A stretch of DNA of 63,114 nt, the filler included, from Craspedostauros australis (lineage: Eukaryota), in assembly GCA_030167865.1 (NCBI GenBank). It is 10 parts of 10 records of this genome, joined end to end, with 100 filler letters (N's around TTAATTAATTAA, not from the genome) between each part and the next. Parts side by side here need not be neighbours in the genome. Positions count along the whole stretch, not along the records: positions 48,653 to 55,616 come from JALAGF010004809.1; 9 more parts are not named here. One strand, given 5' to 3'. Below are positions 1-63,114 of the stretch, piece by piece. Made by a program: the position numbers and the translations under genes. Under the pieces are notes generated by a model. The model was not told where the DNA came from. It saw nothing but the letters and a program-made list of their open reading frames with translations, and made no database searches. Positions within the stretch are counted from its first letter, which is position 1; the number at the start of each line of letters is the position of its first letter.

Positions 1-1025
1 GTTCTTCCGGTCCGACCTTCTGCAGTCCGTTATCTTCGGATGGTCGTACGATGATTTGACCCGGGGTTCCCGGTGTCCCATAGCATTGCATCTTTTCAAC
101 CTTGGTTCCGAACTCTTCGATGAGGTGTCGGATGAGATGTGGTTGACGCAACGTTGCTCTGGTCTTGTCATGGTTCAGTTCGATGTTACAGCTGAGGTAA
201 TCTCCGAGGCCGCGCTCGATTGTCACCTTGAATTTGCTGCCTTGGATGTCCTTCAGGAATATCTCCAGTGCTTTGGAGTCTCCACAGCAGAAGCAATCGT
301 CCACATAGATGGCCACGATCATGCTTCCTTCATTCGTCTTTCTGTAGAACAGACACGGGTCTGCTGCGCTCTGTTCAAAGTTGATATTCTTGAGGGTCGA
401 CACCAACATCTTGAACCATTGCCTGGCGCTCTGCACAAGTCCGTAGATTGGCTTGTGTAGGGTCAGGGCTTCNNNNNNNNNNNNNNNNNNNNNNNNNNNN
501 NNNNNNNNNNNNNNNNNNNNNTCGAGGTCTCCGTGTAGGAATGCCGTTACGACATCGACGAGTGCGCAGTCCATCTTCTTGATCAGCATGATCACCATCA
601 TGACTCGATATGTCACATCGTGGATGACGGGTGAGTAGTGCTCTTGGAAGTCTACTCCTGCGACTTGCGAATAGCCACATGCAACGAGTCGCGCTCGATG
701 TGTGCCGTCACGCTTCAACTTGAAGACCCATTTGCACTTGCAGCATCTGCGGCCGCGTGGGATGGTGTCTTGTTTGATCTTGCTGTACACCTTACGTGTA
801 TCCATGGAATCGAACTCCTTTTTGATGGCTGCTCGATATCCCTTTCGATGGATGGGATCTGGGTGGTTGAAGGCTCCATCGAATGTTGTAGGTTCGATGT
901 GCTTCTCTGGTTCCTTGTTCTCGTCCTGCATCGACAGTCCGATGTCGATTGCTGGTGCTTCGGTGATGATTGCATTCATCCCGTATAGTCCTGTTGTGCT
1001 ATGATGAGTGATTTCGATCTCTTCT
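1..1025 (-). mobile_element. Ty1/Copia pol, reverse transcriptase part (continuation of gag-pol at 9767-13845; runs off window start)
   Basis: Manual minus-strand translation: EPTTFDGAF..AAIKKEFDSM..CKWVFKLKRDGTHRARLVACGYSQVAGVDF..VDVVTAFLHGDL-[gap]-KPIYGLVQSARQW..DPCLF..AIYVDD (Copia RT motifs). Confidence 0.93.
1008..1025 (+). repeat. Target-site duplication of LINE, left copy
   Basis: GTGATTTCGATCTCTTCT, identical to 9767-9784. Confidence 0.93.
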
Positions 1026-1128
1026 AATAATAATAACTCAGTGATTACGTTACGTGCCGCTAGGGCTTTACCCTCGTCTAGACGGGCCCCTCTAGGACCC
1101 GCTGTCGAGCGAGCTGTCGAAAGCGCGA

Positions 1129-4100
1129 TCAAAGTTTGACGAGCCACCCGGCCATCAGCGAGCGTTCCTGTGTCATAGACTGGTGCCGCTGTCTGGCTCG
1201 AGCGTCCCGCCGTACCTGTTTCGCTCGTTCGATCCATGTGAGAACTTGACGATGCGTGCCAGTGTCGGCCACCCCGCCTTGTAGAAGAACCTGCGATTCG
1301 CGCAGGGTAAGGCCGGGGGGATGAGAGGAGCGGAGTCGTCGCGCGAAATTGCGATCACGTGCAACCTCCGAGTCTGGCGCTTCATGGACCAGGTGGTTCC
1401 TGGCGATCCAGACAGCCCAGGGTATCTTCCATATCCGGCGTATCACATCGGCCGCCCAGGCCTCCGCCGTTCGGTGCTTGGACTGATTGTGTTTCATCCA
1501 TTCGTGTTGTTGCTGGCGCCAGTCCACATGCAGAAAGCCTTGGAGCAGCGGCAGCCACCCCAGAACTCGCTGAGGGCCCTGCGGCCGAACCTTCCAACGC
1601 CAACGACGCATCCCACTGCGCATGCCGTCCACCACTGTAGGGGCTGTGCCAACCGCCACCATGTACTCCGTCAATTCCACCACCGACGCTTCCCATACAT
1701 CGTCAAACCCACCACAGGTAAGAAGATGCTCCACAGTCTCATCTTGACGGCAGCTAGGACACTCGGAGTGCCCTTGCTGCCCTGCCTGTTTCATTTTTCG
1801 GCCCACCGCCATGAACCCGGTTGAGAGCTTCGTCACGAACCGGGTATACTCACGGGCGGAAGCGGACTTGCGCGCCTTGGAGTATGCCAGCCAATCCACC
1901 GACGAGCAATCTGACTCACTCCAGCCATGTTTTGCTTGCCAATACTCAAGAATGTCATCCTGTTGTGCAGCTACCTCCATGGCGGAGGAGTCCACGTGCG
2001 AGTAGGGAGCCCCATTCCAGCCGATTCGCCAAATCGGGGCCGAAACGACCCATTTGTCTATCGCTGGCAACGCCGAGATTGCATCCCAGTGTCGCTTGGC
2101 TTCCGCGTCCGCTCGGACGTTCAGCCTAGCCCAGATGTCGAGTGGGGATGATGTATCATCCTGGTGCCCTTTCACCCACCTCCACTGTATAGAGCACTGG
2201 AGCATGGATTTAACGTGCTCGATCTCCGAGAGGATATCCCAATCCCTGTGTGTAGGCCGGGGAGAGCCGTCCCTAGCTCTGTTGAGAGCTTGTTTGCCAT
2301 CGAGAGCGAGAGTGATGGAAGGGATGCTCACCTCGTGCTGCAGAAGAAACACGTGGATGAGGGAGGCGAGGATGCCCACCAGTTCGCTGCGATACGAGCT
2401 CTGCATCTGGGGAGATCCGGGGACTGTAGCCAACACCGAGACCGACTTTTGAGTGAGGGTGTCGTAGATGATGGAAGCTGAGGTGCCCCTGCCGTCCTTG
2501 TAGGAGCCGTCGCTCACTGCCACCAGAGTACCCGCCTCGGACGCCCTTTGGGCATCTTGAGGAGTGAGGTCGCCTTCCGTGCTTTGGATGTACGGGAAGC
2601 GCTCGGGCTCGTGATGCGGAACCTCGTCCTGCGTGACTTGATGGCCTTTCGCGCTGTCCCATGTGATGTATCGGCCGTGCCTCGTCACAGAGACTCTCAC
2701 AGCTTCCGCTGGTATGGGAAGGTCTGTGTATGCTGGGTGGAATCGCGCTCGCCTTGTGCGCCGTTGGCCCTGAGTCCTCCTGTAAGCTATCGTGGAGACC
2801 GTAGTCACCTCGAAGATTGCATCAGTGAGCGGGTCGTACCACCACCGCCACCTGTGCTCGTCAAAGTGCCAGGGGCCAAGGGGGTCCGACAGTGAGCCAC
2901 CGGGGGAACACATCCTGCCGCAGAACTTCCGCCAATCGTTCCACCAGCTCGCTGGCAGCCGTGAAGGCAGTCGCGGCCAGGATCGTCGCAGCGTGGACGC
3001 TTCGTGCCCGGCCATGGCCTCGGCGATGATACGGGAGCCATCTGCGGACGCGATGTCTGAGACAAACACTGCTCCGAGTGACAACCTGCACATGTTCACG
3101 CGTCGGAGTCGATGCCCGTGGTATCCATAGCCCAAGGCAATCTCCGTGAGAGCTCTGTCCTCATGCCTTTGAGGGATCAACGCCAGGGTGGTTTCCTTGA
3201 TATGGAATCCGGCCTCCTGGATATCACCCCACAGGTTGGAGACCCAGCAGGGGGTGAGAGAATCGCGAAGCAGATGGTGTGGATGGTCAAAAAGGGAGCC
3301 TGACACGCCCACTTCGTCTTTGAGGGCCTCTATCGAGTGCTCGATCATCCTCCCTGTCGGGGTTGATGCGTGGACTTCCAGAAACATTGCCTGTACTTGT
3401 CGAACAACTTGGCGCCTCCAGGGATTCGGGATCCCAAGGCCTCCTTCGGCGACGGGTGCATAAAGAACTGCTCGAGGAAAGGTGCGCATCAGCTTCATCT
3501 TGGGGAGGGCGGCTTGCAGAGCTGGGGCTGTGATGTAGTTCCATTGACCGGGTGTCAGCTGGACCGCAGCCATCACGTACTCAATGGACTTCATAAACCG
3601 TAGAACCAGCGCCGCTCTGGCCTCGCTGGGGGAAACCTGGGCCACCCGCAACTTGTCCGCGAACAGTTCGGCCTTACGCCGGAGTGTGCTGACTTGGACG
3701 TCATTGCGGCCGTCAAGGGAGATGGCCACCCCCAGTGTTTCGACTGGGTCGGTATGCCGCTTCCGCAGGATAACGGCTCTGTTGTCGCCACCTGACTGAA
3801 TGTCGATGACGTCGCCCATGTTTGAATCCTCCGCCCACCATTGGCCTGATTCGAAGGAGAAATGAACAGCCCACCACGCGGACTTAGCGGGCACTATGGC
3901 GCCGCCCGTGGCCGCTAGGAGGTTGCTCCACTCCTCGATCATGTCTTGGAACTTCTGGAAACCCTCTTGAGGGGATTCTCTTTGTTTAGAGATTCGTACG
4001 AGGTCTGTATCGTCAACAAAGGCGGAACCCAGGACTTTCAGTGGGGAACGACTGAGTGGAGCTCTGAGAACGGATTCGTGGCCTTGTGCTTGCATTGCCT

Positions 4101-6564
4101 TGAACATGACTGAGCTGATGACCGCCCATATGGCGGGCCCGGCTCCGTTGCCTTGTCCAATGCCGTGCATAAGGCACTGGTGGTCCTTTACGTAGCTGGC
4201 TTGAGACACTCCGTACGCCGTGCTGATGTGATGCTCGGACTGCTGAAGCGTGCCAAACATGCTTCTCACCGCGCTGGGATTCGCCCCTGCTGCCATCATG
4301 GCTGCCGCAGCAAAGTTCGGAACTATCCGATCGTAGCACGACTTCGCATCGTTGGAGCAGAAGAAGACCGGAGCCTTCTTCTGGTAAGCGATGTCAAGCG
4401 AGAGCCGCTTGTTGAGAGCGGCTACAATCACCGACATGCCTCTCCTGCTGCCGAACTGATACTGTGACAACCAACCCGTCGACTCTGCAGCGGACATCAT
4501 GTCACGGCCGAGACGCTTGTTGTTGATGTTGAATTGCGCGTCCATGAGCTGGATGGTGCGCATCCTCTCGATGTTGTATACCTGCGCTTTCTTCAGTATC
4601 TGCACGTCGGTGATCCGGTGCCAGGCGAGTGGGGCCACAGCACACTGGTACGGAATTTCCCGGAGCTGCATGTCCACTTTGGCCAGCGTAGAATTCTGTG
4701 CTGCCGCCTTGTAGTGCCCGAAGTGTGGGGTGGACGGTTCCGAGTTGACGCGCTCTGTCTGCTTCTTCCATGCGTCCTGATGGTCGTCGACGGTCAGAAG
4801 GTCCGGCCTGTGAGTCTGCGGCTGTAAGGCTTGCAGGAGGGCGACCAGTTGGTCATTCATCTTGTCTGGGAGAGGGGTTGCGCCAAGGAGCACTTGCCCG
4901 GATGTCTCTTTAGACCAGATCTTGTCTAGGAACGCTCGCCCGGGTCGCACCAGGCAGGGCGCTTCTTTGGCCTGTGAGAAACGCTGACGGTTTTCGCGGA
5001 TGCAAGTCTTTGCGATAAGCGCCGGCTCCGTGCATTCGTGGGTTTCACCCAGCTCGTTGGTGAACAAGACTTTTGTCGTCAGCGAATTCTCGGCGCCGAA
5101 GACCCGCCTGAGACGTCGGGATTCGGCTCTCTGCGCCTCCCTGTTCTGGAGTTGCTGGAGGGCGCTGTCTGCTTCCAGTAGGCCTTGCTCCTGTTTTGCT
5201 TGGGCCAGCTCGACCAGGTAGTCTTGCCGGAGTGTCCGTTGCCGCTTCTGCAGAGCATAGTACTTCTTGTATGCTTGTTCGCGCCTCGATTTTGCGGCAT
5301 CGAGTGAATCTGGTGGGTCGAGCCCCGTCGCCTTGCGGAGACGTCTCCTTAGAGAAGAACTGACGTGCACTTTGGACAAGGCCTTGACCTCAAGGGTCCA
5401 AAACCTGATATTGAGGCGTGCGTGCTTGATCTCCGGCGACCACTCGATGGCGCCCATCTTCAGCTTGCGGCAGCCCTTCTCCGCCTTCCGTTTGATTTCG
5501 TGGGTCTGGTTCATCAGCCGATCGAGTTTGGCTGTCTGGGTGGAGTTGAGCTCCCACCCCTGCTTACTCGCTGCGAGATAGAGGGCATTCGCTCGCCGAA
5601 TGATGCCGTGCTTGGTGTACTCCTCAAGCAGTGAATCGTTGTACCTCTTCACCACGTTAGGGTTTTGAAGCTGGAGGCGTCTGGGCGGTCGGGAAGGTAT
5701 AGGTCTGGTGCCGTGTCCCAGGACCTCATGGAAGTCCAGATCGATCCACAGTGCCTTGTGGTCGGATGGGATCGCTTCGCCAAAGTCAAAGTACCCTCCA
5801 TCCACGATGTGTGCCCCGGAGGACAGGAAGATTGCGTCAATGGGGACACCTTTCTGATTACGTTGCTGAGTGGCTGACCTGGACGCTTCGCCCATGAAGG
5901 ACCAAAGCGCGTTGGGAAGGCCAAGGTTGGACATGGATTGGGCGGTGGGGCTGTCGATGGCGTCGTCATTGACATCAGCGCCGAGGACTACGACCTCTCC
6001 AGCCTCCTTCCATCTCTTAATATCGTCTTCGAGGTCCATTTGCCAGGCAGACAGCGGGTCAAGATCCCTTCCGGTTGCCTGGAGGGCCCGGAGGTGCTGG
6101 GACCAAACCGTATGCTCGCCTTGCTCGGATCTGCAGGGTCGGTAGGCAGAAACGACTCGGAGCCGCTTGCCTTGTTTCCCCTCGAAGGAGAGAGAGGACC
6201 ATCTGCCCATGCCGGAGGGGTTGGCCTCGCGCCCGTTGACTCGATGAGATAGCTCGTTGAATGCGGAGACAGCTGTACCTCCGTATTGCCGCGGTGCGAG
6301 ATGCACGTCGTGCATGTTGTGGGCGAAGACGGATTTCTCTTTGCGAAGAGGGCCGGGGAGCCGCTCCTTCCATTGGTCGAACGCCAGTACGTTATCCCAA
6401 CGAATGTTCGTTTCGGCCATCGCAATCACGTCGACTTCCTCCCGATGGATGAATTCGAATATGGCCTGGTTTTTCTCTTGGTACTTCTTTAAGGGAAGCT
6501 GGGCCACATTCTGAAAGACGATGCGGATGGTGTCCTTCCTCTTGGGTTTCTGAGACGTTTGCAT
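1129..6564 (-). CDS. LINE ORF2, 1811 aa: AP endonuclease, reverse transcriptase, RNase H, C-terminal zinc knuckle
   Basis: APE: FQNV..MAETN..GADVN..IDAIF..SDH; RT: SNDAKSCYDRI..GIGQG..FVDD; RNase H: VSDGS..RSEL..LDG..WVKGH..NVRAD; CPSC..ETVEHLLTC. Confidence 0.95.
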   Translation of the reverse strand: MQTSQKPKRKDTIRIVFQNVAQLPLKKYQEKNQAIFEFIHREEVDVIAMAETNIRWDNVLAFDQWKERLPGPLRKEKSVFAHNMHDVHLAPRQYGGTAVSAFNELSHRVNGREANPSGMGRWSSLSFEGKQGKRLRVVSAYRPCRSEQGEHTVWSQHLRALQATGRDLDPLSAWQMDLEDDIKRWKEAGEVVVLGADVNDDAIDSPTAQSMSNLGLPNALWSFMGEASRSATQQRNQKGVPIDAIFLSSGAHIVDGGYFDFGEAIPSDHKALWIDLDFHEVLGHGTRPIPSRPPRRLQLQNPNVVKRYNDSLLEEYTKHGIIRRANALYLAASKQGWELNSTQTAKLDRLMNQTHEIKRKAEKGCRKLKMGAIEWSPEIKHARLNIRFWTLEVKALSKVHVSSSLRRRLRKATGLDPPDSLDAAKSRREQAYKKYYALQKRQRTLRQDYLVELAQAKQEQGLLEADSALQQLQNREAQRAESRRLRRVFGAENSLTTKVLFTNELGETHECTEPALIAKTCIRENRQRFSQAKEAPCLVRPGRAFLDKIWSKETSGQVLLGATPLPDKMNDQLVALLQALQPQTHRPDLLTVDDHQDAWKKQTERVNSEPSTPHFGHYKAAAQNSTLAKVDMQLREIPYQCAVAPLAWHRITDVQILKKAQVYNIERMRTIQLMDAQFNINNKRLGRDMMSAAESTGWLSQYQFGSRRGMSVIVAALNKRLSLDIAYQKKAPVFFCSNDAKSCYDRIVPNFAAAAMMAAGANPSAVRSMFGTLQQSEHHISTAYGVSQASYVKDHQCLMHGIGQGNGAGPAIWAVISSVMFKAMQAQGHESVLRAPLSRSPLKVLGSAFVDDTDLVRISKQRESPQEGFQKFQDMIEEWSNLLAATGGAIVPAKSAWWAVHFSFESGQWWAEDSNMGDVIDIQSGGDNRAVILRKRHTDPVETLGVAISLDGRNDVQVSTLRRKAELFADKLRVAQVSPSEARAALVLRFMKSIEYVMAAVQLTPGQWNYITAPALQAALPKMKLMRTFPRAVLYAPVAEGGLGIPNPWRRQVVRQVQAMFLEVHASTPTGRMIEHSIEALKDEVGVSGSLFDHPHHLLRDSLTPCWVSNLWGDIQEAGFHIKETTLALIPQRHEDRALTEIALGYGYHGHRLRRVNMCRLSLGAVFVSDIASADGSRIIAEAMAGHEASTLRRSWPRLPSRLPASWWNDWRKFCGRMCSPGGSLSDPLGPWHFDEHRWRWWYDPLTDAIFEVTTVSTIAYRRTQGQRRTRRARFHPAYTDLPIPAEAVRVSVTRHGRYITWDSAKGHQVTQDEVPHHEPERFPYIQSTEGDLTPQDAQRASEAGTLVAVSDGSYKDGRGTSASIIYDTLTQKSVSVLATVPGSPQMQSSYRSELVGILASLIHVFLLQHEVSIPSITLALDGKQALNRARDGSPRPTHRDWDILSEIEHVKSMLQCSIQWRWVKGHQDDTSSPLDIWARLNVRADAEAKRHWDAISALPAIDKWVVSAPIWRIGWNGAPYSHVDSSAMEVAAQQDDILEYWQAKHGWSESDCSSVDWLAYSKARKSASAREYTRFVTKLSTGFMAVGRKMKQAGQQGHSECPSCRQDETVEHLLTCGGFDDVWEASVVELTEYMVAVGTAPTVVDGMRSGMRRWRWKVRPQGPQRVLGWLPLLQGFLHVDWRQQQHEWMKHNQSKHRTAEAWAADVIRRIWKIPWAVWIARNHLVHEAPDSEVARDRNFARRLRSSHPPGLTLRESQVLLQGGVADTGTHRQVLTWIERAKQVRRDARARQRHQSMTQERSLMAGWLVKL

Positions 6565-7393
6565 GTTGTCGTCGCGTTTCGGTAGGTCGCCTTGACGTCG
6601 GTCTTGAAAGTTTGGAGTGACGGCAGTGGCCAGAGGGCCTCGTGTGAGCGTTGCAGGTACGGATCTGACAGCGCCTGTATAAGTGTTGCGTGAGCGTATG
6701 TGTGGGATGGTGAGGGTACGCGGATGTAGTGGTGTGCACAGAGGTAGTGGTGTGCGTGTTGGTGTGCGTACGGGATTATGTGGTGGTGAGTGGGTTGGTT
6801 CGTGTGGTGGTTAGAGTGGTGGTGCGTGTGGTGGTGAGTGTGGTGGTTGGTGTGGTGGTTAGTGTGGTGGTTAGTGTGGTAGTTAGTGTCGTGGAGTGTG
6901 TGGGGGAGCGTTCGGTGATGTGGGTTGGGTGGTGTAAGCGTGGTGTGAATGCGGTGGTGTGGAAATTAATGTAACTGGTTGGAAAGTGAATGGTTGTGAG
7001 AGTGGAGTCCGGGCGCCGAGGAGTCCTGCAGCTGTGTGTAGTGGGAGTCGCAGATGTTCGAACGCCGGTGTGGACTGGGGTCTTAGTACGGTAGGGGAGG
7101 TTGTGATACTGTCGCCTGGGTTGTTCGTCGGTCTTGGCAATGTAGATGCGATCGGGGCCGCTGTAGTGGCCGGGTGGGGAAGTGGTCCTGGAGTCTTTGT
7201 GGTGTGGTACTGCCGGGACGGCCTTCGTGCTTGTTGGTTGTGTCGTGGTAGTAGTTGTAGTGTTCTTTGGTGTGAGTACTGGTGTAATCGTTCTTGTTGT
7301 AGTTGTCGTCGTTGGTGGTTGTTTTTTTTTATAGTGGCCGGGACCGGGTGGAGAGGGTTCTTATTCCTCTCGGTTTAGAGTGTGTTGGGACTG
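6565..7393 (-). other. LINE inter-ORF spacer (829 nt), C/A-rich on sense strand, with imperfect 12-bp tandem repeat (ACCACCACACTA-like) at ~6785-6890
   Basis: Lies between ORF1 stop and ORF2 ATG; strong GT skew on + strand; no sense-strand ATG seen. Confidence 0.8.
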
Positions 7394-9667
7394 CTACTCC
7401 TTGGTATCCATGGCGTCTTTGCTGCCAGTGAGTGGTACCTCGGGGAGAGGGGATAGGGCCACAGACGGGAAGGCGTACGAGCCATCCTTGGTCGTGATCG
7501 GCATCTCCACGTCATGTAGAGCTGTTGGATCGGTGGCGAACTGATTTGGCCGGGCCGCCTTGGTCCGAGTGGTTTTGGTCATCGCGTGGCCTGCGAATTC
7601 CACCTGCTGATGGAGAGAGATGTCCGCAAAGGTTGCCAGGGTGTTGGACCCCACGGTATGGTTGTCTCCAGTTTGATTCTTTGGAATGTTGTCCAGATCG
7701 ATCTCAATCTTGAGAAGGGGGATGCGCTTGGCACGGCCTTCGTCGTCTACTGCGCCTTTCCAACCCATGTCTTCTGCGAGAACCGAGTTCATTGCCTCCA
7801 CGTCCGAGTGAAGGACACTTTGAGCAATCTCGGTGTATTCCTCAATCTCGTCTTCGTCGATGCCTGTGACAAAACCTGTTGCCCAGTCTTCCGTGAAGTT
7901 GTCTGTGTCCGCCCAGCCGGAGGGAGTGAACCAGTGGTGGCAGTTACCTCCGAGTAGTTTGAGGCAAAGGAATGGGAGCTTGGAGATCACCTCTTGCGCC
8001 TCGACTTGGCGGTCCTCGTGGTACACAAAGTTGGTACGGAAGGGATCTGCTCTGTCAGTATCCACGGATACGAATAGGGCGTATTCGGGGCTCGCGAAGG
8101 ATCGGAAATTCATGATCACCTCACGGAGTGAGACCAGGTACACTGACATTGGGACGTCCAGTTCTTGGATCGATTCGACACCTTGTGTGAGCATCTTCGT
8201 TTCAAATCGGTGCTGGGCCTTCGCCATATACTCGAGACCCAGGAGCTTCCTTGGGGAGGGGACGAAGCGCGGGTCGAGTGCATCTGGCATGAACCGAAGC
8301 TGCTTGCCGAGGACCAGACTGGCACCTTTGTCATTAAAGATTCGCTTCATCGCGGCACGGCACTCCTTGGCTTTGGAGTGGCCGCACATGACATGTGCTG
8401 CACGCTGCCTGTCTTTGAATTCTTTGCGTTTCACCTGACGTCCAGACCGTAGGCGAATCTCTTTGAGGCGTATTTCGATTTCCATCACTCCAGACACTTT
8501 GCTGTGGCCACCGATGACTTCTGCCAAGTCTTTGTTGTTGGTGGTGCTATGGCTGCCAAAAAGCCAGCCTGCCGAGACGATTGTCTTTTCCTGGATCGCG
8601 GATGGTTTCATGTGAATACCTTCATCAATCAGCGTGCCATCGTCCTTGAATGAGTCGAAGTCCTTCTTGTGGGCAAGAAGAATACGTGTGAAAATGGTGT
8701 TCCCCGTCCTTGCGTAGAGGTTCTTGACGAACAACTTCACTGTCTCTCTGGATTCCCATTTGCCGTCTCGCTTGGACCAAGGCCTTGTGGTGCCGTGGTG
8801 CCAGGACATGAACTTGGCGTTGACGTCATTTTGGAAGACGAAGTCGACCACGACGTTGAGACTTTCGATCGCTTGCGCGGGAGCGGTCTTGTCCCCATCT
8901 CTGGGAGCAGGAAGTCGCAGGTCTACAAAGGTGCGATGGAAGTCAGATAGTGCATTGTTGACCGAGTTGCGGGTTTTCTCCGTCGATTCTCTGCGAAGGT
9001 AAAGCATCTCCGTTTTCTTCTGTTTCTTCTTCTCCGATGGGTTGGGGGAAATTGCTTTCTCCCCTTCCAGGTTGTCCACATCGATTTGCTTGTCTTTCAT
9101 GAAGACCAGGCGAGCTGCGATCCATCCTGCGGATTCGTGAGTCTCCCTCAACCTGCCGCTCTCCCACATGGAGGTGAACAGGTTGTCCGTCTTGATGAGA
9201 CGTAGGTAGAGGTCGATGGTGCGGGCATTGTCGTTCGGATCCAGTTTCTGTTGCGTGGCTTTTTGAAAGATGTCTGACCACTGTGCGACTTTGACGAATG
9301 GAGGGTTGCCAGCCAGTCCTTTGATGTATCTTGCTGCATCGTGAATGGTGTCGCCTTCGCCGAAGAGTTCCTTGAAGGGTTGGACCAGGCGCGTCGCGAA
9401 GTTGCGCTCCTTGAGCATTTTTCGCCATTGTTGCTCCAGTGCGTGGCTCCAGATCCAGCCGTCTTTTTTCGTGGTGCTGGAACTTTTGGGTGTAGGAGCC
9501 TGCTCGTCGGTCATTGTAACTTCCTCGTCGCCATGGGGGTCGTTCGAAGCTGGGATTTGGACAGGTGGTGGGTAGGCCTTTGCCGGAGGCTTGCCTGGCG
9601 GCGGTGGGGGTATCGGGGCCATGGTGTCGGCTTTGTGATCGCGGTCACTACGTTTTTGTTTCGCCAT
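7394..9667 (-). CDS. LINE ORF1, 757 aa
   Basis: Long ORF 5' of ORF2 inside the TSD-bounded element; C-terminal part (SLREVIM..FVSVD..LP..WFTP) aligns with ORF1 of the second LINE at 47786-48552. Confidence 0.88.
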   Translation of the reverse strand: MAKQKRSDRDHKADTMAPIPPPPPGKPPAKAYPPPVQIPASNDPHGDEEVTMTDEQAPTPKSSSTTKKDGWIWSHALEQQWRKMLKERNFATRLVQPFKELFGEGDTIHDAARYIKGLAGNPPFVKVAQWSDIFQKATQQKLDPNDNARTIDLYLRLIKTDNLFTSMWESGRLRETHESAGWIAARLVFMKDKQIDVDNLEGEKAISPNPSEKKKQKKTEMLYLRRESTEKTRNSVNNALSDFHRTFVDLRLPAPRDGDKTAPAQAIESLNVVVDFVFQNDVNAKFMSWHHGTTRPWSKRDGKWESRETVKLFVKNLYARTGNTIFTRILLAHKKDFDSFKDDGTLIDEGIHMKPSAIQEKTIVSAGWLFGSHSTTNNKDLAEVIGGHSKVSGVMEIEIRLKEIRLRSGRQVKRKEFKDRQRAAHVMCGHSKAKECRAAMKRIFNDKGASLVLGKQLRFMPDALDPRFVPSPRKLLGLEYMAKAQHRFETKMLTQGVESIQELDVPMSVYLVSLREVIMNFRSFASPEYALFVSVDTDRADPFRTNFVYHEDRQVEAQEVISKLPFLCLKLLGGNCHHWFTPSGWADTDNFTEDWATGFVTGIDEDEIEEYTEIAQSVLHSDVEAMNSVLAEDMGWKGAVDDEGRAKRIPLLKIEIDLDNIPKNQTGDNHTVGSNTLATFADISLHQQVEFAGHAMTKTTRTKAARPNQFATDPTALHDVEMPITTKDGSYAFPSVALSPLPEVPLTGSKDAMDTKE

Positions 9668-9766
9668 TGTCGCGGCTTCACTTCCAGTACTGGTTTAACG
9701 TGTTCTACGTAAGAATTTTTGTACCAGTTCTACGTACGTCTTCGACAGGGGAAGGGTCACGAGACT

Positions 9767-9784
9767 GTGATTTCGATCTCTTCT
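9767..9784 (+). repeat. Target-site duplication of LINE, right copy
   Basis: GTGATTTCGATCTCTTCT, identical to 1008-1025. Confidence 0.93.
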
Positions 9785-12700
9785 TCTCCGTCTACAATTT
9801 CTTCGTCATCTGTAGTCTCATTGTTGGATTCGTCAGTTATCTCATCGCTGAGTTCATCACTCTCTTCGTTAGATGATGACTCGCTCTCATAGCCTTCCTC
9901 CCTTCGACCTTGTTCATTGAAGTCTGCGAGCTCACGCAGAGCTCTTGGAATGCTCTTCCCTGTAGTCGGTTTGGGATTAATTTCTCCCTTCCTGCCTCGT
10001 GCTTCGTGACGTCGGATTCTCTCCTTTCTAGCCATGTCACGCTTGTTTGGTTTGGTTGGTGGAGGTCTCGATGGTGTGTTATGTGTAGACCTCGCTCGTG
10101 TGTTCGGAGGAGGGACGCCTGTGTCATCGTCGGCTTCGTCGCCGGATGGTTGGATTTCGTCATCCTCCTGATTGGATTCGCTCCAATCTTCGTCGTCGCT
10201 ATGGATTAGTTGAGTTACTGTTCCATTGTCCTCGTCATCCTCATCATCACTATCTGATAGGATGTAGTACCTGTTGCTGTCAGCGAAAGATACTCTCTTC
10301 GCTTCCAATGTTTGACGCGTTGCCGTCCTTGGCGTTGCTCCCTTCCGTCCGATGGTTGTGAAGCCGTCTGCGTCCGTTGTTTCTGCTTCGTTGGATATGT
10401 TCGGTGCTGGTGCCCAGCCACGGAACTGTCCGTATGATTGGTTGAGCCACTTGATGTCCCGTGAACAGATGAGTGATTTGGTCGATGGTCTGTACATGTT
10501 GTAGACTCCTGATGCATGTTGGTGTGCATATCCGATGAACACCATCTCTTCTCCTCTGTTCTTGAGTTTGGCGGTGATCCCGCCGTAGGTAGTCTTCACA
10601 ACACCCACCTCTCCGAAAGTGCGGAGTGCATCTGCATATGGTGGATTGCTGCCGAAGAATTGGCGATGTGGTGACTCTTTCTGATTCTTCGCTACGGTGA
10701 TGTTGGCGATGGCGGTGGCAGTGCTTGCAGCTGCTGCCCACAGGCCATGCCTATACTCTTCATCGAGCTGTGCTCCGTTGAGCATGGAGCGGATCTTGGT
10801 GTAGAGGTACGCGAACTTGCGTTCCACTCTGCCGTTCTGTTGCGGCGTGTTCGATGCCGTGAACTCGAATTTCACGTTGAGTCCTGCATCGATGAGAATA
10901 TCCTGCGTGGATTTGTTCTCTCCGCTGTTGTCTCCTTGGAAGATGATTTGTTGATCACCAGTCTGTGACTTGATCGTCTGAACGAATCGTTTGATGTACC
11001 CTGGTTGGTCACTCTTGTTCTTGAGAAAGAAACTCCAGCAGTGATCTGTGCAGTTGTCCACGATCAGGGTCCAGTAGCGTTTATCTCCGAAGCTTATGTG
11101 TTTAGTGGAACTAATGTCAATGAAGAGACGTTCGCCGCGGCGAGTTGCTCTCGGGATCGTCGCTTTCGAGATGTTTTTCACTCTTGCATTCGCGACCGCG
11201 CAGTCGCGACATACCGGCATCTCGCCGATGATCTTCCATCCGTATTGAGCGGCCGTCCGCTTCATGGTCTCGAGTGGCGCGTGGCCGAGCATTCGGTGCA
11301 GGTTCACCGCGCTGATCTCTTTGGATGGACTTTTGATGATGGCTGTGCAAGCCTTGTCGTCGTCTGATGGCATGATGGGGTGCATTTGTACTCCTGTGAT
11401 GAATCCGTTGGATGTGGGGAAGACTCGATCGAACACGATCTTCGTTCCGGATCCGTTGATGATGTCCATCAGAATGCCGTTGTTACCAAGTTGGTAACCG
11501 TTGTACAGAGCCTTGTTCGTGAAGAAAAGGTTCACTGCCATTTTTGGTGTGTACTTCACATCGTCGAGCCGGATGATGTGGCCAGTGTTGTCTTGCTGCT
11601 TGACCTTCAAGCAAATGGATCCCATCTTGGGAGAGTCCAGCTTCGTGCTGTCTCCCACTTGGACGAAGGACTTGATGTACCGCACGTTGAAGAGAGCGGC
11701 GTCCGAATTCACGATGTGACACGAAGCTCCACTGTCGGCGAGCCAGGTGTCCTTGTTGACCTTGTCCTTGTATTTGGTGCTCAGCTCATGGAGCTGCTCC
11801 ACAGCTGCTGCAGCTGTATCATCCATGATGTTGTCTTTGTCTTTTTCGTCGACGTGAACTCCATATTCGTTCCATGGATTATCGTGATGCTCATCGTCTG
11901 TGTCGTCGGGTAGTTGTGCGTAGTCCGATGGAACCGTACTGTTCCGATGTGATCCTGTGGCTGGATCGTATGGGTTGACGCGCGGTCGTTCGCGTAAGAG
12001 TACGCGCATACATCCTCCAAGGATGTAATGAAGATCCGTCTCTGGGATCGTCTCTGTATCAGCCGCTTCCAGTATGCGATTGATGACGACCGAATTGGCG
12101 AGAATCTCTTCGATTGATCTGAAGTTCTCGGACAGAATGGATCCCATCATGTTCACCCATATTGGTCTGAGCACTCCTTGTGCGACTCCTGGGAATAGTT
12201 TCACTCCTGCTTCCATTACGGCATCGAAGATGAGCTGCTTCTGGATTATCAATGCTGTTGCCGTTCCGTATGGGATGGTATCATGACGATGCAGGTAGTT
12301 TGAGTTGTTGGGATTCTCAATCGGTGGGAATTCGATATCCCCTGGGTAAACGACACGCTCGTTTGGGTTGAAGCTGTCGTTTGGATGGTCTTCGGTTTCG
12401 TCACTGTCGTCTTCATCGAAGATGCCCGATCTGTTGTTCCCCGCCGCTGGAGGAGGCGGCGCCGCGCCGCCGTTCGTTTCATCTTGGCCTCTATCATTCT
12501 CGTTGATCTCATCGTCGGCCTCTTCACTCATGGTCTCTTCGATGTCGCTATCGTTGGCCTCGTTGCCCACCTCGGCTCCGTTGCCGTATGGACCGATCAG
12601 GTCGTTCGCGTTGAAGCAGCATTCGTAGCTCACTTCGCGTCTTGGATCCACCTCATGGATGATTGGCTCCTCGCTGAGCCACTCCGGGACGATCTCATCG

Positions 12701-13845
12701 TCCACCACTTCGTCGTCACTCCCGACGTACTCGAAGTTATCGAAGAAGGAGTCTTCGATGTAGTCGTTGGACACCAACATGCAGAGCGGCATGTCTTTCG
12801 CTGAGAGTACCATCTCGTGTCCGCTCTTGTCGTGTCCTTCCGTTGCTGTGTTGGCCTGTTCGTTGGCCTTCTTGTTCTCGTTGAACTTCTTCTTTCGGCA
12901 CTCTGCCTCGCGGTGTCCAAAGATGCCACAGTAGTTGCACTTCCCATTGAAGCCGCTTCCCTTGTTGCGGTTGTTATTGCGCTTTCCGTTCATCTTGTTG
13001 TTGTTGTTGTTGTTGTTTTTCTTGTTGTTCGATTTCTTGCGTTCTGGGCAATCGGCGGATCTGTGACCATACACACCACAGTTGTGGCAGGTACCCTTGA
13101 AGTTACCGGTACTCGTGAAGCCGGTGTCGTTGCTCTTCGTGTTACTGTCTTGGAAGTCGTCGATATACACCTTGCCTCCTTGATGAGTGGCGTATGCTGT
13201 GCGGAGTACTCCTCTGATTGCGTTGATGGTAACCAGTTCCGGATTAAACGTGAGTTGATGTTGGAAGTTCACGATGTGAGTTCTGTATTTGCTGCTCACC
13301 GTGCTGAGGATCTGCATGATCATCTCCTCGTCTGTGATCTCGTACTTCACATCGTGGAGACGCGAGTGTAGACCCTCGAGTCGCGTGATGTAGATGTCGG
13401 GGTCCGAGTCTCTCTTCATCTTTTCGTTGTTAAATTGACGCTTGAGTTTGATCTTCGTCGCTGCGTCGGATGGACGGAACTTCTCCGCGAGAACGTTCCA
13501 CGCTGCGTGTGCATCTCCTTTGGGATACTTGTCGGAGATGCATTGGTTGATGTATTGGATGGCCTGCTTGCCTTTTCCTTTCTCTGCATCCATCATGAGG
13601 ATCAGATCGCTGAAGCAGTCGCATCCCAGTTCGTAGATCTCCTCCATCGCTTCCTTGGCATCGTCGGTGGCTGCCGCGATCTCACTCACTGTTGGGACCT
13701 TGGTCTTGCCCAACATCACGTCTCTCGTCTTCTGTGCACGAGCGTATGCCTTCGCTTGGGACTCCCATGCGCTGTAGTCTTCCTGTTCACCGCTGAACAT
13801 CGGCGCCTTGATGCGTCGGTTGTTCATGTTGGCTGATGTTGCCAT
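9767..13845 (-). CDS. Ty1/Copia gag-protease-integrase, interrupted by the LINE before RT
   Basis: Gag (FSGEQEDYSAW; DPDIYITRLE), two CCHC knuckles (CHNCGVYGHRSADC, CNYCGIFGHREAEC), protease WLADSGASCH, HHCC (LHRMLGH..CRDC), integrase IDIS..GDNSGE..TPQQNGRVER. Confidence 0.93.
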
Positions 13846-13903
13846 GTTGATTCGTTGTTTCGTCGTTGGTGCGCTCGCGCCCTTGATTTCCGTCGGTTTC
13901 TGT

Positions 13904-14003
13904 NNNNNNNNNNNNNNNNNNNNNNNNNNNNNNNNNNNNNNNNNNNNTTAATTAATTAANNNNNNNNNNNNNNNNNNNNNNNNNNNNNNNNNNNNNNNNN
14001 NNN
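13904..14003. other. Artificial contig linker
   Basis: N44-TTAATTAATTAA-N44 (stops in all six frames). Confidence 0.97.
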
Positions 14004-14215
14004 GTCTGTGGTCGGAGCTGCCTATGGAAGAGATATCGATGTTTGTGTATGCAACAGCTTGTATTAGTATGAGTATGAGTATGAGTATGAGTATGAGTAC
14101 CATACGCTGTGTGATGAATATGAGTGGCAATTCGATGTCTGTTGTTCACGCGGTTGAGTATGGGGTTGGGTGATGTGTGTGCTGTTGTCTTGTTCGCATG
14201 GTCTCCTCCTTCTGT
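14004..14215 (-). promoter_or_regulatory. Homolog of the 5' flank of the ankyrin gene at 54027; includes (GAGTAT)5 microsatellite
   Basis: Reverse complement aligns with 53740-53940, sharing AACAACAGACATCGAATTGCCACTCATATTCATC exactly. Confidence 0.7.
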
Positions 14216-15999
14216 TTGCCTGTGTTTGTCTCCTTCTCTTGATCAAACGCGTCTGGTTCGCGCGGATTGGATCTTTCTGTTCNNNNNNNNNNNNNNNNNN
14301 NNNNNNNNNNNNNNNNNNNNNNNNNNNNNNNNNNNNNNNNNNNNNNNNNNNNNNNNNNNNGCAACACCAATCCGAAGCAAACAACGTGAAAGTCTTCGGA
14401 AACACAGACAGCTGTCATCGTCGCCACCACCGCCGCCACCACCATGCGCACCATGGCCCACGCTTGCTTGCGTCATCGTGGCATCTGCAAGACCGCTGAC
14501 CCTCATCCGCCTGCCATCGCAAGCACCAACTTGAGGTGTGAGCCAATGCCTCGAACAACCATGAAGCCACCGATGAAGCCACTGATGTGACTGCGTTTGT
14601 TGGTTGCCTGTGTTGGTTGCGACCCATCTCATTTGGATTTGGCTGGTTGCCATCTCACCACATTGCAATCATCACCATCCGCGTGGGAAACAAGAGTCTT
14701 CAACATCCAACCAACACCACATTGCGCATTGGGATGAGTTGACACGTTCAGCAACCAACAGGCGGAGTGATACTGTGCCGCCTCCACTGTTCCTGCCACA
14801 CGGACCACCAACACACAACACCATGCACATTCTATCAATAGGCATGAGTGCCGCCGTCTTGGCTCGTGACTTCCAGAGCATCGATGCTCAACAGAGGCGA
14901 TCGGCAAGAACCTCCGCCTCATCAACGAAGTTGGGAGCACCACAAAGGAGGACATGTAGTTGCACGGTGCTCATGGGCCATGGATCGCTGACCGCGTGCT
15001 TCTTGTACCAAAATGGATCTCTGTGTCAACCATGATCCGCAATACAGTACTCGCACTCTGCATGGGGTTGCTCGTTGGTTGGTTGATTCGTTGGTTTCTT
15101 CTTTTTCTCGTCAAGCTCTCTGGATGCTTGGACTGCACTGGCTCATCGGTTCTTGTCTTTCCGCCATGCTGGCACTGGTCGCTTCGAAGATTGGAATGGA
15201 TGGTGACCCTGGCATTTGTTGCTGTAACCGCGAGTGATTGCTCCTTCTGGGGCTTGGCAAGGGTCTCGACTGCAGTTTTGGCGCAATGGCGGGAGTGCAA
15301 CTCATGGAGAGATGAGGCCAATAGCGTGATACGGGACGGTCGATAGAACCGTGCAGCAACCATGCTCCTCGCGGCTTCCCATCATTTCCCTCTACCTTGT
15401 TCGCCATGTGCTGTTCGCAGATCGTCTCTTCCACAAACTTGGATCGGCTGGCATCGGCGCTGTCGCTTTCAATCTGCTTGGCAGTGTGACTTCGAGTAGA
15501 GTGCTGTGTGTGAATCCGGTGGCATGGTGACGACCGCACAGCTTGTGAACATGCTGCTGCCATTCGTCCTCTGTCTGCGCAATGAACCAACAACGATGCT
15601 GATGGCGGAGTATGGATGGAACCACGGACGTCCAATCTGCTCGTGAATGACATCGGCAACATCCCTGTGTGGGTATGTACTATACCGCAGAGAGCGCACC
15701 AGACTAGTCGTAGACAGGGCGGAGACAGCATGGGAGCAGTATCCAGCCCTTCAACCTCTTGAAACATCCGGTGACTTCATCACAGCGTTCTATTGCATGG
15801 CCAGATATAGTGCATGCGGTGCTGTTCCAATCCTACATATCATAGAACATCACAGAGTATTCGTAGGTGTATTACATTACAGGGATGTGGATCTACCACA
15901 CCTCTATGAGTATTATACGAGTACGGAGCGGCCCCTCCATCTCATTCCATCCCATCGTGTCGTGATGCATCACAAGGTGGGAGTTTTGGTACCATTCAT

Positions 16000-18102
16000 C
16001 AAGGGATGGCGGCACTGAGACGCGCTCTTGTTCCTGACTGCTTTCTTTTATGTGAGTTGCAGTGGTTTTGTGCCGGACAGCTTCTCATGGTAGACAACAT
16101 CGCGAGTCGATGATCTGCTTCGTCCACGGCGATTTGATTGAAGGGCCCCGCGTGATGACGAACGTTTGTTGCCATGTTGTTGTTTGCAATGCCGTCCATT
16201 CTCATCTCTCTCATTGCTATGCCGTTCGACGCTCTAATTTCGATATCTTCTTGATCTGTTTCGTTGTCGCGCCGATGATGATCGTTCATGGGAGGACTTC
16301 CTTCGCCGATCTTCGCCACATGGTGTCGATTGGCTACGGCCACGTTGATTTGGTCTTCGCGAACTTCCTCGGTCATGCTTTCGGGAAGGTGAGCCCTTGC
16401 GTTGGTGTAAACCAGTACCGGTGGAGTGCGCATTTGAGTTGGATTGGCGTGAACGTGAGGCTGTGTTCATGTCATCCGAGCTGCCAGCTGTTCGTTGTCG
16501 CCGTGATGATGGCGATGAGTCCATCGATACTTGCGCAGTTCTTCTGCGGCCATGATCGGACGGGCTTCGACGACTCCACGCTGATGGCGAGCGGCGACTT
16601 CTTCCAGAGGAGGATGTGTGAATTTATCTGTCGCAATGATGACAAAATGATGACGAACGCTCCACACTCTGCGATTTTGACGATGTCGAGTGCGGCTTGC
16701 CACTGGTGTGCTGTGCGCTTCTCCGCCGATGCCGTGGCGACAATGATGTCGATGGTGATATCAATGGTGATGATGTTATCTTGTTTTGCTGGAGTGGTGA
16801 CGTCGGGGCCCATTGCCAAGCACCTTGGAGAACGTTCCCTTTCCTTGATCGCTTCTCATCGCGCAGAGCACCCGTGCTTCGTCCGCGTGGACGTCGTTGC
16901 TTTGAGTCTTCGCTTGGGCGCAACGAACTGCGTGCGGATCTGTTGCGAGAAGGAGCCACCTGGTCCTTCCTGCTTGATTGCAATTCGATTCCCAAACTCA
17001 AGGCTCCAGGACTGGAAGGGGCTTGGGGTGCGGCCGAGACACCTCCATGTTCGTGTTCGCGTTCGAACTGCTGAAGATTGAGTTTGGATTTGGACTGTGT
17101 TGATGATGGCGACGATGATGGTGCCTTTGCGGATGCTTTGGTCAAATCAAGATCGGGCAATTGCGATGATCGAGATTCGAGAGATGGTTGTTGCTTCGAT
17201 CTGGCAGGATTGGTCGACGACACTTCACGTAATGGTGATCGTTTGGCCTTGAGGATGCTTGCCAACGTCGACCTGCGCTTGTTCAACGACGAAGACTGTT
17301 GTCTCTCTTCATGTGTGCGGCTGAAGGGGGCTGGTGTAGATGCCGCGCTCCGACCTCCAGGCGTGACATGGGCCGCCAAGCTTCTCCCACCATTCGTTGC
17401 AGCAGCACTTGTCGCAACGTCGACGCTGCCGTGGAGACTTGGCAGATTGATCAGTGGCTCCAGGCTCTCACTGCGTGACGTCTCCGTTGTCGCAACTCGA
17501 GATAGAGCCGGGGTGCTGGCTGCACTCATCGCCCCTGTTGTGTCTGATGTGACTGATGTGCCCGGCATGTTGTGTCCGTCCTTTGACAATTCCAAGAATT
17601 CCAAACTCTTGCTCCTCGATTTGGCGCCGCTGGTCGTTCCGTTGGAATTCGTTCTCGGCCTTGGCCTGCATCTCCGACTCTGGGCAAGCCTCGTCTTGTC
17701 TTGGCTGCTCCATTCGCGGATTGTGCCGAGAGTTGGGGCTGTGGCGAAGCTGAGTCCACCTGGGGTGTTTGGCACAGGCATCGGTTCGTTGTTGATGAAC
17801 TTGCTGGGATCAAGGGAGCTGAATGACATCTCATGAGTTTGCATGTTGAGCATGTCCAGACTCTTCGCACGTGATGGTTTCACAGCCGAAGCTTTCGCAT
17901 CTTTTGCTGTACTTCTATTGGCGCTGCTTGGTGTATCTGTGCTGACACTCGCACGATCACCTGGTTTTGCAGCTGTTTTGGCCTCTTTGGCGAAGCTGAT
18001 GGGCTTGCTCGCCTTCGATTTCGTGTCGGCCTGTTGCGGTTGCTTGGTTTCCGTTTGCTTCTCTGTTATCAGTCTGACACCGTCTTCTTCCAGCAACTTC
18101 AA
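16000..18102 (-). pseudogene. Ser/Arg-rich low-complexity protein gene with in-frame stops; 3' boundary approximate
   Basis: 492-aa ORF 16624-18102; the same frame keeps its S/R-rich composition past stops at 16624 and 16234. Confidence 0.5.
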
Positions 18103-18678
18103 TCGTCATGACCTCATGAAGGTTCGAACAGAGTATCAGGCTGGACGCTTTGCTGTGGCAACTCCCAGAGTAGATCATACTCATGGAAGGTTACATACTC
18201 ATAGTTGTACAACGGGTGGGTCAAGGTGCGGAGCAACTGGCGAGGCTTCCCACAGATCCTCTTGGATGTCGATGACTCATCATCTTGTCTGATTGTCTGA
18301 TTGTTTGTGCTTGTGTTGTTGGTGGTACCAATGTGAAGGGATGCGGCGTCATTGGAGTGGTTGCCATTGCCATCGTCATCGTCGAACAGAGTTGCGTTGC
18401 ACGAAGACAACGCATTGGTGATGTTCGTCGCGAGTGTGTGCGTGTGTCATTGGTTGAATGAACGACGGATGGCAGACAGACGAGTACTCGCCAAACGCGC
18501 CAACAATTCTTGATGTCACCCGAAACAACGAATCTCCGATTTTGCGCCACGATCCATCAAACAACATCAACACAACATCAACACAACATCAACACAAAAG
18601 AGAGAGAGAGAGAGAGATGAAGTGGCATGACTATGTTTGCATTGATGGAGGTATCAGCCAACACTGAGACGTTGTCCG

Positions 18679-20694
18679 TCAAGCAGCAGAGCAATGAAGC
18701 AATGAAGTAATCAAGCAAGTGGCAGCTGCGCAAAGTATGGCACGCCAACCAGCATCGATGAAGGCGACCATGGCAAGAGACGATGATGATGCTGATGATG
18801 CCGATGATGGTGCCAATGATGAATGACGAGCGGTGACGAACAGCGATCTCAAATGTGGCGCATCACTCAGCGACATCAGAAAGGAAGATATCAAACCGAC
18901 TGCTCCGGAGTAGAGAAGATCTTGGGGCATGGGCAATCGCAGTGCCAACAACAGAACCAACAGCCATGGCAAGAATGCCATGGCTGTGGCACGGTCTGGG
19001 TTCAAGTCTTCAGTGGCAGCGCCGTCCATCTCAATCACTTTGGATGATTTGATATTCAAAGAGCGGACGAAGTCCACCAATGTCACCTGATCCATGTATG
19101 AATCCACTTGTGCTGTACCCACATCCTCATCGACAACCTTGTACAGGTCCATGATGGACATCTGGCTGTACTTGTCATCAATACCATCACTCTCCGCTCC
19201 CCCACTGCACATGACATGAATCCCTCCCATCAGTTGCTGGTGTGGAAATAGTTTCTTGAAATCTGGATGAGTGAACAGTGTATTCTCATGTTCACCTGCC
19301 ATTCTCATTGCTGCATCCTTCAACACCACGCAGTTGTATTGATGAGCGAATATCAACATATCTATCATGGTGTCTTCTGTGAGATGCTTGTGGGCCAACT
19401 CTGCTTCAAGAACAAGCTTGAGTCGCCAGAAGCCGAATTCGTTGGCCACAAGGATCAGCTGTTGCAGATCATCCTGTCCAGTGAGGGTGGGAGTTGGCTG
19501 GTTTGCGTCATCATCGCCAGCGAAGTCCTGAGTGTTGTTGTTGAAGGATATCTCGCCTGTGTAGATGCATTGGAGGACGTATCGGACGTGTTTTGGTTGA
19601 AGGTTGGGAAGAGGGACAGTTGTTTGAATGGGTTCAGTTGTATCTTGAGCGCCATCGTGAGCGCATTGATGTTGGATTCCAGAGTTGATCAGTGTCTGAA
19701 TGGATGGAACAGTGACCCTGAGGACTCCAGAGTTTGCCTTGATTGGTTGTTGGTCGTCCCCTTGTCCACACAGAAAGGTAACGTCTGCAATGGCCTCAGC
19801 ATGAACAGCGGCGCAACGATCTTGGTCGATGCTGATCTTGAGATGTTGTTTCAACTTCCGTTTCAGTTGTTCGTTCTCCTGTTGACTTTTCGAGAGCAAG
19901 TGCTGCATTGATTCCTCCTTCTGTTCCAATTGCTGTTTCAGTTGTTCGTTCTCCTGCTCCTTCTGTGTTTTCTCTTCCTCCTTCCGTTCCAACTGCCGTT
20001 TCAGTTGTTCATTCTCTTCCTCCTTCCGTTCCAACTGCTGTTTCAGTTGTTCGTTCTCTTGCTCCTTCTGTGTCTTCTCTTGCTCCTTCCGTTCCGACTG
20101 CCGTTTCAGTTTTTCATTCTCTTGCTCCTTTTGCCTCTTCGCTTCCTTCTCCCGTTCCAACTGCCGTTTCAGTTTTTCATTCTCCTGCTCCTTCTGCCTC
20201 TTTGCTTCCTTCTCCCGTTTCAGTTGTTTATTCTCTTGCTCCTTCTGCCTCTTCGCTTTCTTCTCCCGTTCCAAGTGCTGTTCCAGGTGTTCGTTCTTCT
20301 TCTGCAGTTGTGAGTTACGGTGACTCAGATGATCGAGACGTTTTATCATCTTGATTGCAAGTTTCACACCGATTACATCGAGGGGTGCTTTGTTGCTGTT
20401 GTCTTGGATGTCGGTATCGGCATTGGCTGATTTAACGAGGTACTCCACACACTCCAGGTGGCCATTGTAGCATGCCCAATGAAGGGGAGTCCAACCATGG
20501 TTGCTTTTGCAGTTGATGTCCGCCTCACATGATTCGATGAGGTACTTGACACACTCCAGCTGGTCGTTGTAGCATGCATCATGAAGGGGAGTCCAACCAT
20601 CGTTGTTTTTGCAGTTGATGTTTGCCTCACATGATCTGATGAGATACTTCGCACACTCCAGGCGGCCTTTGGAGCATGCATGATGAAGGGGAGT
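18679..20694 (-). CDS. Ankyrin-repeat / coiled-coil / BTB-POZ protein with hydrophobic C-terminus (5' end lost in gap)
   Basis: Frame open from the gap: TPLHHACSKGRLECAKYLIRSCEANINC (3 repeats visible), EQENEQLKRQLE repeats, BTB (ADVTFLCG..IKANSGVL..VLQCIYTGEI..LILVANEFGFWRLK), BACK-like helix, hydrophobic tail. Confidence 0.88.
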   Translation of the reverse strand, partial: TPLHHACSKGRLECAKYLIRSCEANINCKNNDGWTPLHDACYNDQLECVKYLIESCEADINCKSNHGWTPLHWACYNGHLECVEYLVKSANADTDIQDNSNKAPLDVIGVKLAIKMIKRLDHLSHRNSQLQKKNEHLEQHLEREKKAKRQKEQENKQLKREKEAKRQKEQENEKLKRQLEREKEAKRQKEQENEKLKRQSERKEQEKTQKEQENEQLKQQLERKEEENEQLKRQLERKEEEKTQKEQENEQLKQQLEQKEESMQHLLSKSQQENEQLKRKLKQHLKISIDQDRCAAVHAEAIADVTFLCGQGDDQQPIKANSGVLRVTVPSIQTLINSGIQHQCAHDGAQDTTEPIQTTVPLPNLQPKHVRYVLQCIYTGEISFNNNTQDFAGDDDANQPTPTLTGQDDLQQLILVANEFGFWRLKLVLEAELAHKHLTEDTMIDMLIFAHQYNCVVLKDAAMRMAGEHENTLFTHPDFKKLFPHQQLMGGIHVMCSGGAESDGIDDKYSQMSIMDLYKVVDEDVGTAQVDSYMDQVTLVDFVRSLNIKSSKVIEMDGAATEDLNPDRATAMAFLPWLLVLLLALRLPMPQDLLYSGAVGLISSFLMSLSDAPHLRSLFVTARHSSLAPSSASSASSSSLAMVAFIDAGWRAILCAAATCLITSLLHCSAA
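19860..20285 (-). repeat. Tandem ~63-bp (21-aa) coiled-coil coding repeats
   Basis: Units like KQKEQENEKLKRQLEREKEAK, some internally shortened. Confidence 0.8.
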
Positions 20695-20794
20695 NNNNNN
20701 NNNNNNNNNNNNNNNNNNNNNNNNNNNNNNNNNNNNNNTTAATTAATTAANNNNNNNNNNNNNNNNNNNNNNNNNNNNNNNNNNNNNNNNNNNN
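20695..20794. other. Artificial contig linker
   Basis: N44-TTAATTAATTAA-N44. Confidence 0.97.
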
Positions 20795-20968
20795 ACCTCG
20801 TCGAGTTGTGAAGATATTATTGGGAGGTGCGGCAATCATGGGTATCTTGGTAAAAGCGTACCCCCGATTCCTGACACAACCAATCAACGCAAACCACGCA
20901 CCAACAAGCACAAGCGCAAGAAGACCACTCTCAAAAGCGACACGCCAACCATCACAAATGACATTCCA

Positions 20969-22630
20969 GTGGTCACAACAAACGAACAACCGCGTAAAGT
21001 ATGCAACCGTTGTGGATCANNNNNNNNNNNNNNNNNNNNNNNNNNNNNNNNNNNNNNNNNNNNNNNNNNNNNNNNNNNNNNNNNNNNNNNNNNNNNNNNN
21101 NNNNNNNNNNNNNNNNNNNNNGCGCCGGGATTCGCCAACGAAATTGTTAACTACATGGCTCACAAAGTGCGTGCAAAAGTTCAATTCCGACAAATCGCCT
21201 TTTATCAATCCACACTCAATGACAAGCCTGAAAGAGCCTATGTGGTACTCGACCATAAGCAAAAAATTCTACCGACAGGCCAAAGCGAAGCCCAACAAGA
21301 ATATTGGGGGAAGAAGGGAATGTCACTGCTTGGGGCGATGGTCATCACGTGTCGCAACGACGTTTTTACTTATCAGTTCATCGACATTGTGGTCGGCGGA
21401 AGACCGACACAAGACACACTTCAAGTTGGTGGACTACTTGACATCCTGCAAAAAACGGTCAAAGACATTCNNNNNNNNNNNNNNNNNNNNNNNNNNNNNN
21501 NNNNNNNNNNNNNNNNNNNNNNNNNNNNNGAGCACATCGCGCTCATCACATCGGTACTCAACAAGAACCTTGCGACACGAAAGGCGGCCAAAATCATCGC
21601 ATGGATTTACACGGAGGCCCAAACCGGTAAGAGCATGCTGGACACCCACTTTGCGTACATCACACGTGTACTGCGGAAATACGTGCAAAGTGGCAAGGAC
21701 ATCAAGACCCCGTTCCAACTCTTCCTTGCACTGAAAGCAGGTGACATCGCGGGTACCACCACGGTACTGGTTAACGCAGAGACCCTCCAAGGCAACATCA
21801 CCGCGCTTCCTGGCGCACCAAAACGACGATTCCGCGCGAACGGACAACAGGTACGTCAAACTCACGAGGTGAAGTATGACGATGACCAGGCGCGGTTGGT
21901 GGCTGCATCTGGCATCACGGAAGACGTCGTTGTGAAGAGCGCTGAATGGGAGGGCTGGATCATCAACCAGCTGGGCGTTGTCGATGTTCACACACACAAG
22001 TCCGACAAGCTGCCGATAACGTCCGAATTGTTCAGGAAGACGGACAAGACGCGAAAACTCGGGCGCACAGCGGCGGAGAGCAAGGCAATTGTGTTCGGCA
22101 AAGTCCTCCAAGTCGCACAACGATGTCTGCCGTCCGACAACACCGCGGAGTTGAAGGACAAGACCGCCGAAACTGAACACCCACCACTCGCAGTGCCAGG
22201 CTGGGCGAGCAAAACCGTACGGATCAACGCGAAACTACCAGACTACATCGCGGACAAATTGAAGGACATCAGTGAAGCGTCTGCGAAGGACCCGAAAAAC
22301 AGACCATCCGAACACGAAGCACACGAACAATTGATGAACGACAACAGCACCAAAACTGACTGGTACGTACAACTGCACGCAAATCCCATGCGCGTGAAAG
22401 CGTCGCTGTCTGCAGCGTACAACGCAAACAACGCAAGGACAAGAAGCAGGCCGCTCTCATCAAGGCGGAAACCAACACCAACACCAACCCAACAAGCAAA
22501 GCAGCAGCATCTGAAATCGTCGCGATCCACAATGCGCCAGCTGCAACAGAGGAGGAACGAAGAGAAGAAGCGTTGCGGAGAGAGGAAGAGGAATTGGAGA
22601 ATCAGAGGTGGTGTGATGCTCACACAGTGA
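20969..22630 (+). CDS. DDD transposase, Sola3-like (gapped, partial)
   Basis: VLDHKQKILP..EAQQEYWGKKGMSLLG and YTEAQTGKSMLDTHF resemble Sola3 motifs as I recall them (D.AMK.LP..E.Q..WFGK.G.S; E.Q.GK..CD); the middle Asp would fall in the N gap. Confidence 0.65.
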   Translation: MVTTNEQPRKVCNRCGSXXXXXXXXXXXXXXXXXXXXXXXXXXXXXXXXXXAPGFANEIVNYMAHKVRAKVQFRQIAFYQSTLNDKPERAYVVLDHKQKILPTGQSEAQQEYWGKKGMSLLGAMVITCRNDVFTYQFIDIVVGGRPTQDTLQVGGLLDILQKTVKDIXXXXXXXXXXXXXXXXXXXXEHIALITSVLNKNLATRKAAKIIAWIYTEAQTGKSMLDTHFAYITRVLRKYVQSGKDIKTPFQLFLALKAGDIAGTTTVLVNAETLQGNITALPGAPKRRFRANGQQVRQTHEVKYDDDQARLVAASGITEDVVVKSAEWEGWIINQLGVVDVHTHKSDKLPITSELFRKTDKTRKLGRTAAESKAIVFGKVLQVAQRCLPSDNTAELKDKTAETEHPPLAVPGWASKTVRINAKLPDYIADKLKDISEASAKDPKNRPSEHEAHEQLMNDNSTKTDWYVQLHANPMRVKASLSAAYNANNARTRSRPLSSRRKPTPTPTQQAKQQHLKSSRSTMRQLQQRRNEEKKRCGERKRNWRIRGGVMLTQ

Positions 22631-22699
22631 AGATGAATGCAGAAAGTGAAGCTGTGTTGGATGATGATGGCACGAAAATTGTGTGAGGGGTGTGCATCG

Positions 22700-24214
22700 C
22701 CGCGATAACACGAGTTGTGGAGTTTCGTGGGTGCCCGGTCAGGCTACTAAAACGAGTCTAGAGGGCGTCCAAAAAGCACATCCAATATCTGCTTATCATG
22801 CTATATCTCAACAACATATCGCTTAAAATAAAAACTAAACATTGCATTCTGACGCCTGACTATTGTTTAATCAGAATATCGAAGTTAAATGAGTATAGGA
22901 AATATGTTGGTAGTCATGTTGGTTTGCTGTGTTTTGTGTGGTGGATTCGAGAAAAAATTGTTGATGCCACAATGTTGCCCTCCAATGAGCACACATGATC
23001 ATCATGATCATCCTTGTATTTCAGAAAACTTTGCATACCATTCGCTCTGCATACCCCCCAGCTATCCACTCCATGAAGGATGGCCACAGATATCGGCTCT
23101 GCATGCAGCAATGCATCCACACACTGAAACAGAGCATTTTCGAAAAATCATTTTCTATTTGGATGCAGTTCAGATATGGATCCATCTCTCATCCATACAA
23201 TCCTTGCAGCCCCTCCTTGTGCCCCTCGTGAATTACCACACTCCATGGCGACACGCGGATGTATCCAGAATGGGCTGGGAGTGCATGGCCGACGTGATAC
23301 ACCTCCATGTGATGATGTGCTGGTGGATTTTTTGCTCCCACCAAACATGACCATTCCGCAGATATGGTCGGCTGCAGCGTCTTCCAGACAACTTGAGCAG
23401 AGCATGCTTCACGACGTGCATCTTCAATTGATGTCGCACGCATCTTGTATGGGTGGCTTCACGATTGAGGGGCGTCGTCCCATCGCCCCTCACCGCCAAA
23501 GCCACGCGACCAGTGCTGGGCGAGCCCCAACCAAAACTCCTCAAAACCACCTTTGCCTCCGCGCGGACACCTTCCCGGTGCTCCGCGAGCCTCGAACTTC
23601 GAGGGTGCCTTCATCTTGGCCTCCTTGAGGCATCTTGCGCATCCATAGGCGCTGATATGACCTGTGTGTGCCACACACAGGCCAAAACCAACCAGCCGAT
23701 TTGGAGCCAAATTGTGATCGTATTTCTGGGGCCTACGACGGCCCCAAATCAACCCCTCTTCCCGCCTCCGTTCGTCCACCCACCAAACGTTGCGTGGAGA
23801 TGACGGCGATGTGCTTGGATCTTGAATTGGCCGGCTGGTTGTTGCGGCGCCAAGCATACCGTTCGACGGCCATTGTGGTATTTTTTTTGGTGTTGCTCCA
23901 CTTCCATGTTGGTGTGTCGAGTTCGCCACTCTCGACCAGCCTCACATGTTGGGGGATGTGGAGATTTGCCTCCAATTGTACCGACTGTCCAAAAAGACCA
24001 CGACACAAAACACTCGAGGAGTACCAACCCCACTCAACCACTTCGCCACGACGAAGCAGACCTGATGATTTTCCGCATCGTGATATGATTGGTGTTTCAT
24101 GACGAAGTATCCAGTTTCGTGACGTCGATGACGGATTGGACAAGCACAATGTGCAATTCACGTAAACACCCGTTCGCCGCTACCCCCAACATACTACAAC
24201 TAGTGCTATCGTGG
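22700..24214. mobile_element. Candidate non-autonomous DNA element bounded by imperfect 19-bp inverted repeats
   Basis: CCGCGATAACACGAGTTGT at 22700 vs reverse complement CCACGATAGCACTAGTTGT at 24196-24214; no clear TSD. Confidence 0.5.
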
Positions 24215-24544
24215 AGGGACTGTTGGATGGCCTCATCCGAACACCTGAAAAAAAGAGACTAAACAATTCAAAATCGGAACACAGTCGCTGAAACAAAGAA
24301 CAGCAAAGGGTTAAATTGGATCGATGTAGTCGGATGTCAAAGGCTGAAACCCGAAAGAGATCGAAAATTGCGCATATCCATTGGTCCATAAAACTTAAAA
24401 TAGGATCTGATTCAAAAATGTAATGGTTAATTATTTGTATTAGACCTACAAGGATTACGAATATGTGCTTGGTTAGTATGTAGGAGAGAAAATTTCTGGA
24501 GGTCCGTTTCAAACGAGTGGTCGACTCACTCGGGGGGCTCTTAA
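24215..24544 (+). mobile_element. Putative right terminus of the Sola3-like element (..GGGGGCTC followed by TTAA)
   Basis: AT-rich subterminal tract ending in CTC at 24540, TTAA at 24541-24544; matches the GAG..CTC termini and TTAA target described for Sola3. Confidence 0.5.
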
Positions 24545-25491
24545 ATGCACTTGAGTGAACGAAGGTGCAGTCGCGCCTAGTCGTGACTCAGATTTTCATA
24601 AAATTTAACATGGCATATAAAAACAAAATCTAGACCATCGTGCGATCTTATCCATATAAAAATGGTCTTCATCCGACCTTTGCTTCAAGAGTTATACGCC
24701 CTTTTCTACCACGCACAACGCCGTGTTATTTTTCCTCCTCATTTTTCGGAAATGGGTCTTGGTTGTTCGTGACTTACTATTTTCGATGGTGTCTTTGCGG
24801 TTAATTACGGTTATATTTTGGCGATATGCACCTCGTCAGCGTTTCTTCCTATCGCAACGTCACTATCTTGATCTATTCATGATGGGCATTTCATTTCGCT
24901 ATTCTCTGGTTTCCGCGCTTGGTAGTCTCGCTTCTCCTGCTGCTTCTTGTGCATGTGAATTGCCTTGTTCGTCACAGGCTACGTGCTCATCGTCGTCATT
25001 CCGTTTGTCTACAACCCTCCATTGGTATCATCCATGCCATCGACAAAAATAACCAGAGTGATCTATCCAATTCAACTATCATCTGCATTTTCAACTTGTT
25101 CATGAAGATCTACATCACTCATTCTGTTTTTGACGACGGCTACCCCAGACTGCACACAAAGGTACTACTCCTATTTCTTGACGGACATGGCGTTCTCCGT
25201 CATGCATTCGATGGCCACGATGATGTTGACAGCGACGATGGTGTTGATTGTGGCAGTGTTGACATAGACAACCGTGATGACGCCCAGGATAGCGTTGTCA
25301 GTGGCTATGGTCACTGCTATGGCAATGAAGCTGGTGGTGCTACCCACAGCGATGCTACCGTCAAGGACGATGGTGGTGATGGCAACAAAGATAGTGATGG
25401 GGAAAGCAACCCGAATGATTCCTTCATGGAAGGCAATGGTGATGGCAATGAAGGTGGTGTTGGCAAGAGAAACGATGGTGATGATGGGAGG

Positions 25492-25653
25492 TGACAGCTT
25501 TCTCTGCACTTTTTACCTCTATACTAATCATATTTGTCAAAATACTGGTGGGAGATTGTCCTCGGACAACTCACAATAAAAGAACAAGAGCTCTGACCAG
25601 GGCATGCAACAATGGGCTGATACGTCTCCAGTAGTTACTTGTGCACTTTGACA
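25492..25653 (+). repeat. 5' LTR (162 bp, TG..CA)
   Basis: Aligns to 31142-31304 with ~21 differences by manual count; contains AATAAA. Confidence 0.9.
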
Positions 25654-25663
25654 GATTAAGAGT
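25654..25663 (+). promoter_or_regulatory. Primer-binding site GATTAAGAGT
   Basis: Immediately follows the 5' LTR; complementary to ACUCUUAAUC, the tRNA-Lys(CUU) anticodon loop region. Confidence 0.65.
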
Positions 25664-28600
25664 TGTGGTTTACCAACAAGCTTATCACCTTTACAACATC
25701 GACCACCACGGCGAGACCGATCAACAACCGAGCTTTGACAGCCGTAACCAAGGAACTTGCTGACCTCGATGACAAAGAAATGGAGGTCATCAACAAGCAA
25801 CTCAGAAGGATCGAACATGCCATCAAGAGTCCAGACAAAAAACATCATCCAAGCGCTGGCTCTCTCACCAACACTCACCTCGATCGACATTGAGAACATC
25901 CTTCGCATCTTCGCTTTCGCGAAAGAACGGCAAATCGACCAAGCAACCGATTGGGCAGCCATCAACGAGCTCACTAGAACAACCGGGTATGAGGTACCAA
26001 CCATCAAGACTCCCATCGCCAGCAAGGCAACCCAGATGCGATTGGAACTCGCAATGAAGTAAGCCGCCAATCGTGAACTTGCCGAGGCGATGAGCCGCGA
26101 GGTTGTGGTACACTCACCAAGGCGCCCACCGGAAGTACGCTGATTGCCATCAATGCCAACCGGATGGAAGTATGACAAAGTCACCCTGCTAGAGGTGGAG
26201 CCATTCAGCGGACTAAACATCGACTGGTATCCATGGAAAACCGACTTCACTCATCAACTGGTCACAACCAGATACGCGGGTTACCTGAAGGAGGAGCAGC
26301 CAGCCGACTACTGCAAAGACGTTGGCAGACAGTTCTACGCCGTCCTCAACTCCAAGACCAATGAGGAGCATGCGAACTACGTCGTCCTTGTGCACAGGGA
26401 TCAGGGGCATGCAGCTTTCCAGGCCCTCGTCCGCACGTACGAGTTCACAGAGAACAGGGCCGACATCGTGGCCGCCAAGGAGGACAGATCTGGACCATTC
26501 AGCGCGTTCGTCAATGACTTCTCCATGTCTGTTCAGGCAATAGAAGACAGCAGAAAGGCAATGAATGACAAGCAGAACATTGCGAGCTTCTTCTGCAACA
26601 TCCACGACAAGCGATTCACCAGTACGGTCTCTCGCCTCCAAGAGATGGACGAATCCTTCAATTGGGCCCACGAGGCTCTCATGAATCATGACAAGGTCCT
26701 CTTCAATGCGGAGATCGACAGATCTCCTCAGCACAATCGACGCGCACACCAGAAGGATGGGCGAACGGACCGCAAGCGACCATATGAAGCTACATCCGGG
26801 GATCGCAAGAAACCGGCGATGTACCGACTACCGGACGTTGTATTCCGTAGCCTTCCCACCCCTGCACAAGTGCTCGTGGTGGAATCCTTGCGTCACTTCC
26901 GCAAGACAGGAGAACTTGTCAGCGAGGAGACGCTCAAGCGCAACAAACCCGCTGAGTTCGCCTGGACCCAGGAGCAGCACGTTCAGCCCAAACCCAACAA
27001 GCGCGCCAGATTTGGCAACAAGATCAATCGAACCAAGAAGTACAGACCATGTGACAATGGCTCCTGACAACCAACAACAGGCACTTCGCGCCGGCAGTTG
27101 GAGGTCGTCACATGCATCAAGGACCAAGACAGTTTGGACTTGACGCAAAAGGCCATAGAGAGCGGGCCAGGGCATACGACCCTGGATACGCTACGAGAGT
27201 CGCGTCCAAGAAGCGCCGACCTGCATACAGTGCACACAATTCGACGGGCAAGAGTAACGAATAGTAGCCACGGCTATATCATTCTAGACTCAGGCGCGGA
27301 TGGTGACATTGTTCATGCGTCTGGATGGGTGGTAACCTGAAATAACCAGCAACAGTTCCACCCCGAGGGGCGACAGTGGACTCGCAAATCGAGACGTTTC
27401 CGTTGGTTGACTCAGTGGCAGCGTACGAGCCGCCAGAAGGCGGAGTGATCCTCATCAAGGCACATTATGTGGCTCTCGACAAGCATCCATGGCAGATGGA
27501 GTCGATGTTCAATACACACCACATGCGCGCGTCCGACATCAGCGTCTGCGATTGGCTTCGACAACACGATGGGCAGCAACGGGTATCGTCTGGCGACATC
27601 AGCATCCCGCTGGCCGATCACAACAGCAATACCCTGCGCATCCCAATTCATAAATCGACACCTCGCGAGCTAGCACAAACTAAGCATAATACTATATGCG
27701 ACAGACACAGACACCTTTGGCGATCCCACACCAGTGTTGACTTCAACGAGGTCTTCTGGCATCTCCCACAACAGGTGGTCGAGAAAACGAAAGCAGCATC
27801 GACCCAGCTGGCCGATACTCCCATCGAGGCGGAGTCAAGACTCATCCCGAGGCAGTACCATGCACAGCGAGCGGGCGCGCTACAGCAACACTGAATCAAG
27901 GGCAGAGTGGACACCGATCCATTCTTCTCCACGGTCCCATCCATTCAACACTACAAGTGCTTCCAGCTATTCACACACAATGAGTCCAAGTTCATCTGGG
28001 CCAAGCCGCTCTGACGAGAGGCAATGGCGCCAGGGGCGCTCACCGATTTCATCGTGCAGGTCAGGGCACCTGACATACTCATCTCGGACTACTCCCAGGT
28101 CGAAGCCGGCAAGGCATGGAAGGCCGTGACGATGAGGTACATGATCAAGCACTCCTTCACTGCTCCCATGAATCAGAATCAGAACCAAGCAGAGCAGGCG
28201 ATCGGCGACATCAAGCGCCATGCATGCAAGTTGCTTTAGGTGGCATCCGTGCCTCTAACCTTTTGGTGCGACACGGTGCAACACGCCATCGACTTACGGA
28301 ATTACATGGCAAAGGAGAGCATCCAGTGGAAGAATCCCATCAAGCTGCTCCGAGGGAACACTCCAGACATCTCCATGTTCAGGTTCACGTTCTTTCAACC
28401 GGTCTGATATTTCGAGCCAATGACCAAATTTCCACATCACCCATTCAAGCCAGGATACTTCCTGGGAATCGCATGGGATCATGGAGACCCTTTCACCTAC
28501 ACATCTGGTCATTGCGAGGCGACGACATAACCAAAGGCACCGCCTTGGTACAGAACATTGTGGAACCATGAATTGCAGAAGACGCAAGCACTCCGCAAAT

Positions 28601-31141
28601 CACGGACAAGGAAGTTCAGCGCATCGCACGCCTCGATCTCATACACACTACTACCAGAGACAACTTGGGGCAACGAGCGCGAACCAAGACGATGCCAGTG
28701 CAACTCGCTGGACAGGTCCGTGAGGCCATCGATGCGATTCCCGTACGGTCGGGGGCGGCTGCTCGCATTCCTGAGGAGGGACCACTGGAGGTCAGGGGCA
28801 TCATGGTCAACGAAAATGCTATTCCGCATGACGACTGATGGTTTGGTCAGCAGAATGTCCTCATTGACGACAACGACAACCACAACAGCGAGCCTACGAG
28901 CATGATATCCGATGGCAAAGGGGAAGACAAGCTCTCAACAGCGGACATCTCGAGAGAATCCAATGACTATGAAGCAGTGAGGATTCCAGATCCTCCCCAG
29001 CAGCGGATTCTGGGGCGTATCGACACTCTGGCTGAGCGCGAGCATGATGAGATGTTCCAAAATGAGATTACAAAAGACGATGCGAATAAAAGCAAATACA
29101 TCCATCGAAGGCCACTCATTCCGCAACGGTCACCTTCACCTCAATGTGAAATGGGACAACGATGAAACGCAATGGTTCCGATACGACATCCTGAGGGCAG
29201 ACCATCCCGAGCTCGTGGCACGATACATCATCGCCAACAAACCGGAAAGGCACGACAAGCACAATTGACAGTCAACGACAATACTGAAATGGACAAAACA
29301 TGCCGTTCGCGCGATACGCAGATGCATGCGACGAATCGAACGCACACACATCTTCACAGTTGACGACAACGACAGCATCGCCATCCTGAGGCACATACGA
29401 CCAGGAAAGAAGAAGCCAAAAAAGGACTTCTTTGCTACAGTATTCCAATACGGTGTGGAAGTGCCACGCAGCATGAAGCGCGCACTCCAACTCGACGAAG
29501 CAAACGGCAACTCATTGTGGAAGGACGCAGCAAAGAAAGAGATCGACGCTCTGATCGACCTTGATTGATTCGAATTCCATCCATCAACTCACTGACCTTC
29601 ATTGGACTATCAGAGCACCAAGCTCCAGCTCATCTTCGCAGAAAAGTAGGATCTGTGGCGCAAGGGGCGGCTGGTAGCCGGCGGTCATCTCATCGAACTC
29701 GCTGATGACATCAGACTTTACTCATCAACCGCCAAATCAACCAGTGTACGGATACTCGATGTCATCACGGACGCAAACAAGCTGAAGCAACTCTGCAGCG
29801 ACGTGGGGAACGTATTTGTCAATGCATACACCAATGAGAAGATATACACGAGGGCAGGAAAAGAGTTCAATCACAGAGAGGGTCAGACAATCATACTCAG
29901 GAAGGCATTGTATGGACTCCAATCAAGCGTGCATAGATTCCATGCTCACTTTGCAAATACACTCTCATCCATGGGGTTCTCTCCATCACAGCATGACCTG
30001 GATGTATGGATCAAGCAGAGGGACAACACTGGATATGACTACATATGCATGCATGTCAATGACTTCAAGATCGTGGCAAAAGAACTGGATCAATACATGA
30101 AGTCCATCCAGCAAGTCTACACCATTAAAAACACTGGACCACCCAAATACTATCTGGGAAACGACTATTCCAGGAATGCGAAAGGCAAATGGAGCGTCGG
30201 ATGCGACAAATACATCACGAACGCGCTGGGCACAGTCGAGCAGCAGCATGGAACACTTCATGACCAGTATGTTCCCATGCAGAACAAGGACCATCCCAAA
30301 ACGGATGACTCCGAACTACTCACACCAGACAAACACCAACAGTTCCAGCAGCTCATCGGCATGCTGAACTGGGTCATTCAACTTGGACATTTCGACGTTG
30401 CCTTTGCAACTTCTTCACTCTCTCAATTCACTGCATCACCACGGAAAGGACATCTAGCAAGAGCACTCAAGGTATGGGGCTATCTCAAGAACAAGTCCAC
30501 AATCAGAACGCAAATCGACTCACGACCCATGATTTTCGACAACTTCATTTCAACGTCATCCAACCCAGACTTGGTAGCACAGATGAAGGAGGAATACCAT
30601 GAGGCACAGGAGGACATCGACGACCGATCGCCAAAGATGATCTATCCAGAGCTACCGACATATGCATTTGTTGACGCTGACCACGCGCAGGATCTGGTCA
30701 CACGCCGATCCAACACCAGGATCATCCTTTTCCTCGGCAAGACGCCTATGTACTTCTCGAGCAAGTGACAACCATCAGTCACAATGTCTACATATGGAGC
30801 AGAATTCAACACGATGCGAATAGTGATGGAAGAAATCATTGCACTCCAATATGCACTCCGATCGCTGGGAGTCCGCGTCCAATCACCGACGGTCACATTC
30901 TGCGACAACAATGTGGTGATCTCGAACACGACAATCGCAGACAGCCTATTGCAAAAGAAGCATGTGGCAATCTCATTCCACCAAGTCTGCAAGGCCGTGG
31001 GAGCCGGAATACTGGTTCCAGTCTACGTCCTGTCAGCTCACAACTTCGCAGACATGCGCACCAAAGCATTGGCGAGGCCCACACTAACACATCTTGTCAC
31101 AACTCTGTTCTATAGGGGGTCTACCTTGAGATCAAGGGGAA

Positions 31142-31304
31142 TGATAGCTGTCTCTGTACCTTCTACCTCTCTACGAATCAGAATAGTCAAAATACTAGTC
31201 GGGGGATTGTCTTCGGACAACTCACAATAAAAGAACAAGAGCTTCGACCAGGGCATGCAACAACAGGCCAATACGTCTACAGTAGTTACTTGTGCACTTT
31301 GACA
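31142..31304 (+). repeat. 3' LTR (163 bp), preceded by purine-rich GAGATCAAGGGGAA (PPT)
   Basis: Direct repeat of 25492-25653. Confidence 0.9.
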
Positions 31305-31365
31305 GCAGGGATGGCAATGGTGACGAGGCAACAGGCGATGGCAACAGCAATGGAAGGGATGGCGA

Positions 31366-32065
31366 TCATCTTGAAAGCCCTGCGATTCGGAGACATCAAA
31401 GGCACCACAATGTTGCTGGTTGATGTTTCCCTATGGAAGGGCAAGTGGCTGGCTCGCTGTATGAGCCCAAGAGCTCGATGGTCTGCAAACGTGCTTGGTG
31501 TTTGCAACACTCACGAGGTTCAATACGAGGATGAGAAAGCTTGGCTAATTGAAGCTTCGAATGTCACCGATGCCAAAATGGTGGAGGAAGAGGCTCGGGA
31601 TCGCTTCATCGTGAACGAACTTGGCGCGACGGTGAAGGAAGACCACGAGCCGTCACGCCGACCAGTACCAGTGGATACACAAAAGGCAAAGATGAGGCGC
31701 AAAGCCCCAGAAAAGTGTGAAACAGAGTGAAGCGATTGTATTCAAAACAGCCCTTTGCAACAGACTCACGGAAACTGCTGAACATGACGCGATGTGGAAG
31801 GATACAACTGCTGCTATGGATCTTCCTCCTGTTGCAACACCGGGTTGTGGTGCAAAGAAGACTCGATCGTTGGAGCCTATCCCTGACTATGTGTTGGCAG
31901 AGCTGAACAAAATCCGCATACTTGCTTGCCATGACTCGAGGAACAGAATGTCGGAGTACGACGCACGCCAACAACTGATGGCGATGGAACGGGTGAAAAT
32001 AGACTGGTACGCTCAACTACAAGTATCACCACTGAGCGCAAAAGCATACCTCACCACGAACTACC
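31366..32065 (+). pseudogene. Remnant of a second Sola3-like transposase (C-terminal half, frameshifted near 31720)
   Basis: ALRFGDIKGTT..THEVQYEDE..AIVF..IPDYVLAEL..NRMSEYDARQQLM..DWYAQL aligns with the 21730-22420 translation. Confidence 0.7.
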
Positions 32066-32469
32066 TTCCACCTCACTCACTCGGCAAACCGATAGCACTA
32101 GTTGTAGAGTTTTTGCTGTTTTTCTGGCCAGAATGACTCGTGTTTGCATGATCCCGGGAGTATAGGCAATGCTCCCAACACTACAGTTTCTAAAACCAAC
32201 GAGTGGCCAGTGGCGTGACTGGTCGCAACTCACAAAACTGAGCAACAGAGGTTTGCGTTGTTGTCGAACACCCATCATCATCTTATGGCATCACACCTGT
32301 CCCCTCTCCACCTCTATTTCCTTGATGCTAATACTTTTTCTAATTCTACTAATAGGCTTCGTTTCCTTCTCCTCGTAGGCGTTGTTGCTGTGGGTCTGTG
32401 TGTTGCCCATTCTGTCATGAGGGTGTTGTAGGCAAAGATACGCTTCGATCTTGGTAATGCTTGCCTGGT

Positions 32470-32569
32470 NNNNNNNNNNNNNNNNNNNNNNNNNNNNNNN
32501 NNNNNNNNNNNNNTTAATTAATTAANNNNNNNNNNNNNNNNNNNNNNNNNNNNNNNNNNNNNNNNNNNN
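32470..32569. other. Artificial contig linker
   Basis: N44-TTAATTAATTAA-N44. Confidence 0.97.
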
Positions 32570-33289
32570 GCATCATCCGCGAAGGCAAATGCACAGCAAG
32601 ACGCCGGAACCTGCCCTCCCAAACCACGACTCCAAATCATCCAATGGCTGTACTAGCTGCACTCAATGTAAAACGGTGTCGCGATAGCACTAGTTGTGGA
32701 GTTTTGGCCCCTTGTTGCCACTGGTTTGCTCGCTTTTGGGAGAATCGGCGATTGGATATTTAGAGCTATTTCGTGTTTGCTCTCGCTGATCCGTCTTCTA
32801 CGTCACAGGGAACGGATTCCACGTCATGAAAAACGAGTCACAACAGAGGAAGAGACATNNNNNNNNNNNNNNNNNNNNNNNNNNNNNNNNNNNNNNNNNN
32901 NNNNNNNNNNNNNNNNNNNNNNNNNNNNNNNNNNNNNNNNNNNNNNNNNNNNNNNNNNNNNNNNNNNNNNNNNNNNNNNNNNNNNNNNNNNNNNNNNNNN
33001 NAAGCGCATTGACGAGCTGTCCGACGCAGACGAAACAGTAGCAGCACAAGCCGCAACCGCTGATGTCTACAATGATGCAGACGATTCCAAATGCGAAGAC
33101 ACATCCTTCCTCACCATCGATCCAAAGGTCATCATTATCGTCAACGATGACGAGCTGGATACCGATGCAGCGAACAGCTGCGAACTGCCAGAGGGGATGG
33201 ATGCCAACAGCATCCAAGAATCGACCATCGCCGACACGTTCTGTGGTTCCGCGAACTACACCGCCAACCATCGCAACACCCTGGCTGCA

Positions 33290-35850
33290 TTCCACATTCC
33301 AGGAAATTTTGGGCAACGACGTCATCAAGTCCATGGATGTGGCAGATGAATGCCAAAATGTTGATCGGGCGCACTTCGTCGCGCAAAGCCAACTTCGAGT
33401 GGCGCACAGCGATCAGCCTATTCAAGAGGGTTACGTCCACTCCTCAGCCCCACACATGTACAACTTCATCATGGAGCTGTTCGACTTTCATCCCAACACT
33501 CTGCTCAAGGTACTCGATGCAGGTTCCAGAACAGGATATCTGATGTGTCTCATGGTGTCCCTCTTTGGGCCTTGCTCGGCACAATATGGTAAGTGATGGT
33601 TGTGATTCGTCGCTCTGCTCTGACATGCTTTGAAATGATGTGAGCAGGTGGATCTTTCGCTCATGCACGCCTGAATGTATGGGCTCATGCCTGAATTCGT
33701 TCTCTCTTCTTTCTCTTCCTGTCTGAGCAACATGTTGAGATGGTGCAGTTCTTGAGCCGCACACCTGCTAATCACACCGGACACTAGTTGTCATATGATC
33801 GGCACCAAGTTCCCTTGCTGCACAACTATGTTCCTATCGCTTCTCGCATCTAACTGTTTCTCGCCACGTCTCCTCCTCAATTCATAACACGTCCCCTACC
33901 TGGTGCTCCATTCCGCCACCAAATCAAATGCCATGCATTGAGCTTCAACAAGAGGTGGTTCAGCGTTGCCACGAGTCATTGCAAAGATGGACGCCAAATA
34001 ATCTTGGAGCGCAGAAGATTGATGACATTCATGTCATCCAGGCAACGCCCTGGAAATAGCCGCAGACAAAGGAGAGGCCCCATTTGTGTTTGACCGGATC
34101 TACACCGGGCTGGTATCAATATCGCGTGCATATTGAAAATACAGAATCTCCTCAAACCAGAGACGGTATCTTCATCGCACCAGGTAGGTGCCATGCGGCG
34201 ACGCTCATGACAAACGGTCTGTTGATAATCGCCCACAACCTTCACCGCCATCCGTTCACCTGTTCAAGCCAGCACAGCCCTTTGACGGTCCATTGCTGTT
34301 AATATGCAATGGGCCTGTTGCTCGTCGCCCACTGTGCAATTATTGGAGATCTTTTTGCTCTGTTGCTTGTGCGAAGCGAACAGTGGACTGCTGTGCGCTG
34401 CGCCGCAATGCCAACGCCAATTCACCACGATGCGATAGAATCTGACGCCTTGGTACCCACCCCTTGCTCTTCATCGTTGCATTGCAAATGAACAACAAAC
34501 GAACACATACTTTCGCATCATCCGAATCGATGCAACAATTTGAGTGGATGATGAATTCATCATGGTGTCGCGGAGGGACAGCCGTGCGGATCCATCTTCG
34601 GTGATCTCGCCAAAGACTCAAGATTTCGCAAACACTCTTGAATCCTCAGTCCGTTTCAGCGGAATGGTGGAAGATGCCGATGGCACAAATGAAGTTGTCA
34701 TCTTCAGTCGAATATGGAGCCGTCCTTGCCCGCCACTACCCTGATAGCTTCCGAGAGTCGTTCAAATATCTCATGATGTGTGCCAATGCCAACGTCGTGC
34801 AGCCAATCGTGCCACAACCAGCACATCATGCCAACATTGCGGCTGCCCTCCCCAAGGTCTCATGGATGGAAATCGCGTCCCACACACCCAAAGATTGTAA
34901 GTTGAGATCCAGAGAGATTCCAATTCTGTTTCAGATGCCACTGCCTTGCCATCGCTGAGATTGCCTTTATTGCGTGAAGTGGGGCGATTCGAGATGTCGA
35001 CTGAACTCCCATTCTATTTTCAAGATCTTGGCACTCTTCCATTCACTTCTTCAGTTGTGCCGCATGTACCCTCGCTTTCCTTTCTCACAAATCTCCCATG
35101 ACTCAACTGCACAACTGCACAACTCCCCTGTCATGGGTTCCAAACACCTCATACCGAGGTTGAGATCCTCAAGCGGAGACTGAAGGAAACACAGCAGGAG
35201 GACCATGAGGCCAATGAGGCCCGTCCAGCAGCCAAAGTGAGGTATTGTATGGTCGCGCAAGATCGGGATGTTCATCGACTGCTCGCTCGCGCTTCCAGTT
35301 CGCTTCAAGCTGAATCAGATCCAATCTCTCGCGACGAGGTCGCCAGCAAGGAACCATGTCGGATATTCTGGACTACTGAGAGGTCGATTCACTCTTCGCA
35401 GATCAACGCATGATCATCTTGATGCCAGAATGTCCAACCAATCCAGAGATTACGACATCGACGCGGACAGCTGCGGAGAGGAGGAAGACGATGACATCAG
35501 TGACAATGCGGGCAAACAAAACCTTTCGGGCGACATCGCCAATGTTGACATTGACGATGACGAAAGTCATGTTGACAATGGAGATGGCAGAAGCTTGCAG
35601 GACGGAAGTGAGATGGATCAGGGATCCACATGAAATGGTCATGAACGAAGTAAGCATGGAGGCCAACGACGACAACAGCGACGACAACAGCAGTAACACG
35701 GAATTTTTCGATCCATGTGAGCACATGTCCAACAATGATCTTTTCACATCCGGTGCGCCGATCAGCACATCTCAGAAATTGCAGACACAAGAGCAGGTAC
35801 AACAAGGCATGGCAGGTTCCCCAAGCACGCTGAGATCCATCGCACATCGT
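33290..35850 (+). pseudogene. Protein-L-isoaspartate O-methyltransferase (PCMT)-domain gene, intron-containing and disrupted; ends approximate
   Basis: VDRAHFV..SAPHMY..VLDAGSRTGYL..GP; GTAAGT donor ~33590; IELQQEVV..GNALEI..FDRIY..KPDGIFIAP; VDDEFIMV..SVRF..WMEIASHT; frameshifts between blocks; acidic tail. Confidence 0.65.
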
Positions 35851-36393
35851 CACCAAACAAGAGCGTCGTCGTTCTGCGGAGAGAATGGATGAGAGGAGAA
35901 TTCCACTTCCCTGCCGCACACACAGGTGTGTGTGTACTCGCACGAACACATGCTGGCACACAAACACTAAAGAACAGACGGAGGACAGAAAGGCCAACAA
36001 CAAGAAGATATCTCGATCACATCGCATCACAACATGTCGATGTGGTCCGGAAGCGCCATCAAGAGAATGAATTAAGAGTACATCTTTACATGTTTCTATA
36101 CGGTCGTGGAACAATCGTTTGCATCCTGTGCTGCGCTGCGCCGCGCCTTGCCAGTTGTGCGTTCTCGTACTTCCATGTGCTAGTATCGTATAATATGGTA
36201 CCTTTGCCCATGACTTCAAGGGAGCATATCCGAAGATGAACCACACAACCTGACTGCAGTCTCAACCACTCCGTCCAGACGTTCATACGAGTGCACTTGC
36301 GTTCTCGTTGTTCAACTCGTCGAGTATTCTAAACTTGTCCTGTCCGAGGCCAGCTCATCGAGGAAGCGTTATGTGCGAACTAAAACGAAGACT

Positions 36394-36637
36394 CGGTGAT
36401 GCCATGCTTGGCTACCTGGAACGTCTGTGTCTGCAGGAGGGGGCGTCCTGCATCTTCGTTCTCAGCGCGCAGACGACGGAATGGTTCATCGAATGTGGAC
36501 TTGACGAGGTCGATGTCAGCTGGCTGTCACCCAGCCATCACACCGCGTACGATACCAAGCGCAACAACATGATTTGCCTGAAGAAGATCACCAACGTTCA
36601 TCATCTGGATGCCTCCGAAATGTGGTGGAATAGATAG
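36394..36637 (+). pseudogene. argA: Isolated C-terminal GNAT fragment of N-acetylglutamate synthase (ArgA-type)
   Basis: GDAMLGYLERLC..IFVLSAQTTEWFIECG..RNNMICLKKI..LDASEMWWNR; no upstream kinase-like domain recognisable. Confidence 0.7.
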
Positions 36638-37361
36638 CTTACACAAGAAAGGCACAGTGGATACAATGGGCACAATGCACAGTCGTATGTATCGTATTAT
36701 AGGAGCTGCACTGGCACATCACAACATAGCATAGTATAGCATACGAGCATTGTATGGTGTGTATTCGTTGCGCTCTACTCTACTCTGCTCTGCTCTACCA
36801 ATACATGACGATTGTGCCAGTGGCCATGCCGCTGACAGGGCACGAGCAGAGATGAATGATCATAGGATGCATCGTTGGTGCTCCAGTGACGAGTACAGAC
36901 ACGTGGACTTGATCGCAGCAAAGATCGCGAGGGTTGCACATGTGTGATGAAAAGGAAGTGGAGTACTGGCATGGTACAATGTGGTAAAGATGTACGAGTG
37001 CGGTACCAACCAAGAGGAGCCTTTGCCATTCGATTGGTTTGTGCGACACACACCGATTGTGCTGGCACTCCGATCGACGCAGTTGAGGCCTTGGAGCGTT
37101 TGTTGTGTGTGGTTCGGCTGGAATTTTTCCGATCAGAGCGGCACGACACAACGCGATGGCTTCACAATGCGCGCACCATTCACGACACAAAAATAACGGT
37201 CTGCGTCACAAAATCACATCACTCATCACAAAACACAAAACAAACATCACACACCACACATCACATCACAATCCTCCATGCCATCAAACAGATGATGCGC
37301 ACACAGGCACTCCAATCACAGGTGTGCCTATAACATATAATACTACTACTTCAATTTGCAG

Positions 37362-38657
37362 CTACACCTCTGCTGTGTTGGTATCCTCCTCTGCTTTGCT
37401 GTGATGCTCGTCCTTGCCAGCGAACATGGCCACGTCGAATGTGTTCATGGTGGGTGCTGCTTTGGCTTTGCTATTGCTGTTGCGAGGCTCAATGATCTCG
37501 GCTTTGCTCTTGCTGGGCGTCTTCTTCTTCTTGCCTTTCTTCTGGTGTTCAGCCTCCTCATTGGCTTTGGTGGTCGCGACGATTTGCTTCTCCAGCAACG
37601 GAATGAGGCTGCTGGTTGTTGGCAGGTTCGTTTTCAGGCACTGCAGACCACTGACAGCCATCACCTTGAGGGCATCATCGTACATACCTTTGATGTCGGG
37701 CTTGGCGTATTTGAAGCCAGCTGATTTTTCTTTCTTGCCTGTTGCAGTTGGTTTCTTGGTGGTCGTGTTGGTTGCCTCATCCTCCTCCTCCTCCTCCAAC
37801 ACGAAGTCCATGTGAGACACAGTCACACCGATCTCGTTGCCGTCCTTGTCAGTTTCGGTGAACAATTGTTTCCGCACATTCATGCTGAGGCCCTTGCGCT
37901 CCGTCACAAATTCGTCACCTCCTTCCGCAGCACAAATTGCGTAGGCAATCTGATGGTGGTGAACATACACACGCGCCATCTTGTCCAGCCCAAATTGCTC
38001 CCAACAGGTTCCACAAGCACCCCACAACGCATCAGTGGTGAACATGCGACTCCCGTGGTGCTTACCTTGATGTGCTGACACGTGTTTCGACATCGCTGGG
38101 AATATCGCATCGTCTTCCACATTCGTGATGGGAGAATTTGATGGTTGAAATCGTAGATGCCATCCGCGACTGTCGAACTCCTCGTTGATGAGCCTGAGTA
38201 GTTCCGTGGCTCTGTGTGGCCCCGCGCCATCCATCTGGTACCGAATCACCACGTTTTTTCCCGTTTTGGTCCTGATCTTGTTGGCGAGCGAATCCAGTGC
38301 AGGAATTTCTTTTTCGCGGAAGAATTTCTTGAGGCTGTATTTCGGCTTGGGCTTATCAAGACGACCATCTGTTTCCTTGCTGCCTGTGATCTCCAGTGCT
38401 TGGAAGTACAGTTCANNNNNNNNNNNNNNNNNNNNNNNNNNNNNNNNNNNNNNNNNNNNNNNNNNNNNNNNNNNNNNNNNNNNNNNNNNNNNNNNNNNNN
38501 NNNNNNNNNNNNNNNNCCCAACACGTTCAAAGCTGACACGATACGCCTTTCCTCCTCGATCAAAGCGGTTGTCTGTTGGAGCGAACGCTGTTGATGCAAT
38601 CGCCATGGTCTTTTCAATGTGGCACTTGTGGTGCACAGCATGGTCAACAGGCTTAAC
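37362..38657 (-). CDS. Tc1/mariner-superfamily transposase, C-terminal part
   Basis: HKCHIEKTM..YQMDGAGPH..QPSNSPITNVEDDAIF..GGDEF, resembling DD39D-type mariner motifs. Confidence 0.8.
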   Translation of the reverse strand, partial: VKPVDHAVHHKCHIEKTMAIASTAFAPTDNRFDRGGKAYRVSFERVGXXXXXXXXXXXXXXXXXXXXXXXXXXXXXXXXXXELYFQALEITGSKETDGRLDKPKPKYSLKKFFREKEIPALDSLANKIRTKTGKNVVIRYQMDGAGPHRATELLRLINEEFDSRGWHLRFQPSNSPITNVEDDAIFPAMSKHVSAHQGKHHGSRMFTTDALWGACGTCWEQFGLDKMARVYVHHHQIAYAICAAEGGDEFVTERKGLSMNVRKQLFTETDKDGNEIGVTVSHMDFVLEEEEEDEATNTTTKKPTATGKKEKSAGFKYAKPDIKGMYDDALKVMAVSGLQCLKTNLPTTSSLIPLLEKQIVATTKANEEAEHQKKGKKKKTPSKSKAEIIEPRNSNSKAKAAPTMNTFDVAMFAGKDEHHSKAEEDTNTAEV

Positions 38658-38757
38658 NNNNNNNNNNNNNNNNNNNNNNNNNNNNNNNNNNNNNNNNNNN
38701 NTTAATTAATTAANNNNNNNNNNNNNNNNNNNNNNNNNNNNNNNNNNNNNNNNNNNN
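38658..38757. other. Artificial contig linker
   Basis: N44-TTAATTAATTAA-N44. Confidence 0.97.
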
Positions 38758-38850
38758 GAAGATTTCGCGCCAAAACAAGAATTTCTCCCATCGGGTTGAT
38801 ACCGTGTTCGGTAATGGTCTGTCCCTCATTGAATCTCAACTCTCCCTCTC
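38758..38850 (-). repeat. PPT (GAGAGGGAGAG, 38840-38850) and start of 3' LTR (TGAGATT.. from 38838)
   Basis: Purine tract then TG, ~75 nt after the pol stop. Confidence 0.75.
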
Positions 38851-38924
38851 AGTGTTGGGTCGTGATTGGAGTTGTGGTATCGATGAAAACTTCATCCTTC
38901 GTTGTTGTTTGTTATTGTTGGTTG

Positions 38925-41900
38925 TTACCAACCCATGATCTTGAATCGCAGGTATTCGAAGACTGCGATGGACAATCCTTTGGTGAAGATGTCGGCCAGT
39001 TGCTCCGGTGTTGCGATGTGCTGGATGTAAATGAACCCTGCCTTGACCCAGTACCAAAAGAAGTGCCACTTAGTCAGGAAGTGCTTGGTGCGCGCGGTTG
39101 GTTGATGATTGGTAGCAAGGGAAATGCAGGCTTGGTTGTCCTCAAACACTGTGCACTGGAGGTTGGTGTGCAGCAGCATGTTAGTGCCGGCGTTGTTGAT
39201 GACTTGGCGGATGAGCTGTTGGATGGGAATCAGCGTGCGCATTGCCAGAGAGAGAGCGGCGTACTCGGACTCCATCGTAGATAGAGCAATCTCAGTTTGG
39301 AGTTTGGACTTCCAAATAAGGGGACACCCTCCCAATGTGATGAGGTAACCAGTGCGCGACTTGACGGAGACGGGGTCCTTGCTGTCTTCTCGTCCGTAGA
39401 GTCCTGCGAAGTCTGCATCCACGTAGCACTTGAGGTCAAGCTGCCCGGTGGGACGCACGATAGTACCCTTGTCCTCAGTGTGCTTGAGGTAGCGCATGAT
39501 GCGCTTGATGGCCTTGGCATGTGAGCGGCGAGGGTCGCTTCCGAAGCGAGCGACTTGGGAGACTGCGAATGCCAGGTCGGGGCGAGTGTTCGTCGTGAGA
39601 TACAACAGCATGCCGACGACGGAGCGGTAGTTCCATGGTTCGTTCATGGGAGGCTCATGCTTGCACTGTCCCAGTGCGAGCTGCGTAGTTGGTACGGGGC
39701 ACGGACTGCAGTTCGCCATTTTCGTAGTGGCGAGGATCTTCTTGATTAATCCTGGCTGGCGGAGATGGACCGTGTCTGCTTTTGGATCACGGCTGAGCTC
39801 GATTCCCAGGAACTCGTTAAAGCTTCCTTCTTGGGTGAGCTCGAAACCGAGGTCACGCATTGACTTGATGAAATTGTCGGCGGCTTGCTTGGTCTTGGAG
39901 GCGATGCCCGCATCGTCAACGTAGAGGACGATCATGATGTCCTTCTTGATGAACAAACACTGCTCTTGGTCGCAGGCCTTGAAGCCGATCGTAGTGAGGG
40001 CTCGGATAAGGTGTTCATACCAGAGGCGAGGAGCAATCGTCAAGCCGTACAGGCTCTTGCGGAGCTTGAGGCAGGTGTCGGGACCCTTCGTTGATTTGAA
40101 TCCGCGAGGGAGATGAAGGTAGACGGGCTTGTGGATGGATGCTTGCACGAAAGCGTTCGTGAAGTCAATGGAAGTTGTTGTCCAGCCCATGACGATGGAG
40201 GTGCTGAGGAAGATGCGAACGGATGACCATGCAACGACTGGTGCGTAGGTGGAGGCGTCCTCATGCATGAGGTCTCCACGGCAACACCAGCGTCCCTTGT
40301 ATTTCTTGATGGTTCCGTCGGGAAGGCGCTTGCGACGAAAGACCCAGGTTCCTGGAAAGATGCGATCGTTGACGACGTCGATCTTCTTCACTTCCTCCCA
40401 CGTGCCCTTTTCCGTGAGATCTCGAATCTCCTTTTCGGCGGCTTGCATCCACTCGTCCTTATTGTCGTCGCGAATGGCTTCGTCGAAGGAGAGGGTGTCT
40501 GGGTCGGTGTTGGATGCCTTGTACACCGAGGTGCGTTCGGTGATATCCAAGTCGCCACCTGCGGCGAAGTAGCTCATCATGCGATTATCGACGTAGGTGG
40601 GGTAGTTTGTTGCGTCCTTCTGTGGCTCGATGATTGCGACAGAGTAGGCATGCTGTTCGATGTTCGCCCATGTGGTTGGTGGAATACACTTCGCTGTGTC
40701 GAGGATGAATGACGGATTGATGTCGAGCGTGGATGACGAGTCGATGTCGAGCATGGATCCTTGATTAGCAGAGCGAGTCGCTGGGGCCGAAGTGAGTGGC
40801 GCCGTGTTCGACTCAATCATGCCTTGGACGAATTGCTCAATCTCATATTCGCTTGGACGTAGCCACGGTCCTGGTCGGATCGTCGTTACTTGGCGACGGA
40901 GTAGCTCGAATGCAAGTCGGTAGTGATGATTTTCGATCATCGCGTTCCACACGGAGCGAGTTCTTTGGACGAACGCTTCTGCGCTGTACGCAGATTTGGG
41001 TGGAAGGTACCCTTGGTTCATCAAGTGCTCGGGATCTTGGTAGTACCATGGCCCCGATTTGGCCTTGGACATGAAGTCGAGAGCGTCGAAGCGGGGTTCC
41101 ATCGTGCCTGTGCTGATGAAGGTACTCAGCTTCTCCACAAACTGCTCGACGGCGTGGTCAGTGGCCAGTCGGAGAAGGTCTTCGTTGAGAAAGACGCTGT
41201 TGAGGTCTTTCTCGAAGTGATCTTCCATGTCCGAGTGGAAGTTGTTGTACGTCTCCTGAAAAGGAGTCGCGCCTTCCTCGGTCATGTCGTCGGGGTCCGG
41301 TTGCCACCAATCGGCCATGTTGATGCTTGCTTCTTCTACTTCAGCCGCCTTTGGGGCGAACGTTGGAAGTACGACGTTGGTTGGCTGTGGATTCAAAGTG
41401 TTGAATCGACCTCGAAGTCTGCGCAACAAGTAGTGGGCGTCCACCTTAAATTGGTGTAGATCGATGGAGAGAGAGTCGCTGCCTTTGCGTTGGAGAGGTT
41501 CGATTGTGTGTAGGCAATCGACAACAGCTTGTGAGAATGTAATGATTGATGACGAGTCGGGGTGCAATTCCCTGGGTTTTGCGGCCTGTTCGATTTCTTC
41601 CAAGGTAGCTACTGCGGGGCAGAAGTAGTAATCATCGGTGCCTTCGTCGTCCAACCAGGCTGCTTTGCCTCCCATACGCGCGTACGTGAATCGCTTTGGT
41701 TGTTTGCGATTTCTCGTGCTTCGAAGCCTTGTTGGCGTTGGCTCAGACTTAGGCATCGTGGGTGGCGTGGAGCTGGTATCAATTTGCGTCGGAGTTGGAA
41801 GTGGTAATGGAGTTGCCGGTTCTGAAATTGGCGACTCTTGGAGAGGTGAACTCGATTGCGGTTGAAGTGTTCGCTGGTCCGATGATTCTATAGTAGGATC

Positions 41901-43994
41901 AGATACCGGGGACTCATAGGTAGCTCCCTCTGTCGAAGACATTTGCCTGTCGGCTCCCTCTGAGACTGGAATCGGAGGGGCGAGAGCTTCACTCATGAGA
42001 TCGGGTATCTGTTGCGTCGTTGGTTGCGACTCTTTCGCCAATACCTGTGGCGCTCTTTCACGGATGGTTTGTTGGTTTCGCGTATCAATTCTCGGTGGTT
42101 GAGTATTATCGTCGTTGCGTTGTAACCGGTTGTGGTCTCGCGTGTCTGATGCGAAGATGTCGTCCTGCTCCATTGATTCCACATCGTCGTCATCGAATGG
42201 ATATTGNNNNNNNNNNNNACCAAACATGCGAGTCCATTCTTCCGATTGATAGCTTGGAAGTTGCTTCAAGTCGGTAGCAATCGTTGCGAACCAGTCATCG
42301 AACACGACATGGAACTGAGGGGTAATGGAACCTGTCCGTGGTGATAGGACTAGAGGTACGGTTGAAGCGTGCTTTGTAGAGAGACCCATGTTCACGTATC
42401 TCTCTCCTCTTGGTTCCCATCGGGGTATCTTGCGTCCATCGGCCAGTGCTTTGTTAAGGACATAGACTGGACTGCCCCATACGTGCAGGTTATGAAGTTG
42501 CTTGAGGGGAAGGCGGATGCGTGACAGAACATCATAAGGTGTGAGGCCAGTGGCGGGATTAGGCACGCGATTATAGATGTACGCGGCGTGTACGACGGCC
42601 ATTGGCCACAGTTGAGCGTCAAACATCGTTGGCCAGTGNATGCTTTGATGCATCATCATGGTTCGGGCCATTGAGACAATNGTTCGAATGCTTNGCTCGG
42701 CGATTCCATTGTGGTGATGTGCGCCGACACCTGCGAATCGATGGACTTGATGGAATATCTCAAGGTGTTTGGAGTATTCGGGCGAGGTGAAGGTGGTGGC
42801 GTTATTGGATAGATATGATCGTACGGGGACTCCAACATCACGACACATCAATTCGAACCGTTCCTTGGCTTCGAGGGTGGCGTGCGTAGTTAGCGCTGCC
42901 ACAGGTTCCACATGGATGTATCCTGATGCGTGATCGACGAAGATGGCTCCGCCTTTGTACATTTCGTTTGGATCGCCTTTGCCTCGTCCTGAGAAGAGGC
43001 GTCCTGGNGTTCGACCGACGAAGTGGTCCACTGATACTTGTTGTCCTGGGAACAAGTGATCGGTGCGCAAAACTCCTTGTTTGTCACGGACGACATGTTG
43101 AGTTATTCCTGGGGATGGGCGACGGTGCAGCTTTCCGAACTGGCATGCGGCGCAGAGCGGAAGGCTTGTGACCCTTGCCGCAGCTGTGTGCATCTTTCTA
43201 GATGATTCTGACCCAGTGAGCGTACCCGAACGCAGCAGGAACTTCACTCGACTGAAGGATAAGTGTCCGAGACGATAGTGCCACCGAAGAAGTTCTTTTT
43301 GCGGTTGAGTGAGGTTCACGTTGTGGTCGGACACGGTAGAGACGATGGACGTTAGTGCAGCTGGCACGTCATGGATGTTGTCGGCGCTGTAGCCCACTGA
43401 TGTTGGTAGCCTTGTGGATTTCTTGTAGTTCGCTACGATTGCATTGCGATCGTCGTTTCCCAGGATTCCGCTGAGTTTGCAGGAGGATTTGTCGAACACG
43501 ATTGTTTCGCCCTGGTACTCTTCAAGGAGACTGGAAGTGCTGATTAGCTTGACCTTTGATTCGGGAACATGGAAAGCAGGCAGTCGCAATTTGCGAGGGC
43601 TTCCAGTTACATCAAGGACATACCACTCGACAGTGCCCAACGCATTCACTTGGATTTTCTTGAGGAATCCGTTGAGAAAGGTCGGTCGTGGTGGAGGACT
43701 TGGAGTAGAACAGAAATTGTTGAGGTCATTTGTCACAGAAATTGATGCTCCGCTGTCCCATACAAGCTCAAATGGAGCATCGGGTGAGAGATAACTCTCA
43801 GCTTTAGCTGGAGATGCGAAAGCATTGCGATTGGAGAAGTAGGAAGCTAGACCTTGCAGAGTGAGTAGTGCTGGCATGTCATTGTCACATTGTTGCTTTT
43901 GATTTCGATCATACATCAAGTCAATTCCGCGAGTCGGGTACAGGCTCCAGAGATTTCGTGAGATGGATGAGGTGCGACCTTCTTGGCGGGGCAA
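38925..43994 (-). CDS. Ty1/Copia (CoDi-type) pol: protease, integrase, RT, RNase H; gag lost at contig end
   Basis: VWDSGAS; WHYRLGH..CAAC; VSVDH..HHNGIAE; WVFRRKR..KGRWCCRGD..DFTNAF..LYVDD; YVDADFAG..STMESEY..EDN..ADIFTKGL. Confidence 0.95.
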   Translation of the reverse strand: MPRQEGRTSSISRNLWSLYPTRGIDLMYDRNQKQQCDNDMPALLTLQGLASYFSNRNAFASPAKAESYLSPDAPFELVWDSGASISVTNDLNNFCSTPSPPPRPTFLNGFLKKIQVNALGTVEWYVLDVTGSPRKLRLPAFHVPESKVKLISTSSLLEEYQGETIVFDKSSCKLSGILGNDDRNAIVANYKKSTRLPTSVGYSADNIHDVPAALTSIVSTVSDHNVNLTQPQKELLRWHYRLGHLSFSRVKFLLRSGTLTGSESSRKMHTAAARVTSLPLCAACQFGKLHRRPSPGITQHVVRDKQGVLRTDHLFPGQQVSVDHFVGRXPGRLFSGRGKGDPNEMYKGGAIFVDHASGYIHVEPVAALTTHATLEAKERFELMCRDVGVPVRSYLSNNATTFTSPEYSKHLEIFHQVHRFAGVGAHHHNGIAEXSIRXIVSMARTMMMHQSXHWPTMFDAQLWPMAVVHAAYIYNRVPNPATGLTPYDVLSRIRLPLKQLHNLHVWGSPVYVLNKALADGRKIPRWEPRGERYVNMGLSTKHASTVPLVLSPRTGSITPQFHVVFDDWFATIATDLKQLPSYQSEEWTRMFGXXXXQYPFDDDDVESMEQDDIFASDTRDHNRLQRNDDNTQPPRIDTRNQQTIRERAPQVLAKESQPTTQQIPDLMSEALAPPIPVSEGADRQMSSTEGATYESPVSDPTIESSDQRTLQPQSSSPLQESPISEPATPLPLPTPTQIDTSSTPPTMPKSEPTPTRLRSTRNRKQPKRFTYARMGGKAAWLDDEGTDDYYFCPAVATLEEIEQAAKPRELHPDSSSIITFSQAVVDCLHTIEPLQRKGSDSLSIDLHQFKVDAHYLLRRLRGRFNTLNPQPTNVVLPTFAPKAAEVEEASINMADWWQPDPDDMTEEGATPFQETYNNFHSDMEDHFEKDLNSVFLNEDLLRLATDHAVEQFVEKLSTFISTGTMEPRFDALDFMSKAKSGPWYYQDPEHLMNQGYLPPKSAYSAEAFVQRTRSVWNAMIENHHYRLAFELLRRQVTTIRPGPWLRPSEYEIEQFVQGMIESNTAPLTSAPATRSANQGSMLDIDSSSTLDINPSFILDTAKCIPPTTWANIEQHAYSVAIIEPQKDATNYPTYVDNRMMSYFAAGGDLDITERTSVYKASNTDPDTLSFDEAIRDDNKDEWMQAAEKEIRDLTEKGTWEEVKKIDVVNDRIFPGTWVFRRKRLPDGTIKKYKGRWCCRGDLMHEDASTYAPVVAWSSVRIFLSTSIVMGWTTTSIDFTNAFVQASIHKPVYLHLPRGFKSTKGPDTCLKLRKSLYGLTIAPRLWYEHLIRALTTIGFKACDQEQCLFIKKDIMIVLYVDDAGIASKTKQAADNFIKSMRDLGFELTQEGSFNEFLGIELSRDPKADTVHLRQPGLIKKILATTKMANCSPCPVPTTQLALGQCKHEPPMNEPWNYRSVVGMLLYLTTNTRPDLAFAVSQVARFGSDPRRSHAKAIKRIMRYLKHTEDKGTIVRPTGQLDLKCYVDADFAGLYGREDSKDPVSVKSRTGYLITLGGCPLIWKSKLQTEIALSTMESEYAALSLAMRTLIPIQQLIRQVINNAGTNMLLHTNLQCTVFEDNQACISLATNHQPTARTKHFLTKWHFFWYWVKAGFIYIQHIATPEQLADIFTKGLSIAVFEYLRFKIMGW

Positions 43995-44045
43995 TTTTGC
44001 TGTCGTGAGTGTTTGGTTTTTACCATAAGTGGAATTTTTCGATTG

Positions 44046-44145
44046 NNNNNNNNNNNNNNNNNNNNNNNNNNNNNNNNNNNNNNNNNNNNTTAATTAATTA
44101 ANNNNNNNNNNNNNNNNNNNNNNNNNNNNNNNNNNNNNNNNNNNN
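44046..44145. other. Artificial contig linker
   Basis: N44-TTAATTAATTAA-N44. Confidence 0.97.
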
Positions 44146-47100
44146 TCGGGCAGGATGCGTGTGCCACAGGCGGAGGTGATGTCCGACAACCAAAGCGCTC
44201 TGAGGTGTATGCGGGCGACGTTAGCCAGACCTAGCGTTGTCGTAGGGACTCCTGCTTGAATGGCTAGGTGCATGATTGTCTCGTCACCGCGGCGCGGTTG
44301 GCGGGCAGCACTACTTTGGTCTGTCATGACGATGCCGAGCTGTGAGGCGGTGTGGAAGGTGTTTTGCCACCACGTTGCAGCCGTCCAGGTCTTCCATTTA
44401 CTTTCATGCTGTTGCAGCTGCCCTGGTAGTCCGGTCCACAGTTCGAGGTGTCGAAGTGAGGAGCGTAGCAGCCGGCCTGTTTCTGTGTCTTGTTCGAAGT
44501 GTTGCATCACCATGGAAAGGTGGGAGATGACTTGCACTGTGTGCAGATTGTGCACCCCCATGCCCATGGCGTCGACGTGGCCGAAGACATACTCCCTGGC
44601 GATTGTCCGGGCGATACCCATGGACGGAAGAGCTGCGGTCAGGGCGGTGCTCATCACTGTGCGCCACTGGGCTGGAGACATGGTGGTGGCAGGAGCGGAG
44701 TAGGTCAACGACGGCCACAGCACAGACTTGAGGGCGATTTCCGTGTCCTGTTTGCTGATCCGGGACGTTCTGATGCGTTCCGCCCACTCCCTCGATTTGT
44801 TGAGGAGGTAGCTGGCGTGCTCTGTTTGCTTGCCGTCTCTTCGAGACATCATCCCCAGGTATTTGGCTGCGGTTCGAGGGCCCGTCAGTGCCAACTGGAT
44901 GCGCTGGCCGTCTGGGGAGTTCATGTGGACTCCGGTGGTGGGAGTAGATAGGTCATAGGTCCATTGTGTTCTGTGCCACTTGAATCGGATCAGCTGCCAG
45001 AAGCTCTTTGTCGGTTCTAGAGCTCCGCCCGTGGCAGTGAGTAGATTGTCCCAATGATCGACTGACGCTTGGAAGGCTGTGGCCTGCGCATTGGGAGTGT
45101 CTGCTTGCAGGCTCTGCATCACGTTGGTGTCGTCGACGTAGGCTGTCCCTGTGATGACGTGGCCGGCGTTAGTGATGGGATCGGGGAGGCTGAGTCCGTG
45201 CCCGCGGCGGCGCATGCTGTCGATGATGGCTGAACTGATCAGCAACCAGCCTGTTGGCGCGGATCCCAACCCCTGGACTAAACCTTGGAGGAATTGGCCT
45301 CGCTGCTTGCCTGAGTACAAAGCAGTCGACGTGCCTGCAGCGGTGCGTATGCGGTGAGTCATTGCCTGCAAAGTGCGCAGGGTGCTCTCGATGGGCGCTG
45401 CCGGCACTCCCTGTCGTCGTAGGGCCAAGCCGAATATGGGGTGGGCGATTCGATCGTAGCATCCCTTCGCATCGTTGGAGCAGACTGCGTAGTGGAGGCC
45501 GGTGACTCGGCCTACATTGTCGATGAGGGTGGTATTGAGTAGGACTTCTTGGGCCGTGTGGGCCTTCCGGCTTCCATATTGTTCAGCGGCGATGGTCCCG
45601 TTGCTCTCCGCGTGCGATCTGGCCTGTTTGCCGAGAAGGCGATTGTTCATGTTGAAGTCGCCTTCCATGAGTCCAATCGTCCTTGTTTTGGTGACTGCGA
45701 GATTGCCCGGTTTCTTCCTCAGCTGTATGTCGGTGCACTGTTGCCATCGCTGGAGGCTGTAGCCCGTGCGGTAAGGGATCTCACGCAGTATGGCGTCGAT
45801 GAGAGCAAGCTCTGGCACCTTCGCGTTGGCCTTCCAACACCCAAAGTGGATTCCAGACGGCCCGGAAGACGTGCTCTCTTTGATGCGTGACCATCCTTCG
45901 GAGTGGCTTTCATGGGTGATGGTCGTGTTCAGCCGGGGCCATGGGCTTGCCTGTGGGGGTTGGTGCAGAGCTTGGAGCACTTTGTTGGTGCTGGCACTGA
46001 TCTGCGATGGGACGATGCCGTGTAGGATGGCTGTGGCCGCCGTGCTGGTGCCGAATCGGCCAAGGCTGCGCTTCAATGGTCGCTGGCAGACCTCAGCTCG
46101 CCAGGCCTGGCTGTATTTGTCGATGTTGTTGTTACAGCATGCTCTGGCCACATCTTCTCCGGATGTGAGGAGATTCCCTTGCCCTCCTGGTCCGTCATCA
46201 ATAACGATGGACACTTGGGAGTCCTCGCCGTTCGCCTTAAGTGCCCAGCCGATGCGCCTGTAGGCCGCTCGCGTGTCTTCTCTTTGCTGGATTTGGGCTC
46301 TGTATTTCACAGTATCCTTGCCTGTTCTGGAGACTTCAGCTTCGTCGTCTGCGAGGAAAGTCCTCCAGTGGTTAGCGGCGTCTTGCTTCGCTTGTCGGTA
46401 ACGGCGCCATGCATCGTTTCTGCGTCTACCCATCTCTGTCAGGGTTATATGCCGGGTGAGTGCTGAGAGCTGTGCCTTTTCCCTGGCTTTGTCGACGGTG
46501 CGCCCTTTGATGTTGTGCCCTTTCCTACGCTTTATGCTGAGGGTCCAAAACCTGTGCTCCCAGTGTATTTTCGACAGTGCTGGCGAGAATGGGACTGCAC
46601 CTGCGCGTACTCGGCGGCAGTGGCGTTCAGCGTGTAGTATGGCCTGGGTTCGGTCTTTGTCGATGGCTTCGAGTTCGCGAATTTGCTTTGTTGTGATGGG
46701 ACCTTCTCCGATGTCTGAGTTGAGTGCTTCCGCGCGTGCTCGTAGCCGTTTGTTGCTGGCCTGCTTGGTGTACTCGTCTGTATACCTGCGCACTGTCGCT
46801 GGTTGGTTGAGTTGTAGCCTCCGTCCTCTGAATGGCGTGGTGGGTTGTTTGGAGGGTCCGAGTAGGCTAGCTGCGACGATGTCCATCCACACCGCTCTGT
46901 GGTCCCAGCCGCTGTAGGCTGTGAGGCCGAGCTGAGATGGGCGTATGTCACTCGTGGTCCATATTCCGTCGATTGGGATTCCTCTGGTGTTCCTGATCAT
47001 CGTGGCGTATGGGTGGTTGATCTGGTTGGAATGGTGTTCATGCATGCCTTCGGACTGGAGCATTGTCAATATTTTGGACCTTCTGATGTCCATGTTCACA

Positions 47101-47789
47101 TCACCCCCTACGATGATTGTTTCTCCTGCTTGCTTCCAGAGCGATATCTGGGTCTGCAGGTCGTGAATGAGCAGGTCTATCGGCTCCAGGTTGGATCCTC
47201 GTTGAGCTGCCTTGATTGCTTGTTGATTGTAGACTGTCCCGGTGGTTTGTGTTGACTTCGTGGGAACGTAGATGGACACCACTCGGACTTTGATGCCCTG
47301 CTTGCCTTGCAGCAGCATGCTTGCCCATCGCCCGCTTTGGTTGGGGTCGTTGCTGCGTGACAACACTCTGCCGGCGGCGTTGCCGTGGATGAGTACTGCC
47401 GTGCCGCCCCACTGACGAGGATTGCGGGCTGTGGTCCGGTAGTGTGATGTGCTGGTTTTCACCATGCGCAGGTGCCGCTCCGCTCGGTGTGCAAGTGTGG
47501 TATCTGTGGGAACTTGGTTCCAGTTGAGTCCGACCTCCGTGATGAGTAGTATGTCGATGTGGTGTTGGCGTGTGAACTGCCATAGGTCGTCGTTTTTGGG
47601 TTCCGTGGGGTCCGGTGGTAAGCTTCCGATGTTGAGGGTCGCTATCCTGATGTGGCCTTTTGGTTTGGGTTGGGTGGTTTGCCCTATGTGTTGTTGTTGA
47701 GAAGTTGATCCGTCCGGTCTCAATTCCTCTTGGTTGTCGGGTCCGTTGTTGTTCGAGCTGGACTGTGCCCGTTGGTGGCTGACTATCAT
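44146..47789 (-). CDS. Second Ambal-like LINE ORF2 (APE + RT; 3' part beyond contig end)
   Basis: ATLNI..TEVGLNW..GGDVN..IDGIW..DHRA; SNDAKGCYDRI..GLVQG..YVDD; collinear with, but divergent from, 1129-6564. Confidence 0.92.
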
Positions 47790-48552
47790 GGTTGCGGGTC
47801 TCCATTGGGCTGCGGAGGTTCGCTGTCGGGTTTTCCCAGTTGTCGTCGGAGAGCTTGTACTTGTGCGAGCAGTTGTTCTTCCTTGGATTGGGGCTGGTTG
47901 TACCTGGTGGCGGTTCCTGTGCGGAGAATGCTGCTTGGGTTGGTGGTTGCTTGGTCTTGTTGTCCTTGTTGTGTGTTGGTTGTGGCCGAGTTGTCATCGG
48001 TTGGTCTGGGGGCCGCCGTGTACGCTGAGTCCATCGACCTGTTGGCTGTCCCAATTGTTGAATTCGGATTGAACAAGCTGCGGTTGTCGAGTGCAGCCGG
48101 CCTGTGGTTGACTGGCATCATGTCGGGTATGTTGGTGATGACCACGCTGGCCGGAAAAGATTCGTCGGCAATCGCGCCGAGATAGTGAACATCTGGGGAG
48201 GTGTAGTCATTGGTGTCTGGGTCATACACGATGCTCAGGCTTGCCAACCAGACCTCTGGGCTGAACCATTTCTCCGCTTTGTCTCCCACTTTGTGNCTTG
48301 CCACTGCTGGTAGTAGGCTCATGAAGTGTTTTGCGTCTGCTAGGTACTCTGGGAAGGAATGGGCCACGATCTGGTCGTCTGTGCCCCGGGCTCTGTCCAC
48401 ACTGTGGAAGATGCTCTTTCCTTCTGCGTTGGTTTAGCGGAGGATAAGTTTCCGTAGTGTGATGGAACGCCCGTCCTTGCCTTTGACCTTTTTGTCCAGG
48501 TGCATGACTCCATCTGAATCTGAGTACTCGATCACGGAGAGGATGGCTTGGT
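47786..48552 (-). pseudogene. Second LINE ORF1 C-terminal part with in-frame TAA at 48434-48436
   Basis: ITLRKLILR*TNAEGKSIFHSVD..LLPAV..KWFSPE is homologous to ORF1 of the first LINE. Confidence 0.75.
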
Positions 48553-48652
48553 NNNNNNNNNNNNNNNNNNNNNNNNNNNNNNNNNNNNNNNNNNNNTTAA
48601 TTAATTAANNNNNNNNNNNNNNNNNNNNNNNNNNNNNNNNNNNNNNNNNNNN
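48553..48652. other. Artificial contig linker
   Basis: N44-TTAATTAATTAA-N44. Confidence 0.97.
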
Positions 48653-48653
48653 T

Positions 48654-49446
48654 GTGACCGTCGTCGTCACCTATCGCCGTGTCTTCGACTGGATGCTCAG
48701 CAGCATCAAGCAGGATCACTCCCGCAAAATCGACAAAGCGTTTGCGATAAGCCAATGGTCTGCCGACGGCGGAAAGGCTCAAGAACGGACCTGGCCCATC
48801 ATTTGCGGCTGGGTCCGCCAGAGCTTGCCTCTTGCGCGCGATCCCAACAGGCGCAAAATGGTCACAGGGACGTACGTCTTCATGGATGGTTCCATACATC
48901 TCTGGAATTCAGGCGGCTTTGCAACGCACATCCTCAACATGCATTCCCAACGCCACATCACGCAGCAGCTGATTTGTGATTTCATCCATGATGCGCCCCA
49001 TTCCTGTCGGTATCTGCAGGAGAAAAAAGACAACCCACCAAGGAACGTTCGCAACATGCTGTGGTACAAGCACAATGACATTGTCTTCTCAGCCGCGGAG
49101 CGAGGCGTGATTCCCAAAAACAAGCAAGCCCACCAATCAAGGATAAGCATTGCGAATCTACTGGCACGCTACCATGGTCACACATGCAACAAGATGATGG
49201 CAGATCTGCCATTGGTTTGCCCTTCCGACGATCAGCTGGAGCACTTTCTCAACATGTCGCTGAGTATAGAACGCCGATTGATGCCTGATTGGTACGCTTC
49301 TCCAGGGCGAATCGCTGCATCGATCAGCATTTCAACACACCGCGTATCGCAAACGCGAGTTTTGCGAAGTGGACTTGGACCGACTCTTTCAGAATGTCAC
49401 ATCCTGGAATGGTCTGTTGCGAAACCTCAATCGGACTTGGGATTGA
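48654..49446 (+). pseudogene. C-terminal part of a diatom hypothetical protein (possibly sulfotransferase-like), probable frameshift ~49308
   Basis: VVVTYRRVFDWMLS..ILNMH..LPLVCPS; plausible C-terminus HRSAF..FCEVDLDRLF..SW lies in another frame. Confidence 0.45.
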
Positions 49447-50017
49447 GGAGAGGCTGCAGAATCCTGCAATTATCATCCGCGTGCAACGTCGCAACCAGCA
49501 ATGATGGGCTTCTGCGCTGTTGTGGGTTCCGACATGCCATTGCATGTCAATAGAGTAGAGTACATACCCATGCATTGTAAATGAATCAATTTGATGAACA
49601 AGGAAATGAGTTTCGTCGATCATATGGTACAGTACAGTGTTAGGATCTACGGAAGGTACCATGCTGTCGAGAGTAAACACTCTGTTTTATTTGCAGAGAT
49701 AATAGGTTGGAAATGAGATGGCTTTCCTTTTCGAAATCACGAGATTACTGGTACAGTCGTGTGTAGATACTCCACGGTCTCGACTCGAACTCGTAGACTT
49801 CATCTCATTGTATGTACATACGGACAGACTATTGCAGTGTCGGACACCGATGTGAACTCGGGATTGTCGCACGACTGAGAACATAATGGAATTCGATCGA
49901 AGAACACATCGAGAATTCCTCCGAAAATCGATCAATCATGGCACGACTCGTCCGAGAAACACAAACCTCCTCACAAAATGCAACAACAAGCCACAAGCAA
50001 CAACGAAGGACACGACA

Positions 50018-50410
50018 ATGATATTCTCACTTTCACCATTCGATACCTACGATGGCGAGCACGAGCCGTACTTTCGCCGCAGTCAGCCGCAACACTATAC
50101 GACTATGAACGCCGATGAGATGTACAATCGGAGACACTCGTCCGCTGCTGCTCGCAGAGAATCGCAACGACGGGCGGAGATCGAACACTACTACCAACAC
50201 AAGCAAATGGAAGAGATGCAGGAAGCCATGCGGCAGCGCCGCCGCCGCCAGGAATATGAGCACTTTGGTCTGCGTCAGCAAAGATACTTCTGTCATCCCT
50301 CATTGGCATCATGCCAATCAACCCCGAAGATCTGCTTCGGCGGGGACGAACGAGCCAATGTGACCTATTCGAACCCACAATCACAACACCGACACGGCCG
50401 TGCCGGATGA
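50018..50410 (+). CDS. Small hypothetical protein, Arg/Gln/Glu-rich helix
   Basis: MIFSLSPFD.. after an A/C-rich leader; no recognisable domain. Confidence 0.35.
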   Translation: MIFSLSPFDTYDGEHEPYFRRSQPQHYTTMNADEMYNRRHSSAAARRESQRRAEIEHYYQHKQMEEMQEAMRQRRRRQEYEHFGLRQQRYFCHPSLASCQSTPKICFGGDERANVTYSNPQSQHRHGRAG

Positions 50411-50533
50411 CAGCATGAGCCATCGCTCTCGATCTTCAATTCCCAACCTGTTACCTCCAAAGATCAACAACAACATCCATGGGAGGAGTGAAGAAGGATC
50501 AAGCGCCACAGCGGACTTGTATTCGAACCAACG

Positions 50534-51444
50534 ATGATGCGAATAGCATTGCTCTCTCTTCTGGCCATCGCGGCTTGGATCGATGTACGTGATGGGCTTC
50601 ACCTTGGTACGCATCAGACAACTCCACTTCCGTCATCGTTCTCACCATCGTCGGTACAGCGTCCATCATCACCACGAGTGTCGCAGCCATCGCCAGCATC
50701 ATCGGAGAACAGCAGAAGATCTTTCTTGCAGCGCACACCAGCTGCTATCGCATCATGCATTGCCAGCACCGTGCTGATATCATCGCCATCGCCTTCCTGT
50801 GCCATAACCGCGCCTGTGGATACGACATCGCGTATGGTGGATGTTGGCGGCGGCTTCGATCTGCGATCCGGCAAGCAGCTCAAGACGATCGACGCAGTAT
50901 TTCCAAGATCGATGGAAGGAACATGGAATTGCGAACGGTTGGTCGTGTCATCGGGGGAGATGGTTTCCAAGCCGAATCAGCGTGGAAGGCACTTGACGGA
51001 GGAAGTAGAAATAATGGCAAGCTCAAGACGCCCGAACAGTACCAAGTCAAGTTCATCCTATCCGCACAAATCGGCGACGTCGAAGGTGTTGTGATGGATC
51101 GGGCATTCGAGATACAATCTCGGGCAGGCGCGACCAAGATCTTCTAGGATGTGGATTCCCCAAATGTGTTGTGTTACGATGGGAGGATGATCACTGCCGT
51201 GCAAAGATCTGTGGAGCTTCCAAGCGACAAGGGGTTTGGTTCCGCCGAGCTGTTTCTGATTGAGGAAGGTCTGTTCGAACGCGCCGCGCAAGTCAAACGC
51301 AGATTCCGAAGGGGATAGGATGATGGCGGCAATCGAATTGTGGAAGGCTTGGAGATCATGAAGACGTACCGTGGTTTGGATGGTGTTGCTGGGACGGAGA
51401 TGCCGACATCCACAACCAAGTCGATGATCCGATTGACTCGGTAA
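50534..51444 (+). pseudogene. Plastid/thylakoid-targeted conserved protein (DUF6816-like), disrupted
   Basis: Signal peptide, Ser-rich transit, RRSFL; FPRSMEGTWNCER, frameshift ~50949, DRAFEI, TAG ~51145, QVKRRFRR, TAG ~51316, EGLEIMKTY..PTSTTKS. Confidence 0.65.
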
Positions 51445-51700
51445 TCGCCATGATCAGTGGAGAGACAGCGTAAAACAATAGCAATTTCGAAGGAATCTTC
51501 CTCACGCTGTAAGCATTTTCGTTGCACTCTACATCTGTCAAGCTCTCGCAACTACTCTCTGGAGCTCCCTATGAATGGAAATACTCTGCATCGTCGCTGC
51601 CGCACTTGTAGGTATGGCAGAAAAATGGAACAGAATACCTTCGTCACACGAGTAAATCGAATTTCAATCAAGAATGGCACCACATGGAGAGATACGTAAG

Positions 51701-53400
51701 CTATCGCAGCGCCTCGGTTATGACATTGCGATTCGGCGCACCCCACACATCTTCTACCTTCAGATCGCCGCTGCCGCTTGCTTCCTTCGTGTGCGCTCCG
51801 ATGCTGGCCAACGACAGAGCGAAGACGGCACTTTGGCCGCCCGTGATAGCTTCTTCCGGAAATTGGACCCCGGCCTGCACGTGACCGGCGAGGACTGCGC
51901 AGCAAAACGCGACCACACATTCACCGACGCAGGGTTCCAGATTCTCGTGCGCGTAGAGGGCCGTAGCTCGGATGGATGAATCTGAATCGCACGTGACGTC
52001 GCATCGCATCGCATGGCGTTGGTGGCGCCGGCAAAATAATCGACGACGCGGACGATCGGCAGCGAGAAGATTGCGAGCTTGGTCATGATCTGTTCGTTGG
52101 CAAGCAAGGATGATGGNAGCTGCGCCATGGCGCCGAGCAACGTGTTCCAGAATCCTGGTGCGGTTCCGAACAATGACTTGACGCTGCCGACTCCCAGAAC
52201 GTCATGGCTGTTGATTCGTATGGTTTGGTTTGGTATGGTTTCATGTCGTGTCGTGTGCATGATTGGTTGGCAGTATTTCGAGAAGGAACATTCCAAGAAT
52301 TTGCAGCGAAGCAGCGCAGAAGTCAGAGGATGAGTGTATCATTGTGATGTGGCTGGATGTAATGCTTGCGAACCTGGGTAATTGATCAGTACAAAGGATC
52401 AGTCAGGATTGGGCAACGAGGAGCAGCATGAAAGGGAGATACGACAGTCTCCACAATTCTCTTCATCCACCTCATCTCCCCCCGAATAGAACCATGCCGA
52501 TCACTCACACGGACGCGCTCTCCAATAGATTCAAAGGGGCGATCGGCTTGTCCCCCACGATGGAACCGAAATTGACCGTCTCGTAGTCCTTCATCGCCGC
52601 GACTGGAATGCGGCGACCCTTGACGACCATCAACGCTTCTTCCGCCAGAATGAGGAACGTTGCCACGAGCAGGGTTGCTCCGGCACCGCCTGATCCCGCC
52701 GTGAAGAACCCGAAATCGACACTGAGATCGGCTGGCTTGAGGTTCTTGTTTTGCTGCAGGACTTGCCGCACGAGCTGCTTGGCCATGAGACTGGAAACGC
52801 CTGGCCAGCATCCGGTGCTGATGATGCAAGGGACGTTGGATTCGATGGCCTTGGCATTGTACTTCGCCTTGGCGGCAGATTATGTGCAGTAGTCATCGCA
52901 GACGTCGATGTAAGCAACGCTGTTGGACACGCAGGCCGCGATGACACCGTTGGGTGTCTTGACCTTGCCTTGGAAGCGACCGGCCGTGTGGACTCACATA
53001 TCGTAGCTGCCCCGCTGCAGCACCGATGCGACGGATTGCTCCTCCTCGCGGTCCAGAGCCTGGAATTGCACATCGTCTACCAGCAGGTTGGGGAAGCTGG
53101 TGTGCCAGCGTTGCTGCGCCGCGAGGAAGGGATCGATGCTGGTGCCACCCACGGTGACCACCGATCCTCGCTTCAGCAGCTGCGTCACGACGCTTCCGCC
53201 CACACGTCCCGATCCACCGACCACCAGGACATTCTTTCCATCCAGAACATCAAATGAGATCTCTGTCTTGGCTACCACGTGCAACGAAGGAAGTCTCCGG
53301 GCGGCGCAAGCACCAGCATCCCCATGAGTCTCATGACCTACTATCGAAGCTGACGAAGGTCATGAAGGCAATGAAGGAACAAACGCAATGCTTGTTGACA
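51701..53400 (-). pseudogene. Saccharopine dehydrogenase-like oxidoreductase with intron 52208-52508, disrupted
   Basis: VLVVGGSGRVG; stop at 52994; HTAG..YIDVCDD; frameshift; GCWPGVS..FTAGSGGAG; GTGAGT..CAG intron restores ESASV-HDVLG; 5-bp GCGAT duplication frameshift ~52005. Confidence 0.85.
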
Positions 53401-54026
53401 GACAGCATGCGAACGCATAGCATGCGACGAGGCAATGCGATCTGATCATCGTCGAGCAAGGGAGTCGTATGATGTTTACTCTCGAGAAGAGTACGTATTG
53501 TGTTTGGGTATTGTGGGTCGAAGTTTGTGCAATGTGTGTTGCTGTCTTCTCGAGGGGAAACTGAGCGAACGCAGATGGCGAACATTTCTGAGTCAAGGAT
53601 ACGCACACATGCGACAAAGTGGAGTCGCGAATCCCTCCTCACACTCGCACGACTCGTTTGAGTGACGGGACCTGAAGATCATTCGATACACCCACAGCAA
53701 CACAAGGTCGTACGGCGACTTGTGCACAAAGAGAGAGACGAAGAGAGGACCATGCGACCAAGACTACAAGACTACAAGACAACAACACACACCATTCACT
53801 CCCATACTCGAGCACATCAACAACAGACATCGAATTGCCACTCATATTCATCGCACAGTGCATGGTACTCATCCTAACACTAATGCAAGCTATTGAAGAC
53901 ACACCATCGATATCTCTGCCATAGGTAGCTCAGACTACGTGCTTCCTCAACAGCCAATTCAACGTCAATCATCCAACGTCCAACGTCAATCGTCAAGCAA
54001 CCATCGACCATCGACCATCCTCTCAA

Positions 54027-55394
54027 ATGGCGAATGTTTCGAAGTATGAACTCTTTGTTGCTGCCTGGGAAGGTAACTTGTCGGTGTTGAAGGAATGGAA
54101 GAAGCAGAACAAGACGCAAGATGAAGAAGTTGATGTCAACAAGGTTACATACTGCAAAGGTTGGACTCCCCTTCATTGGGCATGTCAGAACGGCATGCTG
54201 GAGTGTGTGAAGTACCTCATCGAATCATGTGAGGCGAACATCAACTGCGAAGACAACTATGGTTGGACTCCCCTTCATCATGCATGCACGAGCAACCAGC
54301 TGGAGTGTATCGAGTATCTCATCAAATCATGTGAGGCGAACATCAACTGCAAAGACAACAATGGAAACACTCCCCTCTATGAGGCATGCATTAACAGCCA
54401 CCTGGAGTGTATCGAGTATCTCATCAAATCATGCGGGGCGAACATCAACTGCCACAACAACTATGGTTCCACTCCCCTTCATGATGCATGCGACCGTGGC
54501 AAGCTGGAGTGTGTGAAGTACCTCATCGAATCATGCGGGGCGAACACCAACTGCAAAGACAACAATGGTGACACTCCCTTTCATAAGGCATGCATCAAAG
54601 GCCACCTGGAGTGTGTGGAGTGCCTCATCAAATCAGGTGGGGCGAGCATCAACTGCGAAGACCACGATGGTGAAACTGCCCTTCATAAGGCATGCTACTG
54701 GGGCGAGCTGGAGTGTGTGAAGTACCTCATCAAATCATGTGAGGTGAACATCAACTGCAAAGACAACGATGGTGAAACTCCCCTTCATAAGGCATGCTTC
54801 AACGGCCACCTGGAGTGTATCGAGCACCTCATCAAATCATGTGGGGCGAACGTCAACTGCAACAACAACAACTCTAGTGCCACTCCCCTTCATCACGCAT
54901 GCCACAACGGCCACCTGGAGTGTGTGAAGTACCTCATCGAATCATGTGGGGCGAACATCAACTGCAAAGACAGCTTTGGTTCCACTATCCTTCATGGGGC
55001 ATGCTACAACAGCGACCTGGAATGTATCGAGTACCTCATCAAATCAGATGGGGTGAACATCAACTGCAACAACAACAATGGTGACACTCCCCTTCGTTGG
55101 GCATGCCGCCACGGCGAGCTGGAGAGTATCGAGTCCCTCATTAGAGGACTTTCGCCTTCAGCTCATCCACACCTACAACAACGCTCACAACAGAATGAGC
55201 CAGAGAAGGAACAGCTGCAACAACAGTTGGGGCAGCAGTTGAACCTGAAGGAACAGAAGGAACAAGCAAATGAACAACCACAACAACAGTTGAGACAGCA
55301 GTTGAAGCGAAAGAGGCAAGAGAATGAACACAAGCACAGCAGCCACAAGAGGACCAACATCAGCATTGGAGAAGACCGACTCAAGTCCTTCTAA
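54027..55394 (+). CDS. Ankyrin-repeat protein (10 tandem 102-bp units) plus short coiled coil; BTB disconnected
   Basis: TPLH-type units start at 54165, 54267, 54369, 54471, 54573, 54675, 54777, 54882, 54984, 55086; paralog of 18679-20694. Confidence 0.9.
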   Translation: MANVSKYELFVAAWEGNLSVLKEWKKQNKTQDEEVDVNKVTYCKGWTPLHWACQNGMLECVKYLIESCEANINCEDNYGWTPLHHACTSNQLECIEYLIKSCEANINCKDNNGNTPLYEACINSHLECIEYLIKSCGANINCHNNYGSTPLHDACDRGKLECVKYLIESCGANTNCKDNNGDTPFHKACIKGHLECVECLIKSGGASINCEDHDGETALHKACYWGELECVKYLIKSCEVNINCKDNDGETPLHKACFNGHLECIEHLIKSCGANVNCNNNNSSATPLHHACHNGHLECVKYLIESCGANINCKDSFGSTILHGACYNSDLECIEYLIKSDGVNINCNNNNGDTPLRWACRHGELESIESLIRGLSPSAHPHLQQRSQQNEPEKEQLQQQLGQQLNLKEQKEQANEQPQQQLRQQLKRKRQENEHKHSSHKRTNISIGEDRLKSF

Positions 55395-55616
55395 CTGGGA
55401 ACAGGACAGATTCCGTCTTCTTGTGTGGACAGGACGACGAACAGTAACCAATCAAGGCAAACTCCGAAGTCCTAATGATCACCCTCCCATCCATTGAGAT
55501 ACTGATCGACATAGGAATCCAACACCAGCACGCGAATGATGGCACAGAAGACTACGCGGCCCCCATGCAAGCAACCGTCTCTCTTCCCAACCTTCAACCA
55601 AAACACGTCCAACATA
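55395..55616 (+). pseudogene. Out-of-frame BTB remnant of the ankyrin gene
   Basis: DSVFLCGQDDEQ*PIKANSEVL..LPNLQPKHV aligns with the paralog BTB (about 43/66 identical by manual count). Confidence 0.85.
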
Positions 55617-55716
55617 NNNNNNNNNNNNNNNNNNNNNNNNNNNNNNNNNNNNNNNNNNNNTTAATTAATTAANNNNNNNNNNNNNNNNNNNNNNNNNNNN
55701 NNNNNNNNNNNNNNNN
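55617..55716. other. Artificial contig linker
   Basis: N44-TTAATTAATTAA-N44. Confidence 0.97.
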
Positions 55717-56680
55717 ATTGTTAACACATTCCAACTACAGGAGGATGGCACAAGTCCCATGAAATGGCTGACTTGTGGGGGAGGAGGGGGAACAACACCA
55801 ACTGTGATACTCACACATCCACGTGCTCACACACACACACACACACACTGCCATACCGTACAACCAGCCACAACACACAACAACACGTGAGACCGTGATG
55901 CAACAGTCAACACACAATGAACTATCTGTCAACACCAAATGAACTATCTGTCAACACCATTCCAACTACNNNNNNNNNNNNNNNNNNNNNNNNNNNNNNN
56001 NNNNNNNNNNNNNNNNNNNNNNNNNNNNNNNNNNNNNNNNNNNNNNNNNNNNNNNNNNNNNNNNNNNNNNNNNNNNNNNNNNNNNNNNNNNNNNNNNNNN
56101 NNNNNNNNNNNNNNNNNNNNNCAACACCATCAACTGTGATACTCACACATCCACATGCTCACACACACACACACACTGCCACACCGTACAACCAGCCACA
56201 ACACACAACAACACGTGAAACCACAATGCAACAGGCAACATCAAATGAACTATCTGTCAACACCATTCCAACTACTGGAGGATGGCACAAGTCCCATGAA
56301 ATGGCTGACTTGTGGGGGAGGAGGGGGAACAACACCATCAACTGTGATACTCACACATCCACGTGCTCACACACACACACACACTGCCACACCGTACAAC
56401 CAGCCACAACACACAACAACACGTGCGACCGCGATGCAACAGTCAACATCAAATGAACTATTGTTAATATCATTCCAACTACTGGAGGATGGCACAAGTC
56501 CCATGAAATGGCTGACTTGTGGGGGAGGAGGGGGAANNNNNNNNNNNNNNNNNNNGGAGGATGGCACAAGTCCCATGAAATGGCTGACTTGTGGGGGAGG
56601 AGGGGGAAGTCAACACCATCAACTGTGATACTCACACATCCATTTGCTCACACACACACACAAACTGCCACACCACAACA
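55717..56680. repeat. Tandem repeat, ~207-bp unit with internal (CA)n
   Basis: GGAGGATGGCACAAGTCCCATGAAATGGCTGACTTGTGGGGGAGGAGGGGGAA at 55740, 56277, 56484, 56556; gaps hide true copy number. Confidence 0.9.
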
Positions 56681-57189
56681 CACATGATAACACAGTATGC
56701 CACATGTGACTATGACACTGCACACCATGACACATAATATCACACATTAATGTGGGATACAACATGCTCAACAGTGTTGACATGACAGTGCATGGATACA
56801 GATCAGCAGCTGTGATCACCAGTTTTCGATTGAGTTGAAATGTCACTTTTTGAAATAACACGGGGGTCCAACTAAGGTTACAGGTTACTGTAAACCCTAA
56901 CGCTCTCAGGCATGGCTCCTTTCATCTGCATTTGCATCTTGCGTTCATGGTGGTTCATCGCCTGCTTTAACTGCACGTTGGAGAGCGCCTACATTCGTCA
57001 AGTTCATACTCGTAGACCTGTAGGTACCTCTCCTTCGGTCTCCTGTCATCTCGCTGGTCCCACTTTGGTCCGTGTCATTTCAGTTCCTTCCTTCGGTCAT
57101 CTCGATGGTTGCCTTTGGATCTTTGGAACTTATTGTCGTTTGGATCGTGGTCTTGGGTGAATAGGGATCGCCTCTGTTTCGCTTTCTCA

Positions 57190-57552
57190 CGTCAGGTTCT
57201 CAGGGACGTGTCGACTTGTTCAGATATATTGGTTGTCGTGCTCATTTGATTCACTCATGGGCTGATGTGTTGTCGTTGTTATAGATCTCTGGGTTCCCAA
57301 CCGTTATCAGGACATAGCCAAATAGGCCACTGGATGAAGGTGCTTGGGTGTCGCATAAGACAGGTAAGGCCATTGGGCTGTCCGAGTGCAACTGATCGAT
57401 TGCTAGGTTGCGGTTTGTCTGGAAGATGATATTGGGGGTTGCGGCAATCATGGGTATCTTTGCACTTAATGCCATTTCGGTTCCAGTCAGTCCTCATGGG
57501 AGCTGCGGTAGAACAAGGTATCTTTGCAAAGTCGTACCCCCGATTCCTGACA
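57190..57552. repeat. Possible LTR-like repeat; right end shared with 20810-20876
   Basis: (C)GTCAGG..CCTGACA inverted ends; TGCGGCAATCATGGGTATCTT and CGTACCCCCGATTCCTGACA occur at both loci. Confidence 0.45.
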
Positions 57553-58122
57553 CCCTTCCATTGTCGCACCATCATACTCACCCACACACAAACCGTTGTC
57601 GAGATGTACATGTGAGTATACGTCAAGATGTACGTGTATATGTGCATCGTTCACCCGCTGTTCTCTCATACGCACTTGGACGGTATAACTATACTCGTGT
57701 CAATAGTATGCTGTGATTCGTCAGAATTACAGGGGAAATGGAACACACGAAAAGGGGCAAGATTTCTGGAGGAAATTTGCAAATAACGATTTCTGAGAGA
57801 ATCAGAAGATCGTCCGTCCATGCGTCAATGGTACCAAGAGAATCTCGAGGTACTTCCCAACTAAACCTCAGATGACAATATCATCTGACAGACTACTGCA
57901 TCACCAATGGAACNTGACATCTGGAGAGCAGAAGGACGCCTACTGACGTCGACAGGATGTCAACATGTCACCACGTCGACAGCTGTCTCCAAGTCAGAGC
58001 AGGAGGCAAAGATACGATGACCCATGAAGATCATGGACACTGAAGGTGAACTTCAAATGGTAAGTACTCATGGAGTAGAAGCCAGTACTGAATGAACAGA
58101 GTGTCGAATGCGGAGTACGCAT

Positions 58123-58222
58123 NNNNNNNNNNNNNNNNNNNNNNNNNNNNNNNNNNNNNNNNNNNNTTAATTAATTAANNNNNNNNNNNNNNNNNNNNNN
58201 NNNNNNNNNNNNNNNNNNNNNN
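58123..58222. other. Artificial contig linker
   Basis: N44-TTAATTAATTAA-N44. Confidence 0.97.
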
Positions 58223-60969
58223 CCGCTCAGCTGGATGTTGTTTGCTTCCACGACAATATTTTCCCCTTTGTATTCACTGAGGAGGCATGCGGTGCTGATG
58301 AGCTTGACCGAGGACTCCGGCACATAGAAGGCTGGAAGGGATAAGGATCGAGGGTTGCCGCTGACGTCTAGGATGGACCATTCCACCCTGCCTTTCGTCT
58401 TGACTTTGGTGCAGCGAAGAAACCCGTTGAGGAAGGTTGGCGAGGTTGGAGCGGAGGTAGGACCCACGAAGTCGTTGATATCGTTGGTCACGCAGATGGA
58501 GGCGCCGGTGTCCCATACCACATCGAAAGAGCCGTCTTGAGGGATGATGCCTTCCACCTTGTGTGGTGCGGCGAAGGCATGTTGGAAACCGAAGGTTGTT
58601 GCGAGGGTGTGATAGGCGTTGGTGATCAGACTAACGCCTGTATTTCCATGGAGCTGCGCTTCGCGTGTGTTACCGTTGTGGCGGAGACTCTGATGTTCGC
58701 TTGGGTCTGTGTGAGATCCCCGCTTGAAGCGAGTGGGAGTCCTTAAGTGGTAGAGGTCACAGTGATGTTTCGTGTGCCGGTTCGGTGGACGAGCGGGATT
58801 CATTTTGTTTCGCGCGCGACAGGAGTTTTGGTGTTTTCGGAACCGGCGAGCGCGGCGAGTTTCGTGTTGGTGGTTCGCACATGGGGCGTGACGTGGGACG
58901 TGATGTTTCGCGTTGGAGCGCTTGTGAAGGAGAAAACGTCTGAAGTCGCCGTTGCCGAATAGAGAGTCGTAGAGATCGTTCGAGGGCGTTGCCGGGTAGT
59001 GATAGAAGCGTGNTCTTGCTCTATTTGACTTGTTTTGTTTCTTCCTCCACGTGTTGACCTGGCGGATGGTTCGCATTGGAGTTGGCTGGTACTGGCGTGG
59101 GACGTTGGTGTGAAGGGCGAATAGCACAATGGCTGTTGTCATCCACATCATGATACTCACCACATGCCATCCGCACTCGATGCCGAGTAGGGTGATTTGT
59201 GCTGCACAAAGGAGGAGAAAAGTACCGGTGATGATGTTGATGGTTTCGACGGTGGTGAACAGGTTCCACACGGCGGTCCACCAGGTGCGTTCGTTTGCGT
59301 GAGCTTCGGCGGAGAGGCAGGTCCATGCTGCATGGTCGATTTCAAGCTGTGGACTGTTTGGCTTATGCTTGAAGTCGTCGATGTGGCCGGCTGTGCCGTG
59401 GGAGATGCGCCAATGGCGGCACTTCGCGCACCAGTGGAAGGTCTTGTTGTTCATGAGCTTTTGTTGTGGCTCACCCTTCCGTGGGGGTGTTGTGATCCAA
59501 GGGTCCTTCTTTTGTTGTGTTTTCTTGTTGGTCTGTTTGCCCTTGGCGTTCATGCGTTTGCCTCCTTTGTTCTGTTCCAGAAGACGAGCTTCCTTTGTCG
59601 TCGAGGAGTGGTTTGCATGCATGCGCGGGGTGTTGCGGTCACGGGAGTGCCTGTTGGCATGCCAGGAGTTTCCCTGGAGTTCGTCAAGATAAGCATCCTC
59701 AGCCACGCTGCAGATGTCCATCCAGGTGAGGTCCTCACNGAGCAGGTGGGGCTCCGCTCGCTCGTAGGTCTTGAGGGACTTGTCTTCGATCAGTCGTCTG
59801 AGTCGATCGCTGATGTCGAGAATTCGATGACGGTATCGTTCTCCTGACGTGGTTCTGCCTCCTGCCATGGAGAAGTTGTCTGTCATGGTACGGAGGAGCG
59901 AGATCTCGAACTGGTCGGCATCTTGAAGTTCCTTGCACATGATGCGGAGAGCGTCAGCCATTGCTTGGATGTTCTCTCCCTGAAACTTCTGGGGCGTGGT
60001 CTTTCTGACCTTCTCTTGGAGCCGTGCGTACTTGTCTAGCGAGCTTGACGTGATGCTCTTGATGAGCTCGGTGAAAATCACGTTGAAGTCTTGTTGGTAC
60101 TTCGGCTTGATGCGGTTCATCAGGCGGTCTTCGAGGTCAGGGTCAAGGCTGTCGCGGAGGAATCGAGCAGCAGATGCGTTGTTCTGCTTGTCGTATCGAT
60201 CCCACAAGTGGCGGTAGACATCATGGTGGTCAGTGGCTTGGCCGATGGTGGTGCTGCCTGGGGCGTCGAGGACGCACACCATCTCGTCGGGGTGTTCGTT
60301 GCTCCTCATGTAGGTCATCGAGATGAGGCCTGCGGTGGACATGTGATCCTTGAGGAGGCGCAGCATGCGCTGACGGTTGTCCCCGATTCGGAAGCGAGGG
60401 CGGATGCCTTTCTCTCGCTCCGGTTGGTTCTTGGAGTCCGAACCGTTGTGGAGGACGCGCTGCTGTTGGGAGCTGTCGTAGGACGTGGCTGCGTCTTCCG
60501 CAAGGCCAGTCCATTCGACGTTCGGTTTCCCTCCCGTCCAGGGCACCCAGTGACGACCAGCCTTGGTGAGGCCACCCATGATGGGTTTCTCCGGCTTGTC
60601 CTCGCTCTCGTACGCTACGTACGTGGTTTCGGGTCCGATGGGATCTTCGTCGGCGTCAAAAGGGAAGCCACCTCCAGTGGATCCAGTTTGGTTGCCTACG
60701 TTCCCTTCGCGTCCTGTGGTTCCCTCGGCTTCGCCGAGGTTCGGTGGGTTGTTGGCGTCCCCATCGTTGTCTTGGGCGGTTTCGCCCTCTCCCTGCCCGG
60801 CTGCCGTTTGGTCTCTTTGCTGAGGAGGGATGGGTGCAGCTCCTCGCGAGATTCGGGATTCGTTGAGATCTCGAAGGGCTTGAGCGGCTTGTTGATTGAG
60901 CCGTTCCACAAAGGCCTCCAGCCTGCGTTCTTCGCTGCTGATGCTCGTGTCTTCTCCTTGGGCGCTCAT
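58223..60969 (-). CDS. CoDi-type Copia gag + protease (3' part beyond contig end)
   Basis: WTGGKPN..WTGL, YDKQN, FQGENI, FHWCAKC..W..SH....H zinc motif, protease VVWDTGAS homologous to that at ~43750. Confidence 0.88.
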
Positions 60970-60997
60970 GGTGAGGCGGCGGAGGTGTCGAAGTCGT

Positions 60998-61097
60998 NNN
61001 NNNNNNNNNNNNNNNNNNNNNNNNNNNNNNNNNNNNNNNNNTTAATTAATTAANNNNNNNNNNNNNNNNNNNNNNNNNNNNNNNNNNNNNNNNNNNN
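60998..61097. other. Artificial contig linker
   Basis: N44-TTAATTAATTAA-N44. Confidence 0.97.
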
Positions 61098-63114
61098 ATT
61101 TTGGGGGTACCAGCTACATACACTTTTGATCCGCTGCATCACGCGGTTACGTTCCAGGTCATTGGTACGTATGTGCCTACGAACATGCAATTCAGAGGAC
61201 TACGTTGTGACCTTGAGGACCAACTCCAACCATTCGCGGCATGTATCAACACAATAGCCACGCTACGAATACTCGACCACGTATTCGTTACTTTTGGAAT
61301 GCGGTTCACAAGAAACAACCAGACGGACCAAGGAACAACGCCAACAGCACAAAAGAATGAAGTTATGCTTTCGCGGCGACGGCCACCAATCCCATGATCA
61401 TTGCGAGCCCATGCAATTGAAGTATGATCGGTCGTGACACATTGCAATCTCGCTGCAGATTCCATTTTTCACAACCAGCACATATTCAAGGACACGGAGA
61501 GCACCATCCGCATCATCCCCGCAACAAGTGTAATAAATAGGCTTCCGCAAGAGAGCTGCTGTCCATTTTCCTGCTATACTCGGCTTGCTGCTGTGGTTCA
61601 TGGTGATTGCAGTCTCAGCCATTTCGTGTTTTGCATGATATTTTGCAGGGATTATGCACTATCTTTTTCCAAGAGGCCAAGAAAAGTGACGAGTCAGTGG
61701 TTCAGCTGGCCCATGGCACATTTTTTGCCCGTCTGGACTCTAACCTGTGAAGTGACGTCGCTCACTTTTTGCCGCTTTGGAGGTGCGCGCCAGTCGCTGG
61801 CGATCGTTTTACTCTCCATCCTTGGGTGCACTCGTCTCTCACCCATGGAACCGTCCTGCCAGGTGCGTGCATGGCTGCCACAAATGAAAGTTGTACAAAT
61901 GCTTGGGCTCCTATCACCAACAATAGGTCGTGCGGTGCTGTTTTCATTTGGTTCCATTTCTCCATTCGAATATTGGTGTTGTCATTGCTGTTTTCGTTCC
62001 GTGCTCGGTGCTCCACTTGTGCCATGGAACTATGCAGCACATGTGCCAACTTTCTTGTAAAAGGGTGAAAGGCTGATTNNNNNNNNNNNNNNNNNNNNNN
62101 NNNNNNNNNNNNNNNNNNNNNNNNNNNNNNNNNNNNNNNNNNNNNNNNNNNNNNNNNNNNNNNNNNNNNNNNNNNNNNNNNNNNNNNNNNNNNNNNNNNN
62201 NNNNNNNNNNNNNNNNNNNNNNNNNNNNNNNNNNNNNNNNNNNNNNNNNNNNNNNNGATGTTGTGTCATGCACGAGGATCTGGGAACCGATGTAGAGGGG
62301 TTTTCTGAGGCGGCAACAATCCAGAAAGTCCGTGGCGAAACGGTCTGGATAGCTCATATCTCGCATCTAGCGCATCGCGTGGGAGCAATGGGCAGCTCGA
62401 AACGAAGCACTTTTTGAAGGTCAAGACTTGGCTGAAGCCGGAATAAATCAAGCTCTTCGCAATAGATCAGAATCATTTCGTCTCCGCCGCGAGCACCATC
62501 GGCCCACTCACCACAGGATTCAACGGACGGCACCAACAGCAGACGCGCACATAGCGCAGGTCGCGATATGGGTCGAGCAAACCGCACAGATGTTGCATGA
62601 ACCGACTGCCTCTGGCACTCTGTTCATGTGGCTGAAGCGCAGAAGACGTGCTCATCCAACCCCTGCCTAAAATGTAAAGCAGCCGCATACACGACAGCTC
62701 GTGCATTCACTGAATGCATACAACAATCAACAGATTCTATTAGCGCACGCTAAATCTCTAACAATAGCGACACCCGTCGACCAATCAGAAATCTCCACTT
62801 TTCTTACCTTTTCCGTTCCGAANGGAAATTTTGGTCGAAAATCCGTTGTGTCANATTTGTGTCGCATTTCGCGTCGCAAGAATCGTTTTCCCTCAATCAC
62901 AGATCCAAAAATGCCGCGGAAATTGATTTCTTGCCAAGATGAGCCAATCTGCCCAATCAGGACAGACTTGGATCTTGGGTGTGACACGTGCGAATCTTGC
63001 CATGACCTTCTCAAGTGAATACGATCAATCGTGCGATCGTACTACTAGCAACATCGTGAGAAGACGTAATTCACAACACGGGCTATCGCGGTGTTTTGTT
63101 CATTGACTTTTGCA

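Follow-up and report, generated by a model that had tools for sequence, protein, structure and literature searches.

The window (the whole stretch of DNA analysed, 63,114 nucleotides of Craspedostauros australis, filler included) carries an open reading frame (ORF) dominated by ten ankyrin (ANK) units and followed by the out-of-frame start of a BTB domain, together with a second ANK locus on another contig piece. The features are as follows.

54027-55394, plus strand: ORF of 455 codons, comprising an N-cap, ten ankyrin units, a Q/E/K-rich linker and a TAA stop
54027-54146, plus strand: N-terminal capping helices (MANVSKYELFVAAWEGNLSVLKEWKKQN...)
54147-55169, plus strand: ten ankyrin units of 34 aa (102 nt) each
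55170-55391, plus strand: Q/E/K-rich linker, a short counterpart of the paralog's long E/K/Q tandem-repeat linker
55392-55394, plus strand: TAA stop, where relatives have His
55395-55616, plus strand: BTB-start remnant (..DSVFLCGQDDEQ*PIKANSEVL..LPNLQPKHV) read in the -1 frame and truncated where the contig stops
55617-55716, no strand: contig joint, N44 - TTAATTAATTAA - N44; the window has nine linkers of this kind
18682-20694, minus strand: paralog on another contig piece, with 2.8 ankyrin units, linker, BTB, BACK-like region and tail

The window is stitched together from at least ten contigs, and the two ANK loci, both of which adjoin contig ends, therefore need not be neighbours. The array-bearing gene lies on a short unplaced contig. 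In the surrounding window, many ORFs of copia-type and endonuclease-bearing retroelements were observed.

Units 1-7 of the array start at 54147, 54249, 54351, 54453, 54555, 54657 and 54759, and units 8-10 at 54864 (preceded by one extra codon, 54861-54863), 54966 and 55068; the last (55068-55169) is a degenerate C-cap. An N-cap like that of the ORF is also present in relatives P0121, P0126, P0127, P0135, P0271 and P0272. Tandem Repeats Finder reports a period of 102 with 9.5 copies, 79% matches and a score of 1032 over 54165-55141. Pfam (PF00023, PF12796 and PF13637; ankyrin cut-offs 21-27 bits) assigns to the ORF Ank_4 at E = 3.8e-100 (326 bits) and Ank at E = 2.4e-95 (307 bits, nine stretches); by these thresholds the ORF encodes an ankyrin repeat protein. 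The ten 102-bp units with a shared framework described in the initial annotation are thus confirmed by repeat detection, translation and Pfam, and the beta-turn and first-helix strings listed there all occur as written in the translation. A 306-bp super-period, also proposed by Tandem Repeats Finder, was discarded, as identity shows no increase at lag 3. An AF2 model of the ORF (pLDDT 69) contains a helix pair in each unit, and the best sequence match of the array among solved structures is the DARPin 6mol_A (E = 5.7e-102). Compared as a whole with proteins of 250-797 aa, the ORF retrieved generic ankyrin proteins only, with a best identity of 47% among the 120 matches listed of 1378.

The framework LECxxYLIxSCxANINC is kept in units 1-9 with few exceptions. 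A 32-nt framework pattern, allowing at most three mismatches, matched nine times in the array and twice in the second locus, compared with no match in 100 shuffles, and gave no match in the metagenome scans. Among units 1-9, 52 of the 102 nucleotide columns are invariant; identity between units is 79% at the DNA level and averages 62% (maximum 76%) at the amino acid level. Each of the three Leu columns has its own fixed codon (CTT, CTG and CTC), and the Cys codons are fixed as TGC in column 13, TGT in column 20 and TGC in column 34. Because the synonymous codon that is fixed differs by column, codon bias was ruled out as the source of the identical framework codons, which are most probably alike through descent.

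The columns of highest entropy within the array are 6, 14, 4, 11, 15, 17 and 1, and the eight most variable columns among 16 units from four genes are 14, 4, 11, 6, 15, 17, 1 and 3. Eight replacement-rich columns take in all six that differ between DARPin repeats: in a HMMER alignment, columns 1, 3, 4, 6, 14 and 15 correspond to positions varying among the repeats of 6mol_A itself, and we take these to be the positions randomised by design in DARPins. Column entropies and the 6mol_A alignment therefore agree with the earlier proposal that variation is concentrated in the beta-turn and first helix.

Replacement at these sites exceeds silent change by several measures. The minimum number of changes among units 1-9 is 58 nonsynonymous versus 8 synonymous. 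On the six DARPin columns chosen a priori, 27 nonsynonymous changes over 15.5 sites compare with 8 synonymous changes over 20.2 sites (binomial p = 5e-5), and in a permutation the pN of these columns was equalled by 7 of 20000 random six-column sets. The tree-free NG86 method gave a borderline whole-unit omega of 1.62 (bootstrap CI 0.91-3.30) and a ratio of 5.0 for six-column dN over pooled dS. Under the GY+F1X4 model in IQ-TREE, omega among units was 2.58 overall (likelihood-ratio test versus 1, p = 0.0013), 11.0 for the six a-priori columns (p = 0.009) and 1.85 for the remaining 28 (p = 0.07); for the framework columns (26-28 of them) omega is near 1, being 1.03 in one estimate and 1.85 (n.s.) in the other. 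The dN/dS check suggested in the initial annotation thus yields the expected nonsynonymous excess in the binomial, permutation and IQ-TREE results. The codon models fit a single tree, though the units probably recombine, and the data set, at 10 units × 34 codons, is a small one; insofar as such models apply, the codons of the predicted concave binding face appear to be under positive selection.

The paralog provides the domain context. Its ankyrin units lack their 5′ end at the contig joint and are followed by an E/K/Q tandem-repeat linker of ~170 aa, a BTB domain (PF00651, 27 bits versus a cut-off of 20.5), a helical BACK-like region (BACK_BPM_SPOP, 13.7 bits, under the cut-off of 27.4) and, last, a hydrophobic tail that is not conserved. 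Searching with a BTB-region profile yielded 13 representatives at E <= 1e-30. Of 20 relatives scanned with Pfam, 18 possess BTB; eight combine ANK with BTB, and eight carry MATH with BTB and/or BACK (BTB in seven, BACK only in P0138). One family relative, P0122, bears the name C. australis. The nearest matches of the profile outside the family are MATH-BTB-BACK_BPM_SPOP proteins (E = 1e-12 to 1e-38). It spans BTB and BACK_BPM_SPOP of P0142, P0139 and P0144 (E = 1e-13 to 1e-18), and P0142, which matches profile positions 18-230 across both domains, reaches 34.5 bits for BACK_BPM_SPOP versus the cut-off of 27.4. Since the closest outside BTB-BACK relatives are MATH-BTB proteins of the SPOP/BPM type, the ankyrin array appears to occupy the place of the MATH domain. 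Remoter family members contain 3-7 units that have diverged (internal identity 40-51%), which suggests that the ten-unit array is a recent expansion.

Other searches with the BTB-BACK region were less informative. Among solved structures the profile had no match at E <= 0.01, KBTBD2 alone appearing at the BTB/BACK junction with E = 0.8; an AF2 model from a three-sequence alignment (pLDDT 42.7) was too poor to use; and of 70 matches to profile-derived peptide patterns in metagenomes, none was confirmed by tblastn. The nearest cluster in the ESM Atlas, of BTB / SAP / BACK_BPM_SPOP type and most often from Bacillariophyta (score 0.90), is a lead only.

We consider it probable, at roughly 60%, that the array serves target recognition in one member of a family with the order ANK-linker-BTB-BACK, in which a single scaffold has acquired many surfaces by selection. 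The copy described here is a damaged member of that family. The segment from 'DR' to 'FLCG' measures 38 nt, versus 39 in relatives, and the frame is therefore shifted there by 1 nt. The remnant shares 80% DNA identity with the BTB of the paralog and contains a second TAA at 55445-55447. In public run X1 no variant letter is recorded for the two TAAs, and both stops are therefore probably real. An intron spanning the two stops was ruled out, as its excision would lose the conserved FLCGQ strand. An intact in-frame BTB (PF00651) was not found in this copy, which is a young pseudogene or else a derivative with ANK only. The initial annotation had placed the array in a BTB family linked to ubiquitination; BTB is indeed present in the paralog (PF00651) and in the relatives, but with the BTB part of this copy out of frame and twice interrupted, coupling to ubiquitination would hold for the family and not demonstrably for this gene.

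The same lesions raise the possibility that the whole family is decaying, a dead ANK-BTB copy having spread passively (e.g. alongside neighbouring repeats or transposons), so that past selection followed by relaxed constraint would leave no working repertoire. Besides the two stops, the frameshift and the uniform X1 letters, this explanation could draw on the short unplaced contig, the retroelement-rich window and the framework omega near 1. However, neutral decay predicts an even omega of ~1, rather than values of 5-11 on six predefined columns alongside 52 of 102 invariant ones. In addition, the 1365 nt before the first stop are free of lesions whereas the 223 nt after it hold two, a suggestive contrast albeit one of small counts, and peptides derived from a transcriptome include close relatives that share the framework. 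On this evidence we regard general decay as unlikely; were the family to consist of decaying duplicates, it would still be a clear instance of a repeat array evolving with dN in excess of dS.

The transcriptome-derived peptides in question, P0271 and P0272 of C. australis, share the framework (LECVKYLIESCEANINC and LECIKYLIKSCGADINC), and their presence supports the transcription of some family member that the earlier proposal called for. Their variable-column residues differ from those of the array at equal array positions, as exemplified by the unit 1 surface in three genes (KGW..W..QNGM, RIGL..K..FGGR and WFGR..E..IHGQ); the surfaces are therefore not conserved between family members. No library recorded as RNA contains the locus: X1, the sole matching run, is typed 'RNA? 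(a guess)'; nothing in X2 or X3 matched. The family looks large, since 698 of the 30610 X1 contigs match 1.9 kb at >=90% identity (123, 228 and 347 by identity class, the 123 being >=99% identical). From 54084 onwards, 22 of the 24 bins on the gene have a summed X1 depth of 300-16000 (the other two, 14 and 177), versus 7-43 upstream of it; the step at ~53956 could mark either the start of a transcript or the edge of a duplication. Four listed X1 letter differences within the array, in columns 17, 17, 29 and 17, alter three codons, all nonsynonymously.

With so many similar copies, the array could be an assembly chimera, built from reads of many near-identical members and unreal in the order and number of its units. 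Misassembly of a multicopy family is conceivable because the window was stitched from many contigs, with 39 N runs and nine linkers carrying stops in all six frames over 63 kb, and the position of both ANK loci at contig ends points the same way. Among the hundreds of similar X1 contigs, some join non-adjacent units in register (the register of the repeat is kept at 7/7 joints whose inserted letters are known), which could reflect paralogs, alleles or contig chimeras. Against this, X1 pieces cross the unit 5/6 junction (54548-54681) and 55136-55309 with 0 differences, and 123 contigs match at >=99% identity. A chimera is therefore quite improbable, and even then it would be composed of real family units, such that the per-column result stands.

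Exchange between units bears on a further explanation. Among 16 units, the framework haplotype V-K-E occurs in 7/16, I-E-K in 5/16 and mixed forms in 4/16; two linked haplotypes accompanied by mixed ones suggest unit-to-unit exchange, and paralog units are as close to array units (81-82% DNA identity) as the latter are to one another (79%). Concerted evolution is an accepted cause of internally conserved repeats, according to Dyrka et al. (2014, PMC4986451). An ordinary scaffold protein, with old surfaces for one fixed partner and no ongoing diversification, might thus mimic positive selection if gene conversion homogenised the framework and lowered dS, but we find this very doubtful, because the variable-column residues differ among paralogs and C. 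australis peptides at equal array positions, and the diverged units of remoter members mark the ten-unit array as a recent expansion.

Under the preferred reading of the array as a target-recognition domain, units would have multiplied and been exchanged recently in this lineage, which would account for framework codons identical by descent. Subsequent selection may favour differing residues in the beta-hairpin and first helix of each unit and each paralog, and the outcome would be a set of binders sharing one scaffold with many surfaces. Full-length members would presumably dimerise via BTB, dock on Cullin-3 and present a ligand held in the ankyrin groove for ubiquitination. Fast turnover of specificity, in turn, may point to changing targets, e.g. 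proteins of pathogens or selfish elements; near-identical repeats that differ almost only at target-contact residues are typical of fast-evolving recognition proteins.

To our knowledge, very little is known of how diatoms recognise pathogens or non-self, and the best matches of a full-text literature search included no family of this kind in diatoms. A multicopy family with a fixed scaffold and a selected surface, tied to an SPOP-like BTB-BACK, is a concrete and testable candidate for a diatom recognition system, and the array family offers natural Cys-rich DARPin-like scaffolds. A bolder proposal, which we hold to be rather unlikely as a whole, is that raphid diatoms of the Craspedostauros type maintain a germline library of Cullin-3 adaptors of independent origin, with surfaces renewed by shuffling and selection, for the intracellular recognition and degradation of viral, bacterial, oomycete and selfish-element proteins, and with truncated ANK-only copies as decoys or regulators. 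Such a library would act like the repeat repertoires of fungal NLRs and the MATH-BTB families of nematodes.

Several known systems share parts of this arrangement. The array resembles DARPins in its variable columns but is natural, with a unit of 34 residues in which helix 2 is followed by one additional residue, four cysteines in each unit (AC, EC, SC and NC), variable columns 11 and 17 that are fixed in DARPins, and fusion to BTB in the family. Ankyrin and BTB also occur in one protein in S. pombe Btb1-3p, which bind the Cul3 homologue Pcu3p (PMC1257465), and in animal ABTB/BTBD11; compared by description, these have two ankyrin repeats with tandem BTBs or other layouts, and they are not known to be hypervariable.

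The likeness to fungal NLRs of the HET-E/NWD type, put forward in the initial annotation, is partial. Both have repeats of 33-34 aa with a conserved framework and few hypervariable, positively selected codons on the concave face of inner helix and beta-hairpin, and both show signs that units, and paralogs too, have exchanged sequence. Highly internally conserved fungal repeats are defined by >=85% identity over >=100 aa (Dyrka et al. 2014, PMC4986451), whereas the array units, at 62% (maximum 76%), lie under this value. The likeness therefore extends to the conserved framework with selected sites but not to the degree of identity or to a NOD: Pfam found no NACHT or NB-ARC in the ORF, the paralog or the relatives, which contain ankyrin only or ANK and BTB. 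The partner domain in the family is BTB-BACK, rather than HET or another death effector, and the host is a stramenopile alga.

MATH-BTB proteins (SPOP/BPM/MEL-26) provide the other parallel. Their order of recognition domain, BTB and BACK-like helices (Stogios et al. 2005, PMC1257465) is matched in the family by an N-terminal recognition domain, BTB and a helical BACK-like region. Positive selection in the substrate-binding domain and lineage-specific expansion (Thomas 2006, as summarised in PMC4334554), with expanded sets in nematodes and grasses, likewise resemble the selected recognition domain and expanded family described here. The family differs in that its recognition domain is an ankyrin solenoid instead of MATH, its diversity arises inside a tandem array of near-identical units, and its Cullin-3 binding is presumed, with a BTB that is not intact in this copy. 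Overall, the ANK-BTB family would represent a third independent case of a conserved scaffold with a hypervariable face, after the fungal NLR repeats and the MATH-BTB proteins of nematodes and grasses.

The repeat array lies within one long open reading frame (ORF), and like units occur at a second ankyrin (ANK) locus, the paralog:

54027–55394, + strand: ORF of 455 codons (the main gene) enclosing the whole repeat array
Main-gene ORF, + strand, parts in translation: N-terminal cap, then ten 34-residue ankyrin units, then a Q/E/K-rich tail
18682–20694, − strand: paralog, on a separate contig piece, with 2.8 like units, a ~170-aa E/K/Q tandem-repeat linker, a BTB domain and a helical region

Tandem Repeats Finder (TRF) detected one array, at 54165–55141 (period 102, 9.5 copies, 79% matches, score 1032). 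In the translated ORF, unit 8 is preceded by one extra codon, and unit 10 is degenerate and acts as a C-cap. Pfam ankyrin models match the ORF at E = 1e-95 to 1e-100, and a 32-nt framework pattern has nine matches in the array and two in the second locus, versus none in 100 shuffles. The array is as the initial annotation described it, and every string quoted there occurs in the translated ORF. There are four cysteines per unit (AC, EC, SC, NC; 54147–55067) and ~37 in the ORF, a content unusual for an ankyrin protein presumed cytosolic; the AC cysteine is common to the wider family, and EC and NC are confined to the main-gene subfamily and C. australis peptides.

The units share one framework. 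Framework columns (columns being residue positions 1–34 of the unit) use one codon each in nearly all units, the Leu columns being fixed on CTT, CTG and CTC, respectively, and the Cys columns on TGC, TGT and TGC. Because the fixed synonymous codon differs from one column to another, this sameness reflects identity by descent, and codon bias is ruled out as its source. Across units 1–9, 52 of the 102 nucleotide columns are invariant, and between-unit identity averages 79% for DNA but only 62% for amino acids, the reverse of the outcome of purifying selection.

The initial annotation had placed the variation at the contact positions randomised in designed ankyrin repeat proteins (DARPins), and had called for a measure of excess nonsynonymous change there; both the concentration and the excess were found. 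The best solved-structure match is the DARPin 6mol_A (E = 5.7e-102), and in the HMMER alignment columns 1, 3, 4, 6, 14 and 15 coincide with positions that differ between its own repeats. These six columns, which we take to be the designed randomised DARPin positions, formed the a priori class for selection tests. Units 1–9 require at least 58 nonsynonymous and 8 synonymous changes; the six columns account for 27 nonsynonymous changes over 15.5 sites, against 8 synonymous changes over the 20.2 synonymous sites of the complete unit (binomial p = 5e-5). By the Nei–Gojobori method, whole-unit omega is 1.62 (bootstrap interval 0.91–3.30), the ratio of six-column dN to pooled dS is 5.0, and the six-column pN was equalled or exceeded by 7 of 20000 random six-column sets. 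IQ-TREE (GY+F1X4), applied to nine array units plus one full paralog unit, gave omega = 2.58 overall (likelihood-ratio test against omega = 1, p = 0.0013), 11.0 at the six columns (p = 0.009) and 1.85 at the remaining 28 (p = 0.07); these values come from a small data set, modelled by column class on one assumed tree, although the units probably recombine. When 16 units from four genes were pooled, the eight columns of highest entropy were 14, 4, 11, 6, 15, 17, 1 and 3, that is, all six a priori columns plus 11 and 17, which are fixed in DARPins and also highly variable in the array. Helical periodicity would put column 11 on the helix 1 face that carries columns 14 and 15. The ankyrin solenoid is one scaffold with selected diversity at its canonical binding face.

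The framework itself occurs as two linked haplotypes, V-K-E (7/16 units) and I-E-K (5/16), with mixed forms in 4/16, a pattern that fits exchange between units. The public sequencing run X1 contains 30% of the sampled words, and 698 of its 30610 contigs match a 1.9-kb stretch at ≥90% identity (123 at 99% or more, 228 at 95–99%, 347 at 90–95%). Within the array, the four listed letter differences affect columns 17, 17, 29 and 17 and alter three codons, each of them nonsynonymously. All seven X1 joints with known inserted letters keep the repeat register (net lengths 102, 513, 615, 714, 717, 717 and 819); their flanks match different array units, with a new variable segment between. Contigs and joints suggest that the pool of such units is large, with chimeric contigs as a possible alternative source. 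Across the array, the linker and the remnant of the BTB, summed depth is 300–16000 in 22 of the 24 bins from 54084 on (14 and 177 in the other two), and it is 7–43 upstream of ~53956; the high values may stem from copy number or from expression. Depth rises to >700 some 70 nt before the ATG (53956–54026). A loose X1 end at 54012 runs into a different start (ATG CAG AGT GTT ACA AAC...), which means that paralogs have the final ~15 nt ahead of the start codon in common (to 54012) and then diverge.

A short-protein search returned two Craspedostauros peptides labelled MMETSP1442, P0271 (138 aa) and P0272 (114 aa), at 63–64% identity. Both have the main gene's N-cap, and their frameworks, LECVKYLIESCEANINC and LECIKYLIKSCGADINC / LKCIEYLIKSCGANINC, are identical to its own; their variable-column residues are unlike those at equal positions of the main array. 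MMETSP peptide sets derive from transcriptomes and, if these two do, C. australis transcribes members of the subfamily.

The array gene belongs to a family of ANK-BTB-BACK proteins, which are related to MATH-BTB adaptors. The paralog's BTB matches PF00651 (27 bits; cut-off 20.5), and a word-based search with this region found two proteins of 50–52% identity and paralog-like architecture, one of them named Craspedostauros australis. A profile of these three BTB regions had 398 matches at E ≤ 1e-3 among 1.84 billion representatives, 13 of them at E ≤ 1e-30. Pfam was run on 20 of the best 24 matches, omitting P0143 and the fragments P0133, P0137 and P0140. Eight were ANK+BTB, four BTB and/or BACK only, and eight MATH with BTB and/or BACK; seven of the MATH proteins carry BTB (P0138 has BACK only) and several BACK_BPM_SPOP. 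From this composition, the family's BTB-BACK is closest to SPOP/BPM-type Cullin-3 adaptors, in which the substrate-binding MATH domain holds the place occupied here by the ankyrin array; Stogios et al. (2005, PMC1257465) likewise put the partner domain of MATH-BTB proteins N-terminal of BTB. Since more distant ANK-BTB relatives have 3–7 units (counted with a simple motif, to which some may be lost) of 40–51% internal identity, the ten-unit array is a derived expansion.

The paralog's ANK-BTB linker (19912–20297, − strand; TRF periods 33–105 nt) is missing in the relatives P0121 and P0122, and the main gene has a short version; the paralog's resembles a spacer, either a coiled coil or a single alpha-helix, that has itself expanded. 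The paralog ORF also continues ~110 residues past the relatives' ends (18682–19010, − strand) as a hydrophobic, Ser/Ala-rich tail (LPWLLVLLLALRL...); possible explanations are a membrane anchor, an overlooked intron and translation running on into non-coding DNA.

The proposed coupling of the array to BTB holds for the family but not demonstrably for the main gene. After the first stop the −1 frame reads ..DSVFLCGQDDEQ*PIKANSEVL..LPNLQPKHV, the BTB start of the paralog and relatives, from which the main gene differs at three points:

55392, + strand: first stop, TAA; His at the same place in paralog and relatives
Between 'DR' and 'FLCG', + strand: 1-nt frameshift; 38 nt here, 39 nt in paralog and relatives
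55445–55447, + strand: second stop, TAA; CAA in paralog

The two stops and the frameshift leave the main gene without an in-frame BTB. Neither TAA has another letter listed in X1. Roughly half of the depth at 55392 (190.6 of 404.8, three contigs) shows one A more, an insertion that restores the frame and keeps the stop. The 1365 nt before the first stop hold no lesion and the 223 nt after it two more, the contig ending at 55616; this distribution hints that the ANK-only ORF is still selectively maintained, on counts too small to settle it.

Other elements of the window are as follows:

13904–14003, 20695–20794, 32470–32569, 38658–38757, 44046–44145, 48553–48652, 55617–55716, 58123–58222, 60998–61097: nine identical joints (44 N, TTAATTAATTAA, 44 N)
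1129–6564, − strand: long retroelement ORF
9757–13845, − strand: long retroelement ORF
38925–43916, − strand: long retroelement ORF
44094–47789, − strand: long retroelement ORF

The joints are six-frame stop linkers; the window thus strings together at least ten separate contigs, and adjacency across a joint carries no meaning. The array lies on the piece 48653–55616 and the paralog on the piece 14004–20694, so their closeness in the window is no evidence for or against linkage. Each ANK locus is interrupted at a contig end, as expected of a multicopy family. The retroelement ORFs sit on pieces other than the array's: two have an N-terminal endonuclease/exonuclease/phosphatase domain (non-LTR type), a third combines gag of the copia type with a zinc knuckle and pol domains, and the fourth looks by eye like a copia-type polyprotein. 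Just behind a joint, 55717–56660 is a satellite-like block in which a ~250-nt unit containing GGAGGATGGCACAAGTCCCATGAAATGGCTGACTTGTGGGGGAGGAGGGGGAA and a (CA)n run recurs three or more times between N gaps.

In family members with BTB, this domain would dimerise and dock onto Cullin-3, and targets bound by the ankyrin face would be presented for ubiquitination, those targets presumably changing rapidly. The defence or non-self role raised in the initial annotation is speculative. No description of such an ANK-BTB family in diatoms was found in the openly available full texts searched, subscription journals and closed supplements aside.

The suggested likeness to HET-E-type NLRs is partial. According to Dyrka et al. 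(2014, PMC4986451), ANK, TPR and WD repeats of fungal NLRs are strongly conserved internally and have sites under positive selection on the concave face, and the array resembles them in its conserved framework and selected binding-face sites. Its family has no NOD domain and its internal identity of 62% is below the 85% criterion of that study, which places the array gene outside the NLR class. In its working mode the family is also like the MATH-BTB or F-box adaptors of nematodes and plants, in which positive selection is confined to the substrate-binding domain (Thomas 2006, as summarised in PMC4334554).
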